Source: Eubacteriales bacterium (GTDB lineage: Bacteria > Bacillota > Clostridia > Oscillospirales > CAG-382). Taken from it: a stretch of 64,000 nt of DNA. Position numbers and translations under genes: made by a program. Under the pieces are notes generated by a model, which did no database searches, was not told the DNA's origin, and worked only from the letters and a program-made list of their open reading frames with translations. Positions 1 to 64,000 of this stretch are shown one piece after another. Position 1 is the stretch's first letter; each line of letters starts with the position of its first letter. Location: positions 2,971 to 66,970 of the forward strand of contig JAZQFS010000016.1 of assembly GCA_045539625.1 (NCBI GenBank), in the 5' to 3' direction.

Positions 1-1356
1 AACTCCTACAGCCTTAAGGAAACGGTGGATATTCTCAAAAAAGCAGGCTTTGAGGCTCTGTCAGACAGCTATGTCACCCATAACGATAAAAACGAAACAG
101 CCTACGGCTTTATCAGAGAGCTGTTTAAATTGACGGCACTGTCGGAAGATGAAAAAGCCTTTCTTCGCCATATGTCGCTGACTTCGGACCGAGGTGTGCC
201 GAACGGTGCTTTCAGGGATTGGAACGGCGACCTTTTCAAGCTGTGCCGTACAAGGCTTATCAAAAAGCGGCTTTTGTGCTATGACAGCGATACCGATATG
301 CTTTTTCTTCACCCCATAATAGGGCAGGTGGTACTGGGTGAGCTTGATGTTACGTATGACAACTGCCGTGAATTTCTTAATGCCTTTACAAAGGATATTG
401 ACGACCTTAATTATTCCAACTTTTCAATCGGCAAGAAAAAAGCTGTTGGTTGGTGCGGACTTAAAATAATGAGTGTTCTCGGTCTAACAAAGAAAACTTT
501 TCGTGCGGTTTTTGAGTCGGGCAAGGCTGTTTTTTCAATAATGAGCATACCCGAGGGGCTGTCCTTCCGTCTTGGGCTTTATGAGTTTGCCGAGGCAAAT
601 TTCGGACAAGATTCGGTGCAGGCTTGTATGACCTCAATACAGACGGCAAACGCCTATATGGAATACGGCGACTATGAAAAAGCACTGTATATGCAAAAGA
701 AAAACCTTGCCTACCTGGAAAATGAGGCAGACAAGGAGCACGTTCTGTATTATGATTTGCTTGAAAGATGTGCCGACCAGCTTGGATACATATATATGAG
801 AATGGGAAAGCCGAAAGGCGACAAAGAGGCACTTTGCGAGGCTGAAAAGTATTTCCTTACGGGATATGAAGCGGCGGATAAAATAAAGGTGTCACAACAG
901 CACAGGGAGGACCTTATACTTTTCAAGCACGCAACACCCGTTCTCGGTCTTTGCAGTCTTTACTTTGAGCAGGGAAAGCTTGACTTGCTGAAGGAAAAAA
1001 TTGCACAGTTTGAAATTATTATCGACACCCTTAAGGGCAAAGGGTATTTTATGGAGTATGACACCTCTTACCTTTGTGTACTGAAGGGCAAATACAGTAT
1101 GCTTACAAAGGATTACGTAAAAGCGGAAGAGGAATTTGAAAGTGCAATAGGGTACAGGCTAAAAAAACATACAAATATATCAACCACCGTTATGGAGTGT
1201 TATCTTCAGCTTGCCATATGCCGTAGAGAGCTTGGCAAAGCATCACTTGAAAAGGAAAATCTTATAAGTGCTCTTGAAATAGCGCAAAAGCTTTATACAC
1301 CCTCACATTCTGTTTTCGTGCAGATAAACGAGCGCCTGTCCCGATTGGAAAAGTAA
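1..1356 (+). CDS. TPR-repeat protein, probably the C-terminal part of a STAND/NB-ARC-like ATPase (5' end outside the window)
   Basis: Frame 1 is open from nt 1, with no stop before the GTG at 25. A winged-helix-like stretch (LSEDEKAFLRHMSL...LFLHPIIGQVV) is followed by degenerate helical 34-aa repeats (ANAYMEYGDYEKALYMQKKNL, LCSLYFEQGKLDLLKE, ECYLQLAICRRELGK). Confidence 0.5.
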   Translation, partial: NSYSLKETVDILKKAGFEALSDSYVTHNDKNETAYGFIRELFKLTALSEDEKAFLRHMSLTSDRGVPNGAFRDWNGDLFKLCRTRLIKKRLLCYDSDTDMLFLHPIIGQVVLGELDVTYDNCREFLNAFTKDIDDLNYSNFSIGKKKAVGWCGLKIMSVLGLTKKTFRAVFESGKAVFSIMSIPEGLSFRLGLYEFAEANFGQDSVQACMTSIQTANAYMEYGDYEKALYMQKKNLAYLENEADKEHVLYYDLLERCADQLGYIYMRMGKPKGDKEALCEAEKYFLTGYEAADKIKVSQQHREDLILFKHATPVLGLCSLYFEQGKLDLLKEKIAQFEIIIDTLKGKGYFMEYDTSYLCVLKGKYSMLTKDYVKAEEEFESAIGYRLKKHTNISTTVMECYLQLAICRRELGKASLEKENLISALEIAQKLYTPSHSVFVQINERLSRLEK

Positions 1357-1366
1357 ATACTTTTTT

Positions 1367-1403
1367 ACGGCTGTCCGTTTTTTTCGGACGGCTGTATTTT
1401 TTT
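1367..1403 (+). terminator. intrinsic terminator
   Basis: ACGGCTGTCCG / TTTTTTT loop / CGGACGGCTGT followed by ATTTTTTT. Confidence 0.75.
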
Positions 1404-1462
1404 CGGAGAAAAATCCTTCTTGCCGTATACAGTAGTGTAAAACAAAACAGGAGGACGGCAAA

Positions 1463-4400
1463 ATGAAGGATATATTTGATTACGGCGATGAGCTTAAGAG
1501 CATCGATCCCTTTGGCGATATTTTTGACGACGACGGCAATTTCAAGGACAAAATTTGTGATGAAGATGACACAGACAACGAAGAAAAAGCACTTGATGTG
1601 TTAAGAAATCTTCCTCTGCCCGCTTTACATTCAACCTCTCGGGAGCAGTTCAAGTCCCGCGGTCTTATTCCAAAATTCAATGATGAAGACGACCTTCTTG
1701 ACAGACACGGATTGTTTGAATACACACATTTTTGCGGCTATGTAACAGAGAAAAGCGTTGATTTTTCTTGTGCCGTATATTTTAAAATCCGTACCGATGA
1801 TTGCAAAACACAGACTGTACGCACCTCTTCTCTTACCGAGCTTCAGGTGAAAAAGGCAAACAGCCGTGAAAAAATCCACGTAATCGCAAATAAAAGAAGC
1901 GGTGTTTATATTGCAAAAATCATATGCACCCACGCTTTTTATAAAATGTTCTCTCTTATTGAGGGCAATGCAGAAAAGCTGTCGGCAATGAGCCGCTTTT
2001 TAAGACTTGACAAGGACGTGCGAAAAAACATAGAAACTCGTCTGGGTGAAAAAAAGTACAGCCTTGTTGATGAAAAAAACAGTGTTGCAGTTACCGACAA
2101 GGATATCCTCAGACTTAAGTACGATATGTGCAGAAACACCTTTACACCCTCTCAGCAAAGAGAAATTGACACTCTTTTCTCACAGAGAAGCGGTATAAGA
2201 AGCAAGGTTGACAAAAAGCTTGAGTATATTCTCAACATTTCATCTGTTTACCACGGCAGAAAAAAGGTGGACAGAAAAAAGCTTATGGCAGCCCTTGACT
2301 CAAAGCTTTACAAGATGGATAAGGTGAAAAACAAGCTTTGCGACTGCATTACCTCATCTTATCACACAGGCAAAAGAGGCTTTCGCATACTTCTTGCAGG
2401 CTCATCGGGCACAGGCAAGACAACAATTGCAAAGGCTGTTGCACAGGGCTGCGGTCTGCCATTTGACGTTATCAATTTAAACGGCGTTATGAGTGCTATT
2501 GACATAAAAGGCATCGATGCTTCCTATGACAGTGCAGATTGCGGAAAGCTTGTAAAAAGCTTTTACGGCATGAGAACAACGGAAGGAGTGGTTGTCCTTG
2601 ACGAAATCGACAAGATGGGCACAGGGGGTAAGGACGGCAATCCTGCCGATGCACTTCTTGACTGCCTTTCCGACCACAACAGCTGTTACGATGCCTTTCT
2701 TGAAATGGCGCTTGATACCACAAATACCGTGTTTATTGCAACGGCAAACTCCACAGAGAACATTCCCGACTACCTTCTCAACCGCTTTGATGTAATACAT
2801 ATTGACGATTACACAGACGAAGAAAAGTGCGACATCGGCGAAAAGTATTTTGTACCCGAAATTCTCTGTGCCTACAAAGTGAAAAAGGGCGAAATTGTCT
2901 TTACAGGACAGGCACTTGAAAAAACGGTAAGCCGCTATTGCAGTGACAGAGGCGTGAGAATGTTAAAGGAAAACATCAGAACGGTAGTGCGTAAAATACT
3001 TGTTATGTGGGACGAGTGCGGCAAAAGAGCAAAGATGACGGTAACTGAACGGTTTATAGAGGACGTGCTTGAAGGTTTATATGACGAAAACGACGTGTTC
3101 CTGCGCTTTGCACGTAATAAGGACCGTCTTGATGACGGTGTGCGTACAGAAATCAGAAGAACGCTTGACGAGCTTAATGTGATGGGAAAAACAGCTTCGG
3201 AAAAGGAAAAAATCAAAAAAAGAGCAGGCTATCTCACCTCGCTCATTCCCGACAGATGCGGCTTTGACAGCTTTGACAGAGAAAGATATTTTGCTTCCGT
3301 CAACGCAACCCACTACGGTCTTGACAGCGTGAAGGAACAGGTTTCAAGACTTATGTGTGCAAAGGCTTTGTCCAAAAACACAAAGCTTTCCTCCTGCCGT
3401 ATTCTTCTTGCAGGTCCTGCAGGAACAGGCAAGAGCACCATCTGCAAGAGCATAGCTGACGGTCTGGGTATTCCCTATATCAAAATCTCCCTTGGCGGAG
3501 TAGGAGACGAGGCGGTAATAAAGGGCTTTTCTCCCACCTATGTTGATGCAGATGCAGGTGAAATCGTAAAGGGACTTTCCCGAGCAGGCACAACAAACGC
3601 ACTTATCCAGCTTGACGAAATCGACAAAACAGGCTCACGCCACGGTGTCAACGCAGGCAATGCACTGCTTGATTTACTTGACAACTGCAACGGCTTTGCC
3701 GACAGATTTTTGGGCGTGCCCATAGACCTTTCGGACGTGCTGTTTGTGGCAACGGCAAACGATATTTCAAATATGGAGAGCTGGCTTTGTGACCGCTTTG
3801 ACATAATTCACATTGACGGCTACACAAAAAACGAGAAAAAGCACATTCTTACCCGATGCATTATTCCTTCACTTTGCCGTAATATGTCGGATGACTCGCT
3901 GAAGATCACCGTCACAGACAAGGCATCAGAGCTTCTTGTGTCACGCTACTGCACCTCAATGGGTGTAAGAGACCTTGAAAAGGCGGCACGCAGAATTGTC
4001 ACCGACAAGCTGTATAACGGTGCTTGCGGCAGTATTGAAATTGACGAAGAAGATGTTGTTTCCTCGCTTGGAGCACTGCCTATACAGAGAGGCAACCTTG
4101 TTTCTCAGGCTGTCCCCGGTTTTTCAAAGGCTCTTGCGGTTTCAGGTGCAAACAGCGGCATGGCGTTTTCCGTTGAAACGGTTATCACTCCCGACGAGGG
4201 TGCAACAACGGTAACGGGACTTCCCAAGGAAAGCACCCTTGACAGCGTGAAAATCGCAAAGACATATGTAAGGCTTAACTATATGAAAAACAAGCGTGAT
4301 TTCGGCTTGCACCTTCATTTCGGAGAGGGTGCTGTGGTAAAGGACGGTCCTTCGGCAGGTACGGCAATAGCAATTTCCATACTGTCTGCGGTAAGCGGCA

Positions 4401-4651
4401 AGGCGGTATGTGTCAATGCCGCATACACAGGCGAGATTGACCTTTTCGGCAATGTTTTTGCAATAGGAGGAGCACTTGCCAAGATTCAGGCAGCGGAAAT
4501 GTCAGGCTGCAGCAAGGTATTCATTCCCCGTGACAACTATGAAAGGCTGTCAGAAAAGGAGCTTGAAGGTTTTACGGTTGAGGTTGTTCCCGTAAGTCAC
4601 ATTTCGCAGATAATCGGCGAGGTTTTGCCTGAGGTAGAAAAGGAAATATAA
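1463..4651 (+). CDS. Lon-family protease with two tandem LonA-type AAA+ modules and an acidic N-terminal region of unknown type
   Basis: Two full modules are present. Each has a pre-AAA helix (LYKMDKVKNKL; HYGLDSVKEQV), Walker A (GSSGTGKTT; GPAGTGKST), Walker B (VVVLDEIDKMG; LIQLDEIDKTG) and an Arg-finger region (LLNRFDVIHI; LCDRFDIIHI). The C-terminal Lon protease domain has DGPSAGTAIA (Ser) and GGALAKIQAA (Lys). RBS AGGAGG lies upstream of the ATG. Confidence 0.8.
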   Translation: MKDIFDYGDELKSIDPFGDIFDDDGNFKDKICDEDDTDNEEKALDVLRNLPLPALHSTSREQFKSRGLIPKFNDEDDLLDRHGLFEYTHFCGYVTEKSVDFSCAVYFKIRTDDCKTQTVRTSSLTELQVKKANSREKIHVIANKRSGVYIAKIICTHAFYKMFSLIEGNAEKLSAMSRFLRLDKDVRKNIETRLGEKKYSLVDEKNSVAVTDKDILRLKYDMCRNTFTPSQQREIDTLFSQRSGIRSKVDKKLEYILNISSVYHGRKKVDRKKLMAALDSKLYKMDKVKNKLCDCITSSYHTGKRGFRILLAGSSGTGKTTIAKAVAQGCGLPFDVINLNGVMSAIDIKGIDASYDSADCGKLVKSFYGMRTTEGVVVLDEIDKMGTGGKDGNPADALLDCLSDHNSCYDAFLEMALDTTNTVFIATANSTENIPDYLLNRFDVIHIDDYTDEEKCDIGEKYFVPEILCAYKVKKGEIVFTGQALEKTVSRYCSDRGVRMLKENIRTVVRKILVMWDECGKRAKMTVTERFIEDVLEGLYDENDVFLRFARNKDRLDDGVRTEIRRTLDELNVMGKTASEKEKIKKRAGYLTSLIPDRCGFDSFDRERYFASVNATHYGLDSVKEQVSRLMCAKALSKNTKLSSCRILLAGPAGTGKSTICKSIADGLGIPYIKISLGGVGDEAVIKGFSPTYVDADAGEIVKGLSRAGTTNALIQLDEIDKTGSRHGVNAGNALLDLLDNCNGFADRFLGVPIDLSDVLFVATANDISNMESWLCDRFDIIHIDGYTKNEKKHILTRCIIPSLCRNMSDDSLKITVTDKASELLVSRYCTSMGVRDLEKAARRIVTDKLYNGACGSIEIDEEDVVSSLGALPIQRGNLVSQAVPGFSKALAVSGANSGMAFSVETVITPDEGATTVTGLPKESTLDSVKIAKTYVRLNYMKNKRDFGLHLHFGEGAVVKDGPSAGTAIAISILSAVSGKAVCVNAAYTGEIDLFGNVFAIGGALAKIQAAEMSGCSKVFIPRDNYERLSEKELEGFTVEVVPVSHISQIIGEVLPEVEKEI

Positions 4652-4676
4652 CACAGTGTAAGGCTGAAAGCATAAA

Positions 4677-4703
4677 AAGGCTGTCCCACTCGGAGACAGC
4701 CTT
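4677..4703. terminator. hairpin between convergent genes (bidirectional terminator)
   Basis: AAGGCTGTC...GACAGCCTT stem between the Lon-like stop (4651) and the mutase stop (4722). Confidence 0.55.
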
Positions 4704-4721
4704 CCTCGTTCATATTCAATT

Positions 4722-6137
4722 TTAAAGCTTAAGAAGCGTTTTCCACGCATCAATATATCCCTGTGCAGCTTCGGCACACTTGCCTTCCGCAAAGATACGT
4801 AAAAGGGGCTCTGTTCCGCTGAAACGGCAGATTACAAAGGAGGAGTCGGTAAAGTAAACCTTGCAGCCGTCCTCGTAGCTTACCTTTTGAATGTTCTTGC
4901 CGAAGTCGGGAAGCTTCTTTTCAACCATAACGGTGTTAAGAATACTTTGTTTTGCTTCGGGCGCAAAGCCGAGGTTTGATTCAACCATAACGAAATCGCC
5001 GTACTTTTCACGAAGCATTGTGAGCAGCTCCTTGGGAGTCTTTCCTGTTTTGCTGAGCATTTCAACGAAAAGTGTTGCCGCATATACGCTGTCCTTGCCG
5101 TAAATGTGACCTCTTACCGTAAGACCGCCGCTGGATTCACCGCCCAGAATTGCATCAGCCTCGTCAAGCTTTGAGGAAATGTACTTGAAGCCTACAGGCA
5201 CTTCATGGCAAACCTCTCCAACGTCCTCTGCGATTTTGTCAAGCATATGTGTTGTGGCAAGATTTCTTACAACAGGTCCCTTCCAGCCCTTGACCTCGTG
5301 GAGATACCAGTAGAGCATACAAAGGATTTCGTTGGCATCAATGTAGTTGCCCTCGCTGTCGATAATACCCAGTCTGTCGCCGTCGCCGTCAACGCCGATA
5401 CCAAGGTCATAGCCGCCTGCCACAACTTTGTCGGCAAGACCTTTAAGTGTCTTTTCGGTGGGGGCGGGCATTGAGCCGCCGAAGTATGCGTCCTTTGAGC
5501 TGTTGATGATGTCTACCGTACAGCGTGCCGTGTGAAGCACTACCATAAGAGGATAGGTTGCTGAGCCGTGCATGGGGTCAAAGAGAATACGCAGACCGCG
5601 GTTTCTTATAGCCTTGACATCGCTGAGAGCGAGAATGTCGTCAATAAAATCGTTGAAGGGGTTTTCAAGGTAGCGGATAATTCCCTTTTCAACGCCCTGT
5701 GCAAAGTCAATTGACTTTACGTTTTCGCTTTTTACTGCGTTGATGTACTCTTCAAGCTCGCCCGTAACCTCAAGGGAAGCATCTCTGCCTTCCTCGATAA
5801 TGATTTTAATACCGTTGTAGTTTGAGGGGTTGTGGGAAGCGGTAACCTCCATACCGAAGAAAAGACCGTTCTTCTTTACATAGTGCATAACAAAGGGCGT
5901 GGGTGCACTTCGGTGCAACGTTATAACCTCAATGCCGTTTGCGCCAAGTACCTCTGAAAGCCATATTGCGGCGTTGTCCGAAAGAAAACGTCTGTCAAAG
6001 CCGATGATTACGGGCTTGTTTGCAAGATTTTTCTTCTTTGCGTAGTTGCAAAAGCCCTGTGCAAAGGCACGGATATTGTCATAGTTGAAGTCTTTACCTG
6101 TTTCTGCTCTCCAACCGCCTGTACCGAATTTAATCAT
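4722..6137 (-). CDS. alpha-D-phosphohexomutase (phosphoglucomutase/phosphomannomutase family)
   Basis: Active-site loop TASHNPSNYNGIK, metal loop GVDGDGDRLG, sugar loop GGESSGG. Confidence 0.85.
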   Translation of the reverse strand: MIKFGTGGWRAETGKDFNYDNIRAFAQGFCNYAKKKNLANKPVIIGFDRRFLSDNAAIWLSEVLGANGIEVITLHRSAPTPFVMHYVKKNGLFFGMEVTASHNPSNYNGIKIIIEEGRDASLEVTGELEEYINAVKSENVKSIDFAQGVEKGIIRYLENPFNDFIDDILALSDVKAIRNRGLRILFDPMHGSATYPLMVVLHTARCTVDIINSSKDAYFGGSMPAPTEKTLKGLADKVVAGGYDLGIGVDGDGDRLGIIDSEGNYIDANEILCMLYWYLHEVKGWKGPVVRNLATTHMLDKIAEDVGEVCHEVPVGFKYISSKLDEADAILGGESSGGLTVRGHIYGKDSVYAATLFVEMLSKTGKTPKELLTMLREKYGDFVMVESNLGFAPEAKQSILNTVMVEKKLPDFGKNIQKVSYEDGCKVYFTDSSFVICRFSGTEPLLRIFAEGKCAEAAQGYIDAWKTLLKL

Positions 6138-6342
6138 TATGCGTCACTCCTTGTTTGTGAAAATCTTTTTGAGACTACATTGTACAGTATATCTTTTTCT
6201 TTGTCAATAGAAATTCGGGTATAAAAGCAATATTTTTATATTTTTTCGCAATATTTAGCTTTTTTGAGCATTTTTATTGCTTTGTTCCATATCGGCATTT
6301 TATAACGCAAAGGCGAAATTGCCTGCGGCCGCATAAAAAAGT

Positions 6343-6373
6343 AAAAAAATACCGAGGCGTAAATCCCCGGTAT
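6343..6373 (-). terminator. intrinsic terminator downstream of the P-II-like gene
   Basis: On the minus strand, ATACCGGGG...CCTCGGTAT stem followed by TTTTTTT. Confidence 0.5.
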
Positions 6374-6386
6374 CAAAAGAAAAATA

Positions 6387-7091
6387 TCAGTCTTCTCTGT
6401 CAATGCCTATTACATTGTCAAGAGGAAGCGAAACAATAAGTCCCTTTGCCTCGCTGTGCATACCGCACTTTGAGCTTATTTCCTGCATAATGTCAAGACG
6501 CTTTTCGTCGTCGGCAACAATGAAAATCATATCCTTTTCGTCCTGAATGGTTGTGCCCCAGAAGCCGATTGCCTTTTCGTTAACAATGCTTCGGCTGGGC
6601 ACTACCGTTCCGCCGCCTGCACCTGCCTTGCGTGCTGCCTCCATAACGCTTTCGCTGTAGCCCTGATTAACTACTGCGGCTATTAAATAATACTGTGTCT
6701 CGGTCATCTGTATATTCACCTTCCTTTGTTCACATTTGTCAGTTCCGTCATCAAAGCCATCAAACATTTTTACTATAAGGCAGTTGGCATTTTTCAGCGG
6801 AAGCGTAAATGCTATACCGCTGTTTACCGTACCCAGCTTAAGCTCTTTTTTCAGCTTTTTCAGCATGGCATCGGCAACTTCCTTCGGCATATAGCTAAAC
6901 AGTACTACCTTGTCGGGATTGCCAAGCCCCAGAATGTCTATCATTTCGCTGGGTGCCGTTCCTACTGCCGTACATTCATATTGCAGGGGAATGTTGTCAA
7001 GTATGAACATTTCCGCCGCCTTGTCAGCAAGCTTTGGCGTGGTAATTGATACCAGCACTCTGAATGCTGACTGCTTTTCGTTTGTATTCAT
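6387..7091 (-). CDS. protein with two P-II-like (ferredoxin-like) domains
   Basis: The second half (YYLIAAVVNQGYSESVMEAARKAGAGGGTVVPSRS...KDMIFIVADDEK) resembles the GlnB/P-II fold signature. It sits 3 nt downstream of the DUF1538-type membrane gene. Confidence 0.45.
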   Translation of the reverse strand: MNTNEKQSAFRVLVSITTPKLADKAAEMFILDNIPLQYECTAVGTAPSEMIDILGLGNPDKVVLFSYMPKEVADAMLKKLKKELKLGTVNSGIAFTLPLKNANCLIVKMFDGFDDGTDKCEQRKVNIQMTETQYYLIAAVVNQGYSESVMEAARKAGAGGGTVVPSRSIVNEKAIGFWGTTIQDEKDMIFIVADDEKRLDIMQEISSKCGMHSEAKGLIVSLPLDNVIGIDRED

Positions 7092-7094
7092 ATT

Positions 7095-8624
7095 TTACTC
7101 CTCCGTAAATTCCAAGATGGTGTCGCTGTCGTCGGGTATAAAGGTTTCTTGCGGGGTTGCTGTCTTTATCTGCTTTGCAAGCTTGAATCTGTAGCTCAGT
7201 CCCATTATCTGTATTGCAATAAGAGGAGTCAGCGCAACAAGTGCAACAACACCGAAGGCATCTGTCATAAGATTTCCTCCCACAGCCGTGCAGGCACCTA
7301 TACAGAAGGGAAGCAAGAAGGTGCTGGTCATGGGACCTGATGCAACTCCGCCTGAGTCAAAGGCAATACCTACAAAAATCTGAGGCACAAATCTTGACAT
7401 AACAAGTGCTATAATATACCCCGGAATTATGATGTAATGAATGGGAAGACCTGTGAGAATACGCAGCATTGCAAGTCCCACGCTGACAGAAACGCCCACA
7501 GACAGGGCAAAATTCATGGATTTGCTTGAAATAGCACCCTTTGTAACAGTTTGCACCTGATGGTTGAGTATCTGTATTGCGGGCTCTGCTTTTACAATAA
7601 AGTAACCGATAAGCATACTTATGGGAATCAGCAGCCACTTGAAGTTTGCATCAACTATTTTTTCTCCCAGCATCGAGCCGATAGGCGCAAAGCCCACGTT
7701 TACTCCGCACAGAAACAGTACAAGACCTATGTATGTGTAGATAAAGCCCACGCTCATTCTAAGCACCTGAATTTTGTGAAATCTTCGGCGTATAAGCTGA
7801 AACAGCAGGAACACTCCCGCTATAGGCATAAGCGAAATAAACACTTCCTTTGCGTAGTGAGGAATTTCTTTTATGAAAACCCTCATAACGTCACGCATTG
7901 TGTAAACTTTTGCAATTTCCGTGGAGGAAGCCAAAGCTTCGTCGGGGGCATAGAAGCAGCCCAGAAGCATTACCGCAAGTATGGGGCCTATGCTTGAAAG
8001 TGCCACAAGACCGAAGGAGTCCTTGGAAGCGTCCTTGTCGCCTCTCATGGCAGAAAGACCGATACCCATTGCCATTATAAAGGGAACTGTCATGGGACCT
8101 GTTGTAACTCCGCCCGAGTCAAAGGCAACTGCAAGGAAATTGTCAGGCACAAAGAATGACAGAATAAGCACTGCCGCATATAAAACCATCAGCATTACCG
8201 AAAGGTTTATTTTAAGGATAATACGTATTACCGCCATTACAAGAAACAGCCCCACGCCTATTGCCACCGTCCATATAAGCGTGGCATTTGGAACAGAGGG
8301 CACCTGATTTGACAGTACCTGAAGGTCAGGCTCTGCAACGGTAATAAGAAGTCCCATCACAAAGCTTATGATTATAATGACCAGTGTGTTGTTGGATTTA
8401 CTGATATCCGTACCTATTCCTTCACCCAGCGGACTCATTGCCGTGTCGGCACCAAGCTGGAACATACCCATACCGAACACAAGCAAAACCGTACTTACAA
8501 GGAATATCATCATATTTCCCACGTCCAGCGGTACAAGAATGATACTCAATGCCAGTACAATTGCCGCCACAGGCAGAACGGATATCAAGGATTCCCAAAC
8601 CTTCTCTTTGAAAATCTTGTTCAT
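7095..8624 (-). CDS. polytopic membrane protein with an internal duplication (DUF1538-like)
   Basis: About 12 hydrophobic helices. The motif FDSGGVTTGPMTVPF is duplicated as FDSGGVASGPMTSTF. The ATG at 8624 (MNKIFKEK) has a GGGAGG RBS, whereas the longer ORF-track start at 8699 lacks one. Confidence 0.6.
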   Translation of the reverse strand: MNKIFKEKVWESLISVLPVAAIVLALSIILVPLDVGNMMIFLVSTVLLVFGMGMFQLGADTAMSPLGEGIGTDISKSNNTLVIIIISFVMGLLITVAEPDLQVLSNQVPSVPNATLIWTVAIGVGLFLVMAVIRIILKINLSVMLMVLYAAVLILSFFVPDNFLAVAFDSGGVTTGPMTVPFIMAMGIGLSAMRGDKDASKDSFGLVALSSIGPILAVMLLGCFYAPDEALASSTEIAKVYTMRDVMRVFIKEIPHYAKEVFISLMPIAGVFLLFQLIRRRFHKIQVLRMSVGFIYTYIGLVLFLCGVNVGFAPIGSMLGEKIVDANFKWLLIPISMLIGYFIVKAEPAIQILNHQVQTVTKGAISSKSMNFALSVGVSVSVGLAMLRILTGLPIHYIIIPGYIIALVMSRFVPQIFVGIAFDSGGVASGPMTSTFLLPFCIGACTAVGGNLMTDAFGVVALVALTPLIAIQIMGLSYRFKLAKQIKTATPQETFIPDDSDTILEFTEE

Positions 8625-8815
8625 TTGCCTTAGCCTCCCGAAGTGCATTACACTTACCTGTATTATAATTATTGTAGCATATACTTTGAGAATAGTCAAA
8701 GGTCTTTTTATCTCAGCGGCTGAATGTTTACAAAAATGATTGATGCTGTTAATTATTGATGTAAAAGGCTGTGATAAAATAACCTCGGAATGACGATACG
8801 GGAAGGAGATGCTCT

Positions 8816-9580
8816 ATGCTGCTTGCAATTGACATAGGCAACACCAATATTGCCCTTGGCGGATTTGAAGAGGACGAGCTTCTGTTTGTTGCACGTATAA
8901 GCACAGATGCTTCCAAAACTGCTGACGAGTACGCCGAAAAAATCACGGGCACGCTGTCGATGTATAACAAGGACAGCCTTAAAATCACAGGTGCCATTAT
9001 CTCATCTGTAGTGCCTCCTTTGAACAGCATAATCACAAGTGCGGTAAAATTCATTTACGGAGTTGAGCCCGTTATTGTGGCTCCCGGGGTAAAAACAGGA
9101 ATAAACATTCATTGCGACAACCCGTCGTCTGTTGGCTCTGACCTTATATGTGCCTGCGTTGCCTGTGCAAAGCTTTATTCAAGTCCCGCAATTATTGTGG
9201 ATATGGGTACGGCTACAAAAATTATGGCAACCGACAAAAACGGCGCTTTTATAGGTGTTTCCATTATGGCAGGCATCACGATGGGACTTAATGCGCTGAA
9301 CGAAAGAACGGCACAGCTTCCTCTTGTCAGCCTTGAAGCTCCCGAAAATGTTATCGGCAAGAATACCGCCGACTGTATGAAAAGCGGCGTCATCTTCGGC
9401 AACGCTTCCATGATTGACGGAATGATTGACAGGTTTTATGAGCAGATTGGCAAAGCTGTTCCCGTCTATGCAACGGGCGGACTTGCACCTGTGATAATCC
9501 CTCACTGCAGGCACGAAATTACTCTTGATGAGCATATGGTGCTCAAAGGACTTAACATAATTTACAAAAAGAACAGTTAA
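8816..9580 (+). CDS. coaX: type III pantothenate kinase
   Basis: N-terminal MLLAIDIGNTNIALG (ASKHA phosphate-1 motif), DMGTATK, YATGGLA; 254 aa. Confidence 0.9.
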   Translation: MLLAIDIGNTNIALGGFEEDELLFVARISTDASKTADEYAEKITGTLSMYNKDSLKITGAIISSVVPPLNSIITSAVKFIYGVEPVIVAPGVKTGINIHCDNPSSVGSDLICACVACAKLYSSPAIIVDMGTATKIMATDKNGAFIGVSIMAGITMGLNALNERTAQLPLVSLEAPENVIGKNTADCMKSGVIFGNASMIDGMIDRFYEQIGKAVPVYATGGLAPVIIPHCRHEITLDEHMVLKGLNIIYKKNS

Positions 9581-9674
9581 AGGTTGTTGTATACTTCCGT
9601 CTGCTTAGGGCGGTTGATATAAAATTTTTATGCGTTGTACCTCATATGAGGACGACAGCAAGGAGGAATTTTTA

Positions 9675-10256
9675 ATGGCAGCAAACAAAAAAACTGACAC
9701 AAAGACACTGGCTCTGCTTTCGCTTCTTACGGCATTGACGGCAGTGCTTGCGTACCTTGGCGGCTTTGTGAAAATCGGCGGACTTGCATCAATTTCGCTG
9801 ACGCTTATACCCGTAGTAATAGGCTCGGCGCTTTGCGGTGTGGGAGCAGGTGCTTGGCTTGGAGGCGTTTCGGGAGCAGTGTTCTTTTTGACGGCGGACG
9901 CAGCCTTCTGGATGGGACTGAGCCCCTTCGGAACGGTGCTTACGGTTATGGTGAAGGGCATTGCGGCAGGCTTATGTGCAGGACTTGTATACAAGCTTGT
10001 TGAAAAGACAAACCGCTATCTTGCAGTAATTCTTTCGGCGATTGTGTGTCCTGTTGTCAACACATCAATTTTCATCGGCGGCTGCTTTGTATTCTTTATG
10101 GACACAATAAATGCAGGTGCGGCGGCTGAGGGAATGTCAACATGGGGATATCTTTTGGTATTCTTTGTAGGACTCAACTTTATATTTGAGCTTGTTGCAA
10201 ACATTGTGCTGAGCCCCGTTATTTTAAGACTTATAAACATAAAACAGGGAAAATAA
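9675..10256 (+). CDS. ECF transporter S (substrate-capture) component; substrate possibly pantothenate, by context only
   Basis: About 193 aa with 5-6 hydrophobic helices. RBS AAGGAGG lies 7 nt before the ATG at 9675. The gene is immediately downstream of coaX. Confidence 0.55.
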   Translation: MAANKKTDTKTLALLSLLTALTAVLAYLGGFVKIGGLASISLTLIPVVIGSALCGVGAGAWLGGVSGAVFFLTADAAFWMGLSPFGTVLTVMVKGIAAGLCAGLVYKLVEKTNRYLAVILSAIVCPVVNTSIFIGGCFVFFMDTINAGAAAEGMSTWGYLLVFFVGLNFIFELVANIVLSPVILRLINIKQGK

Positions 10257-10368
10257 TCATATTTTACATTGCAAGAGACTGTCTTTTTAAGGCAGTCTTT
10301 TCTTATTTTGTTACTTTGTGAATCGTTGTGCCAAAACCGCCTTGCGTTACAAAAACATCTCTCCAAGA

Positions 10369-10410
10369 AAAACAAAAAAACAACAGGCTGACATAACCGT
10401 CAACCTGCTG
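10369..10410 (-). terminator. intrinsic terminator of the GH38 gene
   Basis: Minus strand: CAGCAGGTTGAC...GTCAGCCTGTTG followed by TTTTTTTGTTTTT. Confidence 0.6.
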
Positions 10411-10446
10411 CTTGCATAAATTATATAACCGTATAAGAGAAATACG

Positions 10447-12909
10447 TTAATTCTCGTATTCCGTAAGCAATACCTTTTTCCATTCACTTGTGCCGTCAGC
10501 AATGTAGAAGGTCTCAAAGCTGTAGGGGGTAAGTGTTGTTTCAAGACTTGCAGGAAGTACATCTCCCGATACTGTCACCTTTGCCGTCTTGCCGTCGGTT
10601 TCGTAGATACGTACTACAAGTCCCTTTCCGTCCTCACTTCTCTTTATGGCACTTACAATAACATTGTCCGCCGATACATCTATACCTGCATAAGCCTTGC
10701 CTGTCAGCTTTCCTTCGTGCCAGTTTTCAATGATGTTCGTCAAAGGCTTGTTAAGTACACGTGCCGTCTTTATCACATCTGCATAGCTGTCACCTAAAGG
10801 CATTACGGTGTACATAAATTCTCTGATGCCCTGCTCGGTGTAGTCGGACTTGTGGCTTCGGGGACCTCCGTGGTCGCCGTAGATGGGACTTCTGAGAACT
10901 GTGTGGTAAAGCGTGCCGTCCTTGACGGAGCCTGAGTAGGTGTCGCTGTTTGCTATTGCAAAGCCACCGTTTGTACCCTTGACACCGAACCATGTAAGAC
11001 CGGGCTCTTCTTCGCCGTCACAAGGTCTTTCGATAACGCCGAAGGGCACTTCGTAAACAGCTTTGGGATTTTCAACGTCAAACGCCCATTTCAGCTTTAA
11101 CATTTTGTGCTTTTCGTTCCAGTTGACGCTTGCCTTTACTTCAAGCCTGTCACTTCCCGAATAAAGTGTGAAAATCTGGGTGAGAGTGGAAGTGTTGTAT
11201 CTGCTTATCACCTTAACCGATGCTCTCACGCCGCCGCTTTCCGTAATGACAACCTCGGCATCGGAAAAACGTGCCATTTCATCTGTGAAAAAGTTCTTTG
11301 CATGACTCCATGTATCATGATAATACTCGTCAATTACAACGGGCACGGCACTTCTTTCACGTATAAGCTCACGCTCGTTCTTTTTGTCATAGAAGGAAAC
11401 AATATAGCCTGAGTATTGCTCAAACTTTATTGCATAATACTCATTTTCAAGCAGTATAACCGCCTTGTGCTCTTCATAAGAGCATTTTATACCCTGAGGG
11501 TATGCGTTGCAGTCGGACTTGTCGTGCTCAAAGCCCTCGGGAAGCTCTCTTACACCTGCGTTCTGCAAATAGTATACCGCATAGCCGAGAGGCGGAACAT
11601 CTGCCATAAACGCTGTGTCCTCACGGTTGTAACATTCCTTTGTGGTAGAGTAAACAAGCTGGAAGGGCACTTTGTTTCCGTCCTTGTCGCAAACGCCGTG
11701 ACAGCAGTTGTTTACCTGCACACAGGCACGGACAGGGAAGGAGTGGGGATTGAATACAAATACTGGAAGTCCCTTTTCCTTGTCTTGAATTGTTGAAACA
11801 GCCCAGGAGATTGTCTGAAGTGCATTGTTTTCCGCAACAGCCGCCGTCTCCTGTGCCGAGCCGTACATATATGCCGTATCGTCATAGGCTTCCTTGATTG
11901 AACAGCCGTCCATAATGTCGTGGAAGTGCATAAAGCATACGTTTCTCCAGGCATCGGCGAATTTTTCGGTCGGGTACTTCTTGCCGCAAAGCTTATTCGC
12001 AAGAACGCTGTAGGCTTCGGAAGCAACAAGCTCACACTCGCTTCTTCTTATGCCGTTTTTGATTTTGGAAACGGTGGCATAACAGCCTGCGGCGTGGTGC
12101 TGAAGGTCATCGTGATATTCGGGAATTTCATAGCCGTCAGCACGCACCCTGTCATAAAAATCTTTAAGATTTGAAAAGTGCATTTCGTATTCGGGGTGCT
12201 TTTTTGCGTATTCCGTCAAAAGCTCAATGTGGCGTATTGTAGGACCTCCGCCGTGGTTGCCTACGCCGTAGAAGAAGGGAATAGCCTCAATATCGGTCTT
12301 TGTTGTGTTATTGAGATAATCAATTCTTTCCTGAAGCTTTTCCTCGTCCTCAAACTTAAAGCAATAAGGGTCGAGGATTCTGTATGTAAGAACGCTTGAG
12401 CCGTCGGGACTTACCCAGTTGAAAATATCAGAATCAAGGTTGTTTTCCTGAGGCGAGGGACGCATAAACAGGTAATTGTTCATACCGCTTTTCTTTAAAA
12501 TCTGGGGAAGCATTATGTTGTGACCGAAGGAGTCTACGTTGTAGCCAACCTTTGCGGTAACACCGAAATTTTCCTTAAAATATCTCTGCGCATAAAGTGA
12601 CTGGCGTGCAAAGCCTTCTCCTGAGGGAAGATTGCAGTCGGGCTGAACGTGCCAGCCTCCCACAATTACAAATCTGCCTTCCGCAACTCTCATCTTTATT
12701 TCTTCAAACATTTCTTCGTCAAACTCTTGTATCCAGCGGTAAACCGAGGCTGAGGAGCAGACAAATTTAAAGTCGGGGAACTCCTTCATTCTGTCAAGAG
12801 CCGAGCGTACCGTCGCCTTTGCCTCCGCCGAGCCCTCCTGCCATCTCCACTGCCACACGGGATCAAGATGGGCATTGCCCACAAGATAAAATTGCTTTTT
12901 GTTTTTCAT
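10447..12909 (-). CDS. glycoside hydrolase family 38 alpha-mannosidase
   Basis: N-terminal GNAHLDPVWQWRW, GGWHVQPDCNLPSGE, GVGNHGGGPT; 820 aa. Confidence 0.85.
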   Translation of the reverse strand: MKNKKQFYLVGNAHLDPVWQWRWQEGSAEAKATVRSALDRMKEFPDFKFVCSSASVYRWIQEFDEEMFEEIKMRVAEGRFVIVGGWHVQPDCNLPSGEGFARQSLYAQRYFKENFGVTAKVGYNVDSFGHNIMLPQILKKSGMNNYLFMRPSPQENNLDSDIFNWVSPDGSSVLTYRILDPYCFKFEDEEKLQERIDYLNNTTKTDIEAIPFFYGVGNHGGGPTIRHIELLTEYAKKHPEYEMHFSNLKDFYDRVRADGYEIPEYHDDLQHHAAGCYATVSKIKNGIRRSECELVASEAYSVLANKLCGKKYPTEKFADAWRNVCFMHFHDIMDGCSIKEAYDDTAYMYGSAQETAAVAENNALQTISWAVSTIQDKEKGLPVFVFNPHSFPVRACVQVNNCCHGVCDKDGNKVPFQLVYSTTKECYNREDTAFMADVPPLGYAVYYLQNAGVRELPEGFEHDKSDCNAYPQGIKCSYEEHKAVILLENEYYAIKFEQYSGYIVSFYDKKNERELIRERSAVPVVIDEYYHDTWSHAKNFFTDEMARFSDAEVVITESGGVRASVKVISRYNTSTLTQIFTLYSGSDRLEVKASVNWNEKHKMLKLKWAFDVENPKAVYEVPFGVIERPCDGEEEPGLTWFGVKGTNGGFAIANSDTYSGSVKDGTLYHTVLRSPIYGDHGGPRSHKSDYTEQGIREFMYTVMPLGDSYADVIKTARVLNKPLTNIIENWHEGKLTGKAYAGIDVSADNVIVSAIKRSEDGKGLVVRIYETDGKTAKVTVSGDVLPASLETTLTPYSFETFYIADGTSEWKKVLLTEYEN

Positions 12910-12930
12910 AAGACTGTCTCTCCTTTTGTT

Positions 12931-13374
12931 CTATATGAACGCCTGATACTCTGCAACCGCCAAGGCATCACACCGTTCATTGTAGGGATTTCCTGCGTGT
13001 CCCTTTACCCAGATGTATTGGATTTCGTGAAATTCGTCAAGCTCCAGCAGCTTTTCCCACAGCTCCGTGTTAAGTGCAGGCTTGCCGTCGGACTTTTTCC
13101 AGTTCTTTTCACGCCATGACCTTGCCCAGCCCAATGTCATTCCGTCAATCAAATACTTTGAGTCGGAGTACAGCTTTACAAGGCACTTTTCCTTAAGCGC
13201 CGACAGACCTTCTATTGCTGCCGTCAGCTCCATTTTGTTGTTGGTCGTATTTTTTTCTCCGCCCGACATTACCTTTTCCTTATCCTTGTAAATGAGAATG
13301 GCTCCCCAGCCGCCGGGACCGGGATTGCCGCTGCAGGCACCGTCGGTGTAAAGTGATACTGTTTTCAATGTCAA
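12931..13374 (-). CDS. rnhA: ribonuclease HI
   Basis: YTDGACSGNPGPGGWG, NNKMELTA, VKGHAGNPYNERCDALA. Confidence 0.9.
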   Translation of the reverse strand: MTLKTVSLYTDGACSGNPGPGGWGAILIYKDKEKVMSGGEKNTTNNKMELTAAIEGLSALKEKCLVKLYSDSKYLIDGMTLGWARSWREKNWKKSDGKPALNTELWEKLLELDEFHEIQYIWVKGHAGNPYNERCDALAVAEYQAFI

Positions 13375-13712
13375 TCTTCCTTTTCGGGATTAGTGAGAGG
13401 ACGGTACACAATTTCGCCGTTGATGACAAGATTTCCGTCCTTGTCAAATTCATAGCTTACCGAAAAGCCGTCTTCGGGACGCAGACCGTCGATGTAGTAG
13501 GTGATTTTTCCGTCGGAGACCTCATAGCGTGTCTTGTCGGAGGTAAAGCTTTCGTTTACGTATTCGTAGTAATAGCCGTCGGCGGTGTATTCGTATATGC
13601 CCTCTGTGCTGTCGTCAATCCATTTGCCAACAATGCTTTTGCCCGAGGAGCAGGAGCATAAAGCGGCAAGTACACACATAAATACAAGGCAGAGAGCCGT
13701 AATTTTTTTCAT
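13371..13712 (-). CDS. small lipoprotein, function unknown
   Basis: Signal peptide with lipobox (MKKITALCLVFMCVLAALCSCSSG). There is a 4-nt ATGA overlap with rnhA. Confidence 0.6.
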   Translation of the reverse strand: MKKITALCLVFMCVLAALCSCSSGKSIVGKWIDDSTEGIYEYTADGYYYEYVNESFTSDKTRYEVSDGKITYYIDGLRPEDGFSVSYEFDKDGNLVINGEIVYRPLTNPEKED

Positions 13713-13730
13713 AACTGTATCTCCCTATTG

Positions 13731-15407
13731 TCAAATTTCAGGAAAAAGGCTTGCACCCGTGCTGTTGCCGCTTTCCTTTTTGTGAACCTTTAAGGTTACG
13801 TTGAAGCCTAAAATTCTGCTTGCGTTGGCGGCAAGTGTTTCCTGCATATCGGTTTTTGAGGAAATCATAAAGTAGCCGATGGATTCAAGTACAAGATTTA
13901 AAACATCGCCGTCAATGTACGCCTTTGTGTCGCCGTTTGTCAGCATTGAATGAAGAATCATATTGTCGTGCACCGAGTCAATAAGGTCGCTGAAGGCAAC
14001 CATTTCCTCACCGAGACCGCCGACGCCCGTTTTTTGAGAAGAGCCCTGCGAGGGAGCTTTAACGGATTTCTCACTGTCGGACTGTGCATCTTTGATTGCT
14101 CTTTGCTCTGCCTCTTTTCTTGCGGCAGGACCTGATGCTTCGTTGAGGGATGCTTCAAAAACGCTGTCAAAATCGTTGGGCACGTCCGAGGGCATCATTA
14201 CTTCTTCAGGTGCCGGCTGAGGACAAGAGGTCACAGGAGTCTGATATGAAGAATTGCCGACAGGCGGATTTTTTTCAAGTGCACTTATTCTTTCAAGCAG
14301 ACAGGCAGGACTTGTTGACAGCCTGCTGTCGCAAAGACGCATTACCATAATTTCGAGCACCGTTTTTCTTGACAGACCGCTGCGATTCAGCTTTTCGTTT
14401 GCATTTTCCACAATTTCGGTGCAGTAAAGCAGTCTTTCGGGAGAGAACAGGTCTTCAATGTCACGAAGAACACCTATTACGTCCGAGCCATGGTCGTCTA
14501 TAAGAGTTGACACGTTTTTGCTTGCGTACTTCATTACAAGAAGGTCACGAAGCATATTGCCAAGCTCTGTGCAAAGAATTGACAGGTCCTTGCTTGAGGC
14601 ATAGGCTTCGTTTACCGTTTCAAGAGCACCCTCACAGTCCTTTGCCGCAATTTTCTGCAAAAGACGAAGGACAATTTCGTTGCCCACAACACCCAGCGAC
14701 ACCTCAGCCTGCTTGCGTGTTACATTCTGCTGTCCCACAAAAAGCTCAAGCATACTCAGAGCATCTCTCATAGCACCCGTTGCAAGGTTTGCAATAAGGC
14801 GTATGGCATCCTTTTCCATGCCTATGTTTTCTTGTGCACACACATATTCAAGTCTTTTTACTATGTCGTCCGAACCTATTCTGTGAAAGTCAAAGCGTTT
14901 GCACCGAGACAGAATGGTGGCGGGGATTTTGTTCAGCTCGGTTGTGGCAAGGATAAACATTACGTGCTCGGGCGGCTCTTCAAGTGTTTTTAAAAGAGCG
15001 TTGAAAGCACCCGGAGACAGCATATGAACCTCGTCCACAATGTAGACTCTGCGCTTCATTTCTATAGGCAGAAAGTTGATTTTTTCACGAAGCTCACGTA
15101 TATGGTCCACACCGTTGTTTGAAGCGGCGTCCATTTCCACAATGTCAAAGGAATTGTCAAAGGCGCGGCACTTTTCACATTCACCGCAAGGGTCGCCGCC
15201 GTTGGGATTTTCACAGCTTATTGCCTTTGCAAGAATTTTGGCACAGGTGGTTTTACCCGTTCCTCTTGAGCCGCAGAAAAGATAGGCATGGGAAACGGAG
15301 TCCTGCATTATTTCGCTTTTTAATACCTTGGTTATATGGTCCTGTCCCACAACGTCCGAAAAAACCTTGGGGCGGTATTTGCGGTAAAGGGCAATGTAGT
15401 TTGACAT
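13731..15407 (-). CDS. dnaX: DNA polymerase III subunit gamma/tau
   Basis: YRKYRPKVFSDVVGQDH, Walker A GSRGTGKTT, Zn module CENPNGGDPCGECEKC, Walker B YIVDEVHML, sensor SRCKRFDF. Confidence 0.92.
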   Translation of the reverse strand: MSNYIALYRKYRPKVFSDVVGQDHITKVLKSEIMQDSVSHAYLFCGSRGTGKTTCAKILAKAISCENPNGGDPCGECEKCRAFDNSFDIVEMDAASNNGVDHIRELREKINFLPIEMKRRVYIVDEVHMLSPGAFNALLKTLEEPPEHVMFILATTELNKIPATILSRCKRFDFHRIGSDDIVKRLEYVCAQENIGMEKDAIRLIANLATGAMRDALSMLELFVGQQNVTRKQAEVSLGVVGNEIVLRLLQKIAAKDCEGALETVNEAYASSKDLSILCTELGNMLRDLLVMKYASKNVSTLIDDHGSDVIGVLRDIEDLFSPERLLYCTEIVENANEKLNRSGLSRKTVLEIMVMRLCDSRLSTSPACLLERISALEKNPPVGNSSYQTPVTSCPQPAPEEVMMPSDVPNDFDSVFEASLNEASGPAARKEAEQRAIKDAQSDSEKSVKAPSQGSSQKTGVGGLGEEMVAFSDLIDSVHDNMILHSMLTNGDTKAYIDGDVLNLVLESIGYFMISSKTDMQETLAANASRILGFNVTLKVHKKESGNSTGASLFPEI

Positions 15408-15439
15408 AAGTTTATTTCCTTTCGCCGAGAATTGGAAAA

Positions 15440-16210
15440 TCAGTAGAAAATTCTGTTTAAATAAAGACCTTCGGCAGGGGCGGTGTCTCCAGCAAGAGAG
15501 CGGTTTTTGCCGTCAATTATCAGGGAAAGTGAGCCTGCGGGAGCTTTTTTTCGTGCCAAATCAAGATATGTACCCACCATAATTCTCACCATGTTGTAAA
15601 GAAAACCGTCGGCACATACCGAAATTGTTATAAGTCCGTCCTGCTTTTCCACGTTAAAATATTTTACCGTTCTTACGGTGTTGTCTTCGTTTTTTGAGCC
15701 TTTTGTCATAAAGGAACGAAAATCGTGTGTTCCCCGAAATTCATCGCTTACATAGGAAAGAGCGTCGATATCAATGTCACGGGGATAAAACATGGCTTTT
15801 CCCGTAAGGTGGGGATTCATATATTTTTCATTCCATATTTTGTAGATGTATTCCTTGCCCGTACAGGAATATCTTGCGTGAAAGTCTGCGTCACGGTACC
15901 CGGCAGACGTTACCGCAAGACCGCTGTCACGCAAATGTGCGTTAAGCGCCATAACAAGCCTGTCCTTGTGGGGCTTTACGTTTTCTCTTAAAATGTGGCA
16001 GACGTAGTTGTTGGCGTGAACGCCCGAGTCTGTCCTTGAACAGCCGCACACGTCGGGGCGAAAGCCAAGCACCTTTTCAAGAGCGTCCTGCAGCGTACCC
16101 TGAACGCTTCTTGCATTTTTCTGCACCTGCCAGCCGCAGAAATGTGAGCCGTCATACATAAGACTGAGGGCTATTTTTTCACCTGTGCGTATGTTTTCTT
16201 CGGGTGTCAT
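15440..16210 (-). CDS. truA: tRNA pseudouridine(38-40) synthase
   Basis: YDGSHFCGWQVQ, catalytic GCSRTDSGVHA, FLYNMVRIMVGT. Confidence 0.9.
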   Translation of the reverse strand: MTPEENIRTGEKIALSLMYDGSHFCGWQVQKNARSVQGTLQDALEKVLGFRPDVCGCSRTDSGVHANNYVCHILRENVKPHKDRLVMALNAHLRDSGLAVTSAGYRDADFHARYSCTGKEYIYKIWNEKYMNPHLTGKAMFYPRDIDIDALSYVSDEFRGTHDFRSFMTKGSKNEDNTVRTVKYFNVEKQDGLITISVCADGFLYNMVRIMVGTYLDLARKKAPAGSLSLIIDGKNRSLAGDTAPAEGLYLNRIFY

Positions 16211-17025
16211 ATTGCACTCTCCAGCATTATTTTAAGTGTTATCATAAGGGCAAGAAACAGGACAAAAAGCACAAGGATTACGCCGTCCGACAGCTTTGCC
16301 TTCATAACCTTCATTCTTGTTCTGCCCTCACCGCCCGTGTAAAGACGGCACTCCATTGCCCCTGCAAGCTCATCGGCACGTCTGAACGCCGAAACAAAAA
16401 GGGGTATGAGTATGGGCACCATTGCCTTTGCCTTGCTGAAAAGATTGCCGCTTTCAAAGTCGGCGCCTCTTGCCTTCTGGGCATTGATGATTTTCTCGGT
16501 CTCTTCGATAAGCGTCGGAATAAAGCGAAGAGCAATTGTCATCATCATGGAAAATTCGTGGACGGGAAGTCCTATTTTCTTAAAGGGCGACAGCAGTCTT
16601 TCAATGGCATCTGTCAGGGCAACGGGACTTGTGGTATAGGTGAGAAGCACGAAGGTGCTGACGATAAGACAGAGGATTCTGAGCGCCATAAGAAAAGCGT
16701 ATATAAGCCCTTCGGGGTAAATTTTTATTACCCAAAATTCAAGCAAAGGCTTTTCTCCCGTTGTCCACAGAATGTTGGCAATAACGGTGAAAGCAACAAT
16801 AAACACAACAGGCTTTAAGCCCTTTAGAATAATTGACACATTAAGGCGTGAAAGTGCCACAATCAGCACCGCCGAAACAGCCACAAGCCCGAAGGACAGG
16901 TATGAGGAGGCTGTGAAGATTGCCGCTATATAAAGAATTATGCATATTATTTTAAATCGGGGGTCAAGTCTGTGAATCACCGAGTTTCCGGGAAAAAACT
17001 GACCAAGGGTTATATCGGACAGCAT
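16207..17025 (-). CDS. ecfT: ECF transporter transmembrane (T) component
   Basis: HRLDPRFKI start, coupling helices ALRFIPTLIEE and ARGADF. It overlaps truA by 4 nt. Confidence 0.85.
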   Translation of the reverse strand: MLSDITLGQFFPGNSVIHRLDPRFKIICIILYIAAIFTASSYLSFGLVAVSAVLIVALSRLNVSIILKGLKPVVFIVAFTVIANILWTTGEKPLLEFWVIKIYPEGLIYAFLMALRILCLIVSTFVLLTYTTSPVALTDAIERLLSPFKKIGLPVHEFSMMMTIALRFIPTLIEETEKIINAQKARGADFESGNLFSKAKAMVPILIPLFVSAFRRADELAGAMECRLYTGGEGRTRMKVMKAKLSDGVILVLFVLFLALMITLKIMLESAI

Positions 17026-17245
17026 GGCAGTATCCTTTCGTTGAGAGTGTACATAAATATTCAGTATTTATTGTACCACTATTTTTTGAATACTTCTATA
17101 CATTTTTATAAAAAAGTGAGATTTTTACACAACATTATTGAAAGAAAAAAGGTAAATCAAGAATTGTTAAAAAAAGTCCTTTAGTTTTTTAACATCTATG
17201 GTATATACTACAATAGATATTCTGTATAATGGCGTAAAAGTGTTT

Positions 17246-17548
17246 ATGCCCATACGGAAGAAAAGGCTATTTTTACAAAAAAGGAATGAAAAAGCATTGG
17301 CAAAAATAAGATATATTACAAAAGGTACCTGCTCAAGAGCAATAAACCTTGAGGTAGAGGACGGCAAGATAATAAGCGTCCAATTTGAAGGCGGCTGCAA
17401 CGGCAATACTCAGGGCGTTGCAAGGCTTGTTGAGGGTATGGATACCAAAACGGCAATACAAAAGCTTTCGGGAATTAAGTGCGGCTTTAAAAGCACGTCC
17501 TGCCCCGACCAGCTTGCAAAGGCATTAGAAAGTATGGAAAATCAGTAA
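17246..17548 (+). CDS. small TSCPD-domain protein
   Basis: A literal TSCPD motif (KSTSCPDQLAKAL) and GGCNGNTQG are present. The true start is uncertain; it could be internal, near ...YITKGTCS. Confidence 0.6.
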   Translation: MPIRKKRLFLQKRNEKALAKIRYITKGTCSRAINLEVEDGKIISVQFEGGCNGNTQGVARLVEGMDTKTAIQKLSGIKCGFKSTSCPDQLAKALESMENQ

Positions 17549-17573
17549 TTTGGCAACAAAAAAGGTGAAATCA

Positions 17574-19292
17574 ATGAATTATTTAAATGAATATAAAAAG
17601 TGGCTTGACTTTGAGGAGCTTGACGGGGAGCTTAAAGAGGAGCTTTGTGCAATAGCAGATGATGACAAGGAAATCAAGGAGCGTTTTTACGCACCCATGT
17701 CCTTCGGTACGGCAGGTCTTCGCAGTATTATAAGAGCAGGAATTAACGGTATGAATGTTTATACCGTGGCACAGGCAACACAGGGGCTTGCAAAGCTTGT
17801 TACAGAGAACGGCAGAGAAAAGGACGGCGTTGTCATAGCCTGCGACACAAGAATAAAGTCTGAGCTTTTTGCACGTACCTGTGCACAGGTTCTTGCGGCA
17901 AACGGCATAAAGGTTTATATCTTTGATGCACCAAGACCGACACCTCTTCTTTCATATGCAATAAGAGAGCTGAAGACGGCGGCAGGCATCAACATCACCG
18001 CCTCTCACAATCCCAAAGCTTACAACGGCTACAAGGCGTACTGGTCGGACGGCGCACAGATAAGCCCCGAACAGGCAAAGGTTGTATCCGATGCCATAGA
18101 CAGCGTTGATATTTTTACGGGCGTTAAGAAAATCGACTTTGACGAGGGCGTAAAATCAGGGCTTATAGAGGTTATCGGCAAGGATATTGACGAAAAGTAT
18201 ATGGCTGTTGTTTTAAATCAGAGCGTAAACAAGGACGCAATAAGCGATATTGCAGACTCCTTCAAGGTTGTATACACTCCCTTCCACGGAACAGGACGTA
18301 TTCTCATTCCCGAAGTGCTCAGAAGAAGAGGCTTAAAGCACCTTTTCTGTGTAGAGGAGCAGATGATTCCCGACGGCTCATTCCCGACGGTTAAAAGTCC
18401 TAACCCCGAAGATAAGGAAGGTTTCAGCCTTGCAATCGAAATTGCAAAGAAAGAGGGCTGTGACCTTTGTGTAGGCTCAGATCCCGATGCCGACAGAGTG
18501 GGAGTAATTCTCAGAACGGATAAGGGCGAGTTTATTCCTCTTACGGGAAATCAGATAGGCTGTATGCTTATTTCCTACATCATTGAAGCAAGAAAATTAA
18601 CAGGCACGCTTCCCGCCAACGCCTGCGTTATAAAGTCGATAGTAAGCTCACCATTGGCGGATGCCATTTGCAAAAAGAACGGCATAACGATTATGGACGT
18701 GCTGACGGGCTTTAAGTTTATAGGCGAAAAGATGACGGAATTTGAGGAAACAAAGGAATATTCCTACATCTTCGGCTTTGAAGAAAGCTACGGCTACCTT
18801 TGCGGAACATATGCCCGTGATAAGGACGCAGTAAGTGCATCAATGCTTATTGTTGAAATGGCGGCGTTCTACGCAAAGCAGGGCAAGACGCTTTACGATG
18901 TGCTGTGCGGTATTTTTGAAGAGTACGGCTACTATATGGAAGGCGTGCAGAATGTTTCCTTCCCCGGCATTGACGGTGCGGAGAATATGAAAAAGCTTAT
19001 GGAAACGCTCAGAACCAACGCACCAAAAAGTCTTGCAGGCAAAAAGGTGACGGTGCTTGAAGATTACCTTTGCTCCGTTAAGACGGGCAGTGACGGCAGC
19101 ACAGAGAAAATTCTTCTTCCAAAGTCAAACGTGCTTTGCTTTGTAACAGACTGCGGCGATAAGATTTTCGTGCGTCCCTCGGGTACAGAGCCTAAAATCA
19201 AGTTCTATTACCTTGTGTCGGATAAGGACGAAAAGTCCGCTTCGGCAAAGGTTGAAAGCTACAAGGAAGCAGTAAGTCTTCTTTTGAAATAA
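17574..19292 (+). CDS. phosphoglucomutase (PgcA-like alpha-D-phosphohexomutase)
   Basis: ITASHNPKAYNGYK, GSDPDADRVG, GFEESYGY, RPSGTEPKIK. The ATG at 17574 is preceded by AAAGGTGA. Confidence 0.85.
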   Translation: MNYLNEYKKWLDFEELDGELKEELCAIADDDKEIKERFYAPMSFGTAGLRSIIRAGINGMNVYTVAQATQGLAKLVTENGREKDGVVIACDTRIKSELFARTCAQVLAANGIKVYIFDAPRPTPLLSYAIRELKTAAGINITASHNPKAYNGYKAYWSDGAQISPEQAKVVSDAIDSVDIFTGVKKIDFDEGVKSGLIEVIGKDIDEKYMAVVLNQSVNKDAISDIADSFKVVYTPFHGTGRILIPEVLRRRGLKHLFCVEEQMIPDGSFPTVKSPNPEDKEGFSLAIEIAKKEGCDLCVGSDPDADRVGVILRTDKGEFIPLTGNQIGCMLISYIIEARKLTGTLPANACVIKSIVSSPLADAICKKNGITIMDVLTGFKFIGEKMTEFEETKEYSYIFGFEESYGYLCGTYARDKDAVSASMLIVEMAAFYAKQGKTLYDVLCGIFEEYGYYMEGVQNVSFPGIDGAENMKKLMETLRTNAPKSLAGKKVTVLEDYLCSVKTGSDGSTEKILLPKSNVLCFVTDCGDKIFVRPSGTEPKIKFYYLVSDKDEKSASAKVESYKEAVSLLLK

Positions 19293-19322
19293 CAAGTATA
19301 AAACACGAAAGGATATATAAAA

Positions 19323-20774
19323 ATGGCAGACAAGAAACAGGTTGAACAGATTACCTCAAGGGATACCGACTTTGCACAGTGGTATACCGACATAGTTAAA
19401 AACGCAGACCTTGCTGATTATTCCAGCGTAAAGGGCTGTATGATTATCCGTCCCTACGGATATGCTATCTGGGAAAATATCCAGAAAATCATGGACACAC
19501 GCTTTAAGGAAACAGGACATGAAAACGTATATATGCCCATGTTCATTCCCGAAAGCCTTCTCAACAAGGAAAAGGATCACGTTGAAGGCTTTGCACCCGA
19601 AGTTGCATGGGTAACACACGGCGGAAGCGAGCCTCTGACAGAGCGTCTTTGCGTTCGTCCCACCTCCGAAACACTTTTCTGCGAGCACTTTGCAAAGATT
19701 ATCAATTCCTACCGAGATCTTCCCGTGCTTTATAACCAGTGGTGCAGCGTTGTAAGATGGGAAAAGACAACAAGACCTTTCCTCAGAACAAGAGAATTCT
19801 TGTGGCAGGAAGGACATACAATGCACGCAACTGCAGAAGAAGCAAGAGCAGAAACACTTCAGATGCTTAACATTTATGCCGACGTTTGCGAGCATGACCT
19901 TGCAATGCCTGTAGTAAAGGGACCCAAGACTCCCTCCGACAAGTTTGCAGGTGCTGAGGATACATATGCCATTGAAGCACTTATGCACGACGGTAAGGCA
20001 CTTCAGGCAGGTACATCTCACTACTTCGGCGACGGCTTCGCAAGAGCATTTGACATCACCTACAAGTCAAAGGACAACAAGGACGAATATCCTCACCAGA
20101 CCTCATGGGGTACAACCACCCGTCTTATTGGTGCCATCATTATGACACACGGCGACGACAACGGTCTTGTGCTTCCTCCTGCAGTAGCACCTATTCAGGT
20201 TATTATAGTTCCCGTTGCACAGCATAAGGAAGGCGTGCTTGAAAAGGCTCGTGAGCTTCACGACAAGCTCGCCGCCTGCGGCATCAGAGTAAAGACAGAT
20301 GACAGCGACAACAGCCCCGGCTGGAAGTTTGCTCAGTACGAAATGAAGGGTGTACCCGTAAGAATTGAAATAGGGCCCCGTGACATCGAAAACGGACAGT
20401 GTGTTGCGGTTACCCGTCACAACGGCGAAAAGACCTTCCTTTCACTTGACAATATGCTGGAAGACTTCAAGGACGGCGTACTTGCAAAGCTTGAAGAGGT
20501 AAGAGAGGGTATTTACAACATAGCTCTTGAAAACCGCAAGAAGCACACCTACAACTGCACAACCATGGACGAAATCAAGGACGCTCTTGAAAAGAACGGC
20601 GACGGTTTTGTTCGTGCTATGTGGTGCGGCGACGAAGAATGTGAAGACACCGTAAAGGCTGAAACAGGTGTTGGCTCAAGATGTATTCCCTTTGAGCAGG
20701 AAACACTCAGCGACAAGTGCGTATGCTGCGGCAAGCCTGCAAAGAAGCTGGTTTACTGGGGTAAAGCGTACTAA
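19323..20774 (+). CDS. proS: proline--tRNA ligase (archaeal/eukaryote-like class IIa form)
   Basis: [25 protein letters not shown], class II motif 3 region, C-terminal Zn cluster CGDEECE...CVCCGKPA...YWGKAY. Confidence 0.92.
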
Positions 20775-20819
20775 TAGTTGGTTTTATTGCAATAAAAAAG
20801 CCAATACCGTATCAGGGTA

Positions 20820-20848
20820 TTGACAAAATTGAAATTGCAGTATATAAT
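20820..20848 (+). promoter_or_regulatory. consensus sigma-A promoter (TTGACA-17 nt-TATAAT)
   Basis: TTGACA 20820-20825, 17-nt spacer, TATAAT 20843-20848. No protein gene lies downstream on this strand. Confidence 0.7.
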
Positions 20849-20854
20849 AAAGAT

Positions 20855-20942
20855 ACAAGGCAAGACCCATTGCGGTTGTGCCAGAATGAATTGATTAAAA
20901 TAACCGCTACATTTTGGCTGATGGGGCGGTTATTTTACTTTT
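20855..20942 (+). ncRNA. candidate antisense sRNA (type I antitoxin-like); may read through to the weak terminator at 21117-21142
   Basis: It starts about 7 nt after the consensus -10. The hairpin AAAATAACCGC (20897-20907) / GCGGTTATTTT (20926-20936) is followed by ACTTTTAT. It is fully complementary to the 3' end of the minus-strand peptide ORF. Confidence 0.45.
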
Positions 20943-21001
20943 ATACAAAGTAAAAATGTGAGAAAAAACAATAAAAGGAAAAACCTTATGTATTTCCACA
21001 T
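20930..21001 (-). CDS. 23-aa hydrophobic peptide MWKYIRFFLLLFFLTFLLCIKVK (type I toxin-like)
   Basis: SD AAAGGAGGTG (complement of 21007-21016) lies 5 nt upstream of the ATG. One transmembrane helix with a basic KVK tail. The ORF has its own consensus promoter. Confidence 0.5.
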   Translation of the reverse strand: MWKYIRFFLLLFFLTFLLCIKVK

Positions 21002-21086
21002 AGCACCACCTCCTTTACGGAGCGTGGCACAACCGCCGGTAAAAAACCGATAATGGTCTTGCCTCGGCTGAAGCTTCAGCGAGACT

Positions 21087-21115
21087 ATTATACACCGATA
21101 TGAAATAAAAGTCAA
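21087..21115 (-). promoter_or_regulatory. near-consensus sigma-A promoter (TTGACT-17 nt-TATAAT) for the small-peptide mRNA
   Basis: Complement of AGTCAA 21110-21115 and ATTATA 21087-21092, with a 17-nt spacer. Confidence 0.65.
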
Positions 21116-21144
21116 CAGCGCCGATGGGCGTTTTATTTTTTTGT

Positions 21145-21177
21145 GCAAAAAAGACTGTTTCAAAGCGAAACAGTCTT
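21145..21177 (-). terminator. intrinsic terminator of the rlmA-like gene
   Basis: Minus strand: AAGACTGTTTC GCTTTG GAAACAGTCTT followed by TTTTTT. Confidence 0.8.
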
Positions 21178-21182
21178 GATTT

Positions 21183-22004
21183 CTACACTTTTTTGTAAAC
21201 CAGAATCCGAAAGAAAGCCGAAACATCAAGCTCCTTCAGTTCCTTCAGCTTTTGCACGCCTTCCTTTGGAGTTTTCCAGGTGTAGGGCGTCATATGAAAC
21301 AGCGCCTGTATGTGCTCGGCGTTGTCAAGGGTAAAGCTTGACGACACGCAGTGTGTGCCTGTCAGCTCAAAGCCGTCGTATTCTTCTGTTTTGACGGGGT
21401 TTTTGTAGGGTACATCATATAACACCTGCTTAAGCTCCCACAGATGGTCTGCGTCCGGTACTACGTAAAGAAAATATCCGCCCGTCTTTAACACACGTGA
21501 AAATTCCTCGGCGGCAAGGGGCGAAAAGCAGTTGACAATTATGTCACAGCTGTTGTCGGACAGCGGCAGGTGATACACCGATGCCACCGCAAATTCTCCA
21601 CCGTCACATACCTTTGCAGTATGCTTTACGGCATCTTTTGACAGGTCAATTCCCACAACCGCGCCGTTTTTGCTTTTTGCAACAAGGCTGTAGGCACTTG
21701 TGTAATAGCCCTCACCGCAGCCTGCATCAAGAATTACCCCTTTATCGGGGCAATACTGCTGTAAAAGTGAGCACATTTTGTCACGGAGCGGCTTGTAATA
21801 TCCGCCTTCAAGAAAGCCTGTGCGTGCTCTTATCATATCCCTGCCGTCCCCTGAGCCTTTTTTTGTATGCTTTGACGGAGAAGTTAGATTGACATAGCCT
21901 TCCTTGGCAATGTCGAAAAGGTGACCGTTCCCGCATTTGTAAGCACCGTCCTGCTTTGAAAGGTTGGCACGGCACACGGGACAGGTAAAAATATTATCCA
22001 ACAT
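21183..22004 (-). CDS. 23S rRNA (guanine-N1)-methyltransferase, RlmA/RrmA-like
   Basis: N-terminal Zn ribbon CPVCRANL...YKCGNGHLFDIAKEGYVNL and SAM motif ILDAGCGEGYY. Confidence 0.75.
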   Translation of the reverse strand: MLDNIFTCPVCRANLSKQDGAYKCGNGHLFDIAKEGYVNLTSPSKHTKKGSGDGRDMIRARTGFLEGGYYKPLRDKMCSLLQQYCPDKGVILDAGCGEGYYTSAYSLVAKSKNGAVVGIDLSKDAVKHTAKVCDGGEFAVASVYHLPLSDNSCDIIVNCFSPLAAEEFSRVLKTGGYFLYVVPDADHLWELKQVLYDVPYKNPVKTEEYDGFELTGTHCVSSSFTLDNAEHIQALFHMTPYTWKTPKEGVQKLKELKELDVSAFFRILVYKKV

Positions 22005-22209
22005 TTTTCATTCCTTTGGGTAAAGTTTATTATATTATAATACAAAAGATATAAAAAGGCAAGAGAAAAAGATGAAGGCTGATAAAAAAACAAAGGTGAA
22101 AGATGCCAAGGCAAAAAAGTTAAAATTTGTCCTGTTGTTATCGGTTTTTGGCTGGAACAAGCGGGGCTTATGTGGTATATTGTATACGTAAAGTATGGGA
22201 GGTTTTACT

Positions 22210-24087
22210 ATGGACTTTAGAAAAATGGCTGAAAAGCTTGTTTCCCAAATGACTCTCGGTGAAAAGATGGCACAGATGAAGTTTGAAGCGCCTGCAATTG
22301 AAAGACTGGGCGTTCCTGCCTATAATTGGTGGAACGAAGGCTTACACGGCGTTGCACGTCAGGGTACGGCGACGGTGTACCCTCAGGCAATTGCCATGGC
22401 GGCAAGCTTTAACGATGAGTTACTTCAGACGGTGGGCGACCAGATAAGCACCTAGGCGAGAGCCGTTTACAATCAATATAAGCAAAACGGCAAAACGCAG
22501 CGGTATGAGGGCATTACAATCTGGTCTCCCAATATAAATATTTTCCGAGATCCCCGCTGGGGCAGAGGACACGAAACCTACGGCGAAGATCCCTATCTTA
22601 CGGCACGTATGGGAACAGCCTTTGTAAAAGGTCTTCAGGACGACGGAAAATACCGCAAGGCTGACGCTACGCTTAAGCATTATGCCGTTCACAGCGGTCC
22701 TGAGGCGTACAGACACGGCTTTAATGCCATCGTCAGTGAAAAGGATTTGAGAGAAACCTACCTTTGGGCATTTAAATACTGTATAGAAAACGCTCACCCT
22801 TCGGCGGTTATGGGTGCATACAACAGAACAAACGGCGAGCCTTGCTGTGCAAGTAAAACTCTCCTGCAGGATATACTCCGTGATGAATGGGGCTTTGACG
22901 GCTATGTTGTAAGTGACTGCGGTGCAATACGTGATATCCACGAAAACCACAAGCTTTGCGAAAATGCGGCTCAAAGTGCGGCACTTGCGGTAAATAACGG
23001 CTGTGAGCTTAACTGCGGACAGGCGTACTCATACCTTATGGCGGCATACGAGCAAGGACTTGTAACGGAAGAAACAATCACCGAGGCGGTTACAAAGCTG
23101 TTTACGGCACGCTTCAGGCTTGGAATGTTTGCCGACGACTGCGAATTTGACAATATTTCCTATGACGTGGTTGAATGTAAGGCACATAAGGAAACAAACC
23201 GCAAGATGGCACAGGAAAGTATTGTGCTTCTCAAAAACAACGGCATACTTCCCTTAAAGGAAAATGCACGTGTTGCGGTAATCGGTCCCAATGCCGACTC
23301 ACAGACAATGCTTCTGGGAAATTACAGCGGTCTGCCCTCAGACTATTACACACTTCTCAGAGGAATACAGCAGTACAGCGAAAACGTGAAATATTCCCTC
23401 GGCTGTCATATTTACAATGAAAAAATGCACATAGATAAGCTTCGTTCAAGTCTGAGAGAGGCCGAAATGGTTGCCAAAAATTGCGATGTTGTGATTATGT
23501 GTATGGGAATCGATCCCACTTTTGAGGGGGAAGAAGGAGACAGCTTTAATCAGTCTGCCGCAGGTGACAAGCTTGACCTTGAGCTTCCGCTGTCACAGAA
23601 AATTCTGTATGACACCATCATAAAGCTGGGCAAGCCCGTAGTTTTTGTCAACGTCAGCGGAAGTGCCATAAATCTTAAGGCACAGAAACAGCAGTGCGAT
23701 GCGGTAATTCAGTGCTTTTATCCCGGTGCCATGGGAGGACTTGCACTCGGTGACATCATTTTCGGCAAGGTAAGCCCGTCGGGACGTCTTCCCGTAACCT
23801 TCTATGAGTCGGTGGACGACCTGCCCGACTTTAAAGACTATTCCATGGAAAACAGAACCTACAAGTTCTACAAGGGAACGCCCGTCTTTGAGTTCGGCGA
23901 AGGACTTACATATTCCGACATTTGCGAAGAATGGCTTGACGAGAGCACCGTAAAAGTAACAAACAACGGCTCTTTTGACACAGCCTACACGGTGCTGAGG
24001 TTTGAGTACATACCTCACAAGAGCCTTTGCGGTTTTAAGAAGATTTTCCTGAAGAGCGGCGAAAGCATTACCGTAAAATTTGAATGA
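22210..24087 (+). pseudogene. glycoside hydrolase family 3 (beta-glucosidase/xylosidase-like) interrupted by one in-frame TAG at 22453-22455
   Basis: ORFs 22195-22455 and 22609-24087 are in the same frame. Read through the TAG, the translation is continuous GH3 sequence (...VGDQIST*ARAVYN...SPNINIFRDPRWGRGHETYGEDP...GYVVSDCGA...). The stop sits where I recall GH3 homologues having Glu. Confidence 0.75.
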
Positions 24088-24120
24088 TGAATAATCTCCC
24101 CGCTTGTTCGGAGAGATTCA

Positions 24121-24333
24121 GCTTGTCGCAAAACCATTGTGAAAGTTTAGGTCAAGCCTTTTCAAAGGCTTGCAGTTTCCAAAGACAGCGTCTTTGGTCG
24201 CCGTCCGCAGACGGCGAAACTCCTTATGCTTCATAAAGCGCAGGAAAGGTGAATTTACCGTCCTTCAAAAGACGGTAAAGAGGAAAACCCTCGCCGGGGG
24301 TTTTCCTAAAACGTGAGATAAAACATACTTTTT
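24121..24333. repeat. hairpin-array repeat, left copy (inverted relative to 25855-26068)
   Basis: The reverse complement matches 25855-26068 almost base for base, except for one hairpin whose two arms differ in a compensatory way. Confidence 0.85.
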
Positions 24334-24342
24334 GGCAGGCTC

Positions 24343-24381
24343 AATCTCCCCGCCTGTTCGGGGAGATTTTCTTTGATTTTT
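24343..24381 (+). terminator. intrinsic terminator; a degenerate second copy of this hairpin lies at 24093-24118
   Basis: AATCTCCCC GCCTGTTC GGGGAGATT followed by TTCTTTGATTTTT. Confidence 0.8.
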
Positions 24382-24385
24382 GTAC

Positions 24386-24414
24386 TTGAAAAATACCGTG
24401 CAATATGTTATAAT
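24386..24414 (+). promoter_or_regulatory. sigma-A promoter of the FAD-protein gene
   Basis: TTGAAA, 17-nt spacer, TATAAT. Confidence 0.6.
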
Positions 24415-24476
24415 TAATCATAATCATTTTCAAACCGCATTATGGCGTAAAGTACCAAGCGACAGGAGAAATAAGA

Positions 24477-25841
24477 ATGAGATATGATTGCATAATAATC
24501 GGTGCAGGTCCCGGCGGAATTTTTTCTGCCTTTGAGCTTGTAAACACAAAGCCCGAGCTTAAAGTGGCGGTGTTTGAGGCAGGTCATGCATTGGAAAAAA
24601 GAAAGTGCCCCATCGACGGTGACAAGGTAAAGAGCTGTATCAGCTGTAAGAGCTGCTCCATTATGAGCGGCTTTGGCGGTGCAGGTGCTTTTTCCGACGG
24701 TAAGTACAATATTACCAACGATTTCGGCGGCACGCTGTATGAGTTCATAGGTAAAAACAGAGCCCTTGAGCTTATGCATTATGTTGACGACATAAATATG
24801 CGCTTTGGCGGAGAGGGCACAAAGCTGTATTCGACGTCAGGCTCAAAGTTCAAAAAACTGTGTATACAGAATGACCTGCATTTGCTTGACGCATCTGTTC
24901 GTCATCTGGGCACAGATATAAACTATGTTGTTCTTGAAAACCTCTATGCTTTTCTTAAGGACAAGGTTGACTTTTACTTTGACTGCCCCGTTGAAACAAT
25001 AGACATTGTGGACGGCGGCTATGAGGTAAAGTGCAAGGACGGCTCTTACAGCTGTGAAAAGTGCATTATTTCCGTGGGCAGAAGCGGAAGCAAGTGGATG
25101 GAAAGTGTGTGTAACCATCTTGACATTCCCACCAAGAGCAACAGAGTGGACATCGGCGTGAGAGTAGAGCTTCCCGCCGAGGTTTTCTCCCATCTTACCG
25201 ACGAGCTTTACGAAAGTAAAATTGTGTACCGTACCAAAAAGTACGGCGACAAGGTGAGAACCTTCTGTATGAATCCCAAGGGAAGCGTTGTTAACGAAAA
25301 TACAGGCGGTATTATCACCGTTAACGGACATAGCTACGAGGATCCCAAAAAGCAGACGGAAAACACTAACTTTGCCCTGCTTGTGGCAAAGCATTTTTCC
25401 GAGCCCTTCAAGGACTCCAACGGATATGGCGAAAGCATAGCAAAGCTCAGCAATATGCTGGGCGGAGGCGTTATTGTACAGCGTTTCGGCGACCTTATAA
25501 ACGGTCAGCGTTCAAATGCGGTGAGAATACGCGAGTCCTTTGTTAATCCCACACTTCAGGCAACGCCCGGTGACCTTAGCCTTGTGCTTCCCAAGCGTAT
25601 TCTTGACGGCATTATCGAGATGATATACGCCCTTGACAAAATCGCCCCCGGTACGGCAAACGACGACACTCTTCTTTACGGTGTTGAGGTTAAGTTCTAC
25701 AATATGGAGGTTGAGGTGGACGAGCATCTCCAGTCAAAGTATGACGGTCTTTACATCATCGGCGACGGAAGCGGAATTACCCACTCTCTTTCCCATGCTT
25801 CGGCAAGCGGTGTTCACGTTGCAAGAAATATTCTGGGTTAA
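24477..25841 (+). CDS. FAD-dependent oxidoreductase-like protein (COG2509-like), function unknown
   Basis: N-terminal Rossmann motif YDCIIIGAGPGGIFSA, Cys cluster CPIDGDKVKSCISCKSC, C-terminal GLYIIGDGSG. Confidence 0.7.
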   Translation: MRYDCIIIGAGPGGIFSAFELVNTKPELKVAVFEAGHALEKRKCPIDGDKVKSCISCKSCSIMSGFGGAGAFSDGKYNITNDFGGTLYEFIGKNRALELMHYVDDINMRFGGEGTKLYSTSGSKFKKLCIQNDLHLLDASVRHLGTDINYVVLENLYAFLKDKVDFYFDCPVETIDIVDGGYEVKCKDGSYSCEKCIISVGRSGSKWMESVCNHLDIPTKSNRVDIGVRVELPAEVFSHLTDELYESKIVYRTKKYGDKVRTFCMNPKGSVVNENTGGIITVNGHSYEDPKKQTENTNFALLVAKHFSEPFKDSNGYGESIAKLSNMLGGGVIVQRFGDLINGQRSNAVRIRESFVNPTLQATPGDLSLVLPKRILDGIIEMIYALDKIAPGTANDDTLLYGVEVKFYNMEVEVDEHLQSKYDGLYIIGDGSGITHSLSHASASGVHVARNILG

Positions 25842-25854
25842 TAATTTTTCTCTG

Positions 25855-26232
25855 AAAAAGTATGTTTCATCTCACGTTTTAGGAAAACCCCCGGCGAGGG
25901 TTTTCCTCTTTTTCGTCCTTTTAGGACGAAAAATTCACCTTTTCTGCGCTTTATGAAGCATAAGGAGTTTCGCCGTCTGCGGACGGCGACCAAAGACGCT
26001 GTCTTTGGAAACTGCAAGCCTTTGAAAAGGCTTGACCTAAACTTTCACAATGGTTTTGCGACAAGCTTTACCGTCCTTTTAAGGACGGTAAATTCACCTT
26101 TCCTGCGCTTTATGAAGCACAAGGAATTTCGACCTCTCGGAGGTCGACCAAAGGCTTCTCGCCTTTGGAAACTCGGTCGCTTTCTTATAAGAAAGCGACC
26201 CAAAGAATTTTATAACAGGTTTTGCGACAATC
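25855..26232. repeat. hairpin-array repeat, right copy: unit 25855-26068 plus a diverged tandem unit 26069-26232
   Basis: Conserved linkers (AAATTCACCTTTCCTGCGCTTTATGAAGCA.AAGGA.TTTCG, CCAAAG..CTTTGGAAACT, TTTTGCGACAA) separate stems whose sequences differ between units but stay self-complementary. Confidence 0.85.
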
Positions 26233-26234
26233 TC

Positions 26235-26261
26235 AGAGCTGCTGCGGCAGCTCTTTTTTTC
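26235..26261 (+). terminator. intrinsic terminator
   Basis: AGAGCTGC TGCG GCAGCTCT followed by TTTTTTT. Confidence 0.7.
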
Positions 26262-26315
26262 TTGCTTTTTTGGAAGCCTGCGACAGTAAGTTGCTGTTAA
26301 TAAAGGACTTTAACA

Positions 26316-26353
26316 AAAACAAAAAAACAGAAGAGCCGCCGAAGCAGCTCTTC
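26316..26353 (-). terminator. intrinsic terminator of the 1542-aa SLH protein gene
   Basis: Minus strand: GAAGAGC...GCTCTTC stem followed by TGTTTTTTTGTTTTTG. Confidence 0.6.
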
Positions 26354-26374
26354 AAAAGAGATGTTTTATTGTGC

Positions 26375-29300
26375 TTAGTCTTTGATTTCCTTAACAACAA
26401 TGTTGTCAAGCTCGAAGGTGTCTGATACATCTTCTCCCGTAGGTGTGATGTAGCAGGAGAATTTAACGCCGTTGTTGCTTGTCATGGGACCGGGAACATA
26501 AATTGTGTTGAAGTGTGTCCATGAACCGTCGGCTTCAAGCCAGATGCTGCCTGCGTGGTGATTCGTGCCGTCTGATGCAGGATACTGAATGTTAACGGCA
26601 AGATTCATTCTTACCTTGTTGCCCTTGGAGTCGCATACGCCTCTTGCATCAAAGGAAATTTCGTATTTCTTGCCTGATTCAAAGGGATAATCATGTATCG
26701 CATAAGTCCAAGCCTTCTTGTCGGGACCTGTGAAGCGGTATACATGGTTGCCGGGCTTCTGAGCATCCTCTTCGATGGTAACCTTGGCTGTGCCGGAGTA
26801 GAAGGTCTGGATACCGGGAAGCTCTGCTGTGCCGTTCTGAATACCTGATGTATTATAAAGCTCGGGATCATATTCGGGATCTTCGATAAGTCTGATGTAG
26901 TCTATATCGATTGAGCCAATCTTGTTAAAGGGGTCAAATCTGAAGCCTGTAATAAGACCGTTCCAGTTAGGAAGGGGCTTTACATCAAAGGTATATACTT
27001 CCCACTCACCCTTGGAGTCGGTGGACTTGAGAGTCTGTCTTACAGTCTTTGTTTCGTTCCATGAGCTGTCAAGGCTTGTGATGTAGTAGAAGGTCATTTG
27101 GTCGGGCTTTTCAGCTTCGTACTTGTAACGAACTCTCACTTCAATTTCCTTGTACTGTCTTGCAGGGAATTTAATCTTGGAACCGGCGGACATATTGGGG
27201 TCGGTGTTTGTGCCGTTTAAGTTTTCACAGTTGAGGTACTCGCCGTTGGCTGTGAAGTTCATGTTGCCTGACTTCCAGCCGTCGCTGTCAAAGCCGCTGA
27301 AGTCCCACTGACCGGGCTGTGTGAAGGAGCCGCTTGTAATAAGCTCAAGCTCGGGAGTCTCGATGTATACGTTTGTGCCCTCTTCCTTGTAGGTGTAGCC
27401 GAGAGCTTCGCTGAGAGCCTTGAAGTCAATCATGGGAATACCGTCTACGGAGTAAACTGTATAGCCAAGCTTCTTTTCTACGCCGTCAACGGTATACTTG
27501 TCTGAGCCGTCCTTAAAGGTAACAACATGGTTGTTGGCGGTGAGCTTGATTGTTCTTGTTTCGTGATCCCATTCAAAGAAGGAATAGAGAAGGTGGTCGA
27601 TGGCTGTTTCGGGGTCGAAGGGATATACAAGAACGCCGTTGTTTCTTTCGGGAAGAATGATGCTGTCGGCTTCAATGGTGTTAACAAAGAGCTTGTTGTC
27701 AACAGCATACTTTGCATCAATTTCATTTTCCTTAATCTTAAGCAGTTCAATTGCACCCAGCTTAAAGGCAGCGCCGTTGCCGTTGCAGGGGTCAATTCTC
27801 AAAGCCTTGAGAGTGCCTCTCCAAAGACCGCTTCTTAAATGGAAGTCACAAAGCATGGGCTGAAGTCCGCCTGCTGTTGAGGTGTACTTAACCTGCATTG
27901 ACTTGTTTTCACTGTAGTCGGGCTCTGCTTCTGTGCCGTAGAACACCTGAAGATGCTTGCCGCCAGGGATTTCGAGGTTTACTCTGATTGCCGCAATTTC
28001 CTTGAGATTCAAGCCGTCAATGCCCTTAACATTGAAGTTAAAGTCCTCCTTGTTGCTGACACCGCTCATAACGCCGTTTTCAAACTTAACGTTGTCAACG
28101 CCGTTTATATCAACGATTGTCTCGGCAGTAGGAACGATGGTCTTAACAACCTCGTATTCATATTCCTTGGTATTTACGTTGGTGGGATTTTCGTAGTAGC
28201 CCTGGAATCTTAAAAGTCTTGCGTACTGAGGATAGAAATGGTTGATACGTTCAAGCTGAGCTTCATTGGGAACAACATGAGGAAGTTCTTTAGGAAGGTT
28301 TGTATACTTGTCTCTGAGAACGTCAAGATAGCTGAAGCCGTTAAGACCTTCGCAAGGCATAATATATGTACCTTCGCCGTATTCGTTCCATGTAGATACC
28401 CAAACCATCTTTTCTTCCCATGTGCCCTTTTCTGCGTACTTGGGAATGTATGTGCTCTTAACCCATTCATGGCTCTTTGCCCAATCTTCGGGAGTCATGA
28501 GAGGCTGCTTCATGTTTCTCCATGCAAAGTCGCTGTAGCCTACGCTGATTGTAGGAATAACGTGTGCAGTCTTTGCTTCATTTGCAAGGTTTACGTTCTT
28601 GTCAACGTTAACCTGGTACTGATAGCCCGGTGCATTCCAGTGATATGCTGCGTATGCATCAAGACCTGCCTTTTCAATGGTGTTGATGGATGCATTTGAA
28701 ACGTAAAGCATACCGTCAAAGCCGTAGCTGCGTGCTACCTCTTCAAGGTATTCAAATTCAGCCTTAGCCTTTTCAAAGTTGCCGAAATACTTATCGCTGC
28801 AAATTGAATCAAGTGCATATACGTGTAAAAGAAGCTTATTGTCAATTACAGCGTAGTTTTCATCAAGGAAGTAGTTTTCAAACCAGTAAGGAATTACGTG
28901 GGTTCTGAACTGTTCTGCATTAAACTTTGTACCGCTTCCTGCTTCCCAGATAAGGCAGTACTTCATGTAATCCTGATACTTGGAATGCTGGAGACCTTCG
29001 TTAAGCTGGAAGGACAGGTGGGTTGTCTTGACAGGACCCTTTGCAGGACTTGCGTACCAGCAAACCGCCTGAATGTCAATACCGCCTTCAACCATGTACT
29101 TAACTTCCCAGTCAGCACTTTCTCTGCTTCCTTCGTCGTAGTAGCCGAGAACAGGCTTGTTTTCGTCGTAAGGAGTAATGCAAGCCCAGCCGTAGTGTGT
29201 GCCGTCATTGTACCAGAGGTTACAGATGTTCATTGCAACGATGTAATCGTCAAAGCTTGCCTTTGCAACAGGTGCGGGAACATAGTCATAATGGTCAATG

Positions 29301-31003
29301 TTGCCGTAAACCTTGATGTTGTCAACCTTTGCGTTGCCGCCGTTTGAGTAAATTACGATGCTGTCAACAGGCTCTGTTGCACCAAGTGCTACAGTTGCAA
29401 GCTCACGGCCGTTGATAACGATTTCAGCCTTGCCTGCCGAAGGGTTTGCTTCAACACGAAGTCTGTACCACATATTCTTGGTAAGCTTTTCGTAAACAAC
29501 TTCGCCGTTGGCATAAAGCTTGCCGTCCTTGCTTACAAAGTCAACAGCAGCAGTAGAGCCGCTGAGTACCTTAAAGCCTGCGTTTTCGCCTTCGGGGAAG
29601 ATTGCAAGCATTTCGGCGATGTACTTTGTTTCGATGGGAGCGAAGGTCTTTGCTACGGAGGACTTACCCTTGAGAAGGATTTCTCTGTCATTATTAACCG
29701 ATGCTTCGCCTTCTGTCTTCCAGCCGTATACCTCTTCAAGACCGTAAATGTCGAAGTTTTCATATACGCCGTAGTTTGCGGTAAAGTTCATCTTACCGGG
29801 TGTCATAACACCGTCGCCTGTTTCATCAATGATGAGTCTGTAGCTTGCGATGTTGTCGGAAAGCATATCGTATTCGCCGCAGTATGCGTTGTTGATGTAT
29901 GTCTTAACCTTGCCTGCGGGAATGTCCATAATAAGACGGAAGTTGTCATATTCGTTAACGGATGCTGTTGCAAGAGGGGTAAATTTGCCGTCCTTGCCGA
30001 GAACATTCCACTTGCCGTCAATAATTGTGAATGAAAACGCATCCTTTACGTCAATGTCGCAGAACTTAACCCAAGCACCCTTGTCAACCATCTGCTTAAC
30101 CTGGAATTCAGCAACAACGATGTCCTTGTCAATCTTGTTGAACTCACGGAAAAGTGATGAGGGCTGAGTTTTGCTGATGTTAACCACAGAGCCTGCACCC
30201 TCTTCAATGTCTGTTCTGGGTGTGCCGCCTCTGTTGTCAATAACCCAACCTGCTTCGATGTTTTCACGAATACTCATTGCGTGGTTGGTGAGGCCGTTGT
30301 TCATATTGCCGTCAAAGTAAAGGAAAACATAAGAGTCACGGAAGTTGTATTCCTTGAGAGTGCCCTTTACTCTGTTTTCGGGAAGTGCAACACGGTTGAT
30401 AATTGCCGCACTTTCGCTTCTCTTGATATCGGAATCGGGGTTGAATGTACCGAAGTCATCGCTTCCGAATACGATACCTGCGTTGTAAAGCATAAGAATT
30501 TTCTTTGCATAGTCGTTGCCCTCGATAACGTCGGGAATATGTACAACGTTATTGATTGCCTTGTACTCACTTGCGGGTACTGCATCTGCAAAGAGGGTTG
30601 CCATTTCGGCACGAGTGATGTTACGTGTCATGCTGTCGAATTGGTCTTCCTTCATAATACCGTTGGAAACAGCATATTTTACGTACATATCGTACCAGTT
30701 GCCGCCCTGAACTGCAGGAATTTCCTTGCCGTTGTAGCTTGCGTTTACACGGGCAGCCATTGTGATACCCTGAGCAACTGTTACATTGCCGTCGGGGCTG
30801 AATACGGTGTCGTCCGTACCGTTCATAAAGCCAAGTTCGTATGCGGAAGCAACTTCCTTTGCATACCATGCACCTGATTTTACGTCGGTGAACTGACCGT
30901 CTTTGTAGGTGTTGGTTTTAGTGAAGGCTGCATTTGCGGCAACTGTAAGAGCTGCGGCAGTGGCAACGGTCACCAAAGCCTTAAACGGTTTTCTGAAGTT
31001 CAT
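26375..31003 (-). CDS. 1542-aa secreted SLH-domain surface protein with a putative glycoside-hydrolase-like core and C-terminal beta-sandwich (CBM-like) modules
   Basis: Signal peptide MNFRKPFKALVTVATAAALTVAANA. SLH-type repeats are present (FTDVKSGAWYAKEV...FSPDGNVTVAQGITM; ...ITRAEMATLF; ...IKRSESAAII). The central region ends in STWNEYGEGTYIMP, a motif I recall from WbsX/GH99-like TIM barrels. The functional call is weak. Confidence 0.6.
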   Translation of the reverse strand: MNFRKPFKALVTVATAAALTVAANAAFTKTNTYKDGQFTDVKSGAWYAKEVASAYELGFMNGTDDTVFSPDGNVTVAQGITMAARVNASYNGKEIPAVQGGNWYDMYVKYAVSNGIMKEDQFDSMTRNITRAEMATLFADAVPASEYKAINNVVHIPDVIEGNDYAKKILMLYNAGIVFGSDDFGTFNPDSDIKRSESAAIINRVALPENRVKGTLKEYNFRDSYVFLYFDGNMNNGLTNHAMSIRENIEAGWVIDNRGGTPRTDIEEGAGSVVNISKTQPSSLFREFNKIDKDIVVAEFQVKQMVDKGAWVKFCDIDVKDAFSFTIIDGKWNVLGKDGKFTPLATASVNEYDNFRLIMDIPAGKVKTYINNAYCGEYDMLSDNIASYRLIIDETGDGVMTPGKMNFTANYGVYENFDIYGLEEVYGWKTEGEASVNNDREILLKGKSSVAKTFAPIETKYIAEMLAIFPEGENAGFKVLSGSTAAVDFVSKDGKLYANGEVVYEKLTKNMWYRLRVEANPSAGKAEIVINGRELATVALGATEPVDSIVIYSNGGNAKVDNIKVYGNIDHYDYVPAPVAKASFDDYIVAMNICNLWYNDGTHYGWACITPYDENKPVLGYYDEGSRESADWEVKYMVEGGIDIQAVCWYASPAKGPVKTTHLSFQLNEGLQHSKYQDYMKYCLIWEAGSGTKFNAEQFRTHVIPYWFENYFLDENYAVIDNKLLLHVYALDSICSDKYFGNFEKAKAEFEYLEEVARSYGFDGMLYVSNASINTIEKAGLDAYAAYHWNAPGYQYQVNVDKNVNLANEAKTAHVIPTISVGYSDFAWRNMKQPLMTPEDWAKSHEWVKSTYIPKYAEKGTWEEKMVWVSTWNEYGEGTYIMPCEGLNGFSYLDVLRDKYTNLPKELPHVVPNEAQLERINHFYPQYARLLRFQGYYENPTNVNTKEYEYEVVKTIVPTAETIVDINGVDNVKFENGVMSGVSNKEDFNFNVKGIDGLNLKEIAAIRVNLEIPGGKHLQVFYGTEAEPDYSENKSMQVKYTSTAGGLQPMLCDFHLRSGLWRGTLKALRIDPCNGNGAAFKLGAIELLKIKENEIDAKYAVDNKLFVNTIEADSIILPERNNGVLVYPFDPETAIDHLLYSFFEWDHETRTIKLTANNHVVTFKDGSDKYTVDGVEKKLGYTVYSVDGIPMIDFKALSEALGYTYKEEGTNVYIETPELELITSGSFTQPGQWDFSGFDSDGWKSGNMNFTANGEYLNCENLNGTNTDPNMSAGSKIKFPARQYKEIEVRVRYKYEAEKPDQMTFYYITSLDSSWNETKTVRQTLKSTDSKGEWEVYTFDVKPLPNWNGLITGFRFDPFNKIGSIDIDYIRLIEDPEYDPELYNTSGIQNGTAELPGIQTFYSGTAKVTIEEDAQKPGNHVYRFTGPDKKAWTYAIHDYPFESGKKYEISFDARGVCDSKGNKVRMNLAVNIQYPASDGTNHHAGSIWLEADGSWTHFNTIYVPGPMTSNNGVKFSCYITPTGEDVSDTFELDNIVVKEIKD

Positions 31004-31327
31004 TTTACCTCTCCTTTGTTATAAATTTTGACATACTATTATACCAAGAAATGAGGCAGGAGTCAATACAAATTGTAGAAAATAAACAGAAAAATATTCA
31101 ATCCCACCATATTTTTCGGCAAATTGATGTCTTTATTACATTATACATAAATTTCATTGATTTTCTATAACACAAAGTACAAAAAGTATAACTATATTCA
31201 TTTTTTTGCATTTTTTTGCCTTGAAGAATAAGAAAAATAAATGAAGCAATACTTAATTATAAAGTTTGGGGAAATCATCTGTCACCCCCGAAAAAAACAG
31301 CCGTAAAAGTGGGAAATTGCCTCTCTG

Positions 31328-31367
31328 ACGGTAGAATTTGCGCAAAAACGGCAGAATTTACGCAAAA
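31328..31367 (+). promoter_or_regulatory. tandem 20-bp direct repeat (candidate operator) upstream of the 1210-aa surface-protein gene
   Basis: ACGGTAGAATTTGCGCAAAA / ACGGCAGAATTTACGCAAAA, adjacent copies with 2 mismatches, about 25 nt upstream of an extended -10 (TGTTATAAT). Confidence 0.4.
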
Positions 31368-31437
31368 CCGTTTTTTTGGAATCTATGTGTTATAATGGAA
31401 AAAAGAAAAATATAATCGTTATGAAAGGGCTGAAAAT

Positions 31438-34400
31438 ATGAAAACAAAGAAATTTTTTACGGTTTTATTCACAGTTATATCGTTAGTGCTTATGACGGCG
31501 GTGACAGCAGGTGCACTTTCGGTTGATATTGCACAGGGCGATGTAACCGTTACACAGTCGGACGGTGTAAAATACGCAAACGGCACAGCCTATTCGGGCG
31601 AGCTTACCGTAACCGACAGCGACACAAAATTAGCAAATATGCTGAAAATTGAAAGCGGTGAGCACAATGTTACGATCAATTCCATTACGGTATGCAATAT
31701 TCTTGTATCAGAAGGAGCAAAGCTTAATCTCACCATAAAGGGTGACGGTAAAATTTACAACTCATCCACCTTATACCGGTTTGCGGGAATCAGTGTGCCC
31801 GAGGGTGCCGAGCTTGTAATAACCGAGGCTTCCACAGGCTCAATGTATATCGAAGGCGGCTGTGATTCAGCGGGAATCGGCGGTGACAAGGAAAAAAGCA
31901 ACGGAAAAATAACCATTAGCGGCGGCACGCTGACTATTGAAGGTGACGTTGACGCAGCAGGCATCGGCGGCGGTGAGAGAGGTGAGGGAAAAGATATAAC
32001 CATTACGGGCGGTACGCTGAATGTCAAAGGCGGTAACTCTGCAGCAGGCATCGGCGGCGGTTTTGCTTGCGGCGGATCGAATATAACCATTACGGGCGGC
32101 AAGGTAACTGCCACAGGCGGTATGTATGGAGCAGGTATCGGCGGCGGAAGCAACTGTGACGGAACAAATATAACCATCACGGGCGGCACAGTAATTGCCG
32201 AGCGCGGTATCTATGCAGCAGGTATCGGCGGCGGACATAACGGCAGCGGAACAGACATCACCATTTCAGGCGGCACGGTAACCGCTATAGGATATAATCT
32301 TCCCGAACATTATACAAGAGGTATAGGTGCAGGTGATACAGATTACAATTGGTCAGCGGACGATAACGTTACGAAGAACATTTTTGTTGACCCTCAGGAG
32401 TTTTGCGCAATCATTGCAAAATTAAACGAAGAGTCCACAGAAATAATCGATACATACACAGAAAAGACAGATATTTCTTCGATGGTTCACGAGAGATTTA
32501 TGATTCACTTGTATACCGTTACCTGCGGCGGCAATCACGTTGACGAGGATAAAGACCATAAGTGTGATATTTGTAAGGGAACAACCCCCTGTGACTTTGA
32601 TGAAAACAACGGCTTTTGCCTTGTTTGCGATGAATACCAAGAACCTGAGCTTAAAGATAACTACTATCAAATCAAAAACGGCGGTAACCTCTACTGGTTT
32701 GCAAACCACATAAACAACGTTGACAGAACGGCAAACGCAGTTCTCCTGAATGACATCGACCTTGAAGGAAAGTCTGACGGCACAGGCAGAAAGTGGATAC
32801 CGATAGGCTTTACAGGCGAGAACAGCAACAACTTCCGAGGTATCTTTGACGGCAGAAATCATACAATCACAAATCTTTATATTGACGAGCAAAGAGCAGG
32901 AATGGGACTCTTCGGAGAAGTACGTCTGGGTACTGTTGAAAACTTTACCGTTTACGGCAATGTGAAGCTCACTTCCGATTGCAGCTACGTTGGCGGTGTT
33001 ATAGGCTCTGCTCCCGGTGCAAACGGTACGGATGTTCCCGACCATAACGGTGCAACAATTCGTAATATTACATCGTATGTAAATGTAACTCTCGCCGAAA
33101 ACGCTCACGGCTCAAGCTTTGTGGGCGGCTTTATCGGTTACGCTAACCACGAAACAACTATCGAAAACTGCTCATGGTACGGAACTCTTGACCTTGGCAT
33201 TTACCGTGCAGACAGCGGTGTGGGCGGTCTTGTGGGACGACTTTACGATAAATCTAATGTTACAATTCGCAACTGCGCTGCTTACGGCACTATAAAGACC
33301 TCCTATAAGAGCGGTACTCACAATAATTACGATACCATTTACATCGGCGGTGTGCTGTCCTTCAGCCCGTCAGGTACAAAGGCAGTCCTTAAAAACAATC
33401 TTTGGGCAGGCAGCTTTATTGATGACACCGACCTTGATGGCAAAGCACATCTCTCTGCTTTCGGTACGTTAAACGGCGAAGAAACTGTGACAAACTGCTA
33501 CACTATTGATTCCGCACCCTACCTCACAACCGAAAATGTAAATGCCAACGGCATTATAACCGTTACCCCGCAGCAGCTTGCTTCCGGTGAGGTTGCTTAC
33601 AAGTTGGGCGATGCCTTCGGTCAGAAAATCGGAACGGATGCTTATCCAATCCTTGGCGGCGACGTGGTTTACTACGGCTATGAAGAATGTAATTCTGCCC
33701 AAAAGGTTTACAGCAATGAAGAAGTAAGCGAAACACTTCCCGACCATAAGGACGAAGACAAAAACCACACTTGCGACGTGTGCAAGGAGATTGTTACCGA
33801 GTGTTCGGACGAAGACAATAATCACCTTTGCGACGTCTGCTCCGTAGAATTAAGTAAGTGCTCGGACGAAGACAATAACCATATCTGCGACGTCTGCACC
33901 GAAAAATTAAGTGAGTGCTCTGATGAGGACAAAAACTGCGTGTGCGACGTTTGCGGCACTTCCATAGCCCACAAGGACGAAGACGCAGACTGTGTGTGTG
34001 ACGTTTGCAAAACAGAAATACACATTGATGAAAATTCCGACAGTATATGTGACAAATGCAATATTGCTTGGGGAAGCTGCGGCGAAAATGTAACCTGGAC
34101 CTTTAACGAAACCACAGGTACGATAACCCTTTCGGGAACGGGTGCAACCAAGAATTACGTTCAATCCCCTTGGTTTGGCTATCGCGATAAATTTACAAAC
34201 TTAACCATAGAAAACGGAATAACCGGTCTTGGTAATAGTTTACTTTCATTGTGTTCCAATCTTGAAACAATACATTATCTTGGCACGGAAGAAGAATGGG
34301 GTGCAATCAATATAGGTGCAGGTAACTCAAGTTATGTCAACGCCGCCGACAAACACTTTTGCATACATAAGGAAGCACAGCAGGCAACCTGTCTTGCCGG

Positions 34401-35070
34401 CGGAAATGAGAGCGGTTGGTATTGCGAAACCTGCCAAAAGTATATAAAAGGCGGCAAAGAAATCCCTGCAAATCCCGATAATCACCTTGACGAAGACAGC
34501 GACCACTTCTGCGACGCCTGTGATGAATTAATGAGCTGGTGTTCAGACGGAGACGGCGACCACCTGTGCGATATCTGCAAAACTGCTTTTCATGTAGACG
34601 AGGACTGCGACTGTGCTTGCGACATCTGCAAAGAAGCTACTCATGAAGACGAGGACGGCGACTGTTTTTGCAATTTCTGCTCAGCGGCTGTACATATAGA
34701 CGAAGACGGCAACTGCTATTGTGATTTCTGCTCAGCGGCTATGCATATAGACGAAGACGATGATTGGATTTGTGATGCTTGTAGTGATATTGCAGCAAAC
34801 GGATTTGAAATCAAGTATATCCCCGAAACTGCGGAAGTGTATATATTAGCACCGTATGATATCAGTGATGCTGTGGTTGTTATTGCAGATTACAAAGAAT
34901 CAATACTTGCGAATGTTTATTTTGTAGATGTCGATATTTGTATGGAATCATCGACGGGTTATGTATATGTCGATAATGAGTTCCATTTGCTCGGCACAGG
35001 CGACAAGATTATGCTGTGGGAAAGCACAAGCACCTTTGTACCTCTTTGCAAGGAGTATATTGTCCCGTAA
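31438..35070 (+). CDS. 1210-aa secreted surface protein with Gly-rich beta-solenoid repeats, GLUG-like region, BspA-type LRR and 13 DEDxDHxCDxC mini-repeats
   Basis: Signal peptide. Five to six repeats of ITI(S/T)GGT..(A/I)..G....AGIGGG. GGVIG/GGFIGY/GGLVG motifs. LRR-like ITGLGNSLLSLCSNLETIHYLGTEEEW. Repeated H.DED.(D/N)H.CD.C units. Confidence 0.65.
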   Translation: MKTKKFFTVLFTVISLVLMTAVTAGALSVDIAQGDVTVTQSDGVKYANGTAYSGELTVTDSDTKLANMLKIESGEHNVTINSITVCNILVSEGAKLNLTIKGDGKIYNSSTLYRFAGISVPEGAELVITEASTGSMYIEGGCDSAGIGGDKEKSNGKITISGGTLTIEGDVDAAGIGGGERGEGKDITITGGTLNVKGGNSAAGIGGGFACGGSNITITGGKVTATGGMYGAGIGGGSNCDGTNITITGGTVIAERGIYAAGIGGGHNGSGTDITISGGTVTAIGYNLPEHYTRGIGAGDTDYNWSADDNVTKNIFVDPQEFCAIIAKLNEESTEIIDTYTEKTDISSMVHERFMIHLYTVTCGGNHVDEDKDHKCDICKGTTPCDFDENNGFCLVCDEYQEPELKDNYYQIKNGGNLYWFANHINNVDRTANAVLLNDIDLEGKSDGTGRKWIPIGFTGENSNNFRGIFDGRNHTITNLYIDEQRAGMGLFGEVRLGTVENFTVYGNVKLTSDCSYVGGVIGSAPGANGTDVPDHNGATIRNITSYVNVTLAENAHGSSFVGGFIGYANHETTIENCSWYGTLDLGIYRADSGVGGLVGRLYDKSNVTIRNCAAYGTIKTSYKSGTHNNYDTIYIGGVLSFSPSGTKAVLKNNLWAGSFIDDTDLDGKAHLSAFGTLNGEETVTNCYTIDSAPYLTTENVNANGIITVTPQQLASGEVAYKLGDAFGQKIGTDAYPILGGDVVYYGYEECNSAQKVYSNEEVSETLPDHKDEDKNHTCDVCKEIVTECSDEDNNHLCDVCSVELSKCSDEDNNHICDVCTEKLSECSDEDKNCVCDVCGTSIAHKDEDADCVCDVCKTEIHIDENSDSICDKCNIAWGSCGENVTWTFNETTGTITLSGTGATKNYVQSPWFGYRDKFTNLTIENGITGLGNSLLSLCSNLETIHYLGTEEEWGAINIGAGNSSYVNAADKHFCIHKEAQQATCLAGGNESGWYCETCQKYIKGGKEIPANPDNHLDEDSDHFCDACDELMSWCSDGDGDHLCDICKTAFHVDEDCDCACDICKEATHEDEDGDCFCNFCSAAVHIDEDGNCYCDFCSAAMHIDEDDDWICDACSDIAANGFEIKYIPETAEVYILAPYDISDAVVVIADYKESILANVYFVDVDICMESSTGYVYVDNEFHLLGTGDKIMLWESTSTFVPLCKEYIVP

Positions 35071-35097
35071 CCTTCACAGTATAAAATGATAAAATAT

Positions 35098-35145
35098 ACC
35101 CCGTTCACCAAGGCGAAATGCCAAAAATGAACGGGGTGTTCTTTT
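35098..35145. terminator. bidirectional terminator between convergent genes
   Basis: ACCCCGTTCA...TGAACGGGGT stem with a T-rich 3' flank and an A-rich 5' flank. Confidence 0.7.
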
Positions 35146-35170
35146 GTGTATTTTTATTGTAAGGAAAAGT

Positions 35171-36373
35171 TTAATGCTGTGTTTTGTTCTTTTTGCTTTT
35201 TGCTCTGATAAGCACAACAAGGCAGATTACCAGCAGTATCGGGAAAACCGTTGCATAAAGCAAGCCTGTCTTTAAGTTGCCGCCTGCATTCTCCGAAATG
35301 TGTCCCACCATTGCAGGGCTGACGGTAGCACCAAGGTCGCCTGCAAGAGCAAGGAAAGCAAACATTGCCGTGCCGCCCTTGGGACAGCTTTGTGAGGAAA
35401 TGCTGATGGAGCCCGGCCACATAATGCCTACCGCAAGTCCGCACAACGCACAGCCCAAAAGTCCGATGACGGCAATTGACGACAGCGACGCCGCAAGATA
35501 ACAGCAAGCCGCCATAACACCGCAAAGCAGCATAACCTTGCTTAAATTCAGCCTTTCGCTGAACTTGCCGTACATCATTCGTGCAATGCCCATAAACATT
35601 GCAAAAAGGCAGGGACCTGCAAGGTCGCCCACGGTTTTTGATACTCCGACAGCCGACTCCGTAAAGGCGGACGCCCACTGAGCCATGGTGGTCTCCGACG
35701 CACCCGAGCATATCATAAGCATTATCATCAGCCAGAACACAGGTGTCCCAAGAAGCTTTCTTACGCCCATACTTTCTTCACCGCCGTCCAGCTTTTCAAT
35801 GGGACAGCTTATAAAGTTTAAGGTGTTGTACAAGGGAATAATTGCCCAGATTAAGGTAAGTATTTTCCAATTTTCAAGTCCGAACAGCGAGAAAAACAGC
35901 GTTGAGCCCAAAATTACGCTCATTGCACCCCAGCAGTAGAAGGAGTGGAGGGTGCTCATAACGCCGTCCTTATTTTCAAAGGGACAGGCTTCAACGATGG
36001 GGCTGAGAAGCACCTCAATAAGACCGCTTCCCACCGAGTAAAGCACAACGGAAATAATTATTCCCGTAAAGGGCGAGGGCAGAAGGTCAGGCAGAAATGC
36101 CATCAAAACAAGCCCAAGTGCCGACGTCACCTGAGAAGCAATAACGCAGGTGCGGTAGCCGATTTTGTCGGCAAACTTTGTTGCAGCAAGGTCGACTATA
36201 AGCTGAGTCAGATAGAACACCATGGGAATGAGGGCGATTTTCTCAAGAGTTATGCCGTAGCTACCTCTGAAGGTGAGAAACAGAAGGGGAGTGAAGTTTG
36301 CGGTTATAGCCTGTGTTACAAAGCCAAGGTAACAGGCGGTAAGTGTTTTTCTGTAGTTCTTTTGCGTTGCCAT
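35171..36373 (-). CDS. MFS transporter
   Basis: 400 aa, about 12 hydrophobic helices, two-fold MFS-like layout. Confidence 0.75.
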   Translation of the reverse strand: MATQKNYRKTLTACYLGFVTQAITANFTPLLFLTFRGSYGITLEKIALIPMVFYLTQLIVDLAATKFADKIGYRTCVIASQVTSALGLVLMAFLPDLLPSPFTGIIISVVLYSVGSGLIEVLLSPIVEACPFENKDGVMSTLHSFYCWGAMSVILGSTLFFSLFGLENWKILTLIWAIIPLYNTLNFISCPIEKLDGGEESMGVRKLLGTPVFWLMIMLMICSGASETTMAQWASAFTESAVGVSKTVGDLAGPCLFAMFMGIARMMYGKFSERLNLSKVMLLCGVMAACCYLAASLSSIAVIGLLGCALCGLAVGIMWPGSISISSQSCPKGGTAMFAFLALAGDLGATVSPAMVGHISENAGGNLKTGLLYATVFPILLVICLVVLIRAKSKKNKTQH

Positions 36374-36422
36374 AATGATGAGTCCTTTCGAGGGAGAGGG
36401 AGTTTTTTAATCATTACCGCAG

Positions 36423-36451
36423 ATTATAGCATAAAAAGGGGAGAAGGTCAA
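36423..36451 (-). promoter_or_regulatory. sigma-A promoter of the MFS gene
   Basis: Minus strand: TTGACC, 17-nt spacer, TATAAT, about 50 nt upstream of the ATG. Confidence 0.55.
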
Positions 36452-36503
36452 GGGGTGTGTGTTTTTTTGATGGTAGGTGCCTTTCTTGCCAAAATAATGA
36501 GAG

Positions 36504-36545
36504 TCCCACATAGAAAGTAACCTTTTCTATGTGGGATATTTTTAT
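36504..36545. terminator. strong 13-bp hairpin with T-rich tail (orphan terminator)
   Basis: TCCCACATAGAAA GTAACC TTTCTATGTGGGA followed by TATTTTTAT. Confidence 0.55.
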
Positions 36546-36615
36546 AAATACCTTTTCCGTTAAAAAACAATATAAATACTAACAAACCGCCAATCGGGCA
36601 CGGAAAATAAAAAAT

Positions 36616-36672
36616 AAATCCGAGATTAGGTCTCGGATTTGCTGCGGCACTTTGCCGCTGGTGGAGGCGGCG
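36616..36672. repeat. displaced original ssrA 3' end (14 nt, TGGTGGAGGCGGCG on this strand) plus original ssrA terminator; outermost att-like junction J1
   Basis: 36616-36664 matches 40084-40132 (49 bp, 1 mismatch). 36659-36672 is identical to 63436-63449, the 3' end of ssrA. On the minus strand the segment reads CCACCA, hairpin, hairpin, TTTATTTTTT, i.e. a terminator directly after a CCA end. Confidence 0.7.
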
Positions 36673-36895
36673 TTGAACTACTGTGTTTCGCGGAAAGGGG
36701 TATATGGATAGGCTGGGGAGGATGGGTGCGGGAGGCGGGATGGTGAGGATAGCCATAGGTCTGTGTGGGGATGGGAAGAAAAGGTTGTTTTTTGGTTTTG
36801 AATGGTGGGGAGGTACAATAATTGAAACTTGACAACGAAGTTTTATAGTGGTAGAATTATGATACTATAAATTGTCATTGACTTTGGAGGTTTGT

Positions 36896-39817
36896 ATGAA
36901 ACGTTTTGTGTTTGTGATATTAGTATTTGCTATGTGCGTAACAGGAATTTCTACGACAGTATTTGCTCAAAGAGATGTCTCGAGAGAAGAAGTTCTTGCT
37001 AGTGAACTGAAAGAACTAGGCCTTTTCAGGGGTGTTTCAGAAACGGACTTTGATTTAGACAGAGAGCCTACCAGAGTTGAAGCACTTGTTATGCTTATTA
37101 GAGTCCTTGGCAAAGAAAGTGATGTAACAAATGATACATGGAAGCATCCTTTTACGGATGTCCCCGGATGGGCAGATAATTATGTTGGCTATGCTTATTC
37201 TAAAGGATTGACCAACGGACAATCTGATACAGAGTTTGGCGTGGGAAGTGCTAATGCTACAACATATTTAACTTTTGTACTCCGTGCTCTCGGATATTCT
37301 GATACAAATGGGAGAGATTTTAGCTGGAATGATCCTTATACTCTTGCCAGAGAAACCGGAACACTTTCTACTGAAGTGAACATTGATGATTTTTGGCGTG
37401 CAGATGTTGTTACTGTTTCTCATGCGGCACTTTCGGCATACCTCAATGGCTCACAGCAGACACTTGCACAAAAATTGATTTCTGCAGGTGTTTTTACACA
37501 GAGTGAATTCGATAGTGTTTACAATAGAGGAGCAAATGTCACAAAACCCACTCAAAGCGGTGAATTGACTGCCGAAGAAATATTTGCAAAATGTTCTCCT
37601 GCTGTGTTCTATATTGAGCTTTACGATAAAAATTATGACACAATTGCTTCGGGAAGCGGTTTCTTCATAGATGACAAAGGTACTGCTGTTACAAATTATC
37701 ATGTAATTGAAGATGCGTATTCCGCATTAATTCAGTTGTCTGATACGCAAGCTGTCCACAAAGTTCTTGGTGTTTACGATTATAATGTTGAGGAAGATTG
37801 GGCGATTATAAAGACTAGTTGCTCGGGCAACAAATATCTTAATATAGGTGATACTTCTACAGTTGTCGGTGGTGCAAAGGTTTATGCAATAGGCAGTCCT
37901 CTCGGACTTCAGAATACCATTTCTGAAGGCATTGTATCAAATCCTGCCAGAGTAGACGGCGGAGTGACGTATATTCAGACAAATGCGGCGATTTCGAGCG
38001 GAAGCAGCGGAGGTGCTCTCCTTAATAAGTACGGAGAAGTTGTTGGTATTACGTCTGCCGGTTATACAGAAGGTCAGAATCTTAATCTTGCATTGCCAAT
38101 GACATATCTTGAAGGTTATAAATTAAATCAAGTTACTGCTCTTAGCACATTATTTCCGGAAACATCCCAAAGCACTCAGAACCAACAGCAAAATGAAGCT
38201 GGAGGCAGCCGAAAAGAAATGGCATATTCACTTCTCAAAGGTTTTGTGATGCAAAACTATGATGAATATGATGATGATCTTGGGTGGTATATATACACAG
38301 AAAAATATGAAAAAGAAGATGGTTCAGGTTACGATTCTCTCGAGTTGTGCTACGACAAAGAAGATAACTATCTTATGATGTGCGTGAAAGATCTTTATTA
38401 TTCATCACATTCGTATTATTATGTCTTTGATATAACTTTGGATTATTCTCAAAGCATAGGTTTGTATTATTTTGATGCATATACTAACAATGCTGGTTTT
38501 GTGGAATATTCAAGCGGAGAAGCGTATGTGGATATTGCAGAATTCAGTCAAAGTTATAATTATGAGTTTGATGAATATGAAGGTAACAGCCAAGATAAAG
38601 AAGAACTTATTGCGGCTATTATGCATAATGACGGTTTAAATTTTATAAACTATCTTTTCTATACATATTTGAATGATTTTGGGTATTACAGCACAGAAGA
38701 TTTGGGATATACTTCGTATCGAAAATTTACCAGAGGAAGTTCGGCAAACACGGGTGAATCACAAAACGCACAATCTTCAACAACAGAAAGTGTTACGTAT
38801 AGATTAAACACTCAAAGCGTAACTGTTGATGCAGGAAAAACGACAAATGTTGAATTGAAATATTCATCTGTTGGTATACCCGGAAATATCAAAATGATTT
38901 TAACTTCAGCAGATGAAAGTGTTGCAACTGCAAAATGGGCAAACGATAATGCTTCATCGTCGCCGATGGATATTATTATTACTGCTGTTGCTTCCGGAAC
39001 TACTACTATAACGGTATCAAACAGATATACAAATGATGTCGCAGTAATTAATGTGACAGTAAATCCTAAGAATAAGAGTCAGCCTACTCCAGAGATTTCC
39101 TATTCTTTGAGTTCAACCAACGTAATGTTGAATGTTGGAAAATCCGAAATAATATATTTGGATTATGATTGTTCAAATTTTCCTGATGATTTTGACGTTT
39201 TTCTTGCTGTAGAAGATGAAAGCATAGCTGTTGCGAATTGGACAGACGGTGATGAGTTGCCTTGGGGAATAAAAATAAAAGGTGTTTCTAAAGGAACAAC
39301 TCAATTTAAAATATCCAACAGTTTTAACAATCAATATATAAAGGGAACAATCGTTGTTAGTTCATCCACAGGCAGTTCATCGGGCAGTTCATCGGGCAGT
39401 TCATCGGGCGGTTCAACAGGTGGTTCTTATTACGGGCCTTCCGGAAACACTTCTATTAGCAGTGTAGACACTATGTATGCTAAATTTGCAACTGCAAAAT
39501 TTCCACTGAAACTTTATTCCAATGATGGGAAAACATTTTTGGGAAAACTGACAACTAACAAATATGATATTGATAGTATTTCAAATGAATATGGTTCATA
39601 TGGAAGCAAATATTCGTCAACAAGTATTTTCAATGAATATGGAACGTACGGAAGTAAGTATAATTCAAACAGTGCATTTAACGAATATGCTTCCTACCCT
39701 CCGATAATCGTAGATAGCAATGGTAACTTTATAGCTTACCTTACTGCCAATACTTATAAGATCAATGGAATAACATTCTACAAATTAATGGCATATCTTG
39801 AACAATTTAATCAGTAA
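36896..39817 (+). CDS. secreted SLH-like / trypsin-like (S1, HtrA/DegP-type) serine protease with Ig-like (Big_2-like) domains and a C-terminal NEYG.YGSKY repeat domain
   Basis: Signal peptide MKRFVFVILVFAMCVTGISTTVFA. SLH-like FTDVPGWADNYVGYAYSKGL. Protease motifs TNYHVIED (His), DWAIIK (Asp), GSSGGALLN (Ser). RBS GGAGG lies before the ATG at 36896. Confidence 0.75.
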   Translation: MKRFVFVILVFAMCVTGISTTVFAQRDVSREEVLASELKELGLFRGVSETDFDLDREPTRVEALVMLIRVLGKESDVTNDTWKHPFTDVPGWADNYVGYAYSKGLTNGQSDTEFGVGSANATTYLTFVLRALGYSDTNGRDFSWNDPYTLARETGTLSTEVNIDDFWRADVVTVSHAALSAYLNGSQQTLAQKLISAGVFTQSEFDSVYNRGANVTKPTQSGELTAEEIFAKCSPAVFYIELYDKNYDTIASGSGFFIDDKGTAVTNYHVIEDAYSALIQLSDTQAVHKVLGVYDYNVEEDWAIIKTSCSGNKYLNIGDTSTVVGGAKVYAIGSPLGLQNTISEGIVSNPARVDGGVTYIQTNAAISSGSSGGALLNKYGEVVGITSAGYTEGQNLNLALPMTYLEGYKLNQVTALSTLFPETSQSTQNQQQNEAGGSRKEMAYSLLKGFVMQNYDEYDDDLGWYIYTEKYEKEDGSGYDSLELCYDKEDNYLMMCVKDLYYSSHSYYYVFDITLDYSQSIGLYYFDAYTNNAGFVEYSSGEAYVDIAEFSQSYNYEFDEYEGNSQDKEELIAAIMHNDGLNFINYLFYTYLNDFGYYSTEDLGYTSYRKFTRGSSANTGESQNAQSSTTESVTYRLNTQSVTVDAGKTTNVELKYSSVGIPGNIKMILTSADESVATAKWANDNASSSPMDIIITAVASGTTTITVSNRYTNDVAVINVTVNPKNKSQPTPEISYSLSSTNVMLNVGKSEIIYLDYDCSNFPDDFDVFLAVEDESIAVANWTDGDELPWGIKIKGVSKGTTQFKISNSFNNQYIKGTIVVSSSTGSSSGSSSGSSSGGSTGGSYYGPSGNTSISSVDTMYAKFATAKFPLKLYSNDGKTFLGKLTTNKYDIDSISNEYGSYGSKYSSTSIFNEYGTYGSKYNSNSAFNEYASYPPIIVDSNGNFIAYLTANTYKINGITFYKLMAYLEQFNQ

Positions 39818-39823
39818 AAACTG

Positions 39824-39861
39824 AAAGGAAACAAGTTAAATGCTTGTTTCCTTTGTCTTTT
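39824..39861 (+). terminator. intrinsic terminator
   Basis: AAAGGAAACAAG TTAAATG CTTGTTTCCTTT followed by GTCTTTTA. Confidence 0.8.
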
Positions 39862-40008
39862 ATTAACTACCCGTCCCAAACTCCTTTCCCAAACTTTCCA
39901 AATCCCTGCAAATTCCCTAAATCCAACAAGAACACACCCCCCACAAAGCCTTCAAATCTTGACCAAGTGGGGTATTCCTATAAAATAAACATGGACGTGA
40001 AAACGCCG

Positions 40009-41610
40009 CTAAAAGCAATGAGCCCGACTGCTCCAGATTATGGCAGTCGGGCGGTGCTGTATTCGGGCACAAAAACAGGGTTTAAATCCGAGATTAGGTC
40101 TCGGATTTGCCGCGGCACTTTGCCGCTGGTGGCTCAACATACCGGGCAGTCGAACACCCTGCTGTAATCCGGCGTCAATCTCCATAAGTGTAATTGTTCG
40201 GTTATCACCTGAATAGTTAAATGTTAATACGACCTTATCGTCATACACAAACACAGAATTTATGAAGGTCCTTATCAATCGTTTTTGACATTCTAAATCA
40301 GTGTAATCCATATTGGCAAACTGATGCAGGAAATAAATTATATGCTCTTTTGTAAGCCCTAAGTTTTCCTTTAATTTTGCCGATGCAAGTGCCGCCTTGA
40401 TCTCATTCTTTTGTTCATCAAGCTCGTCCATTCTCTGCTTTGTGGCATCGTTGAAAATGCCTTGCTCTATAGCTCTAACCAAATTGGAAATGGCTTTTTC
40501 TACTTCAGCCAAGCTCTTTTGCAGAGAATCTGTATATGAGGTGTCGGTATTCTGTGCTATGTAATACTGATATGTATTTTCTGCTATAAACTCTAATAGT
40601 TCTTCGTCCTGGACAAGTTTAATCACATATTCAAGCACAAGATTCTCTATCCATATCTGCCGAACCGGCTTTTTGTTACACAGTTTCTTACGTTGATTGT
40701 GACAGTAATAATAGTGATGGCGGTTTCCAGTTCTGCTTGTTCCGCACACCCCTACCATCATAGCACCGCATTTGCCGCAGAAAAGTTTTTCGGTTAGCAG
40801 ATATTCGACTTTAGAGTTCTTATGTGCCGCCGCTTTCTGATTGTATTTCAGCATTTCCTGAACCTTGTAAAAGGTTTCTTTATCTACAATGGGAGGAATG
40901 GCATTTTCCAAACGAACTTCATCTTTGTAAGTATATATGCCGATATATTTCTCGTTCTTCAATATTGTCCGCAGACTATTGTGCGTAAAAGGCTTTCCTT
41001 TTAATGTTCTGCAGCCTTGTTCGTTTAGCTTCTGCACAATTTCAGATATGGTTTTGCCTTTCGCATAAAGGTCAAAAACAAGTTTGACAGTTGGTGCGTT
41101 ATCGGGATCTATAATGAATTTCTTATCAGGACCGGTAAGATACCCTAAAGGTCTGTTGCCACCCGTGCTTTGTGCCTTTGCTGCACTTGCTCTTTGACCT
41201 CTCTTGATGTTTTGCGATAACTGCTCGGAGTAATAAGCCGCCATTCCTTCAATAACAGATTCAAGGATAATACCTTCGGGTGTATCGGGTATCATCTCGG
41301 CAACATAATAGATTTTAATGCCGTTTTTCTTGAGGTGATATTTGTTAAGTGCAATCTCTTCCTTGTTTCGCCCAATACGGTCTGTTTTCCAAACTATAAG
41401 TGCATCAAATTTATGCTTTGCCGCATCTGAAAGCATCAACTGAAACTGTTCTCGGTTATCGTTTCGCCCTGTCTGTGCCCTGTCAGCATACACGTGTATA
41501 ATTGTAAGTCCGTGTTCTGCCGCAAAGCGTTCAGCTTCGGCAACCTGACCTTCTATTGATTGCTCACCTTGTCTATGGCTCGAAAAACGGGCATAAACAA
41601 CAGCGTTCAT
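40009..41610 (-). CDS. large serine recombinase (integrase)
   Basis: N-terminal resolvase catalytic domain (AVVYARFSSHRQGEQSIEGQ, LIVWKTDRIGRN), recombinase domain, Zn-ribbon (CGKCGAMM...HHYYYC) and coiled-coil. The last ~42 codons run into the attL/terminator repeat. Confidence 0.88.
   Translation of the reverse strand: MNAVVYARFSSHRQGEQSIEGQVAEAERFAAEHGLTIIHVYADRAQTGRNDNREQFQLMLSDAAKHKFDALIVWKTDRIGRNKEEIALNKYHLKKNGIKIYYVAEMIPDTPEGIILESVIEGMAAYYSEQLSQNIKRGQRASAAKAQSTGGNRPLGYLTGPDKKFIIDPDNAPTVKLVFDLYAKGKTISEIVQKLNEQGCRTLKGKPFTHNSLRTILKNEKYIGIYTYKDEVRLENAIPPIVDKETFYKVQEMLKYNQKAAAHKNSKVEYLLTEKLFCGKCGAMMVGVCGTSRTGNRHHYYYCHNQRKKLCNKKPVRQIWIENLVLEYVIKLVQDEELLEFIAENTYQYYIAQNTDTSYTDSLQKSLAEVEKAISNLVRAIEQGIFNDATKQRMDELDEQKNEIKAALASAKLKENLGLTKEHIIYFLHQFANMDYTDLECQKRLIRTFINSVFVYDDKVVLTFNYSGDNRTITLMEIDAGLQQGVRLPGMLSHQRQSAAANPRPNLGFKPCFCARIQHRPTAIIWSSRAHCF
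40084..40132. repeat. attL of the serine-recombinase element (copy of the ssrA terminator plus CCACCA, junction J2)
   Basis: 49-bp copy of 36616-36664. Identity to the ssrA end stops after TGGTGG, and the element sequence (CTCAACATACC...) begins at 40133. Confidence 0.65.
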
Positions 41611-41685
41611 TACTTCACCTCCTATCGTTTTTGAGATAAATATTTTCTATAATACGAACTCGTTCTTATTAATATTGATATCATT

Positions 41686-44556
41686 CTATTTTTCAGAGAA
41701 CAATTTAGAAAATAATTCATCTATTTCTTCATATATCAGCTTATGAAAAACTTCCTTTTCAAAAAATCTAAATATTACAGAACTTCCTCTACTTATAATA
41801 TCTTTTTCGTTTTTTCCTAGTTTTAAAAGATTGTTTTTATAAAAATCATCTAATTCTCTAAATATATGTATTGGCTCTAAGGAAAATTCTATTATTGGTT
41901 TCGTCAGGCAAGATTCTTTATTAGCAATTTCTATATATTCATAACCACTGTTTTTACCATTACGATATACAATTGCTATGGTTTGAGTGTTTTTATACAC
42001 AGAAGACAGTATAGGAATGTACTCATGAGATATTTCATAAACTGCTTTTTTTACTAATTCTACTATCCTTTTTACTTTTTTTAATAGCTGTTCGTCCGAG
42101 TATACCGAATCAACATAATAACATCTTTCGGATGGAGTCATATCTTCCTTAATGTCTAGAAAGTTTTCTACTACTATTTTTTTGCTTATTAACAAGTTAC
42201 ATAACGCTTCTATTAAAGATGCATTTTTCACTTTATTGGTTGTATCACAAACATATGAAATAATACTTTCCACATCATTTTCATATAAACTCAACCTTTT
42301 ATTTCCGATCCTTATATCTTTTAATAAATTTTGCACCTTTTCAACTAATAAGACATCTATTTCGGTGTCGAATACTGTTTTGTTGCTTAAAGCTTCTTTC
42401 ATCTGTGTCTTAATTAAATCTATGGCTATCTCCCTGGAAGAGTCAAACCCATATGAAAGAAGTTCGAGATTATAATATCGTTGATGAATACCTCTGGATG
42501 AAAAAACAGAAGAGAAAATTGGAGAACTAAATCCATCTTTTGAAATAATCATAGGGGCATTACCTGTGGAAATTGTTGCTTCAATTTGGGTGCTTTCATC
42601 ACTACCATTGTATATAACCATTGATATTGAACCATCAACGAAATTTATAGTTCCTTTAATACAAGCTTTGCCGATATCCAGCAATGTATACCCATCGAAT
42701 GAATGTTTTATATTGTAAAAATACTTTTCAACTATATTAGTATAACTTTTTAAAATCTGTTCAAAGTATGCCTCTGCATACTCACTGTTTAAATCTTCTT
42801 CAACAGTAGTAAAGTTCCTTCTTGACTTTGTAGCCTTTATGTATAATTTTAAATTGTAATTCTCAAGATAATCTAAAACGATATTTTGTTTTTTTTGATT
42901 AGATATTATACCGGTTAAATAACAGATTATCTCGTAGTATTTTTCTTTGTTTATTACTTTATCCAACCACCCACATATATCCTCGGGATTCATTTTGGAA
43001 ACATACAGGGCTACAAAAAATTCCTGTATGGCTTTATGGAAAAATTTAATTCCTTGAGCCCCTTTGCATATTATGCCTGTTTCCCATATTATCTCGTATA
43101 TTTTTTCTGCTTTGCCAGATTCACAGAATTCGCTTAATGTTTCGAAAAATAAATCTGTACTATCTTCTTCATCATAAGTGAGTACTGCATATTTTGAAAG
43201 AGTTTGTTTAATTATGCTTTCTTCGTATAATGAACAAGACATGTTTTTAATTTTCTCATCTATATACATTTCGAATAACGACGAATGATTTGATGGGATT
43301 TTATACGTGCTGCTTTTTAAGACAAGCGATATGAACAACTTAAAAAACAGTGGCGTTCTTATTAATTCCAACAATCTGGTTGGTATATGATGAATGTTAA
43401 ATGGTATCATATCATTTGAGTACAGTTTAAGCAACTCTTGTAGCTTTTCATCTGACAATTTTTCAAGTGTATACTTGGTAAAATCGATACATAAGTCGTC
43501 CTTGTAATTCTGTTCTCTTGATGTAACCACAATAATATTTGAGGTATATCGTCTTAACTGATGCAATTCATATAGCAATTCATCATAATTGTGTTTTACC
43601 TCATCTAAAGCATCAAAAAGTATTATGAATCCGCCCTCATTGATTCTCTTTTCTACATATTCCTTTGTTGCAAATGGGAGGATAACACCTAGTTCTTTAA
43701 GAACACCTTCAACTATTGACTTATATACTTTCCCAAAATATCTCCCCTCTAAAACAACGGGAATTTTATCGTCTGACTCGTTATATTTTAGCAAATAATC
43801 TCTTAACATCATATAAATCAGATGTGTTTTTCCACCGCCGGGTTCAGAAACAATGATTTTGCTAGTATTATCTATAATATCCGTATAGTTTTGAACTTCA
43901 GTATCTATTCGAAGATTTGGAGAGTATAAAGTTTTTTCAAGAGTTCTATCTACGCTTACATACAATTCTTCTGTGCATTTTGTACGCATTACATTTTTGT
44001 AAGGTTCGTATATGCCTACCTTGTTCCATGTATCTTTATATTCCGAAGAGTTTTTGATTTTTAATATGTTTTGGTAGTTTAATCTATTAATTTCATCCCA
44101 CTTCGCAGGAATTTCACTAACCAAACATGAAAAAACACATGTGTCAGAATAGTTTGCATTAACTATATACCCCTCAATATTAACCCCATTAGATATCATA
44201 TATGCAACAGATTTTGTCCATGCTGAATAAAATACAGGTTGACCTTTAACTAATAATTTTTGCGTTGGTTTCTTCGCTTCAAAAACAAGCAAAATATGAT
44301 TATATACCCATTCCAAATTACTTGGTTTATTTTCCCTATTTTCTGCAAATTCGTTTGATGTGAATTGTAAGAAATCCGCGGCTTTCGCAGTTAATGGTTT
44401 CCCACCCTCGTAACCATATACAGGAAATTCTTCTGCTCGTAGTTCTATAGGATAACACAGTAATTCAAGTAAGGGCACTATTAGTTTACTTCTTACTTCT
44501 GCCTCGGATTGTATATTCTGTTTTAAAAAACATTCTATTAGTTCAGATACATTCAT
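41686..44556 (-). CDS. STAND (NACHT-like) NTPase with an N-terminal HsdR-N/Mrr-type PD-(D/E)xK nuclease domain; antiviral-STAND (Avs)-like
   Basis: N-terminus SEAEVRSKLIVPLLELL...AADFLQF...LLVFEAKKP (D...ExK). Walker A VSEPGGGKTHL, Walker B FIILFDALDEV. About 550-aa helical C-terminal region. About 30% GC by eye. Confidence 0.65.
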   Translation of the reverse strand: MNVSELIECFLKQNIQSEAEVRSKLIVPLLELLCYPIELRAEEFPVYGYEGGKPLTAKAADFLQFTSNEFAENRENKPSNLEWVYNHILLVFEAKKPTQKLLVKGQPVFYSAWTKSVAYMISNGVNIEGYIVNANYSDTCVFSCLVSEIPAKWDEINRLNYQNILKIKNSSEYKDTWNKVGIYEPYKNVMRTKCTEELYVSVDRTLEKTLYSPNLRIDTEVQNYTDIIDNTSKIIVSEPGGGKTHLIYMMLRDYLLKYNESDDKIPVVLEGRYFGKVYKSIVEGVLKELGVILPFATKEYVEKRINEGGFIILFDALDEVKHNYDELLYELHQLRRYTSNIIVVTSREQNYKDDLCIDFTKYTLEKLSDEKLQELLKLYSNDMIPFNIHHIPTRLLELIRTPLFFKLFISLVLKSSTYKIPSNHSSLFEMYIDEKIKNMSCSLYEESIIKQTLSKYAVLTYDEEDSTDLFFETLSEFCESGKAEKIYEIIWETGIICKGAQGIKFFHKAIQEFFVALYVSKMNPEDICGWLDKVINKEKYYEIICYLTGIISNQKKQNIVLDYLENYNLKLYIKATKSRRNFTTVEEDLNSEYAEAYFEQILKSYTNIVEKYFYNIKHSFDGYTLLDIGKACIKGTINFVDGSISMVIYNGSDESTQIEATISTGNAPMIISKDGFSSPIFSSVFSSRGIHQRYYNLELLSYGFDSSREIAIDLIKTQMKEALSNKTVFDTEIDVLLVEKVQNLLKDIRIGNKRLSLYENDVESIISYVCDTTNKVKNASLIEALCNLLISKKIVVENFLDIKEDMTPSERCYYVDSVYSDEQLLKKVKRIVELVKKAVYEISHEYIPILSSVYKNTQTIAIVYRNGKNSGYEYIEIANKESCLTKPIIEFSLEPIHIFRELDDFYKNNLLKLGKNEKDIISRGSSVIFRFFEKEVFHKLIYEEIDELFSKLFSEK

Positions 44557-44564
44557 TTATATAA

Positions 44565-45188
44565 TTACTCCTTGAATCTGTCTTTGCTATTACTATCACA
44601 TGTCTTTTTCAACACAGCCACCAAAACCTTATGATCATACACTGACTGTATTGAAGCTGACAATAATTCTTCTTTATCAACATTGCCCCAATTTACATCA
44701 TACCCCATTCGTTTTGCCATAAGACGAATAAATTCACGAATGGGACGTCCGTTACCTTCTCTGAATGGATGAATTATGTTGAGTTCCGCCATAACATATG
44801 CAAGATTATCAAAAACCTTTTCTTCATTTGATTCTCTTAACATATTCTTTTCTTTTATCTTTGCAAACACTTTATCAAGCTCTCTGTCAATCAAGTTCGG
44901 AGGATAGAACATTGTATCAGCTTTACTGATTTGTTCTCGTCTGAGTTTTCCCGCAAACGAGTAAATATCTTCAAATATAAACTTGTGTATATTCATAAGA
45001 TGGGCTTTTGTAAAATTACCCTTGATGGGATTTTTCAAAAGCTCCATTTGTTTAATTAAGGTTATTTCTTCCTCAGCCGTTTTTAAAATACTGTTATCTG
45101 TTATGTTCAGCTTGTTTTTCAACACATTGCTGTTTGGATAACAATAAATAGATTGTGTAGTGGTATATACTTCGTATTTTGAAAACAT
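44565..45188 (-). CDS. Fic-domain protein (class I FicT/VbhT-like toxin)
   Basis: Canonical Fic motif HPFREGNGRPIREF. 207 aa. Located 2 nt downstream of the VbhA-like gene. Confidence 0.85.
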   Translation of the reverse strand: MFSKYEVYTTTQSIYCYPNSNVLKNKLNITDNSILKTAEEEITLIKQMELLKNPIKGNFTKAHLMNIHKFIFEDIYSFAGKLRREQISKADTMFYPPNLIDRELDKVFAKIKEKNMLRESNEEKVFDNLAYVMAELNIIHPFREGNGRPIREFIRLMAKRMGYDVNWGNVDKEELLSASIQSVYDHKVLVAVLKKTCDSNSKDRFKE

Positions 45189-45190
45189 AA

Positions 45191-45562
45191 TTATACCCTC
45201 TGCATATATTTTCGTTTAAGCTCTTCAATCATTTGGGTATAGCTAATTTTACCGCTGTCAATTCTTTTCAGGTTTTCTATCCCGCTTTTACTTACTTTCA
45301 TACCTTCTACCGCAAAAGTACCTTTAAGGTTTTTCAAATTACTTTCAAAATTGTTGGATTCCATAACAGTTTTATTTCTCCAATCTGTATATTTACCGGA
45401 CTTGATTCTGGCATCAGCAGGCTTTTGTGCATTTTTAGGCAAAAGCCATGCACCGGCAATTTTTGTTGCACCTTCAATTCTGCCTTCGTTGCATAATACG
45501 GTAATTCTTCTGATAGAAATACCCCACATCAAGCTTGCTTCTTTTATTGTTAGTATATCCAC
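45191..45562 (-). CDS. HTH (MerR/excisionase-type) fused to a VbhA-like Fic antitoxin domain
   Basis: HTH LTIKEASLMWGISIRRITVLCNEGRIEGA. C-terminal inhibitory motif TFAVEG, matching (S/T)xxxE(G/N). The GTG start at 45562 is preceded by AAAGAGGTG. The longer ORF-track start would include the promoter. Confidence 0.7.
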   Translation of the reverse strand: MDILTIKEASLMWGISIRRITVLCNEGRIEGATKIAGAWLLPKNAQKPADARIKSGKYTDWRNKTVMESNNFESNLKNLKGTFAVEGMKVSKSGIENLKRIDSGKISYTQMIEELKRKYMQRV

Positions 45563-45584
45563 AATGGCACCTCTTTTTGCTAAT

Positions 45585-45613
45585 ATTATATACCACATTT
45601 GGAACAATGTCAA
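45585..45613 (-). promoter_or_regulatory. consensus promoter of the VbhA-Fic-(STAND) operon
   Basis: Minus strand: TTGACA, 17-nt spacer, TATAAT. Confidence 0.65.
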
Positions 45614-45655
45614 TGTTTATAATTTTCCAAAGTGTAAAAATTAGTGCAAGTTACA

Positions 45656-46279
45656 TTATTCCTTAACTGTATCTAAATTCAGTGCAAGTCTTGCAGTATT
45701 TCTGTCTTTAAGACTTGCCTTATCATATGCTCTTGCAACCTCATACGCATTTGCAGAAAGCTCACTTGGCATATATGCTTTGCCGCCTGCCCACACTTCG
45801 AGCGGTACATTCAGCGTTTCTGATAACTGCATTGCAATAGGAAGAGGTGCGTCCTTCATCCTTCGGGTTATAATAGAACGTACTTGTCTGTCGGTAAGCC
45901 CGGTAACTCTTACAATATCGGAAATATATAACCCCATTTTCATTGTTACCTCAATGAAAATCTTGTAAAAAGGAAGACCTTCAAGCTCGTTGCATAACTC
46001 TTCGTACACTGCTTCCGATTCGGTATCACCCAAAAGGTAATCAACTGAAACCTTTAATTTTTCGGCATACTTGCTTACCTGTTCAATTTTGGGTGAACGC
46101 TGTCCAAGCTCGTAACGGCTGAGTATCTGTTTTGAAGTACCAAGCATTTTAGCAAATTCATCTTGCGAGAGCCCTTTTTCTTTACGAAGTTCTCGTAGTC
46201 TTTCTCCAAACGAAGTAAAATGCAAATCCACATCGGGCAGGCTGTCTATAACAGCCTGTTCTTTTTTGCTGTCATTCAT
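45656..46279 (-). CDS. XRE-family HTH regulator (repressor-like) with a C-terminal domain
   Basis: FGERLRELRKEKGLSQDEFAKMLGTSKQILSRYELGQRSP. The ATG at 46279 is preceded by AAAGGAG. Confidence 0.8.
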   Translation of the reverse strand: MNDSKKEQAVIDSLPDVDLHFTSFGERLRELRKEKGLSQDEFAKMLGTSKQILSRYELGQRSPKIEQVSKYAEKLKVSVDYLLGDTESEAVYEELCNELEGLPFYKIFIEVTMKMGLYISDIVRVTGLTDRQVRSIITRRMKDAPLPIAMQLSETLNVPLEVWAGGKAYMPSELSANAYEVARAYDKASLKDRNTARLALNLDTVKE

Positions 46280-46389
46280 ATCACTCAAACTCCTTTGTTT
46301 GTAATTCTGCACATATCTACATACATATTATAACTCATTAAATCCACATTGTCAATATCTTTTGTAAAATTATATGAATTTGTCGACAA

Positions 46390-46437
46390 ACGGTTGACAA
46401 ACGGCGAAATATACTGTAAAATAGCATTGTCAACCGT
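46390..46437 (+). promoter_or_regulatory. promoter (TTGACA-17 nt-TAAAAT) bracketed by an 11-bp inverted repeat; candidate XRE operator
   Basis: ACGGTTGACAA 46390-46400 and TTGTCAACCGT 46427-46437. -35 at 46394-46399, -10 at 46417-46422. Additional direct GACAAACGG copies are present. Confidence 0.55.
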
Positions 46438-46518
46438 ACGGTGACACAATGCAGACGATTCAAGGAGGTGTCTAAAAATGATATTAATATTCGGATAAAC
46501 CCGAAAGAAATTCCAAGC

Positions 46519-46641
46519 ATGGAGAAAAAATTACTGTGTGCTACTTTTCTTGATGCAGTTATACGGTTTTACCAAAATCCCAATAACGAGCTTGCATTCA
46601 GAAAATGGTATGCGGAGAAAGGAGGAAAAGTCAATGGATGA
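46519..46641 (+). CDS. 40-aa hypothetical protein
   Basis: MEKKLLCATFLDAVIRFYQNPNNELAFRKWYAEKGGKVNG. It overlaps the next ATG by 8 nt. The RBS is weak. Confidence 0.3.
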   Translation: MEKKLLCATFLDAVIRFYQNPNNELAFRKWYAEKGGKVNG

Positions 46642-46864
46642 AAGAATGGAAAAAATGCTGCGAGAGAAATACCCCCATCACATACCCCTTAAAGTTGCAT
46701 CAAAGTTTCTTGCAGTATCGCCCCGACAGTTATCAAAGCTAATTGCAGACGAACGAAAGCCCTTTTGTGAAATAGGTGCTAATATCGGGACAAAACAGAA
46801 GTATGCCAGAATCTATACAGGCAGAATGATTAAGTATCTCAAAGGCGAATTGCCCTATGACTAA
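46634..46864 (+). CDS. small HTH protein (excisionase/Cro-like)
   Basis: RBS GGAGGA lies 7 nt upstream. IPLKVASKFLAVSPRQLSKLIADERKPF resembles an HTH. Confidence 0.5.
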   Translation: MDERMEKMLREKYPHHIPLKVASKFLAVSPRQLSKLIADERKPFCEIGANIGTKQKYARIYTGRMIKYLKGELPYD

Positions 46865-46989
46865 TTAGGTAGTTTTCATTCTTGTATAGGAGGTGGTTGT
46901 CTTCCGTGGAAGCAAACAGAAATAATTGTCAGGTGATATGAAGGTATTGGAGCTTTTCGTATCACCTGACTTTTTATATGGAGGTATTT

Positions 46990-48063
46990 ATGAAATTACA
47001 CAACAACCAGTTATATCTTATACGCCACCTTATTCGTTTTAATTATCTTGATTATGAAAGCTGTCTTGATGTGCTCGACAGAGAAAACACAGGGGACAAA
47101 ATTAAAATGTCCTATGCATTCAGGCCACTTACAAAGAATAAGTACATATCTAAAAATAAAGACGGTATAGTAACAGTACTGAAAAAAGGAAAAGCTTTAT
47201 TTCCAAATACAAAACCGTTGATTTCTTCGGGTGGTGAAAAAGAGCGTGTTATTCAGGTGTCAAAAACGGCGGCACTTTTGGAGAAAAATGGATGTGTCAT
47301 AACGGATAGAGTACCTGACAGTCAAAAGCCACATTTCATTCCCTCTGCATGTTGGCGTAATATTGCTCACGGAATACTTTCAACAACCCGTTTTGTTGGT
47401 ATGCTTTTGGCATACGGTAAAAAGTACGCGGTTTACGACATAGGAGACGGCAGTGTTGAATGGCAGGTTCGTGCGGAAAGTTCTCTTTTCTATACAAGAT
47501 ACGGCTCTTACGAAACAAAGGCAAACGGAATGATTCTTATTTGTGATGACGATAAGAAAGATGCCATTGCAACAAACATTATCCGCCAGACTATGTGGCA
47601 CAGAAAAAGTCTTATGAGTGAAAATTATACCGAGCGTGAAAGACCTGTCCGCTTTTCAAGGTCACCGATAAAGCTCAGAACACAGTATGAGCGTGTTTAT
47701 CTTACAACAACGAAAACACTTAGAAAATCGTTGTTTCGGATATATAACGAGGATAATACCATAAGGAAATGTCTCAAGAACGGAACTCTAACATACGATC
47801 CCAAGATAGGAGATTTTGAAATATGGCCCGAAAGGTTTTATATAAATCCCGCATTTGACCTCTTGAAGCTTGTGTACTTCTTCTCTGCCGTCAAGCTTGA
47901 TATTTACGATGAAAATGAAACCGGATGTAAATCGGGTATCACATATTCTATAGCGATGCACAAAGAGGACAAGCCGATACTTGATATGTACGAAGATGTA
48001 AAAAACTCAAGGAGGATAAAAGTATATGAAATTAGATCTGATGAAAACTCTCAAAAGAATTGA
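46990..48063 (+). CDS. hypothetical protein with an N-terminal winged-helix-like region (possible replication/relaxation function)
   Basis: RBS GGAGG before the ATG at 46990. No confident family match by eye. Confidence 0.5.
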   Translation: MKLHNNQLYLIRHLIRFNYLDYESCLDVLDRENTGDKIKMSYAFRPLTKNKYISKNKDGIVTVLKKGKALFPNTKPLISSGGEKERVIQVSKTAALLEKNGCVITDRVPDSQKPHFIPSACWRNIAHGILSTTRFVGMLLAYGKKYAVYDIGDGSVEWQVRAESSLFYTRYGSYETKANGMILICDDDKKDAIATNIIRQTMWHRKSLMSENYTERERPVRFSRSPIKLRTQYERVYLTTTKTLRKSLFRIYNEDNTIRKCLKNGTLTYDPKIGDFEIWPERFYINPAFDLLKLVYFFSAVKLDIYDENETGCKSGITYSIAMHKEDKPILDMYEDVKNSRRIKVYEIRSDENSQKN

Positions 48064-48628
48064 AAAGAATATTAACTTCAAAGGCAAGACAGATGTTGAA
48101 AAATTGAAAGTTGCATATGAAGACACCCTGCGTTTGCGAAGTCAGCTGATTGCTATTATACATGATAAAGAACAATTCATCCATATTCCGTGTCATATAT
48201 TTAACCCTGTTTTTTTCACTTGTGAGCGGACAGAAAAGAAGAAGTCAGTCACCCTTACAATAAATGAACCGCTACCGTCAACAAAGGAATTGACAGAAGC
48301 GGTAGAAGAACACTGGATAAAAATGATTCACGATGAGCTTGTCAGAGAAGGTAAAACGGGAATTCCTGTATTTGACAAAGCATTCGTAATGATTGAAATA
48401 ACCACACCGAGAGGCACCCATAATTGTAAAGTGTGGGACACTTCAAACAGAAGTATAAATGTTATTATCAATAACATAAAAGGGATTCTTTTTATGGACG
48501 ACAATTTCGAGCATATGGCATTCGCGGTGACTGCAGACTGGGGCGAAGAAGCCAAAACAGTAATAAAAATCATAGATTTTGACGAGCAATTCAAAGCAAA
48601 TCTTGACAACTTACTGGCAACTCCATGA
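48026..48628 (+). CDS. hypothetical protein
   Basis: RBS AAGGAGGA lies 9 nt upstream. It overlaps the upstream gene by 38 nt. Confidence 0.5.
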   Translation: MKLDLMKTLKRIEKNINFKGKTDVEKLKVAYEDTLRLRSQLIAIIHDKEQFIHIPCHIFNPVFFTCERTEKKKSVTLTINEPLPSTKELTEAVEEHWIKMIHDELVREGKTGIPVFDKAFVMIEITTPRGTHNCKVWDTSNRSINVIINNIKGILFMDDNFEHMAFAVTADWGEEAKTVIKIIDFDEQFKANLDNLLATP

Positions 48629-48812
48629 CGGTTTCAAAAATGCCATAGAGAAAAAACGATTGGCACTAAAAAACATTTCGCAAAATGCCGTGTAAAACAT
48701 CTATTGGCATCGATTTGTGCATCCAAAGCAAAATAAAAACTACCCAATTTCAGAGGGGTTATGTGAGGGGGATTTCGCGTAAGCGCAATTCCCGAACAGA
48801 ACAGGCAGAGAT

Positions 48813-48861
48813 AAGCCCAAACCGAGTGCGCGTTTTACGCAAATCTCGTTTGGGCTTTTTG
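48813..48861 (+). terminator. intrinsic terminator
   Basis: AAGCCCAAAC...GTTTGGGCTT followed by TTT. Confidence 0.65.
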
Positions 48862-48981
48862 CAGGAATAAAACTAATTTAATGTAAATCATTGACGACTC
48901 ACAGACACAAAGAAGAATGAGATTTTTGTGATATGGTAAAATATATATACGAAAAATCAATGAAAAGGAGTTGTCAAAATA

Positions 48982-49821
48982 ATGAAAAAAATTACTCAAA
49001 TACTAATTGAAGAATTTAAGATATTTCTTGTCAGCGAAGAGAAAAGTGATGCTACAGTAGACAAGTACATTCGTGATATCTGCGCTTTTTCAATGTGGTT
49101 AAATGGAAAGGAAGTTGACAAGCCCGCAGTCCTTGAATACAAATCGTATCTTGTTGACAATTACAAGCCTGCAAGTGTTAACTCAGTTTTATCTTCCCTA
49201 AACAGCTTTTTCACTTACAACGAGTGGTATGACTGTAAGGTAAAGTCCTTAAAGATTCAAAAACAGATATTTGCCTCAAAGGAAAAAGAGCTTACAAAAG
49301 CAGAATATGAGAGACTTCTTGAGGCGGCAAAGTCGAAGAAGAATGAAAGACTCTACTTGTTGATGCAGACCATATGCTCAACGGGAATTCGTGTGTCAGA
49401 ACTAAGATTTATAACTGTTGCTGCTGTTAATACAGGAGTTGCTAACATCAATTGCAAAGGTAAGCTGCGTCAAGTATTTCTTCCCAAAACACTTTGTAAG
49501 GTTCTCACAAGATATATCCGAGAGCAAAAAATAACAAGCGGCTTCGTGTTCGTATCACGAACAGGTAAACCGCTTGACAGAAGCAATATTTGGTCAGATA
49601 TGAAAAAGCTCTGCGAATCCGCAGGAGTATCAAAGGATAAAGTCTTTCCGCACAATCTTCGCCATCTTTTTGCACGCACTTACTATTCGCTTCAAAAAGA
49701 TATTGTGCGCCTTGCCGACATTCTCGGTCATTCAAGTGTGAATACGACGAGAATTTATACGATGGAAACGGGTGAGGTGCATAAGAGGCACATTGAAAAA
49801 CTAGGGTTACTACGATGCTAA
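48982..49821 (+). CDS. tyrosine recombinase (short Xer/invertase-like)
   Basis: Catalytic signature GIRVSELR (Arg), HNLRHLFA (His-x-x-Arg), LGHSSVNTTRIYT (His, Tyr). 279 aa. Confidence 0.88.
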   Translation: MKKITQILIEEFKIFLVSEEKSDATVDKYIRDICAFSMWLNGKEVDKPAVLEYKSYLVDNYKPASVNSVLSSLNSFFTYNEWYDCKVKSLKIQKQIFASKEKELTKAEYERLLEAAKSKKNERLYLLMQTICSTGIRVSELRFITVAAVNTGVANINCKGKLRQVFLPKTLCKVLTRYIREQKITSGFVFVSRTGKPLDRSNIWSDMKKLCESAGVSKDKVFPHNLRHLFARTYYSLQKDIVRLADILGHSSVNTTRIYTMETGEVHKRHIEKLGLLRC

Positions 49822-49825
49822 AATG

Positions 49826-50094
49826 ACATAATTCCAATTATGTGGTATTAAAAATAGCAAAAATCAACTTAACTCTACACAAAAGCATTAGAATTATAAA
49901 ATTACAGCACGAAAAGACCAATGAAAGAAATTAAAGTTACATTGGTCTGCTTTGTTATGCCTTAATTTGTAAAAATATTATGTAGTTTTACGTAAATCAT
50001 TGACTTAAAACACATTTTGTGATATGATGAATGGGTAAAATTGTGTTGGTATCGTCTGCAATCAAATGACAGTACCACATAATTGGAATTTTGT
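49826..50094. promoter_or_regulatory. invertible DNA element (inverton): 22-bp IRs flanking a 225-bp promoter-bearing segment
   Basis: IRL ACATAATTCCAATTATGTGGTA at 49826-49847. IRR TACCACATAATTGGAATTTTGT at 50073-50094 (18 bp perfect, 21/22 overall). It lies directly after the tyrosine recombinase stop. Confidence 0.7.
50000..50028 (+). promoter_or_regulatory. extended -10 promoter inside the inverton, currently facing the surface-protein operon
   Basis: TTGACT, 17-nt spacer containing TG at -15/-14, TATGAT. Confidence 0.6.
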
Positions 50095-50121
50095 AGTAAG
50101 CATTGGAAAGGAGGAAACATA

Positions 50122-50256
50122 ATGAAAAAAAAGCAATATGAAAAACCGGAACTTGAAGTAACAGTATTTGTATCAGAAGATATACTTACAACATCTTCAA
50201 ATATTGATAACAATCAAGGCGAGTGGGATCCGCTTTCGCCCTGGGGAAATTTTTAG
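50122..50256 (+). CDS. 44-aa peptide MKKKQYEKPELEVTVFVSEDILTTSSNIDNNQGEWDPLSPWGNF
   Basis: Strong RBS GGAAAGGAGG 7 nt upstream. First ORF after the invertible promoter. Missing from the ORF track, presumably because of a length cutoff. Confidence 0.5.
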   Translation: MKKKQYEKPELEVTVFVSEDILTTSSNIDNNQGEWDPLSPWGNF

Positions 50257-50277
50257 TAAGTACAAAGGAGAATTGAT

Positions 50278-51840
50278 ATGAAAAACACATTAAAATTAAT
50301 CGCATTAACGTTGGTTGTATCTATGCTTTTAATCGGAGTGGCAGTACCTGCTTCGGCAAATGGTGAAGCACCCGAATTGAGCATAGACTACTGCAACCTT
50401 TCCTTCCGTGACAGCGTGTGCATTAAATATGCTGTTGCATCAACAAGCACAGAAGAAACCACGGTTCTTCTGTGGGATGAACCTTCCGATGAATACTTGT
50501 ATGGCACACATATTGCCGAACTTTCAACCGTTGGCAATCAGACAATAAGTGGCGAAACATATAAGGTATTTGACTATACCGAACTTGCAGCAAAGCAGAT
50601 GACAGATGTTATATATGCTCGTGCCTATACCGTTGTTGACGGTGAAGCGTATTACAGCGATGTTGTAAAATACAGCATTCTTCAATATGCGTATAGCAAA
50701 CTCGGCAAGACAGGTACAGCATCTGATGATGAAAATCTCAAGGCTATGCTTTCTTCAATGCTCGAATATGGTGCAAACGCACAGAAGTATTTTGAGTATG
50801 ATGTAGACAGACTTGCGACAGATGACTTTTATAAGGTTAAAATTATAGGTGGTCTTATTGACGACCAGTGTAATCACGGTCTTTATCTTGAAGGCGACAA
50901 GGTTAATGTTATAGCACCTGAAACTAATAGCGATGGCGTTGAATTTGCAGGGTGGATAAATGAAAACGGTGATGTTGTTGCAGAAACAGCAGAAGCCACA
51001 ATAACAGTCGGAACTTCAAATGATGTTTATACAGCAGTTTATGGAGAAATTCCTGCTGACCCCAATAAGCCTGAAGCATCCGAAGGTCTTGAATATGAAT
51101 CCAACGGAGACGCCACTTGCTATCTTGTTGGCATGGGCGAATGCCAAGATGCGGACATTGTAATTCCCGAAACATCACCCGACGGTGATACAGTATTTGC
51201 CATCGACCGTAACGCATTTGCCAGTGAAGCAATAACATCTATTACTATTCCTACAACAATAGAAGAAATCGGTAGAAATGCATTTAACGGTTGTGATTCT
51301 TTGACAGATGTGTATTACCTTGGTACAGAGAAAGAGTGGGAAGCTCTTTGCGAAAATATTGCTACAGGTAATACCGCTCTTTTGAATGCGAATGTTCATT
51401 TCGCAAAGGAATCGATAACTTATGATGAACCTACAATCGTTGTTGAAAGTGTAACTGCAAGTGCAGGAGATACTGTGGAAGTACTTGTAGATCTTTACAG
51501 TAATCCCGGAATACTTGGAATGACATTGAAACTTGGATTTAATGACGAAGCAATGACACTTGCTAAAGTGGAGAAAGGAACAGCTCTAAGTGAAATGACC
51601 TTTACATCTCCCAAAGGAGAAGCTCTCAAAAACGGATGCGAACTTCCTTGGGATGCGGAGGAAGTATTGCCTGAAGATGTAACAAACGGCAACATCTTAA
51701 AATTAACTTTTGAGATTGCAGATAACGCAGAAACTGGAGATTACAATGTGACCTTAACCTACAATAACGGAGCCGTTATTGACAATGATATGCTTCCCGT
51801 GAATCTTGCAATTATTAACGGTAAAGTATCTATAGCATAA
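50278..51840 (+). CDS. secreted protein: unknown N-domain, BspA-type LRR, C-terminal cohesin-like module
   Basis: Signal peptide ...VAVPASANG. LRR ITSITIPTTIEEIGRNAFNGCDSLTDVYYLGTEKEWE. C-terminal module NPGILGMTLKLGFNDEAM...GDYNVTLTYNNGAVIDNDMLPVNLAIINGKVSI. Confidence 0.7.
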   Translation: MKNTLKLIALTLVVSMLLIGVAVPASANGEAPELSIDYCNLSFRDSVCIKYAVASTSTEETTVLLWDEPSDEYLYGTHIAELSTVGNQTISGETYKVFDYTELAAKQMTDVIYARAYTVVDGEAYYSDVVKYSILQYAYSKLGKTGTASDDENLKAMLSSMLEYGANAQKYFEYDVDRLATDDFYKVKIIGGLIDDQCNHGLYLEGDKVNVIAPETNSDGVEFAGWINENGDVVAETAEATITVGTSNDVYTAVYGEIPADPNKPEASEGLEYESNGDATCYLVGMGECQDADIVIPETSPDGDTVFAIDRNAFASEAITSITIPTTIEEIGRNAFNGCDSLTDVYYLGTEKEWEALCENIATGNTALLNANVHFAKESITYDEPTIVVESVTASAGDTVEVLVDLYSNPGILGMTLKLGFNDEAMTLAKVEKGTALSEMTFTSPKGEALKNGCELPWDAEEVLPEDVTNGNILKLTFEIADNAETGDYNVTLTYNNGAVIDNDMLPVNLAIINGKVSIA

Positions 51841-51853
51841 AGAGGCGATAATA

Positions 51854-53227
51854 ATGAACAAAAGAATTATTACAGTCTTCTTAACATTAATTCTAATTTG
51901 CTCGTTAACAGTTATGTCAAAGGTCAGTTTAGCTTCTTTTACCGACGTTCCTGACCATGAGTGGTTTGCAGAAAGCGTAGAATATGTAAAAGATAAAGGT
52001 TTGATGAATGGTATAACTGTTACCACCTTTGAACCGCAGACCTCTATAACTCGTGGAATGATTGTTACAATCATTTATAGATTAGAAGGGTCACCGGAGG
52101 TTAAGAGTGAGCTTCAGTTTTCAGATGTAAACCCGACATATTATTACTGCACTCCAATTATTTGGGCATCTGAAAATGGTATCGTTAACGGTTATAGCAA
52201 AGATACTTTCGCACCCGACGATGAAATCACAAGAGAACAGTTTGCAACAATTCTCTATCGGTATGCTGAGAAGAAGGGCCTTGATGTTTCGCTCGGTTCG
52301 GATAGTGTTGATTTGTCAAGCTTCGAAGACGAAAGTAAAATCAGCGAATATGCAGTAAAAGCTTTGTCTTGGGCGAATGAAGCGGGACTGATTAAAGGTG
52401 TTACAGTAACAACCCTTGAACCTCAGGGAAAAGCTACTAGAGCACAGGCTGCAACCATTTTTATGAGATTTGATAAACTTATAGAACAGTCTGAACAATC
52501 AAATTCTTCAATCGAATCTAAGGATGATGAAACAGACAATGATGAAACCGCGCCCGGCAAGAATGGTGATTCATCTTCAAGCAATGACAGTGGTTCCCCA
52601 AAAGACCCTGTTAAAAATGACGATAAAGATGATGGCAACAACGACAAAGATAATAATAACGACGATGATAATGCCGGAGAGTGGGATGATGTGAAAGATG
52701 AAAACTCCAAAAATGAAAACACTGGCAATGACTCTTCAAAAGACGAACCCTCGAATGATGACCCTATCGAGGAAGATGACAATGAAGATGAAGCCTATGA
52801 AAATCCAACGATAGTTGTTGACAATGCTTCTGTAAGAGCAGGAGAAGAAGTTTCGATAAGTGTTGAACTTCACAATAACCCGGGAATACTTGGAATGACA
52901 TTAAAACTGAAATTTGATGAAGAAGTGATGACGCTAACCGAAGTCAAAAAAGGAACGGCTCTTAGTGAAACTACATTTACGGCTCCTAAAGGCGAAGCAC
53001 TCAAAAATGGTTGTCGATTCCTTTGGGATGCAGAATATGTGTCAATCGAAGATGTAACAAACGGCAACATCTTAAAATTAACGTTTGAGATTGTAGATGA
53101 CGCAGAAACTGGAGATTACAACGTGACCTTAAGTTACAATAACGGAGCCGTTATTGACAATGATATGCTTCCAGTTAATCTTGAGATTATTAATGGTAAA
53201 ATTTCTATAAAACAAGGAGGATATTGA
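51854..53227 (+). CDS. cell-wall anchor: three SLH repeats, acidic low-complexity linker, C-terminal cohesin-like module
   Basis: FTDVPDHEWFAESVEYVKDKGLMNG, FSDVNPTYYYCTPIIWASENGIVNG, SEYAVKALSWANEAGLIKG. D/N/E/S-rich linker. Module NPGILGMTLKLKFDEEVM...INGKISI. Confidence 0.75.
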   Translation: MNKRIITVFLTLILICSLTVMSKVSLASFTDVPDHEWFAESVEYVKDKGLMNGITVTTFEPQTSITRGMIVTIIYRLEGSPEVKSELQFSDVNPTYYYCTPIIWASENGIVNGYSKDTFAPDDEITREQFATILYRYAEKKGLDVSLGSDSVDLSSFEDESKISEYAVKALSWANEAGLIKGVTVTTLEPQGKATRAQAATIFMRFDKLIEQSEQSNSSIESKDDETDNDETAPGKNGDSSSSNDSGSPKDPVKNDDKDDGNNDKDNNNDDDNAGEWDDVKDENSKNENTGNDSSKDEPSNDDPIEEDDNEDEAYENPTIVVDNASVRAGEEVSISVELHNNPGILGMTLKLKFDEEVMTLTEVKKGTALSETTFTAPKGEALKNGCRFLWDAEYVSIEDVTNGNILKLTFEIVDDAETGDYNVTLSYNNGAVIDNDMLPVNLEIINGKISIKQGGY

Positions 53228-53229
53228 TA

Positions 53230-56200
53230 ATGAAAAATAGATTCATATCAGCTTTTTTGGCATTTGTTATGATTTTTACAATCATTCCATTCAATGCTTT
53301 TGCTGCAGATGTTCAAGAGACAACTGCAGTTGTAAGTGTTAAAAATACAACCGCTGAGCCAGGCAACACTGTTACAGTTAATGTTGTGATTGAAAACAAT
53401 CCTGGAATACTCGGTATGACATTGAAATTGAATTTTGATGACAGCATAGCAACGCTAAAGTCCGTAAAAAACGGTGATGCATTAAGTGCTATGTCATTTA
53501 CCCCACCTACGGGTGATGCTCTGGTAAGTGGCTGTAATTTGGTTTGGGATGCGGAAGAAGTTAAGGCGGAAGATATAAAAGACGGTGTAATGGCAATGCT
53601 TACTTTTGAAATTGCGGAAGATGCAATTCCCGGTGCTTTTGTCGACATCGATTTTTCTTACAATAAAGGAGCTATTCGTGATTCCGATTTTTCAGCTATA
53701 GATGTATCAATTGTAAGCGGACGTATTAGTATATTAGATTATACCCCCGGCGATCTCAATGAAAGTGGCTATATAGATTCAACTGATGTTGTATTCTTGA
53801 GAAGATATATCGCGGGCGGTTATACTACTCCCGAGGGAAATCCGATAACTATTAATGAATTTGCAGCTGATGTTGATGATAATGATTATTTAGATTCTAC
53901 AGACATAGTTTCGATTCGTAGAAATATTGCTGGCGGTTACGGTGTTGAATTGCTTCCTCATACAGAAAAATGTAAGCACATTTCTTTGACTGCAATTCCT
54001 GCAAAAGAAGCAACGTGTACAGATGACGGTAATGTTGCATACTGGGCTTGTGACGATTGTTCTAAAGTGTTTAGCGATGCAGCGGCAACAACTGAAATCA
54101 CAATTGAAGACACCATACTCACTGTTGAACACCAAACAACATATACTCCTGAAAAAGAAGCAACTACCTATGCAGATGGTAATATAGAGTATTGGACTTG
54201 CTCTACATGCGGTAAGTTGTTTAGCGACAGCACATGCGAGAACGAAATTGAACTTAAAGACACAATAATTCAAAAGCTTACTGGTAATACATATACTGTA
54301 TATTTCAAGGATGCTCAAACAGGAAAAGCTACATTTGTAAGCCTTGATAATCAGGAAACATCGGTTTCTTCAATTACAAAAGACAAAAGCGAAAGATATG
54401 ATTTCCCTCAGTTTAAAAAATATGGGTTCTTCGCTTTGTGTCTTACTGACAGTAACGGCAACATAATTACTGGAATAGATGCCGGCACTACTGGTGATGT
54501 TGATGTTTATGTTCATTGGATGAGTAACAGAAACCAAACACGTCCCGTAAAAGAACTTGGAAAACCACAGATTATTGAGGATAAAGAAAACGGACAGATA
54601 TACTTCGTATACGAAATCGGTGAGATTGACAATGTGCCTATTGAAGTTTTGTTTAATGCCGGTGAAATAGACGAAGAAATGGTTCATGAAAAAACAAGCG
54701 TAAAGGTAAAAAACACTGCCACAGAAAATGTTACGGCAATAGCAGAAACAGTAGCGATGGCTACTACAAAATCCGCTTCGATGACATTGTCAGAAGATTG
54801 GATAAATAAGTATTCCCTTGACGAAGAGTGGGCAGCAACTCAAGATTCAGAAAAGGTTGCTAATCTCAAAAAATATATTGAAGATGGCGGTCAAATAAAT
54901 ATCAGTTCGCAATATGGCGGAGAAGATACACACACCGACACCTCTGGTTCAAGTACTACAGACACACACAAAGATACAACAGGAAAGGTAAATACCGAAA
55001 GTAGCGAAGACGGCGGCAATGAAGAAAGTCAACTTGCCGGAAAATTTGGGGCCTCATATTCTGTAGACGCATTAGGTGTTAAAGCGGGAATGGATTTTGA
55101 GATATCCGCATATCAGAAAGAGGGGTCTAATTGGAAGGAAGCTGAAAGCGAACAGAATTCTTCAGGAACAGAAGATTCCCATGAAACTACCAGGTATAAC
55201 GATATTTCAGATTCGTATTCTAACCATTGGAATACTGAAGAGGGTTATACTATGTCCAACAAAATCGGAACCGAAACCGATATTTCAACAGCGTTAAGAA
55301 CGGCTATTACGGAAAACTCCAAAAAGAGTTACAGCGACGAATACCAAAGAGGTTCCTTAACCACTGAATCACAGAATATTTCCCACAACGAGGGTCGCGA
55401 ATACTCTGCTGCAATTACTTTTAGTGAAGAAGAAGAGATTACCGACTCTACTACTGTTACATTAACTTTTAAAACTAAAGGTCATTACAGATTTATTAGA
55501 GCAGGAAAACTTGATGTTTACGCTGTTGTAGGTTATGACATTAAGAATAATACATATTCTGTATCTACGTTTAGTATGTTTGAAAAAGGAACAAAAGAAA
55601 TATGGGACTTTTCAGAAACGGGAACTTTTAAAGATGGAGAAATAGGCGTTTTACCGTTTGAGGTGCCTTATGAGGTAGAAGAATACATTCTTGGAGAAAC
55701 AGCGTATACCAACGGCCTTTATTTCAATATTGCAGAGGGTGCAGTAACAAGATATGATGGTACTGCCAAAAATGTATTGATACCTAATTATTATTCCAAA
55801 AACGGCAATATGACTTATGTAAGAACATTAGGCAATGATCCTCAAACCCTTAAGCCGCTGTTCGCAGGAAACGAAAACATAGAGGTTGTACGTCTCAGCA
55901 AATATATTACTTCTATTCCTGATGGTGCTTTTGAAGGATGTACAAATCTTAAAACAGTTATTGCTCCCGGTGTGACTTCGATAGGTGCTAATGCATTCAA
56001 GGGCTGTGAAAATCTCAACAAATTTATCGTTTCAACAAAAGTTACAACTCTCGGCGATAATGCTTTTGTTGATTGCCCTGAAGTAATAGTTAATGCAAGC
56101 AACTCGTCAGTCGCAAGAGCTGCAACTACTGCTGGGGCAAATAAGATAACCATAAATGTTGAAGATATGAGCGGCAAATTTACAGAAAAGGTGCTTGATG

Positions 56201-57828
56201 ACGACGAGAATGTTATCGCAGATTACACAAACGGCTATACAATCAACATTGGTGATATCGAATACTTTGCTTTCTACGGCGGAGGCAAAACATTTAACAA
56301 TGTTAAACTTGTGTCCAGTGCTGAAACGACATATATCGAAAAAGCAACATTCACAAGTGATAGTGGTATTTCATTGAATATTAATTCTGAAAACATTACT
56401 TTCAAAGGCGTTAATGTAAAAAATGACAATGTTGCAATGCTATCTCAGTTTGACGGAGCAAAGATATTAATTGCTGAAAATTCAACATTTGATACACTAA
56501 CAGATGATAAGTCAACAAAAGTAATTGTAAATAACATTGAACTTTCAAACAATGCTGGCGAAACAGCACAGTGGATAATTGACGGTACATTATATGTTTA
56601 CGGAAATACCGAATTTGCAGGCAAATATATAGCGGTTGCCAAAGCTATAACTACATTGTCTAAAACTGAGTTTGAAAACTATGTAACGGGTGTTTTCACC
56701 ATTACTTTCAACCCGGTCGGCGGATCTGTTTCCACAACCTCAAAATCCGTAACATATGGCAGTCCATATGGTACGCTTCCCGTACCTACAAGAACGGGAT
56801 ACACATTCACAAGATGGACGTTGTCTGATGATGATGCCACAATAAATGAAAGTAGTATTGTTTCTACACCGGCGGATCATACATTGATTGCACGGTGGAA
56901 GGCAAACGAATATACGGTAAAATTTAATACAAATGGTGGCGTTTGTTCTACACCCTCAAAAACAGTAACATATGGTTCGACTTATGGAGATTTGCCCACA
57001 CCGACAAGAGATTATTACGAGTTTCTTGGTTGGTATACGGCAAAGACCGGAGGTACAAAAATTACATCATCTACAAAGGTATCTATAACCGCAGAACAGA
57101 CACTCTATGCACAGTGGAAGCAAAAAGATGTTTCAACAAATTGGGTGCTCAAGTCGGAAATGCCGACTGGTGCTCAAGTGGTAAACACAAAGTACACCTA
57201 TGCCAAGACACATTATACCACTTCAAGCTCTTCCACAATGAGTGGTTGGACAAAGTATGATACCACATGGGCTTGGAGCAATTATGGCTCTTGGAGTGCT
57301 TGGCAGTATGGAGCTGTAACTGAAACAGACAGCAGAGATGTTGAAACACAGCAGGTTGTAGATGTTCCTGCACATACTGAATATAGATATGGGGCATATG
57401 TTGGCGATAACAACCGAGGGAACAGACCTTGTAGTTATTGTGCAACAGGTTACACTAATAGGACGCCTAATGAAGTCTGGACAGAATGGTCTGATTCAAA
57501 AATACCTACGCCAAGCGGATGGAATTATAAATGTTACCGTGCTTGCACGCATAAGGGCGGTCAGTATTTTTCCGAACCAGATTCTCCTGGTGGTCGTGGT
57601 CAAGGATACTATTGGCATGACTATGTAGTTGAGGGTTATAGCGATGTCTTCTTCTGGGAAGAAACTCGCCAAGTTGCAGCCACATATAAAACTCAGTACA
57701 GATACAGAGATAGAAGTAAGATATACACATATCACTTCTATAAAGTAGAAGACCTTGAATCAACTTCTTATCCAACAGGTGATAATATTTCTACTATCAA
57801 TGAATGGGTACAGTACCGAGAAAAATAA
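53230..57828 (+). CDS. 1533-aa secreted protein: N-terminal cohesin-like module, dockerin, CxxC pairs, large unknown central region, BspA-type LRR, Listeria-Bacteroides-type repeats, Trp/Tyr/Cys-rich C-terminus
   Basis: Signal peptide MKNRFISAFLAFVMIFTIIPFNAFA. NPGILGMTLKLNFDD. Dockerin segments DLNESGYIDSTDVVFLRRYIAGGY and DVDDNDYLDSTDIVSIRRNIAGGY. TGYTFTRWT and YEFLGWY repeats. RBS AAGGAGG. The ATG at 53230 overlaps the upstream stop. Confidence 0.75.
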   Translation: MKNRFISAFLAFVMIFTIIPFNAFAADVQETTAVVSVKNTTAEPGNTVTVNVVIENNPGILGMTLKLNFDDSIATLKSVKNGDALSAMSFTPPTGDALVSGCNLVWDAEEVKAEDIKDGVMAMLTFEIAEDAIPGAFVDIDFSYNKGAIRDSDFSAIDVSIVSGRISILDYTPGDLNESGYIDSTDVVFLRRYIAGGYTTPEGNPITINEFAADVDDNDYLDSTDIVSIRRNIAGGYGVELLPHTEKCKHISLTAIPAKEATCTDDGNVAYWACDDCSKVFSDAAATTEITIEDTILTVEHQTTYTPEKEATTYADGNIEYWTCSTCGKLFSDSTCENEIELKDTIIQKLTGNTYTVYFKDAQTGKATFVSLDNQETSVSSITKDKSERYDFPQFKKYGFFALCLTDSNGNIITGIDAGTTGDVDVYVHWMSNRNQTRPVKELGKPQIIEDKENGQIYFVYEIGEIDNVPIEVLFNAGEIDEEMVHEKTSVKVKNTATENVTAIAETVAMATTKSASMTLSEDWINKYSLDEEWAATQDSEKVANLKKYIEDGGQINISSQYGGEDTHTDTSGSSTTDTHKDTTGKVNTESSEDGGNEESQLAGKFGASYSVDALGVKAGMDFEISAYQKEGSNWKEAESEQNSSGTEDSHETTRYNDISDSYSNHWNTEEGYTMSNKIGTETDISTALRTAITENSKKSYSDEYQRGSLTTESQNISHNEGREYSAAITFSEEEEITDSTTVTLTFKTKGHYRFIRAGKLDVYAVVGYDIKNNTYSVSTFSMFEKGTKEIWDFSETGTFKDGEIGVLPFEVPYEVEEYILGETAYTNGLYFNIAEGAVTRYDGTAKNVLIPNYYSKNGNMTYVRTLGNDPQTLKPLFAGNENIEVVRLSKYITSIPDGAFEGCTNLKTVIAPGVTSIGANAFKGCENLNKFIVSTKVTTLGDNAFVDCPEVIVNASNSSVARAATTAGANKITINVEDMSGKFTEKVLDDDENVIADYTNGYTINIGDIEYFAFYGGGKTFNNVKLVSSAETTYIEKATFTSDSGISLNINSENITFKGVNVKNDNVAMLSQFDGAKILIAENSTFDTLTDDKSTKVIVNNIELSNNAGETAQWIIDGTLYVYGNTEFAGKYIAVAKAITTLSKTEFENYVTGVFTITFNPVGGSVSTTSKSVTYGSPYGTLPVPTRTGYTFTRWTLSDDDATINESSIVSTPADHTLIARWKANEYTVKFNTNGGVCSTPSKTVTYGSTYGDLPTPTRDYYEFLGWYTAKTGGTKITSSTKVSITAEQTLYAQWKQKDVSTNWVLKSEMPTGAQVVNTKYTYAKTHYTTSSSSTMSGWTKYDTTWAWSNYGSWSAWQYGAVTETDSRDVETQQVVDVPAHTEYRYGAYVGDNNRGNRPCSYCATGYTNRTPNEVWTEWSDSKIPTPSGWNYKCYRACTHKGGQYFSEPDSPGGRGQGYYWHDYVVEGYSDVFFWEETRQVAATYKTQYRYRDRSKIYTYHFYKVEDLESTSYPTGDNISTINEWVQYREK

Positions 57829-57837
57829 TCAACTATC

Positions 57838-57868
57838 AAGCGGTGGCTTTATGTCGCCGCTTAGTTTC
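57838..57868 (+). terminator. possible terminator (imperfect stem, weak T-tract)
   Basis: AAGCGGTGGC TTTAT GTCGCCGCTT AGTTTCT. Confidence 0.35.
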
Positions 57869-57899
57869 TAAACAATTCAGATAAAAAAGAGGTGCAAAA

Positions 57900-58436
57900 A
57901 TGTCAGAGTATGAGTTGCTCAGAAATGAAATTGTTGAATGTTATGATACCATAAAGCAATACAATTTGGCGGCATATGCTACTGTAGTGGCAATTTTTGC
58001 TTTTGCAACTGAACAGAGTGATAGTTTTTTATACTATTTAATTCCTTATGTTGCAATTATTCCGCTGTATATTGCGTGTGAAAGTAAAAATCATAATATT
58101 TGTAAAATTGCGGCGTATATGTATGTTTTTTTAGAAGGTGATAATAAATATAATTGGGAACGTAGACATCAAAAATATGATGAGCTATTTAGTCAAAAAA
58201 GAAATTGGAGATCAATTTCTTTATATTACTTCTTGTCAATATTATGTTCGATAATGTCAATTGTAAAAATCTATATGTTAAACTACAATTTACACATAAA
58301 ACTACTTTTTAGCATACTTGTATTTGTATTTACAATAGTTGTAATTGTTATTATGAAGGCAAATACTATCAATTATGTTGATTGCAGAAAAACAATGATA
58401 GAGAATTGGGAGAATATAAATAAATCAGTGGATTAA
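57900..58436 (+). CDS. 4-TM membrane protein, unknown function
   Basis: 178 aa. N-terminal soluble helix, two TM pairs separated by a basic loop (NWERRHQKYDELFSQKRNWR). Very AT-rich. Confidence 0.6.
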   Translation: MSEYELLRNEIVECYDTIKQYNLAAYATVVAIFAFATEQSDSFLYYLIPYVAIIPLYIACESKNHNICKIAAYMYVFLEGDNKYNWERRHQKYDELFSQKRNWRSISLYYFLSILCSIMSIVKIYMLNYNLHIKLLFSILVFVFTIVVIVIMKANTINYVDCRKTMIENWENINKSVD

Positions 58437-58514
58437 GTGCTAGATATGTGACATTGATAGAAAATTGTTGATTTCTTGAATAAAAGAAAAAGTTATAAAT
58501 TAATTGATAATATT

Positions 58515-58575
58515 GGACCGCCCTCTAAACAATTCTGCTTTAGAGGGCGGTCCTTCTTCTGTAAATGAAAATACA
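58515..58575 (+). repeat. hairpin-tail module C (terminator-like)
   Basis: GGACCGCCCTCTAAA...TTTAGAGGGCGGTCC, then TTCTTCTGTAAATG. The tail is shared with the modules at 60607 and 63342. Confidence 0.6.
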
Positions 58576-58700
58576 ACATTTTAAATATTATACACATCAA
58601 CACAAAAACTAAAAACAATCAATTGTCTTTAATTTGAGAAAGTGGATTGCATAATATTGCATATAGTTTTACAAGACGATATCAGGAGTAAATACTTGTA

Positions 58701-59855
58701 TTAGTTTTCTCGGTTTTCCTTTTTAAATTGTTTTTGCTTTAATACTATCGCTTCTAATTCTTTTTGATGCATATCTATTTCTTTTTCGTACTCTCGTTTC
58801 TCTTTGCTTACATCAAATATGTTTATGTATGCAACAACAATGGAAAGTATGGCTGTGATGAGTGGGAATATAGTTAAAATTGTAATTTCTTCGTAAAACT
58901 TTCCTTCCACTGCTATCGCAAATGTAATAGTAAGCGCAATTACAAGGAGGAATGAGGTCATCATTAAAACGCTATTCTTGGTTTTGTTCCTTTTTTCCTT
59001 GTGTTTAATTTTAAGTTCGGAAATTTGTTTTTTTAAGGTGTTTTCTTCCTCTTTTGCGGAGTGAAATTCAAGTATTGATTTAAACTTTTTTAATTTTTCT
59101 CGAATTGATTCATCGGAAAGTATGGTATAACAAACATTAAAAACTTGTTCACCGTAATTTGCACTCGTATTTTCTAGATCAGGTATTTGAGAAATAGAAA
59201 ATGCTTTTCGTATTTTCCAATCAAACATTATTGTCTCAATGTTTGTGAAAACAGTTCCACCAGAAACTTTTGAGTAAATCTCATATTCGTCTTTGCTTGC
59301 TTTATTAAAAACTTGATACACTTTTTTTTCGTTGATAATATCTCCAATTTTCAAATATAAACTTCTCATTGCAGCGGAACTTATAGCATCTGTTTCCATA
59401 ACGGTTAGATTAACATCACATAGTGGCAAAATAAGTTTTAATATATCCGTATACCCTGCCTGACAATCAAAAAGCACAACATCATATTTTTGAAAAATAT
59501 CATTATGTATTAGTGATTTGCCGTCATCTTTATGGGTATATGTTTTTGTGATTTCTTTTGTTATTTGCGTTATAGAAGGTATAAAATCACAATTAGAATT
59601 TATATTTACAAAACTTGTTTTTTTATTGTTATTATCACAAAAAAGTAAGTCATAAAATGACAGTATATTCTTCTTTTTATGTGACAATTTGTCTTCATAG
59701 AAATATGTTGCACCATTAGTGCTTAAATCGCAATCTACTAAAAGGGTCTTTATTCCACACCTAGATAAAAGAGAAGCCATGCTTAATGCTAATGTGGTTT
59801 TTCCACTACCACCTTTTCCGCTAATAAAAGAGATTGTTTTACACATGTTTTTCAC
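58701..59855 (-). CDS. ParA/MinD-superfamily P-loop ATPase fused to a coiled coil and two C-terminal TM helices
   Basis: Deviant Walker A SGKGGSGKTT, A' LLVDCDLS, Walker B VVLFDCQAG. KE-rich coiled coils flank VLMMTSFLLVIALTITFAIAV and ILTIFPLITAILSIVVAYINIF. Confidence 0.7.
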   Translation of the reverse strand: MKNMCKTISFISGKGGSGKTTLALSMASLLSRCGIKTLLVDCDLSTNGATYFYEDKLSHKKKNILSFYDLLFCDNNNKKTSFVNINSNCDFIPSITQITKEITKTYTHKDDGKSLIHNDIFQKYDVVLFDCQAGYTDILKLILPLCDVNLTVMETDAISSAAMRSLYLKIGDIINEKKVYQVFNKASKDEYEIYSKVSGGTVFTNIETIMFDWKIRKAFSISQIPDLENTSANYGEQVFNVCYTILSDESIREKLKKFKSILEFHSAKEEENTLKKQISELKIKHKEKRNKTKNSVLMMTSFLLVIALTITFAIAVEGKFYEEITILTIFPLITAILSIVVAYINIFDVSKEKREYEKEIDMHQKELEAIVLKQKQFKKENREN

Positions 59856-60376
59856 CTCGCATTAATACTTCCTAAATTTCCTGTATTCAAATTCTCATTG
59901 AATTTTTGCACTCTATCATCGTTATTTTCACTGGAGTTTTCAATATCTGAAATGTTATCTTCTTTGCTTACACACAATATAAAACAATCTAGTAACATAT
60001 AGGCCATAACGCATATAGAGATTATAAACATAGTTGTATGCAAATTTTCGTTATATTCTGCAGTAAACAGAATAATTGCGGATATAACCAAAATGGAACC
60101 TATTGCAAAACAAAACAATGAGAGCAGAATTCTAGTAACTAACTCGTTTTTTCCGTGTATCCTTGGAGTAAATTCCATTAGCAGAGCAAGTGAAAATATA
60201 AAATATGCACTTCCTACGCCAACATTTAAATCCTTTACAACATATATACCACCAATCCAACATATAATCCAAACTAACAACTTAATAATATATTCCATTT
60301 TTCCACTATACAAGTGCATTTCAGAAAAAATACTTATTATTTTGTTCACATAATCCACCATCCTATCATCTTCCAA
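59852..60376 (-). CDS. 4-TM membrane protein with an acidic C-terminal tail, translationally coupled to the ParA-like gene
   Basis: 4-nt overlap (ATGA-type) with the downstream gene. Four hydrophobic helices. The start could be the ATG at 60361. Confidence 0.55.
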   Translation of the reverse strand: MEDDRMVDYVNKIISIFSEMHLYSGKMEYIIKLLVWIICWIGGIYVVKDLNVGVGSAYFIFSLALLMEFTPRIHGKNELVTRILLSLFCFAIGSILVISAIILFTAEYNENLHTTMFIISICVMAYMLLDCFILCVSKEDNISDIENSSENNDDRVQKFNENLNTGNLGSINAR

Positions 60377-60606
60377 AATTCAACATTTTATTACATATTA
60401 TACCATAATATATTCGTTTTTTCAATGTAAATTTTGAAAACATAGCTTTAGTTTAGATATTTTGTCGAGCATATAAATGCACAATAATTTGATTTTAAGC
60501 TATAATTTGTACTATGAACAAAATAAAGCATTAGATATGCTTTAAATTGTTATATTTACATTTCAAAATGGCTAGAGTGGATATTTGATTGCGAGTAATT
60601 AAACAG

Positions 60607-60685
60607 GAACTACCACCCAAGCCAATCACATCTTGGGTGGTAGTTCTTCTGTAACTGTAAAGATATTTCTGTCAATATACAGAGA
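60607..60685. repeat. hairpin-tail module A (about 80% identical to 63342-63418)
   Basis: ACTACCACCCAAG...CTTGGGTGGTAGT, then TCTTCTGTAACTGTAAAGATATTTCTGTCAATATACAGAG. Confidence 0.7.
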
Positions 60686-60773
60686 TAGATATTTGTATTG
60701 TGTTTATCTGCTGCAAAAAATGTTTTTTTATTGAATTAGAACTTTTACATTATTTAATGTTATAGCACTAATT

Positions 60774-61865
60774 TCAACCATCGGTTTTTACTGAATACTC
60801 TTTTAAAAATAGATTTGGTAAGAAAATATCCCTTCTCAAATCGTAATCTTTGATAGCGTTTTTAAGGCTTAACTTGGGATTGGTGGTAACCGGATCTTGA
60901 AGTAATTTTGCGGGTTCCTGTAAAATTTTTATCGTATCATCGTCCAGTTGTTTGGATAGATAATAATCCTCTGTATATAAAAAAATAATACGATTAATTA
61001 TTTCAAGTCGTTGTTCCTGTGAAAGGCTAGCTATATGGTCTTCAAATTGTCTATATCTTGTGCTTTTTGAATCAACAAACAGAATTATTGCCGTAGCATT
61101 TTTCAGAGGAAAAACAGCAATATGTATATACTCAATTTTATAGTTGTGTTTGTGGTTAAAAATATTATTGATTTCTTCTCCATCAATACCAGTTATTAGT
61201 GGAATCATACCTTGAAATGCTATAGGACACGTGTGATTTAATTTATCATAAGAAACTACTCTGATCCAACTTTCAGAAGTTGTCAAAAAAGATTTCGAAA
61301 CATTATAGATTTCATAGCATTCTTGAATATCTCGTTTTCTTGCTTCAATTTGAGCATCAAGAATCTTATTTACAAACAACGATAATATCGGATTCTTTTC
61401 TTTTATGAGACCTTTACAATCTTCAAAAAGCTCTGTTTCGGTTTCATGCTTATAGATATCTCTTAAAGCATTTTTTAGTGCTATTTGGTTTAGTGCTATT
61501 TCTGTAGGATATTTTTCGTATGCCTCTACTTTTTCATAATTTTGAAACACACGGCCATCGCAGGATTTACAAATAATGTGAAAAATTCCCGCATTGCCTA
61601 TTCCGGAATCGTTACTAAGTAATTTTGAATCAATTAATGTATTAAACGAATTCAATTTTCCGTTCCATGCAATATTTTCAAGGCAAAACCGGGGAATCGT
61701 GTGTGAATCACAAAACCCACCCTCTTTGCCGCACAGCAGACATTTTTTATGTCGGGACTTTTTTCTTGCGTCTTTAATTTGTGTGTTTAACTTTCTCTTT
61801 ATCTCAATTATTTCTTCAGTAGTTAAACCATCGGTGCCCATATCAATTCTTTTAATAAATATCAC
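60774..61865 (-). CDS. hypothetical Cys-rich protein; possible degenerate HNH/Zn-ribbon nuclease
   Basis: CLLCGKEGGFCDSHTIPRFCL ... HIICKSCDGRVF (CxxC...H...CxxC). The rest has no recognisable family. The start codon is uncertain (GTG 61865 or ATG 61841). Confidence 0.5.
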   Translation of the reverse strand: MIFIKRIDMGTDGLTTEEIIEIKRKLNTQIKDARKKSRHKKCLLCGKEGGFCDSHTIPRFCLENIAWNGKLNSFNTLIDSKLLSNDSGIGNAGIFHIICKSCDGRVFQNYEKVEAYEKYPTEIALNQIALKNALRDIYKHETETELFEDCKGLIKEKNPILSLFVNKILDAQIEARKRDIQECYEIYNVSKSFLTTSESWIRVVSYDKLNHTCPIAFQGMIPLITGIDGEEINNIFNHKHNYKIEYIHIAVFPLKNATAIILFVDSKSTRYRQFEDHIASLSQEQRLEIINRIIFLYTEDYYLSKQLDDDTIKILQEPAKLLQDPVTTNPKLSLKNAIKDYDLRRDIFLPNLFLKEYSVKTDG

Positions 61866-62018
61866 CCCTATAAAACAAAATTTCTTCGATTTTACTTATC
61901 CAATGGACTATCCACAAATTTCTTGCTTACACTAACATTTTATCACAATTAAAATAATCGCATCGCATTATACATTGTGTTTACCCAGTTCTGCTATTTT
62001 TCCCAAATCCAGTCACAT

Positions 62019-62354
62019 TCAGACGATTGAACAAATTGCATTTTCTCCCAAAAAGGAATAGAGTGTCTTAGTGGTTGCACAATAATTTGTTGGACATCTT
62101 GACAATTCTTCAAATATGATATTATACGTTTGCCTACTCCTGCTTTTTTTCTTTAAAGTTTCAAATGCAATAATAACAAGAGTTTTGCTACTATTGTCGA
62201 AATAATAATCTATAAAGGCAACTACTTTCCCTTTTTCGAAAACACTTATTACTTCGCTATTGAGTAAGTAAGATTCGAAAGAATTGAATAAACACAGTTT
62301 ATTGGAGCCTTCATCTCCAATAGTATAGTTGTTGAATGTCATATATTCACCCAT
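62019..62354 (-). CDS. small hypothetical protein (possibly a truncated GNAT-like fold)
   Basis: 111-aa ORF 13 nt downstream of the 62368 gene. There is only weak resemblance to the beta4-alpha3 region of acetyltransferases. Confidence 0.35.
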   Translation of the reverse strand: MGEYMTFNNYTIGDEGSNKLCLFNSFESYLLNSEVISVFEKGKVVAFIDYYFDNSSKTLVIIAFETLKKKSRSRQTYNIIFEELSRCPTNYCATTKTLYSFLGENAICSIV

Positions 62355-62367
62355 TTTTTCAAGCGAT

Positions 62368-63153
62368 TTATTTTATTCTTTCATCTAACAGTTTATAAGG
62401 TTTTATACCCTTTATTTCAGGCGGAGTATCCATGTATATTTTTTCATCACCGATATCTTCAAGAAAATTTGTAACAACTTTTTCACAAGATTCTCGCAAA
62501 GAAAACAATGTTGTTTTAATATCAGAATTTTTGCTTAAATAGTCACTAAACGAACTTAAAACAACATCAATCACGTCACAAAGATGAACACATAAATATC
62601 TATCAATGTAATACGCATTTGCGGTAATCATTGCTTTGTTAAAATTTAATTTCAGCACAAACGTGTTATCTGATACTCGATGTCGGTAGAGATTCCATTT
62701 CATCTGTTCGGGCGTACAATGGCTATAATTATTTAATCCATTTCTTATTAATTTTCTATATTCGCCTAAAGGGGTTGACTCATCTATTGTTTGTCCCTCG
62801 GTCCAATACTTTGCTGCCTCACTAGCCTTTAACTCTCCATAATACCACTTTATTGCCATTTCTTCACTGGCGGCTACTGCGGCAAAGCAGTCAAGTGCAT
62901 CTTCCATAGCTCTCAGCATTGTGATGGCGGATGAATGATACCCTGCACCATTTATTATTCCGACACTATCAAGAATACCCAGCAAATGCAAAATAATAGC
63001 CGAAGACGCTGTACGAGAATCTTCAGAATAATTATTCGAAAAAGGTTCTTCGCTGAATATGTTCCATAGCAACTTTGATGCTTGCTGTATAGGACTTGTT
63101 ATTCCTACTGTATCGCTATATGGAGATTGTAATCTCTCGTTGAGTACATTCAT
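62368..63153 (-). CDS. hypothetical all-alpha protein (AbiV/DUF5677-like by eye, weak)
   Basis: RBS AAGAGGAA before the ATG at 63153. Motifs AITMLRAMEDALDCFAAVA and LNNYSHCTPEQ resemble that helical family. Confidence 0.5.
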   Translation of the reverse strand: MNVLNERLQSPYSDTVGITSPIQQASKLLWNIFSEEPFSNNYSEDSRTASSAIILHLLGILDSVGIINGAGYHSSAITMLRAMEDALDCFAAVAASEEMAIKWYYGELKASEAAKYWTEGQTIDESTPLGEYRKLIRNGLNNYSHCTPEQMKWNLYRHRVSDNTFVLKLNFNKAMITANAYYIDRYLCVHLCDVIDVVLSSFSDYLSKNSDIKTTLFSLRESCEKVVTNFLEDIGDEKIYMDTPPEIKGIKPYKLLDERIK

Positions 63154-63341
63154 ATTAATTCCTCTTTTGTTCAAACTATAATAACATATATTATATCAAA
63201 AGCATATTAATAAATCTGCCCATTTCTCATAAATACACTATTTATTCAATACTTGATATTGTATCAGTTCTTTTTATGCTTTCATTATATAACAATTCTA
63301 GTGCAAAAACCATATAGTTTCGAAAAACATTTTATGACAAA

Positions 63342-63418
63342 AACTACCACCCAAGTCCATCACGACTTAGGTGGTAGTTCTTCTATAAATGCAAAGACAT
63401 TCCTGACAATATGCAGGG
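63342..63418. repeat. hairpin-tail module B; serves as the island-supplied terminator of ssrA
   Basis: On the minus strand, ACTACCACC...GGTGGTAG followed by TTTTT, about 50 nt after the ssrA CCA end. Confidence 0.65.
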
Positions 63419-63435
63419 TTCGACTTTGCGTGTTA

Positions 63436-63789
63436 TGGTGGAGGCGGCGGGAATCGAACCCGCGTCCGAAAATCCATTCATACACCTTTCTACGAGCGTA
63501 GTTTGTTGTTAAAATTCCCCTCACAGCCCATCAACAAACAAACGGGCAGGGAAGGTAGCTTCATAAGTTCATGCCACGGCTCAAAGCTTTGCCATGTTCA
63601 CGTTCACTGCTAATGTGACACCGAGTTTCGGGCCGCAGTACTCCCGAAGTCGATGACGCCGCACTTAGGCAGCGTAAGCTAATCTGTTATTGTTAGCGTT
63701 TATTTTTAGTGTGTGGCGTTTTAAAGAGCTTCCACAACCTCTGCTCGCTTAGCATACTTCAAAATCCCCGTCGAAACCTTGGCGCCCCC
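63436..63789 (-). ncRNA. ssrA: transfer-messenger RNA
   Basis: Minus strand starts GGGGGCGCCAAGGTTTCGACGGGGATTTTGAAG and ends GCGGGTTCGATTCCCGCCGCCTCCACCA. The internal tag reading frame GCT AAC AAT AAC AGA TTA GCT TAC GCT GCC TAA gives ANNNRLAYAA. Confidence 0.93.
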
Positions 63790-63828
63790 GTATGGACGCA
63801 TTGAAAGGACAGCCTTCAAAGCATATAT

Positions 63829-63857
63829 ATTTTACCATTTATATCGACGGCTGTCAA
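63829..63857 (-). promoter_or_regulatory. ssrA promoter
   Basis: Minus strand: TTGACA, 17-nt spacer, TAAAAT, about 40 nt upstream of the mature 5' end. Confidence 0.6.
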
Positions 63858-64000
63858 GTTAAATAAATGTTACATCACGGCTTGTTTTGCCGATTTTTGG
63901 CGAGGCGATGGGTTTTTGTGTGTATATTTCACTAAATGTGAACGACTTTGTGATACAAATTGCCAAAAATACTTTTGTTTATAATGCTTCTATTGACACG

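What the first reader, a model, noticed from the sequence alone, without database searches (positions are those of the whole stretch)
50278..57828. Island-borne, switchable cohesin-dockerin-SLH set with no enzymes: three consecutive secreted proteins share one cohesin-like module
The same ~140-aa module (NPGILGMTLKL.F..., GDYNVTL.YNNGAVIDNDMLPVNL.IINGK.SI) appears in three consecutive proteins. It ends protein 1, an LRR protein (about 51427-51840). It ends protein 2, which has three SLH repeats and an acidic linker (about 52805-53227). It begins protein 3 (about 53311-53755), where it is followed directly by a two-segment dockerin (about 53755-53965). One tightly packed transcription unit (gene junctions of 13 nt or overlapping) therefore encodes a wall anchor, cohesins and a dockerin-bearing 1533-aa cargo. 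There is no glycoside hydrolase, the unit sits behind an invertible promoter, and it lies on an ssrA island. Cohesin plus dockerin in one polypeptide would allow head-to-tail self-assembly. This does not follow classical cellulosome logic and looks like a phase-variable surface coat or adhesin scaffold.
Basis: partly seen in the sequence, partly recalled or inferred. Interest (0 to 1): 0.7.

Follow-up and report, generated by a model that had tools for sequence, protein, structure and literature searches.

The report
Switchable cohesin-dockerin surface-display gene cassette
A gut Clostridia bacterium carries a mobile cassette that most likely uses cellulosome-type "plug and socket" modules to hang a giant adhesin-like protein, not an enzyme, on its cell wall; a small invertible DNA promoter next to its own recombinase appears to switch the cassette on and off, and the same design recurs in many gut bacteria without having been described.

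Summary
Three consecutive secreted proteins (P1 50278-51840, P2 51854-53227, P3 53230-57828) each carry one cohesin. All three pass Pfam's cut-off, and the P3 model (pLDDT 93.6) matches solved cohesins. P2 has three SLH repeats. In P3 a two-repeat dockerin follows the cohesin directly. None has a catalytic domain.

The switch claim also holds. A tyrosine recombinase gene (48982-49821) is followed by two inverted sites, CACATAAT-N4-ATTATGTG, around a 225-nt segment that holds the region's best promoter. The spacers of the two sites are reverse complements in 12 of 12 genome loci and 80 of 80 metagenome loci. The window's segment is inverted (ON) relative to seven homologous loci (OFF).

The cassette is not unique. 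P3 has more than 600 homologues, named only "InlB B-repeat-containing protein". About 28 of 31 related loci show the same order: a cohesin-ended gene, then a Coh-Doc-headed giant.

New here: in two near-identical cassettes (L033, L034) only the contiguous block of cohesins plus dockerin is replaced. This suggests they are cognate partners.

Binding, self-polymerisation and function were not tested. The ssrA-island claim is partly supported. Verdict: a new variant of known kinds (non-cellulosomal cohesin-dockerin display plus an inverton).

The parts
48982..49821 (+). Tyrosine recombinase (279 aa, XerD/XerA-like), the presumed invertase of the switch
   Evidence: Pfam Phage_integrase 108 bits. 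NCBIfam XerA/XerD-like below equivalog cut-offs, plus a weak match to tyrosine-type DNA invertases. Homologues of 50-91% identity lie directly upstream of the same kind of site pair in 11 genome loci and about 70 metagenome loci.
49825..49847 (.). Left recombination site (IR-L): GACATAAT-TCCA-ATTATGTG(GTA), 4 nt after the recombinase stop
   Evidence: Inverted repeat I1, 22 nt, 95% complementary. Core motif located. Its spacer TCCA is the reverse complement of the IR-R spacer TGGA.
49848..50072 (.). Invertible segment (225 nt), here in the ON orientation
   Evidence: Its reverse complement aligns with the + strand of the segments of L033, L029, L027, L020, L019, L025 and L023 (A5).
49916..49947 (-). 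Conserved hairpin GACCAATG...CATTGGTC followed by a T-run on the minus strand here. In OFF-state loci it lies on the recombinase strand, where it would act as a terminator-like element
   Evidence: Read; conserved columns in A5. The terminator role is inferred.
50000..50028 (+). Promoter TTGACT-17-TATGAT with TG extension, 44 nt from IR-R, pointing into the operon
   Evidence: Top-scoring promoter-like site in 48600-58700. Equivalent outward-facing promoters lie 18-45 nt from one site in 11 of 12 genome loci.
50073..50095 (.). Right recombination site (IR-R): (TAC)CACATAAT-TGGA-ATTTTGTA
50122..50256 (+). Small ORF (44 aa) with a strong GGAGG ribosome-binding site, first gene after the switch; function unknown
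   Evidence: Sequence. A 63% identical 42-aa gene sits at the same place in L033. No Pfam hit. It shares an N[QA]GEWD motif with the P2 linker.
50278..51840 (+). P1: secreted protein with an unknown N-domain, Flg_new_2, BspA-type LRR and a C-terminal cohesin (51433-51837)
   Evidence: The signal peptide ...VPASA/NGE is read from the sequence.
51854..53227 (+). P2: anchoring scaffoldin with signal peptide, 3 SLH repeats (about aa 25-210), an acidic D/N/E/K-rich linker (aa about 215-318) and a C-terminal cohesin (52808-53212)
53230..57828 (+). P3: 1532-aa cargo. Signal peptide, cohesin (53314-53745), dockerin (53746-53958), two Cys/His repeats (53959-54258), uncharacterised ~445-aa core with an S/T-rich disordered stretch (54259-55803), BspA-type LRR (55804-56703), 2 Flg_new/InlB B-repeats (56704-57153), W/Y-rich C-terminal domain (57154-57825)
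   Evidence: AF2 model of aa 28-345 has pLDDT 93.6 and Foldseek matches cohesins. Core domain: AF2 pLDDT 54.6 and no Pfam, PDB or fold match.
51488..53929 (+). 'Interaction block': P1 cohesin, all of P2, and the P3 cohesin-dockerin, contiguous in the DNA. It is replaced as a unit in L033; a shorter version (52849-53979) is replaced in L034
   Evidence: Sliding DNA identity profiles and per-domain protein identities.
57840..57861 (+). Terminator-like hairpin 12 nt after the P3 stop; probable end of the unit
   Evidence: It is a weak match (short T-run).
63436..63789 (-). tmRNA gene (ssrA) that bounds the low-GC region
   Evidence: ARAGORN; GC profile.
40009..41610 (-). Large serine recombinase at the far end of the low-GC region; candidate island integrase
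   Evidence: Pfam Resolvase + Recombinase + Zn_ribbon_recom.

Best explanation
This is a portable, phase-variable surface-display cassette that borrows cellulosome assembly modules for a non-enzymatic cargo.

The switch. A dedicated tyrosine recombinase inverts a 225-nt segment between two inverted sites (CACATAAT-N4-ATTATGTG). The segment carries an outward-facing sigma-70-type promoter. In the orientation seen here (ON), the promoter transcribes a 44-aa ORF, P1, P2 and P3 as one unit. In the opposite orientation the promoter points back into the recombinase gene, and a conserved hairpin with a T-run faces the recombinase transcript, so the operon should be silent.

The assembly. All three proteins are secreted. 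P2 binds the cell wall through its three SLH repeats and holds out a cohesin on a long acidic linker. The dockerin of P3 plugs into that cohesin, so the 1532-aa LRR/InlB-repeat protein is displayed on the cell. P3's own cohesin, fused directly to its dockerin, offers a further socket of the same sequence type, so additional P3 molecules could be added head to tail. P1, an LRR protein ending in the same type of cohesin but lacking an anchor, can also take a P3 dockerin.

The interaction block. The cohesins and the dockerin are encoded side by side (end of P1, P2, start of P3). They are inherited and exchanged as one block.

What is shown and what is inferred. Shown: domain identities, synteny, the site architecture, both switch orientations among homologues, and the block replacement. 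Inferred: actual inversion in this strain, who binds whom, polymerisation, and an adhesin or surface-coat role.
For: Domains.
- Cohesin x3, dockerin and SLH x3 all score above Pfam cut-offs.
- A profile of the three modules hits solved type I cohesins of anchoring scaffoldins: 4ums and 3ul4 at E 2e-7.
- The AF2 model of P3 aa 28-345 has pLDDT 93.6 and pTM 0.75. Its top 50 Foldseek hits are all cohesins, down to E 5e-11, with target TM-score up to 0.81.
- The dockerin has two Ca-loop repeats, DLNESGYIDSTD and DVDDNDYLDSTD. Each has S-T at positions 10-11 and R-R at 17-18 (read). From my knowledge of type I dockerins, these are the recognition positions.

Operon.
- Junctions are 13 nt and 2 nt, with ribosome-binding sites.
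- The best promoter in 10 kb lies inside the segment.

Switch.
- The inverted repeat pair starts 4 nt after the recombinase stop.
- The same pair follows a 50-91% identical recombinase in 11 other genome loci.
- The 4-nt spacers differ between loci but are reverse complements within a locus in 12 of 12 genome loci and 80 of 80 metagenome loci.
- Promoter orientation in the genome loci is ON in the window and L009, OFF in 9, and ambiguous in 1. In metagenome loci it is 10 ON, 36 OFF and 24 ambiguous.
- The reverse complement of the window's segment aligns with 7 homologues.

Family.
- About 28 of 31 loci found with the cohesin profile hold a P3 orthologue with the same domain order. It is always preceded by a gene ending in a cohesin, and that gene is an SLH-cohesin gene in 9 loci.
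- P3 has 607 homologues at E<=1e-10.

Cognate partners.
- Window vs L033: recombinase 91%, P1 N-part 93%, P3 Cys repeats 83%, core 73% and LRR 81% identical. The three cohesins are only 29-36% identical and the dockerin 34%.
- The breakpoints lie at the NNPGI motif of the P1 cohesin and at the end of the dockerin.
- L034 shows a second, shorter replacement covering only the P2 cohesin and the P3 Coh-Doc.
- Cohesins within a locus are more alike (46-73% in the window, 40-50% in L033) than cohesins at the same position in different loci (24-35%).
- The dockerin recognition positions change from ST/RR (window) to NK/FR (L033) in both repeats.

Precedent. R. bromii Amy4 binds its own cohesin, and LRR-dockerin proteins bind the wall-anchored Sca2 cohesin (PMC4611034).
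Against: - No binding was measured or modelled. Only monomer AF2 was available and model coordinates were not returned.
- Inversion within one strain was not observed. An exact-match search for the window's left site in metagenomes found nothing, and exact look-ups of the recombinase and P1 found no other contig.
- Dockerin-adjacent and upstream cohesins form separate clades within each lineage; the nearest neighbour has the same class in 87 of 92 cases. They may therefore have different partners, which would weaken the polymer idea.
- The block swap could be one recombination tract rather than evidence of selection for matching. In L034 the P2 and P3 cohesins are only 32% identical.
- Only 64 kb of the genome was seen, so other dockerin proteins, including enzymes, may exist.
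- The core of P3 has no recognisable fold. 'Adhesin' rests only on the LRR and InlB-repeat domains.
Confidence: 0.62

Rival explanations
1. Self-polymerising fibre or coat. The P3 dockerin binds the P3 cohesin of another molecule as well as the P2 cohesin, so P3 forms head-to-tail chains rooted on P2. P1 caps or diverts chains. This is a variant of the best explanation and differs only in topology.
For: - All three cohesins of a locus share locus-specific signatures on predicted strands 3 and 5: GILGMTLKL...L.WDAE in the window versus GI.SLK...TAPTPY.NPQT..MSP in L033.
- The cohesins co-vary with the single dockerin.
- The direct Coh-Doc fusion with a conserved DYxPGD junction is kept across the family.
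- Amy4 of R. bromii binds its own cohesin.
Against: - Dockerin-adjacent cohesins are an orthologous clade distinct from the upstream cohesins.
- The P3 cohesin is only 46-48% identical to those of P1 and P2.
- No binding data exist.
Confidence: 0.3
2. Enzyme scaffold with its enzymes encoded elsewhere. The three cohesins would recruit dockerin-bearing hydrolases from other parts of the genome, making this a small cellulosome- or amylosome-like system. P3 would be an adaptor that adds substrate or host binding.
For: - The cohesin subfamily is large (6940 representative clusters at E<=1e-3) and includes many multi-cohesin and cohesin-dockerin scaffoldins.
- Some related loci carry extra multi-cohesin genes (L011, L024, L026, L031).
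- Gut Ruminococcus scaffoldins with LRR and Flg domains have been reported within enzyme-bearing systems.
- The window's chromosome encodes GH3 and GH38.
Against: - There is no other dockerin or cohesin in the 64 kb.
- The GH3 and GH38 proteins show no dockerin.
- The dockerin is replaced together with the cohesins in L033 and L034. This fits a private partner set better than a genome-wide enzyme pool.
Confidence: 0.15
3. Displayed toxin or effector. The uncharacterised P3 core would be a beta-pore-forming or other membrane-active domain presented on the surface, as in the cohesin-dockerin toxin complexes of Clostridium perfringens (my knowledge).
For: - The AF2 model of the core has very long beta-hairpins flanking an S/T/G-rich segment.
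- The top Foldseek hits, although insignificant, are nearly all beta-pore-forming toxins in pore form: alpha-hemolysin, NetB, beta-toxin, Epx4.
Against: - Those hits have E 0.4-4, probability <=0.09, TM-score <=0.14 and rmsd about 30 A, on a model with pLDDT 54.6. They are therefore meaningless statistically.
- There is no Pfam or PDB profile match.
Confidence: 0.05
4. Not a switch. The recombinase would be the integrase or Xer-type resolvase of the mobile element, and the inverted repeats its fixed sites, so the promoter orientation would be static in each genome.
For: - The recombinase scores best against Xer-type models.
- No within-strain orientation polymorphism was seen.
Against: - Two sites in inverted orientation cannot excise the DNA between them.
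- The pair always brackets a 150-400-nt promoter-bearing segment right beside the recombinase gene, in about 90 loci with very different cargo.
- The matched spacers (92 of 92) are what strand exchange between the two sites requires.
- Homologous segments occur in both orientations.
Confidence: 0.05

Closest known systems
Cellulosome anchoring and adaptor scaffoldins (e.g. Clostridium thermocellum OlpA/OlpC/SdbA; Acetivibrio cellulolyticus ScaB/ScaC)
   Same: An SLH triplet plus cohesin acts as the wall anchor, and a protein carrying both cohesin and dockerin acts as the adaptor. The closest solved cohesins are exactly these anchoring and adaptor type I cohesins: 3ul4, 4dh2, 4uyp, 4ums.
   Different: There is no glycoside hydrolase, no CBM and no multi-cohesin primary scaffoldin in the unit. 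The cargo is an LRR/InlB-repeat giant. Expression is under an inverton. The unit sits in a mobile low-GC region.
Ruminococcus bromii amylosome (Amy4, Sca2) - PMC4611034
   Same: It is a gut Clostridia system. One polypeptide carries both cohesin and dockerin and binds itself. LRR-containing dockerin proteins bind the wall-anchored cohesin.
   Different: Amy4 is a GH13 amylase. Sca2 is sortase-anchored, not SLH-anchored. Expression is reported as constitutive. No inverton or interaction-block exchange has been described.
Non-cellulosomal cohesin-dockerin pairs (Clostridium perfringens toxin/glycosidase complexes; archaeal and bacterial examples surveyed by Peer et al. 2009) - from my knowledge; Archaeoglobus cohesin 2xdh appears
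   Same: Cohesin-dockerin is used as a general protein-protein connector outside plant cell wall degradation.
   Different: Those partners are mostly enzymes or toxins scattered in the genome. They are not a compact anchor-plus-cargo operon under phase variation.
Promoter invertons with an adjacent tyrosine recombinase (E. coli fimS with FimB/FimE; Clostridioides difficile cwpV switch with RecV) - from my knowledge; general inverton surveys
   Same: A short invertible segment sits between inverted repeats beside a tyrosine recombinase gene. As in fimS, the promoter is inside the segment. As with CwpV, the controlled product is a wall-anchored surface protein of a Clostridia member.
   Different: The site sequence differs: 8-bp arms CACATAAT/ATTATGTG around a 4-nt variable spacer. 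The recombinase is XerD-like. The cargo is a cohesin-dockerin set. No paper in the library links invertons with cohesin or dockerin, and none contains the site motif in this context.
Cohesin-bearing LRR/Flg scaffoldins of human gut Ruminococcus (bioRxiv 10.64898/2026.02.05.704116)
   Same: Scaffoldin-like proteins combine cohesins with LRR and Listeria-Bacteroides repeat domains, and these are proposed to promote adhesion.
   Different: They are described as parts of enzyme-bearing (amylase or GH) assemblies with transmembrane or sortase anchors. There is no mention of SLH, inversion, or a Coh-Doc-headed ~1500-aa family.

Membership tests
Cohesin domain (Pfam PF00963) | Profile match above the gathering score | tested here: met
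   P1 37.8 bits, P2 50.7 bits, P3 module 46.0 bits, against a cut-off of 24.1. The PDB profile search hits cohesins only.
Cohesin domain (Pfam PF00963) | Nine-stranded beta-sandwich (jelly-roll) fold | tested here: met
   The AF2 model has pLDDT 93.6, with beta-strands throughout residues 8-143. Foldseek top hits are all cohesins, E 5e-11 to 3e-6, target TM-score up to 0.81. Tested for P3 only; P1 and P2 are inferred from 46-48% identity.
Cohesin domain (Pfam PF00963) | Binds a dockerin | not testable with these tools
   No multimer prediction or assay was available. The only evidence is indirect co-variation.
Type I dockerin (Pfam PF00404) | Profile match above the gathering score | tested here: met
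   P3 aa 175-235, 33.8 bits against a cut-off of 22.9.
Type I dockerin (Pfam PF00404) | Two ~22-residue repeats, each a Ca-binding loop (D/N at positions 1, 3, 5, 9, 12) followed by a helix | tested here: met
   The loops are DLNESGYIDSTD and DVDDNDYLDSTD. AF2 places helices at model residues 159-170 and 198-209, right after each loop.
SLH cell-wall anchor (Pfam PF00395) | Three tandem SLH repeats after a signal peptide | tested here: met
   P2 has 3 stretches at E 2.1e-34. Other SLH proteins in the window (26375-31003, 36872-39817) suggest the host uses SLH anchoring. Wall binding itself was not tested.
Cellulosome / amylosome | Dockerin-bearing carbohydrate-active enzymes assembled on cohesin scaffoldins | tested here: not met
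   P1-P3 have no GH, CE, PL or CBM domain. The 64 kb holds no other dockerin. The rest of the genome was not available.
Promoter inverton | Inverted repeats flanking a short segment that contains a promoter | tested here: met
   The repeats are 22-24 nt, 95% complementary and 225 nt apart. The promoter at 50000-50028 is the best site in 10 kb.
Promoter inverton | Site-specific recombinase encoded next to the segment | tested here: met
   The tyrosine recombinase gene ends 4 nt before IR-L. The linkage is conserved in about 80 loci.
Promoter inverton | Both orientations present | tested here: inconclusive
   Both orientations are seen among homologous loci of different genomes. They were not seen within one strain, and no reads or near-identical contigs were found.
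Tyrosine-recombinase core site | Two inverted binding arms around an asymmetric overlap that is identical in the two partner sites | tested here: met
   The arms are CACATAAT and ATTATGTG. The 4-nt spacers are reverse complements between partners in 12 of 12 and 80 of 80 loci, while they vary between loci.
ssrA (tmRNA) genomic island | Insertion next to the 3' end of ssrA, with an integrase and a duplicated att segment | tested here: inconclusive
   The tmRNA gene is at 63436-63789. GC is 0.28-0.39 from about 38 kb to 64 kb, against about 0.46 elsewhere. A large serine recombinase gene lies at 40009-41610. An 87-nt, 80% identical repeat of the ssrA-proximal flank lies at 60603-60689. No duplicate of the tmRNA 3' end itself was found.

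The most novel reading that the evidence does not exclude
The cassette encodes a private, self-assembling surface polymer. P3 chains grow head to tail from the SLH anchor through a cohesin-dockerin pair whose specificity is set by an exchangeable 'interaction block'. Lineages carrying different blocks would then build mutually incompatible coats. The coat is switched on and off stochastically by a widespread, so far undescribed Clostridia inverton family (CACATAAT-N4-ATTATGTG plus a XerD-like invertase). Block exchange would serve to diversify the surface, for kin-specific aggregation or for escape from phage or antibody, rather than to scaffold enzymes.
Probability: 0.2. Interest if true: 0.8.

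Novelty: new variant of a known kind. Interest (0 to 1): 0.62.

Why it matters
Cohesin-dockerin systems are studied almost only as enzyme scaffolds for fibre and starch breakdown. Here the same connectors are the core of a conserved gene set with more than 600 homologues, spread across Oscillospiraceae, Acutalibacteraceae, Lachnospiraceae and relatives from human and ruminant guts. Its cargo is a giant LRR/InlB-repeat protein of unknown function, annotated only as 'InlB B-repeat-containing protein'.

Three points make it useful.
1. It gives a testable model for how wall-anchored adhesin-like proteins are displayed and phase-varied in poorly studied gut Firmicutes.
2. The block replacement offers natural 'specificity alleles' of matched cohesin-dockerin sets in otherwise near-identical proteins. 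These are ready-made material for studying, or engineering, orthogonal cohesin-dockerin pairs.
3. The switch belongs to a large inverton family with a simple, recognisable site. The spacer co-variation is clean enough to serve as a search rule for invertons in Clostridia genomes without read data.

Tried and rejected
- A word-indexed homology search with the isolated P2 cohesin returned nothing. This reflects a limit of the index, because the exhaustive profile search found 6940 clusters.
- Exact-sequence look-ups of the window's recombinase and P1 found no other contig. An exact search for the window's left site in metagenome contigs also found nothing. Within-strain orientation polymorphism therefore could not be checked.
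- The P3 core (aa 346-870) gave a poor AF2 model with pLDDT 54.6. It had no significant Foldseek hit, no PDB hit with a family profile and no Pfam hit in 8 family members. I reject any functional call for it. The run of pore-forming toxins among the insignificant hits is recorded only as a hint.
- PADLOC gave nothing on the operon or the recombinase. I dropped the anti-phage-defence reading for lack of support.
- The small ORF has no Pfam match. A regex did not find it in the more distant loci.
- Host identity could not be fixed. ProRS is at most 93% identical to proteins of unnamed MAGs labelled Clostridia or Oscillospiraceae. The best genome locus for the cohesins is only 56% identical.
- I considered whether the three modules might be Ig-like or Big domains rather than cohesins. 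Big_10 scored only E 0.035, below its cut-off, so I rejected this.
- I considered that the inverted repeats were a transcription terminator or operator palindrome. I rejected this because of the 225-nt spacing, the conserved recombinase linkage and the spacer co-variation.

Full report
**1. The observation**

The region holds three consecutive + strand ORFs:
- P1: 50278-51840, 520 aa.
- P2: 51854-53227, 457 aa.
- P3: listed from a TTG at 53224, 1534 aa.

The database copy of the window's own P3 protein is 1532 aa (P0151). An AAGGAGGA ribosome-binding site lies 9 nt before the ATG at 53230. I therefore take 53230 as the P3 start.

The P1 stop and the P2 ATG are 13 nt apart. The P2 stop is 2 nt before the P3 ATG. 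All three proteins begin with typical signal peptides, read.

P1/P2 are 73-74% identical and P1/P3 46-48%. tblastn E-values are 1e-37 to 1e-64. The observation and its coordinates are confirmed.

**2. What the modules are**

Pfam calls the module a cohesin in all three proteins, above the curated cut-off of 24.1 bits. P1 scores 37.8 and P2 50.7 bits. The P3 module scores 46.0 bits when scanned alone; it was not listed when the whole 1534-aa protein was scanned.

Other evidence agrees:
- A profile of the three modules hits only cohesins in the PDB. The best hits are type I cohesins of anchoring and adaptor scaffoldins: 4ums, 3ul4, 4dh2, 4uyp.
- An AlphaFold2 model of P3 residues 28-345, built with 31 homologues, is confident (pLDDT 93.6, pTM 0.75).
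- Its 50 best Foldseek matches in the PDB are all cohesins, down to E 5e-11, with target TM-score up to 0.81.

Pfam also finds:
- a type I dockerin in P3 at residues 175-235;
- three SLH repeats in P2;
- BspA-type LRR and a divergent InlB B-repeat in P1;
- BspA-type LRR and two Listeria-Bacteroides repeats in P3.

The dockerin has two canonical Ca-loop-plus-helix repeats, DLNESGYIDSTD... and DVDDNDYLDSTD... Each carries Ser-Thr at positions 10-11 and Arg-Arg at 17-18. From my knowledge of type I dockerins, these are the usual recognition positions. The near symmetry of the repeats would allow the dual binding mode.

No catalytic or carbohydrate-binding family is present. The 64 kb holds no further cohesin or dockerin.

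The ~445-aa core of P3 (54259-55803) and its W/Y-rich C-terminus have no Pfam, PDB or fold match.

**3. The switch**

A 279-aa tyrosine recombinase gene (48982-49821) ends 4 nt before a 22-24-nt inverted repeat pair, at 49826-49847 and 50073-50094. The pair is 95% complementary and 225 nt apart.

Inside the segment, 44 nt from the right repeat and pointing into the operon, is TTGACT-17-TATGAT with a TG extension. This is the top-scoring promoter-like site in 48600-58700.

Each repeat is itself a core site: 8-bp arms CACATAAT and ATTATGTG around a 4-nt spacer.

Among the 31 genome loci retrieved with the cohesin profile, ten have a recombinase 50-73% identical to the window's, upstream on the same strand. 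In all ten the same kind of site pair starts 7-33 nt after the recombinase stop. L033, found through a P3 homologue, adds an eleventh locus with a 91% identical recombinase.

The spacers differ from locus to locus, for example TCCA, TCTG, CAGC, TTCG, GATG and TAAC. Within a locus, however, the two spacers are exact reverse complements, in 12 of 12 loci.

I then scanned metagenome contigs for the site pattern. Of these:
- 80 had a second site 120-500 nt away, and in 80 of 80 the spacers were reverse complements. Chance would give 1 in 256 each.
- A recombinase homologue sat a median of 23 nt from the proximal site.

This is the pattern expected of tyrosine-recombinase sites that must share an identical asymmetric overlap and lie in inverted orientation. 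Such sites give inversion, not excision.

**4. Both orientations exist**

In the window and in L009 the strongest promoter in the segment faces the operon. In L001, L013, L019, L020, L023, L025, L027, L029 and L033 it lies 18-45 nt from the recombinase-proximal site and faces the recombinase. L002 is ambiguous.

The reverse complement of the window's segment aligns with the + strand of seven of these loci. The shared features are the -35 and -10 hexamers and a conserved hairpin, GACCxATG...CATxGGTC, followed by a T-run (A5). The window is therefore ON relative to OFF homologues.

In 70 metagenome loci the call was 10 ON, 36 OFF and 24 ambiguous.

In the OFF state the hairpin and T-run lie on the recombinase strand. 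There they could stop read-through into the operon; this role is inferred.

I did not see both states within one strain. Exact look-ups and an exact site search found no near-identical contigs.

The first genes downstream of this inverton family in metagenomes are diverse: TetR regulators in 6 of 45, EAL and response-regulator proteins, MatE, many large secreted proteins, and one dockerin protein. The switch is thus a general portable module, and the cohesin cassette is one of its cargoes.

**5. The cassette is a conserved family**

About 28 of the 31 genome loci encode a P3 orthologue with the same order: cohesin, dockerin, Cys/His repeats, core, LRR, Flg_new repeats, C-terminal domain. The gene directly before it always ends in one or more cohesins. 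In nine loci that gene is an SLH-cohesin protein.

The hosts are gut or rumen Clostridia: Oscillospiraceae, Acutalibacteraceae, Faecousia, Ruminococcus sp. zg-924, Lachnospiraceae, Jutongia hominis and Clostridium sp. AM49-4BH.

P3 has 607 homologues at E<=1e-10, and more than 120 are near full length. The only name any source gives them is 'InlB B-repeat-containing protein'.

The cohesin subfamily has 6940 representative clusters at E<=1e-3. It includes multi-cohesin, SLH-cohesin and cohesin-dockerin architectures.

The window's host is an unnamed Clostridia or Oscillospiraceae-like organism; its ProRS is at most 93% identical to MAG proteins.

**6. The interaction block**

L033 (GCA_054271695.1) carries the same five genes: recombinase, 42-aa ORF, P1, P2, P3. 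Identity between the window and L033, domain by domain:

| Domain | Identity |
|---|---|
| Recombinase | 91% |
| Small ORF | 63% |
| P1 N-part | 93% |
| P1 cohesin | 36% |
| P2 SLH | 62% |
| P2 linker | 36% |
| P2 cohesin | 29% |
| P3 cohesin | 32% |
| P3 dockerin | 34% |
| P3 Cys repeats | 83% |
| P3 core | 73% |
| P3 LRR | 81% |

The DNA identity profile shows 84-96% up to 51487, then 35-74% from 51488 to 53929, then 63-94% from 53930 to about 56780. One contiguous block has therefore been replaced: the P1 cohesin, P2, and the P3 cohesin-dockerin. Its ends lie at the conserved NNPGI motif of the P1 cohesin and at the end of the dockerin.

L034 shows a second, shorter replacement. The P2 SLH and linker stay 73-89% identical. 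The stretch 52849-53979 (P2 cohesin plus P3 cohesin-dockerin) drops to 42-57%. The P3 body returns to 72-93%.

Two further observations fit matched partner sets:
- Within a locus the cohesins resemble each other (46-73% in the window, 40-50% in L033) more than cohesins at the same position in different loci (24-35%). They share locus-specific signatures on predicted strands 3 and 5. From my knowledge of type I cohesins, these strands are part of the dockerin-binding face.
- The dockerin recognition positions change in both repeats, from ST/RR in the window to NK/FR in L033.

I read this as evidence that the dockerin and the cohesins of one operon are cognate partners, encoded side by side so that they travel together. 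A single neutral recombination tract cannot be excluded.

A neighbour-joining tree of 92 cohesins shows dockerin-adjacent and upstream cohesins as separate clades within each lineage. The two classes may therefore still differ in role.

**7. How it most likely works**

When the segment is ON, one transcript covers the small ORF, P1, P2 and P3, and ends near a weak hairpin at 57840-57861.

- P2 anchors to the wall through SLH and presents its cohesin on an acidic linker.
- The P3 dockerin binds that cohesin and so displays the LRR/InlB-repeat giant.
- P3's own cohesin gives a further socket, which may take another P3 and so form chains.
- P1, an unanchored LRR protein with the same cohesin type, can also bind a P3 dockerin. 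It could act as a soluble partner, a cap or a competitor.

The domain identities, the synteny, the site architecture and the block replacement are shown. The binding pattern, polymerisation and an adhesin or coat role are inferred.

Precedent exists. R. bromii Amy4 binds its own cohesin, and LRR-dockerin proteins bind the wall-anchored Sca2 cohesin (PMC4611034). LRR- and Flg-bearing scaffoldins were recently catalogued in gut Ruminococcus (bioRxiv 10.64898/2026.02.05.704116).

**8. The island claim**

The following features support an island:
- A tmRNA gene lies at 63436-63789 on the minus strand.
- GC falls from about 0.46 to 0.28-0.39 between about 38 kb and 64 kb.
- A large serine recombinase gene lies at 40009-41610, with HTH, Fic and ParA-like genes around it.
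- The 87 nt next to the tmRNA 3' end (63337-63423) recur at 60603-60689 with 80% identity. This suggests stepwise accretion of elements at ssrA.

In L033 the near-identical cassette lies beside two large serine recombinases and a DUF927 gene, but in a different chromosomal context. Homology between the two cassettes begins at 48850 and ends near 57100, inside P3.

The cassette is therefore a module carried by different mobile contexts. 'ssrA island' is plausible, but no clean att duplication shows it.

**9. Novelty and verdict**

Each ingredient is known: non-cellulosomal cohesin-dockerin pairs, SLH anchoring scaffoldins, a polypeptide with both modules, and promoter invertons for surface proteins.

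I could not find three things described:
- the conserved cassette with a Coh-Doc-headed ~1500-aa LRR protein;
- its control by this inverton family;
- the block exchange of matched cohesins and dockerin.

No paper in the library combines inverton terms with cohesin or dockerin, and the site motif is absent in this context. I rate the finding a new variant of known kinds, with interest about 0.6.

Two claims are overstated: that the set is singular, and that it departs from cellulosome assembly logic.

Noticed in passing
window 50122-50256; also 52676 (P2 linker); L033 4483-4611 and 7018; L034 545: The 44-aa ORF right after the switch (MKKKQYEKPELEVTVFVSEDILTTSS...NQGEWD...) is conserved in L033 (63% identical). 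Its motif N[QA]GEWD, preceded by a D/N-rich run, also occurs in the acidic linker of P2 in the window, L033 and L034. It has no Pfam match and its function is unknown.
   Followed up: partly
window 57100-57828 (P3 C-terminal ~240 aa) versus L032, L033, L034: Homology with the closest P3 relatives (59-91% identical elsewhere) stops abruptly near 57100. Their C-terminal domains are unrelated, and in L032 and L034 a 558-aa protein with no Pfam hit follows. The window's W/Y-rich C-terminus is the type found in many distant loci (30-42% identity). This is a second exchangeable module of P3.
   Followed up: partly
window 54259-55803 (P3 core): This uncharacterised ~445-aa domain is conserved across the family (WxSxRN, PxIIED, FVYEIGxIxNVP, GYYRxVxAGTVHVFAVVGYD motifs). 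It contains a ~130-aa S/T/G-rich low-confidence stretch and very long predicted beta-hairpins. Its Foldseek hits are insignificant but are nearly all beta-pore-forming toxins.
   Followed up: partly
Spacers were reverse complements in 80 of 80 pairs. The cargo is diverse: TetR regulators, EAL and response-regulator proteins, MatE, lipoproteins and secreted giants of 740-1900 aa.
   Followed up: partly
window 48874-48940 versus 49983-50031: The region upstream of the recombinase gene repeats elements of the invertible promoter (GTAAATCATTGAC and TTTTGTGATATG[GA]T). The spacing differs, however: 35 nt rather than 17 nt between the hexamers. This could be a shared regulator site or a relic.
   Followed up: no
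window 36615-36664 and 40083-40132: A 50-nt direct repeat (98% identical) containing a hairpin brackets a 981-aa SLH plus trypsin-like protease gene (36872-39817). It reaches into the 3' end of the large serine recombinase ORF. It may mark the att sites of a separate insertion.
   Followed up: no
window 60603-60689 and 63337-63423: An 87-nt repeat (80% identical) of the sequence just downstream of the tmRNA 3' end, including its hairpin. It suggests that 60690-63336 is a later insertion next to ssrA and that the cohesin-bearing element sits behind it.
   Followed up: no
window 58701-60376 (minus strand): A ParA/MinD-like ATPase with a C-terminal transmembrane/coiled region (384 aa) overlaps by 4 nt a 174-aa multi-pass membrane protein. 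GC is very low (0.28), and there are only weak PADLOC hits (PDC-M28B, mad8).
   Followed up: no
window 41686-45613 (minus strand): A 956-aa protein with no family match is followed by a Fic/DOC protein and an HTH protein beside the serine recombinase. A 348-aa Fic gene also follows the cassette in L033 and L034.
   Followed up: no
window 26375-35070: The chromosomal flank encodes a 1542-aa SLH protein with WbsX-like and Cu_amine_oxidN1 domains and a 1210-aa beta-helix repeat protein. The host therefore makes other large SLH-anchored surface proteins.
   Followed up: no
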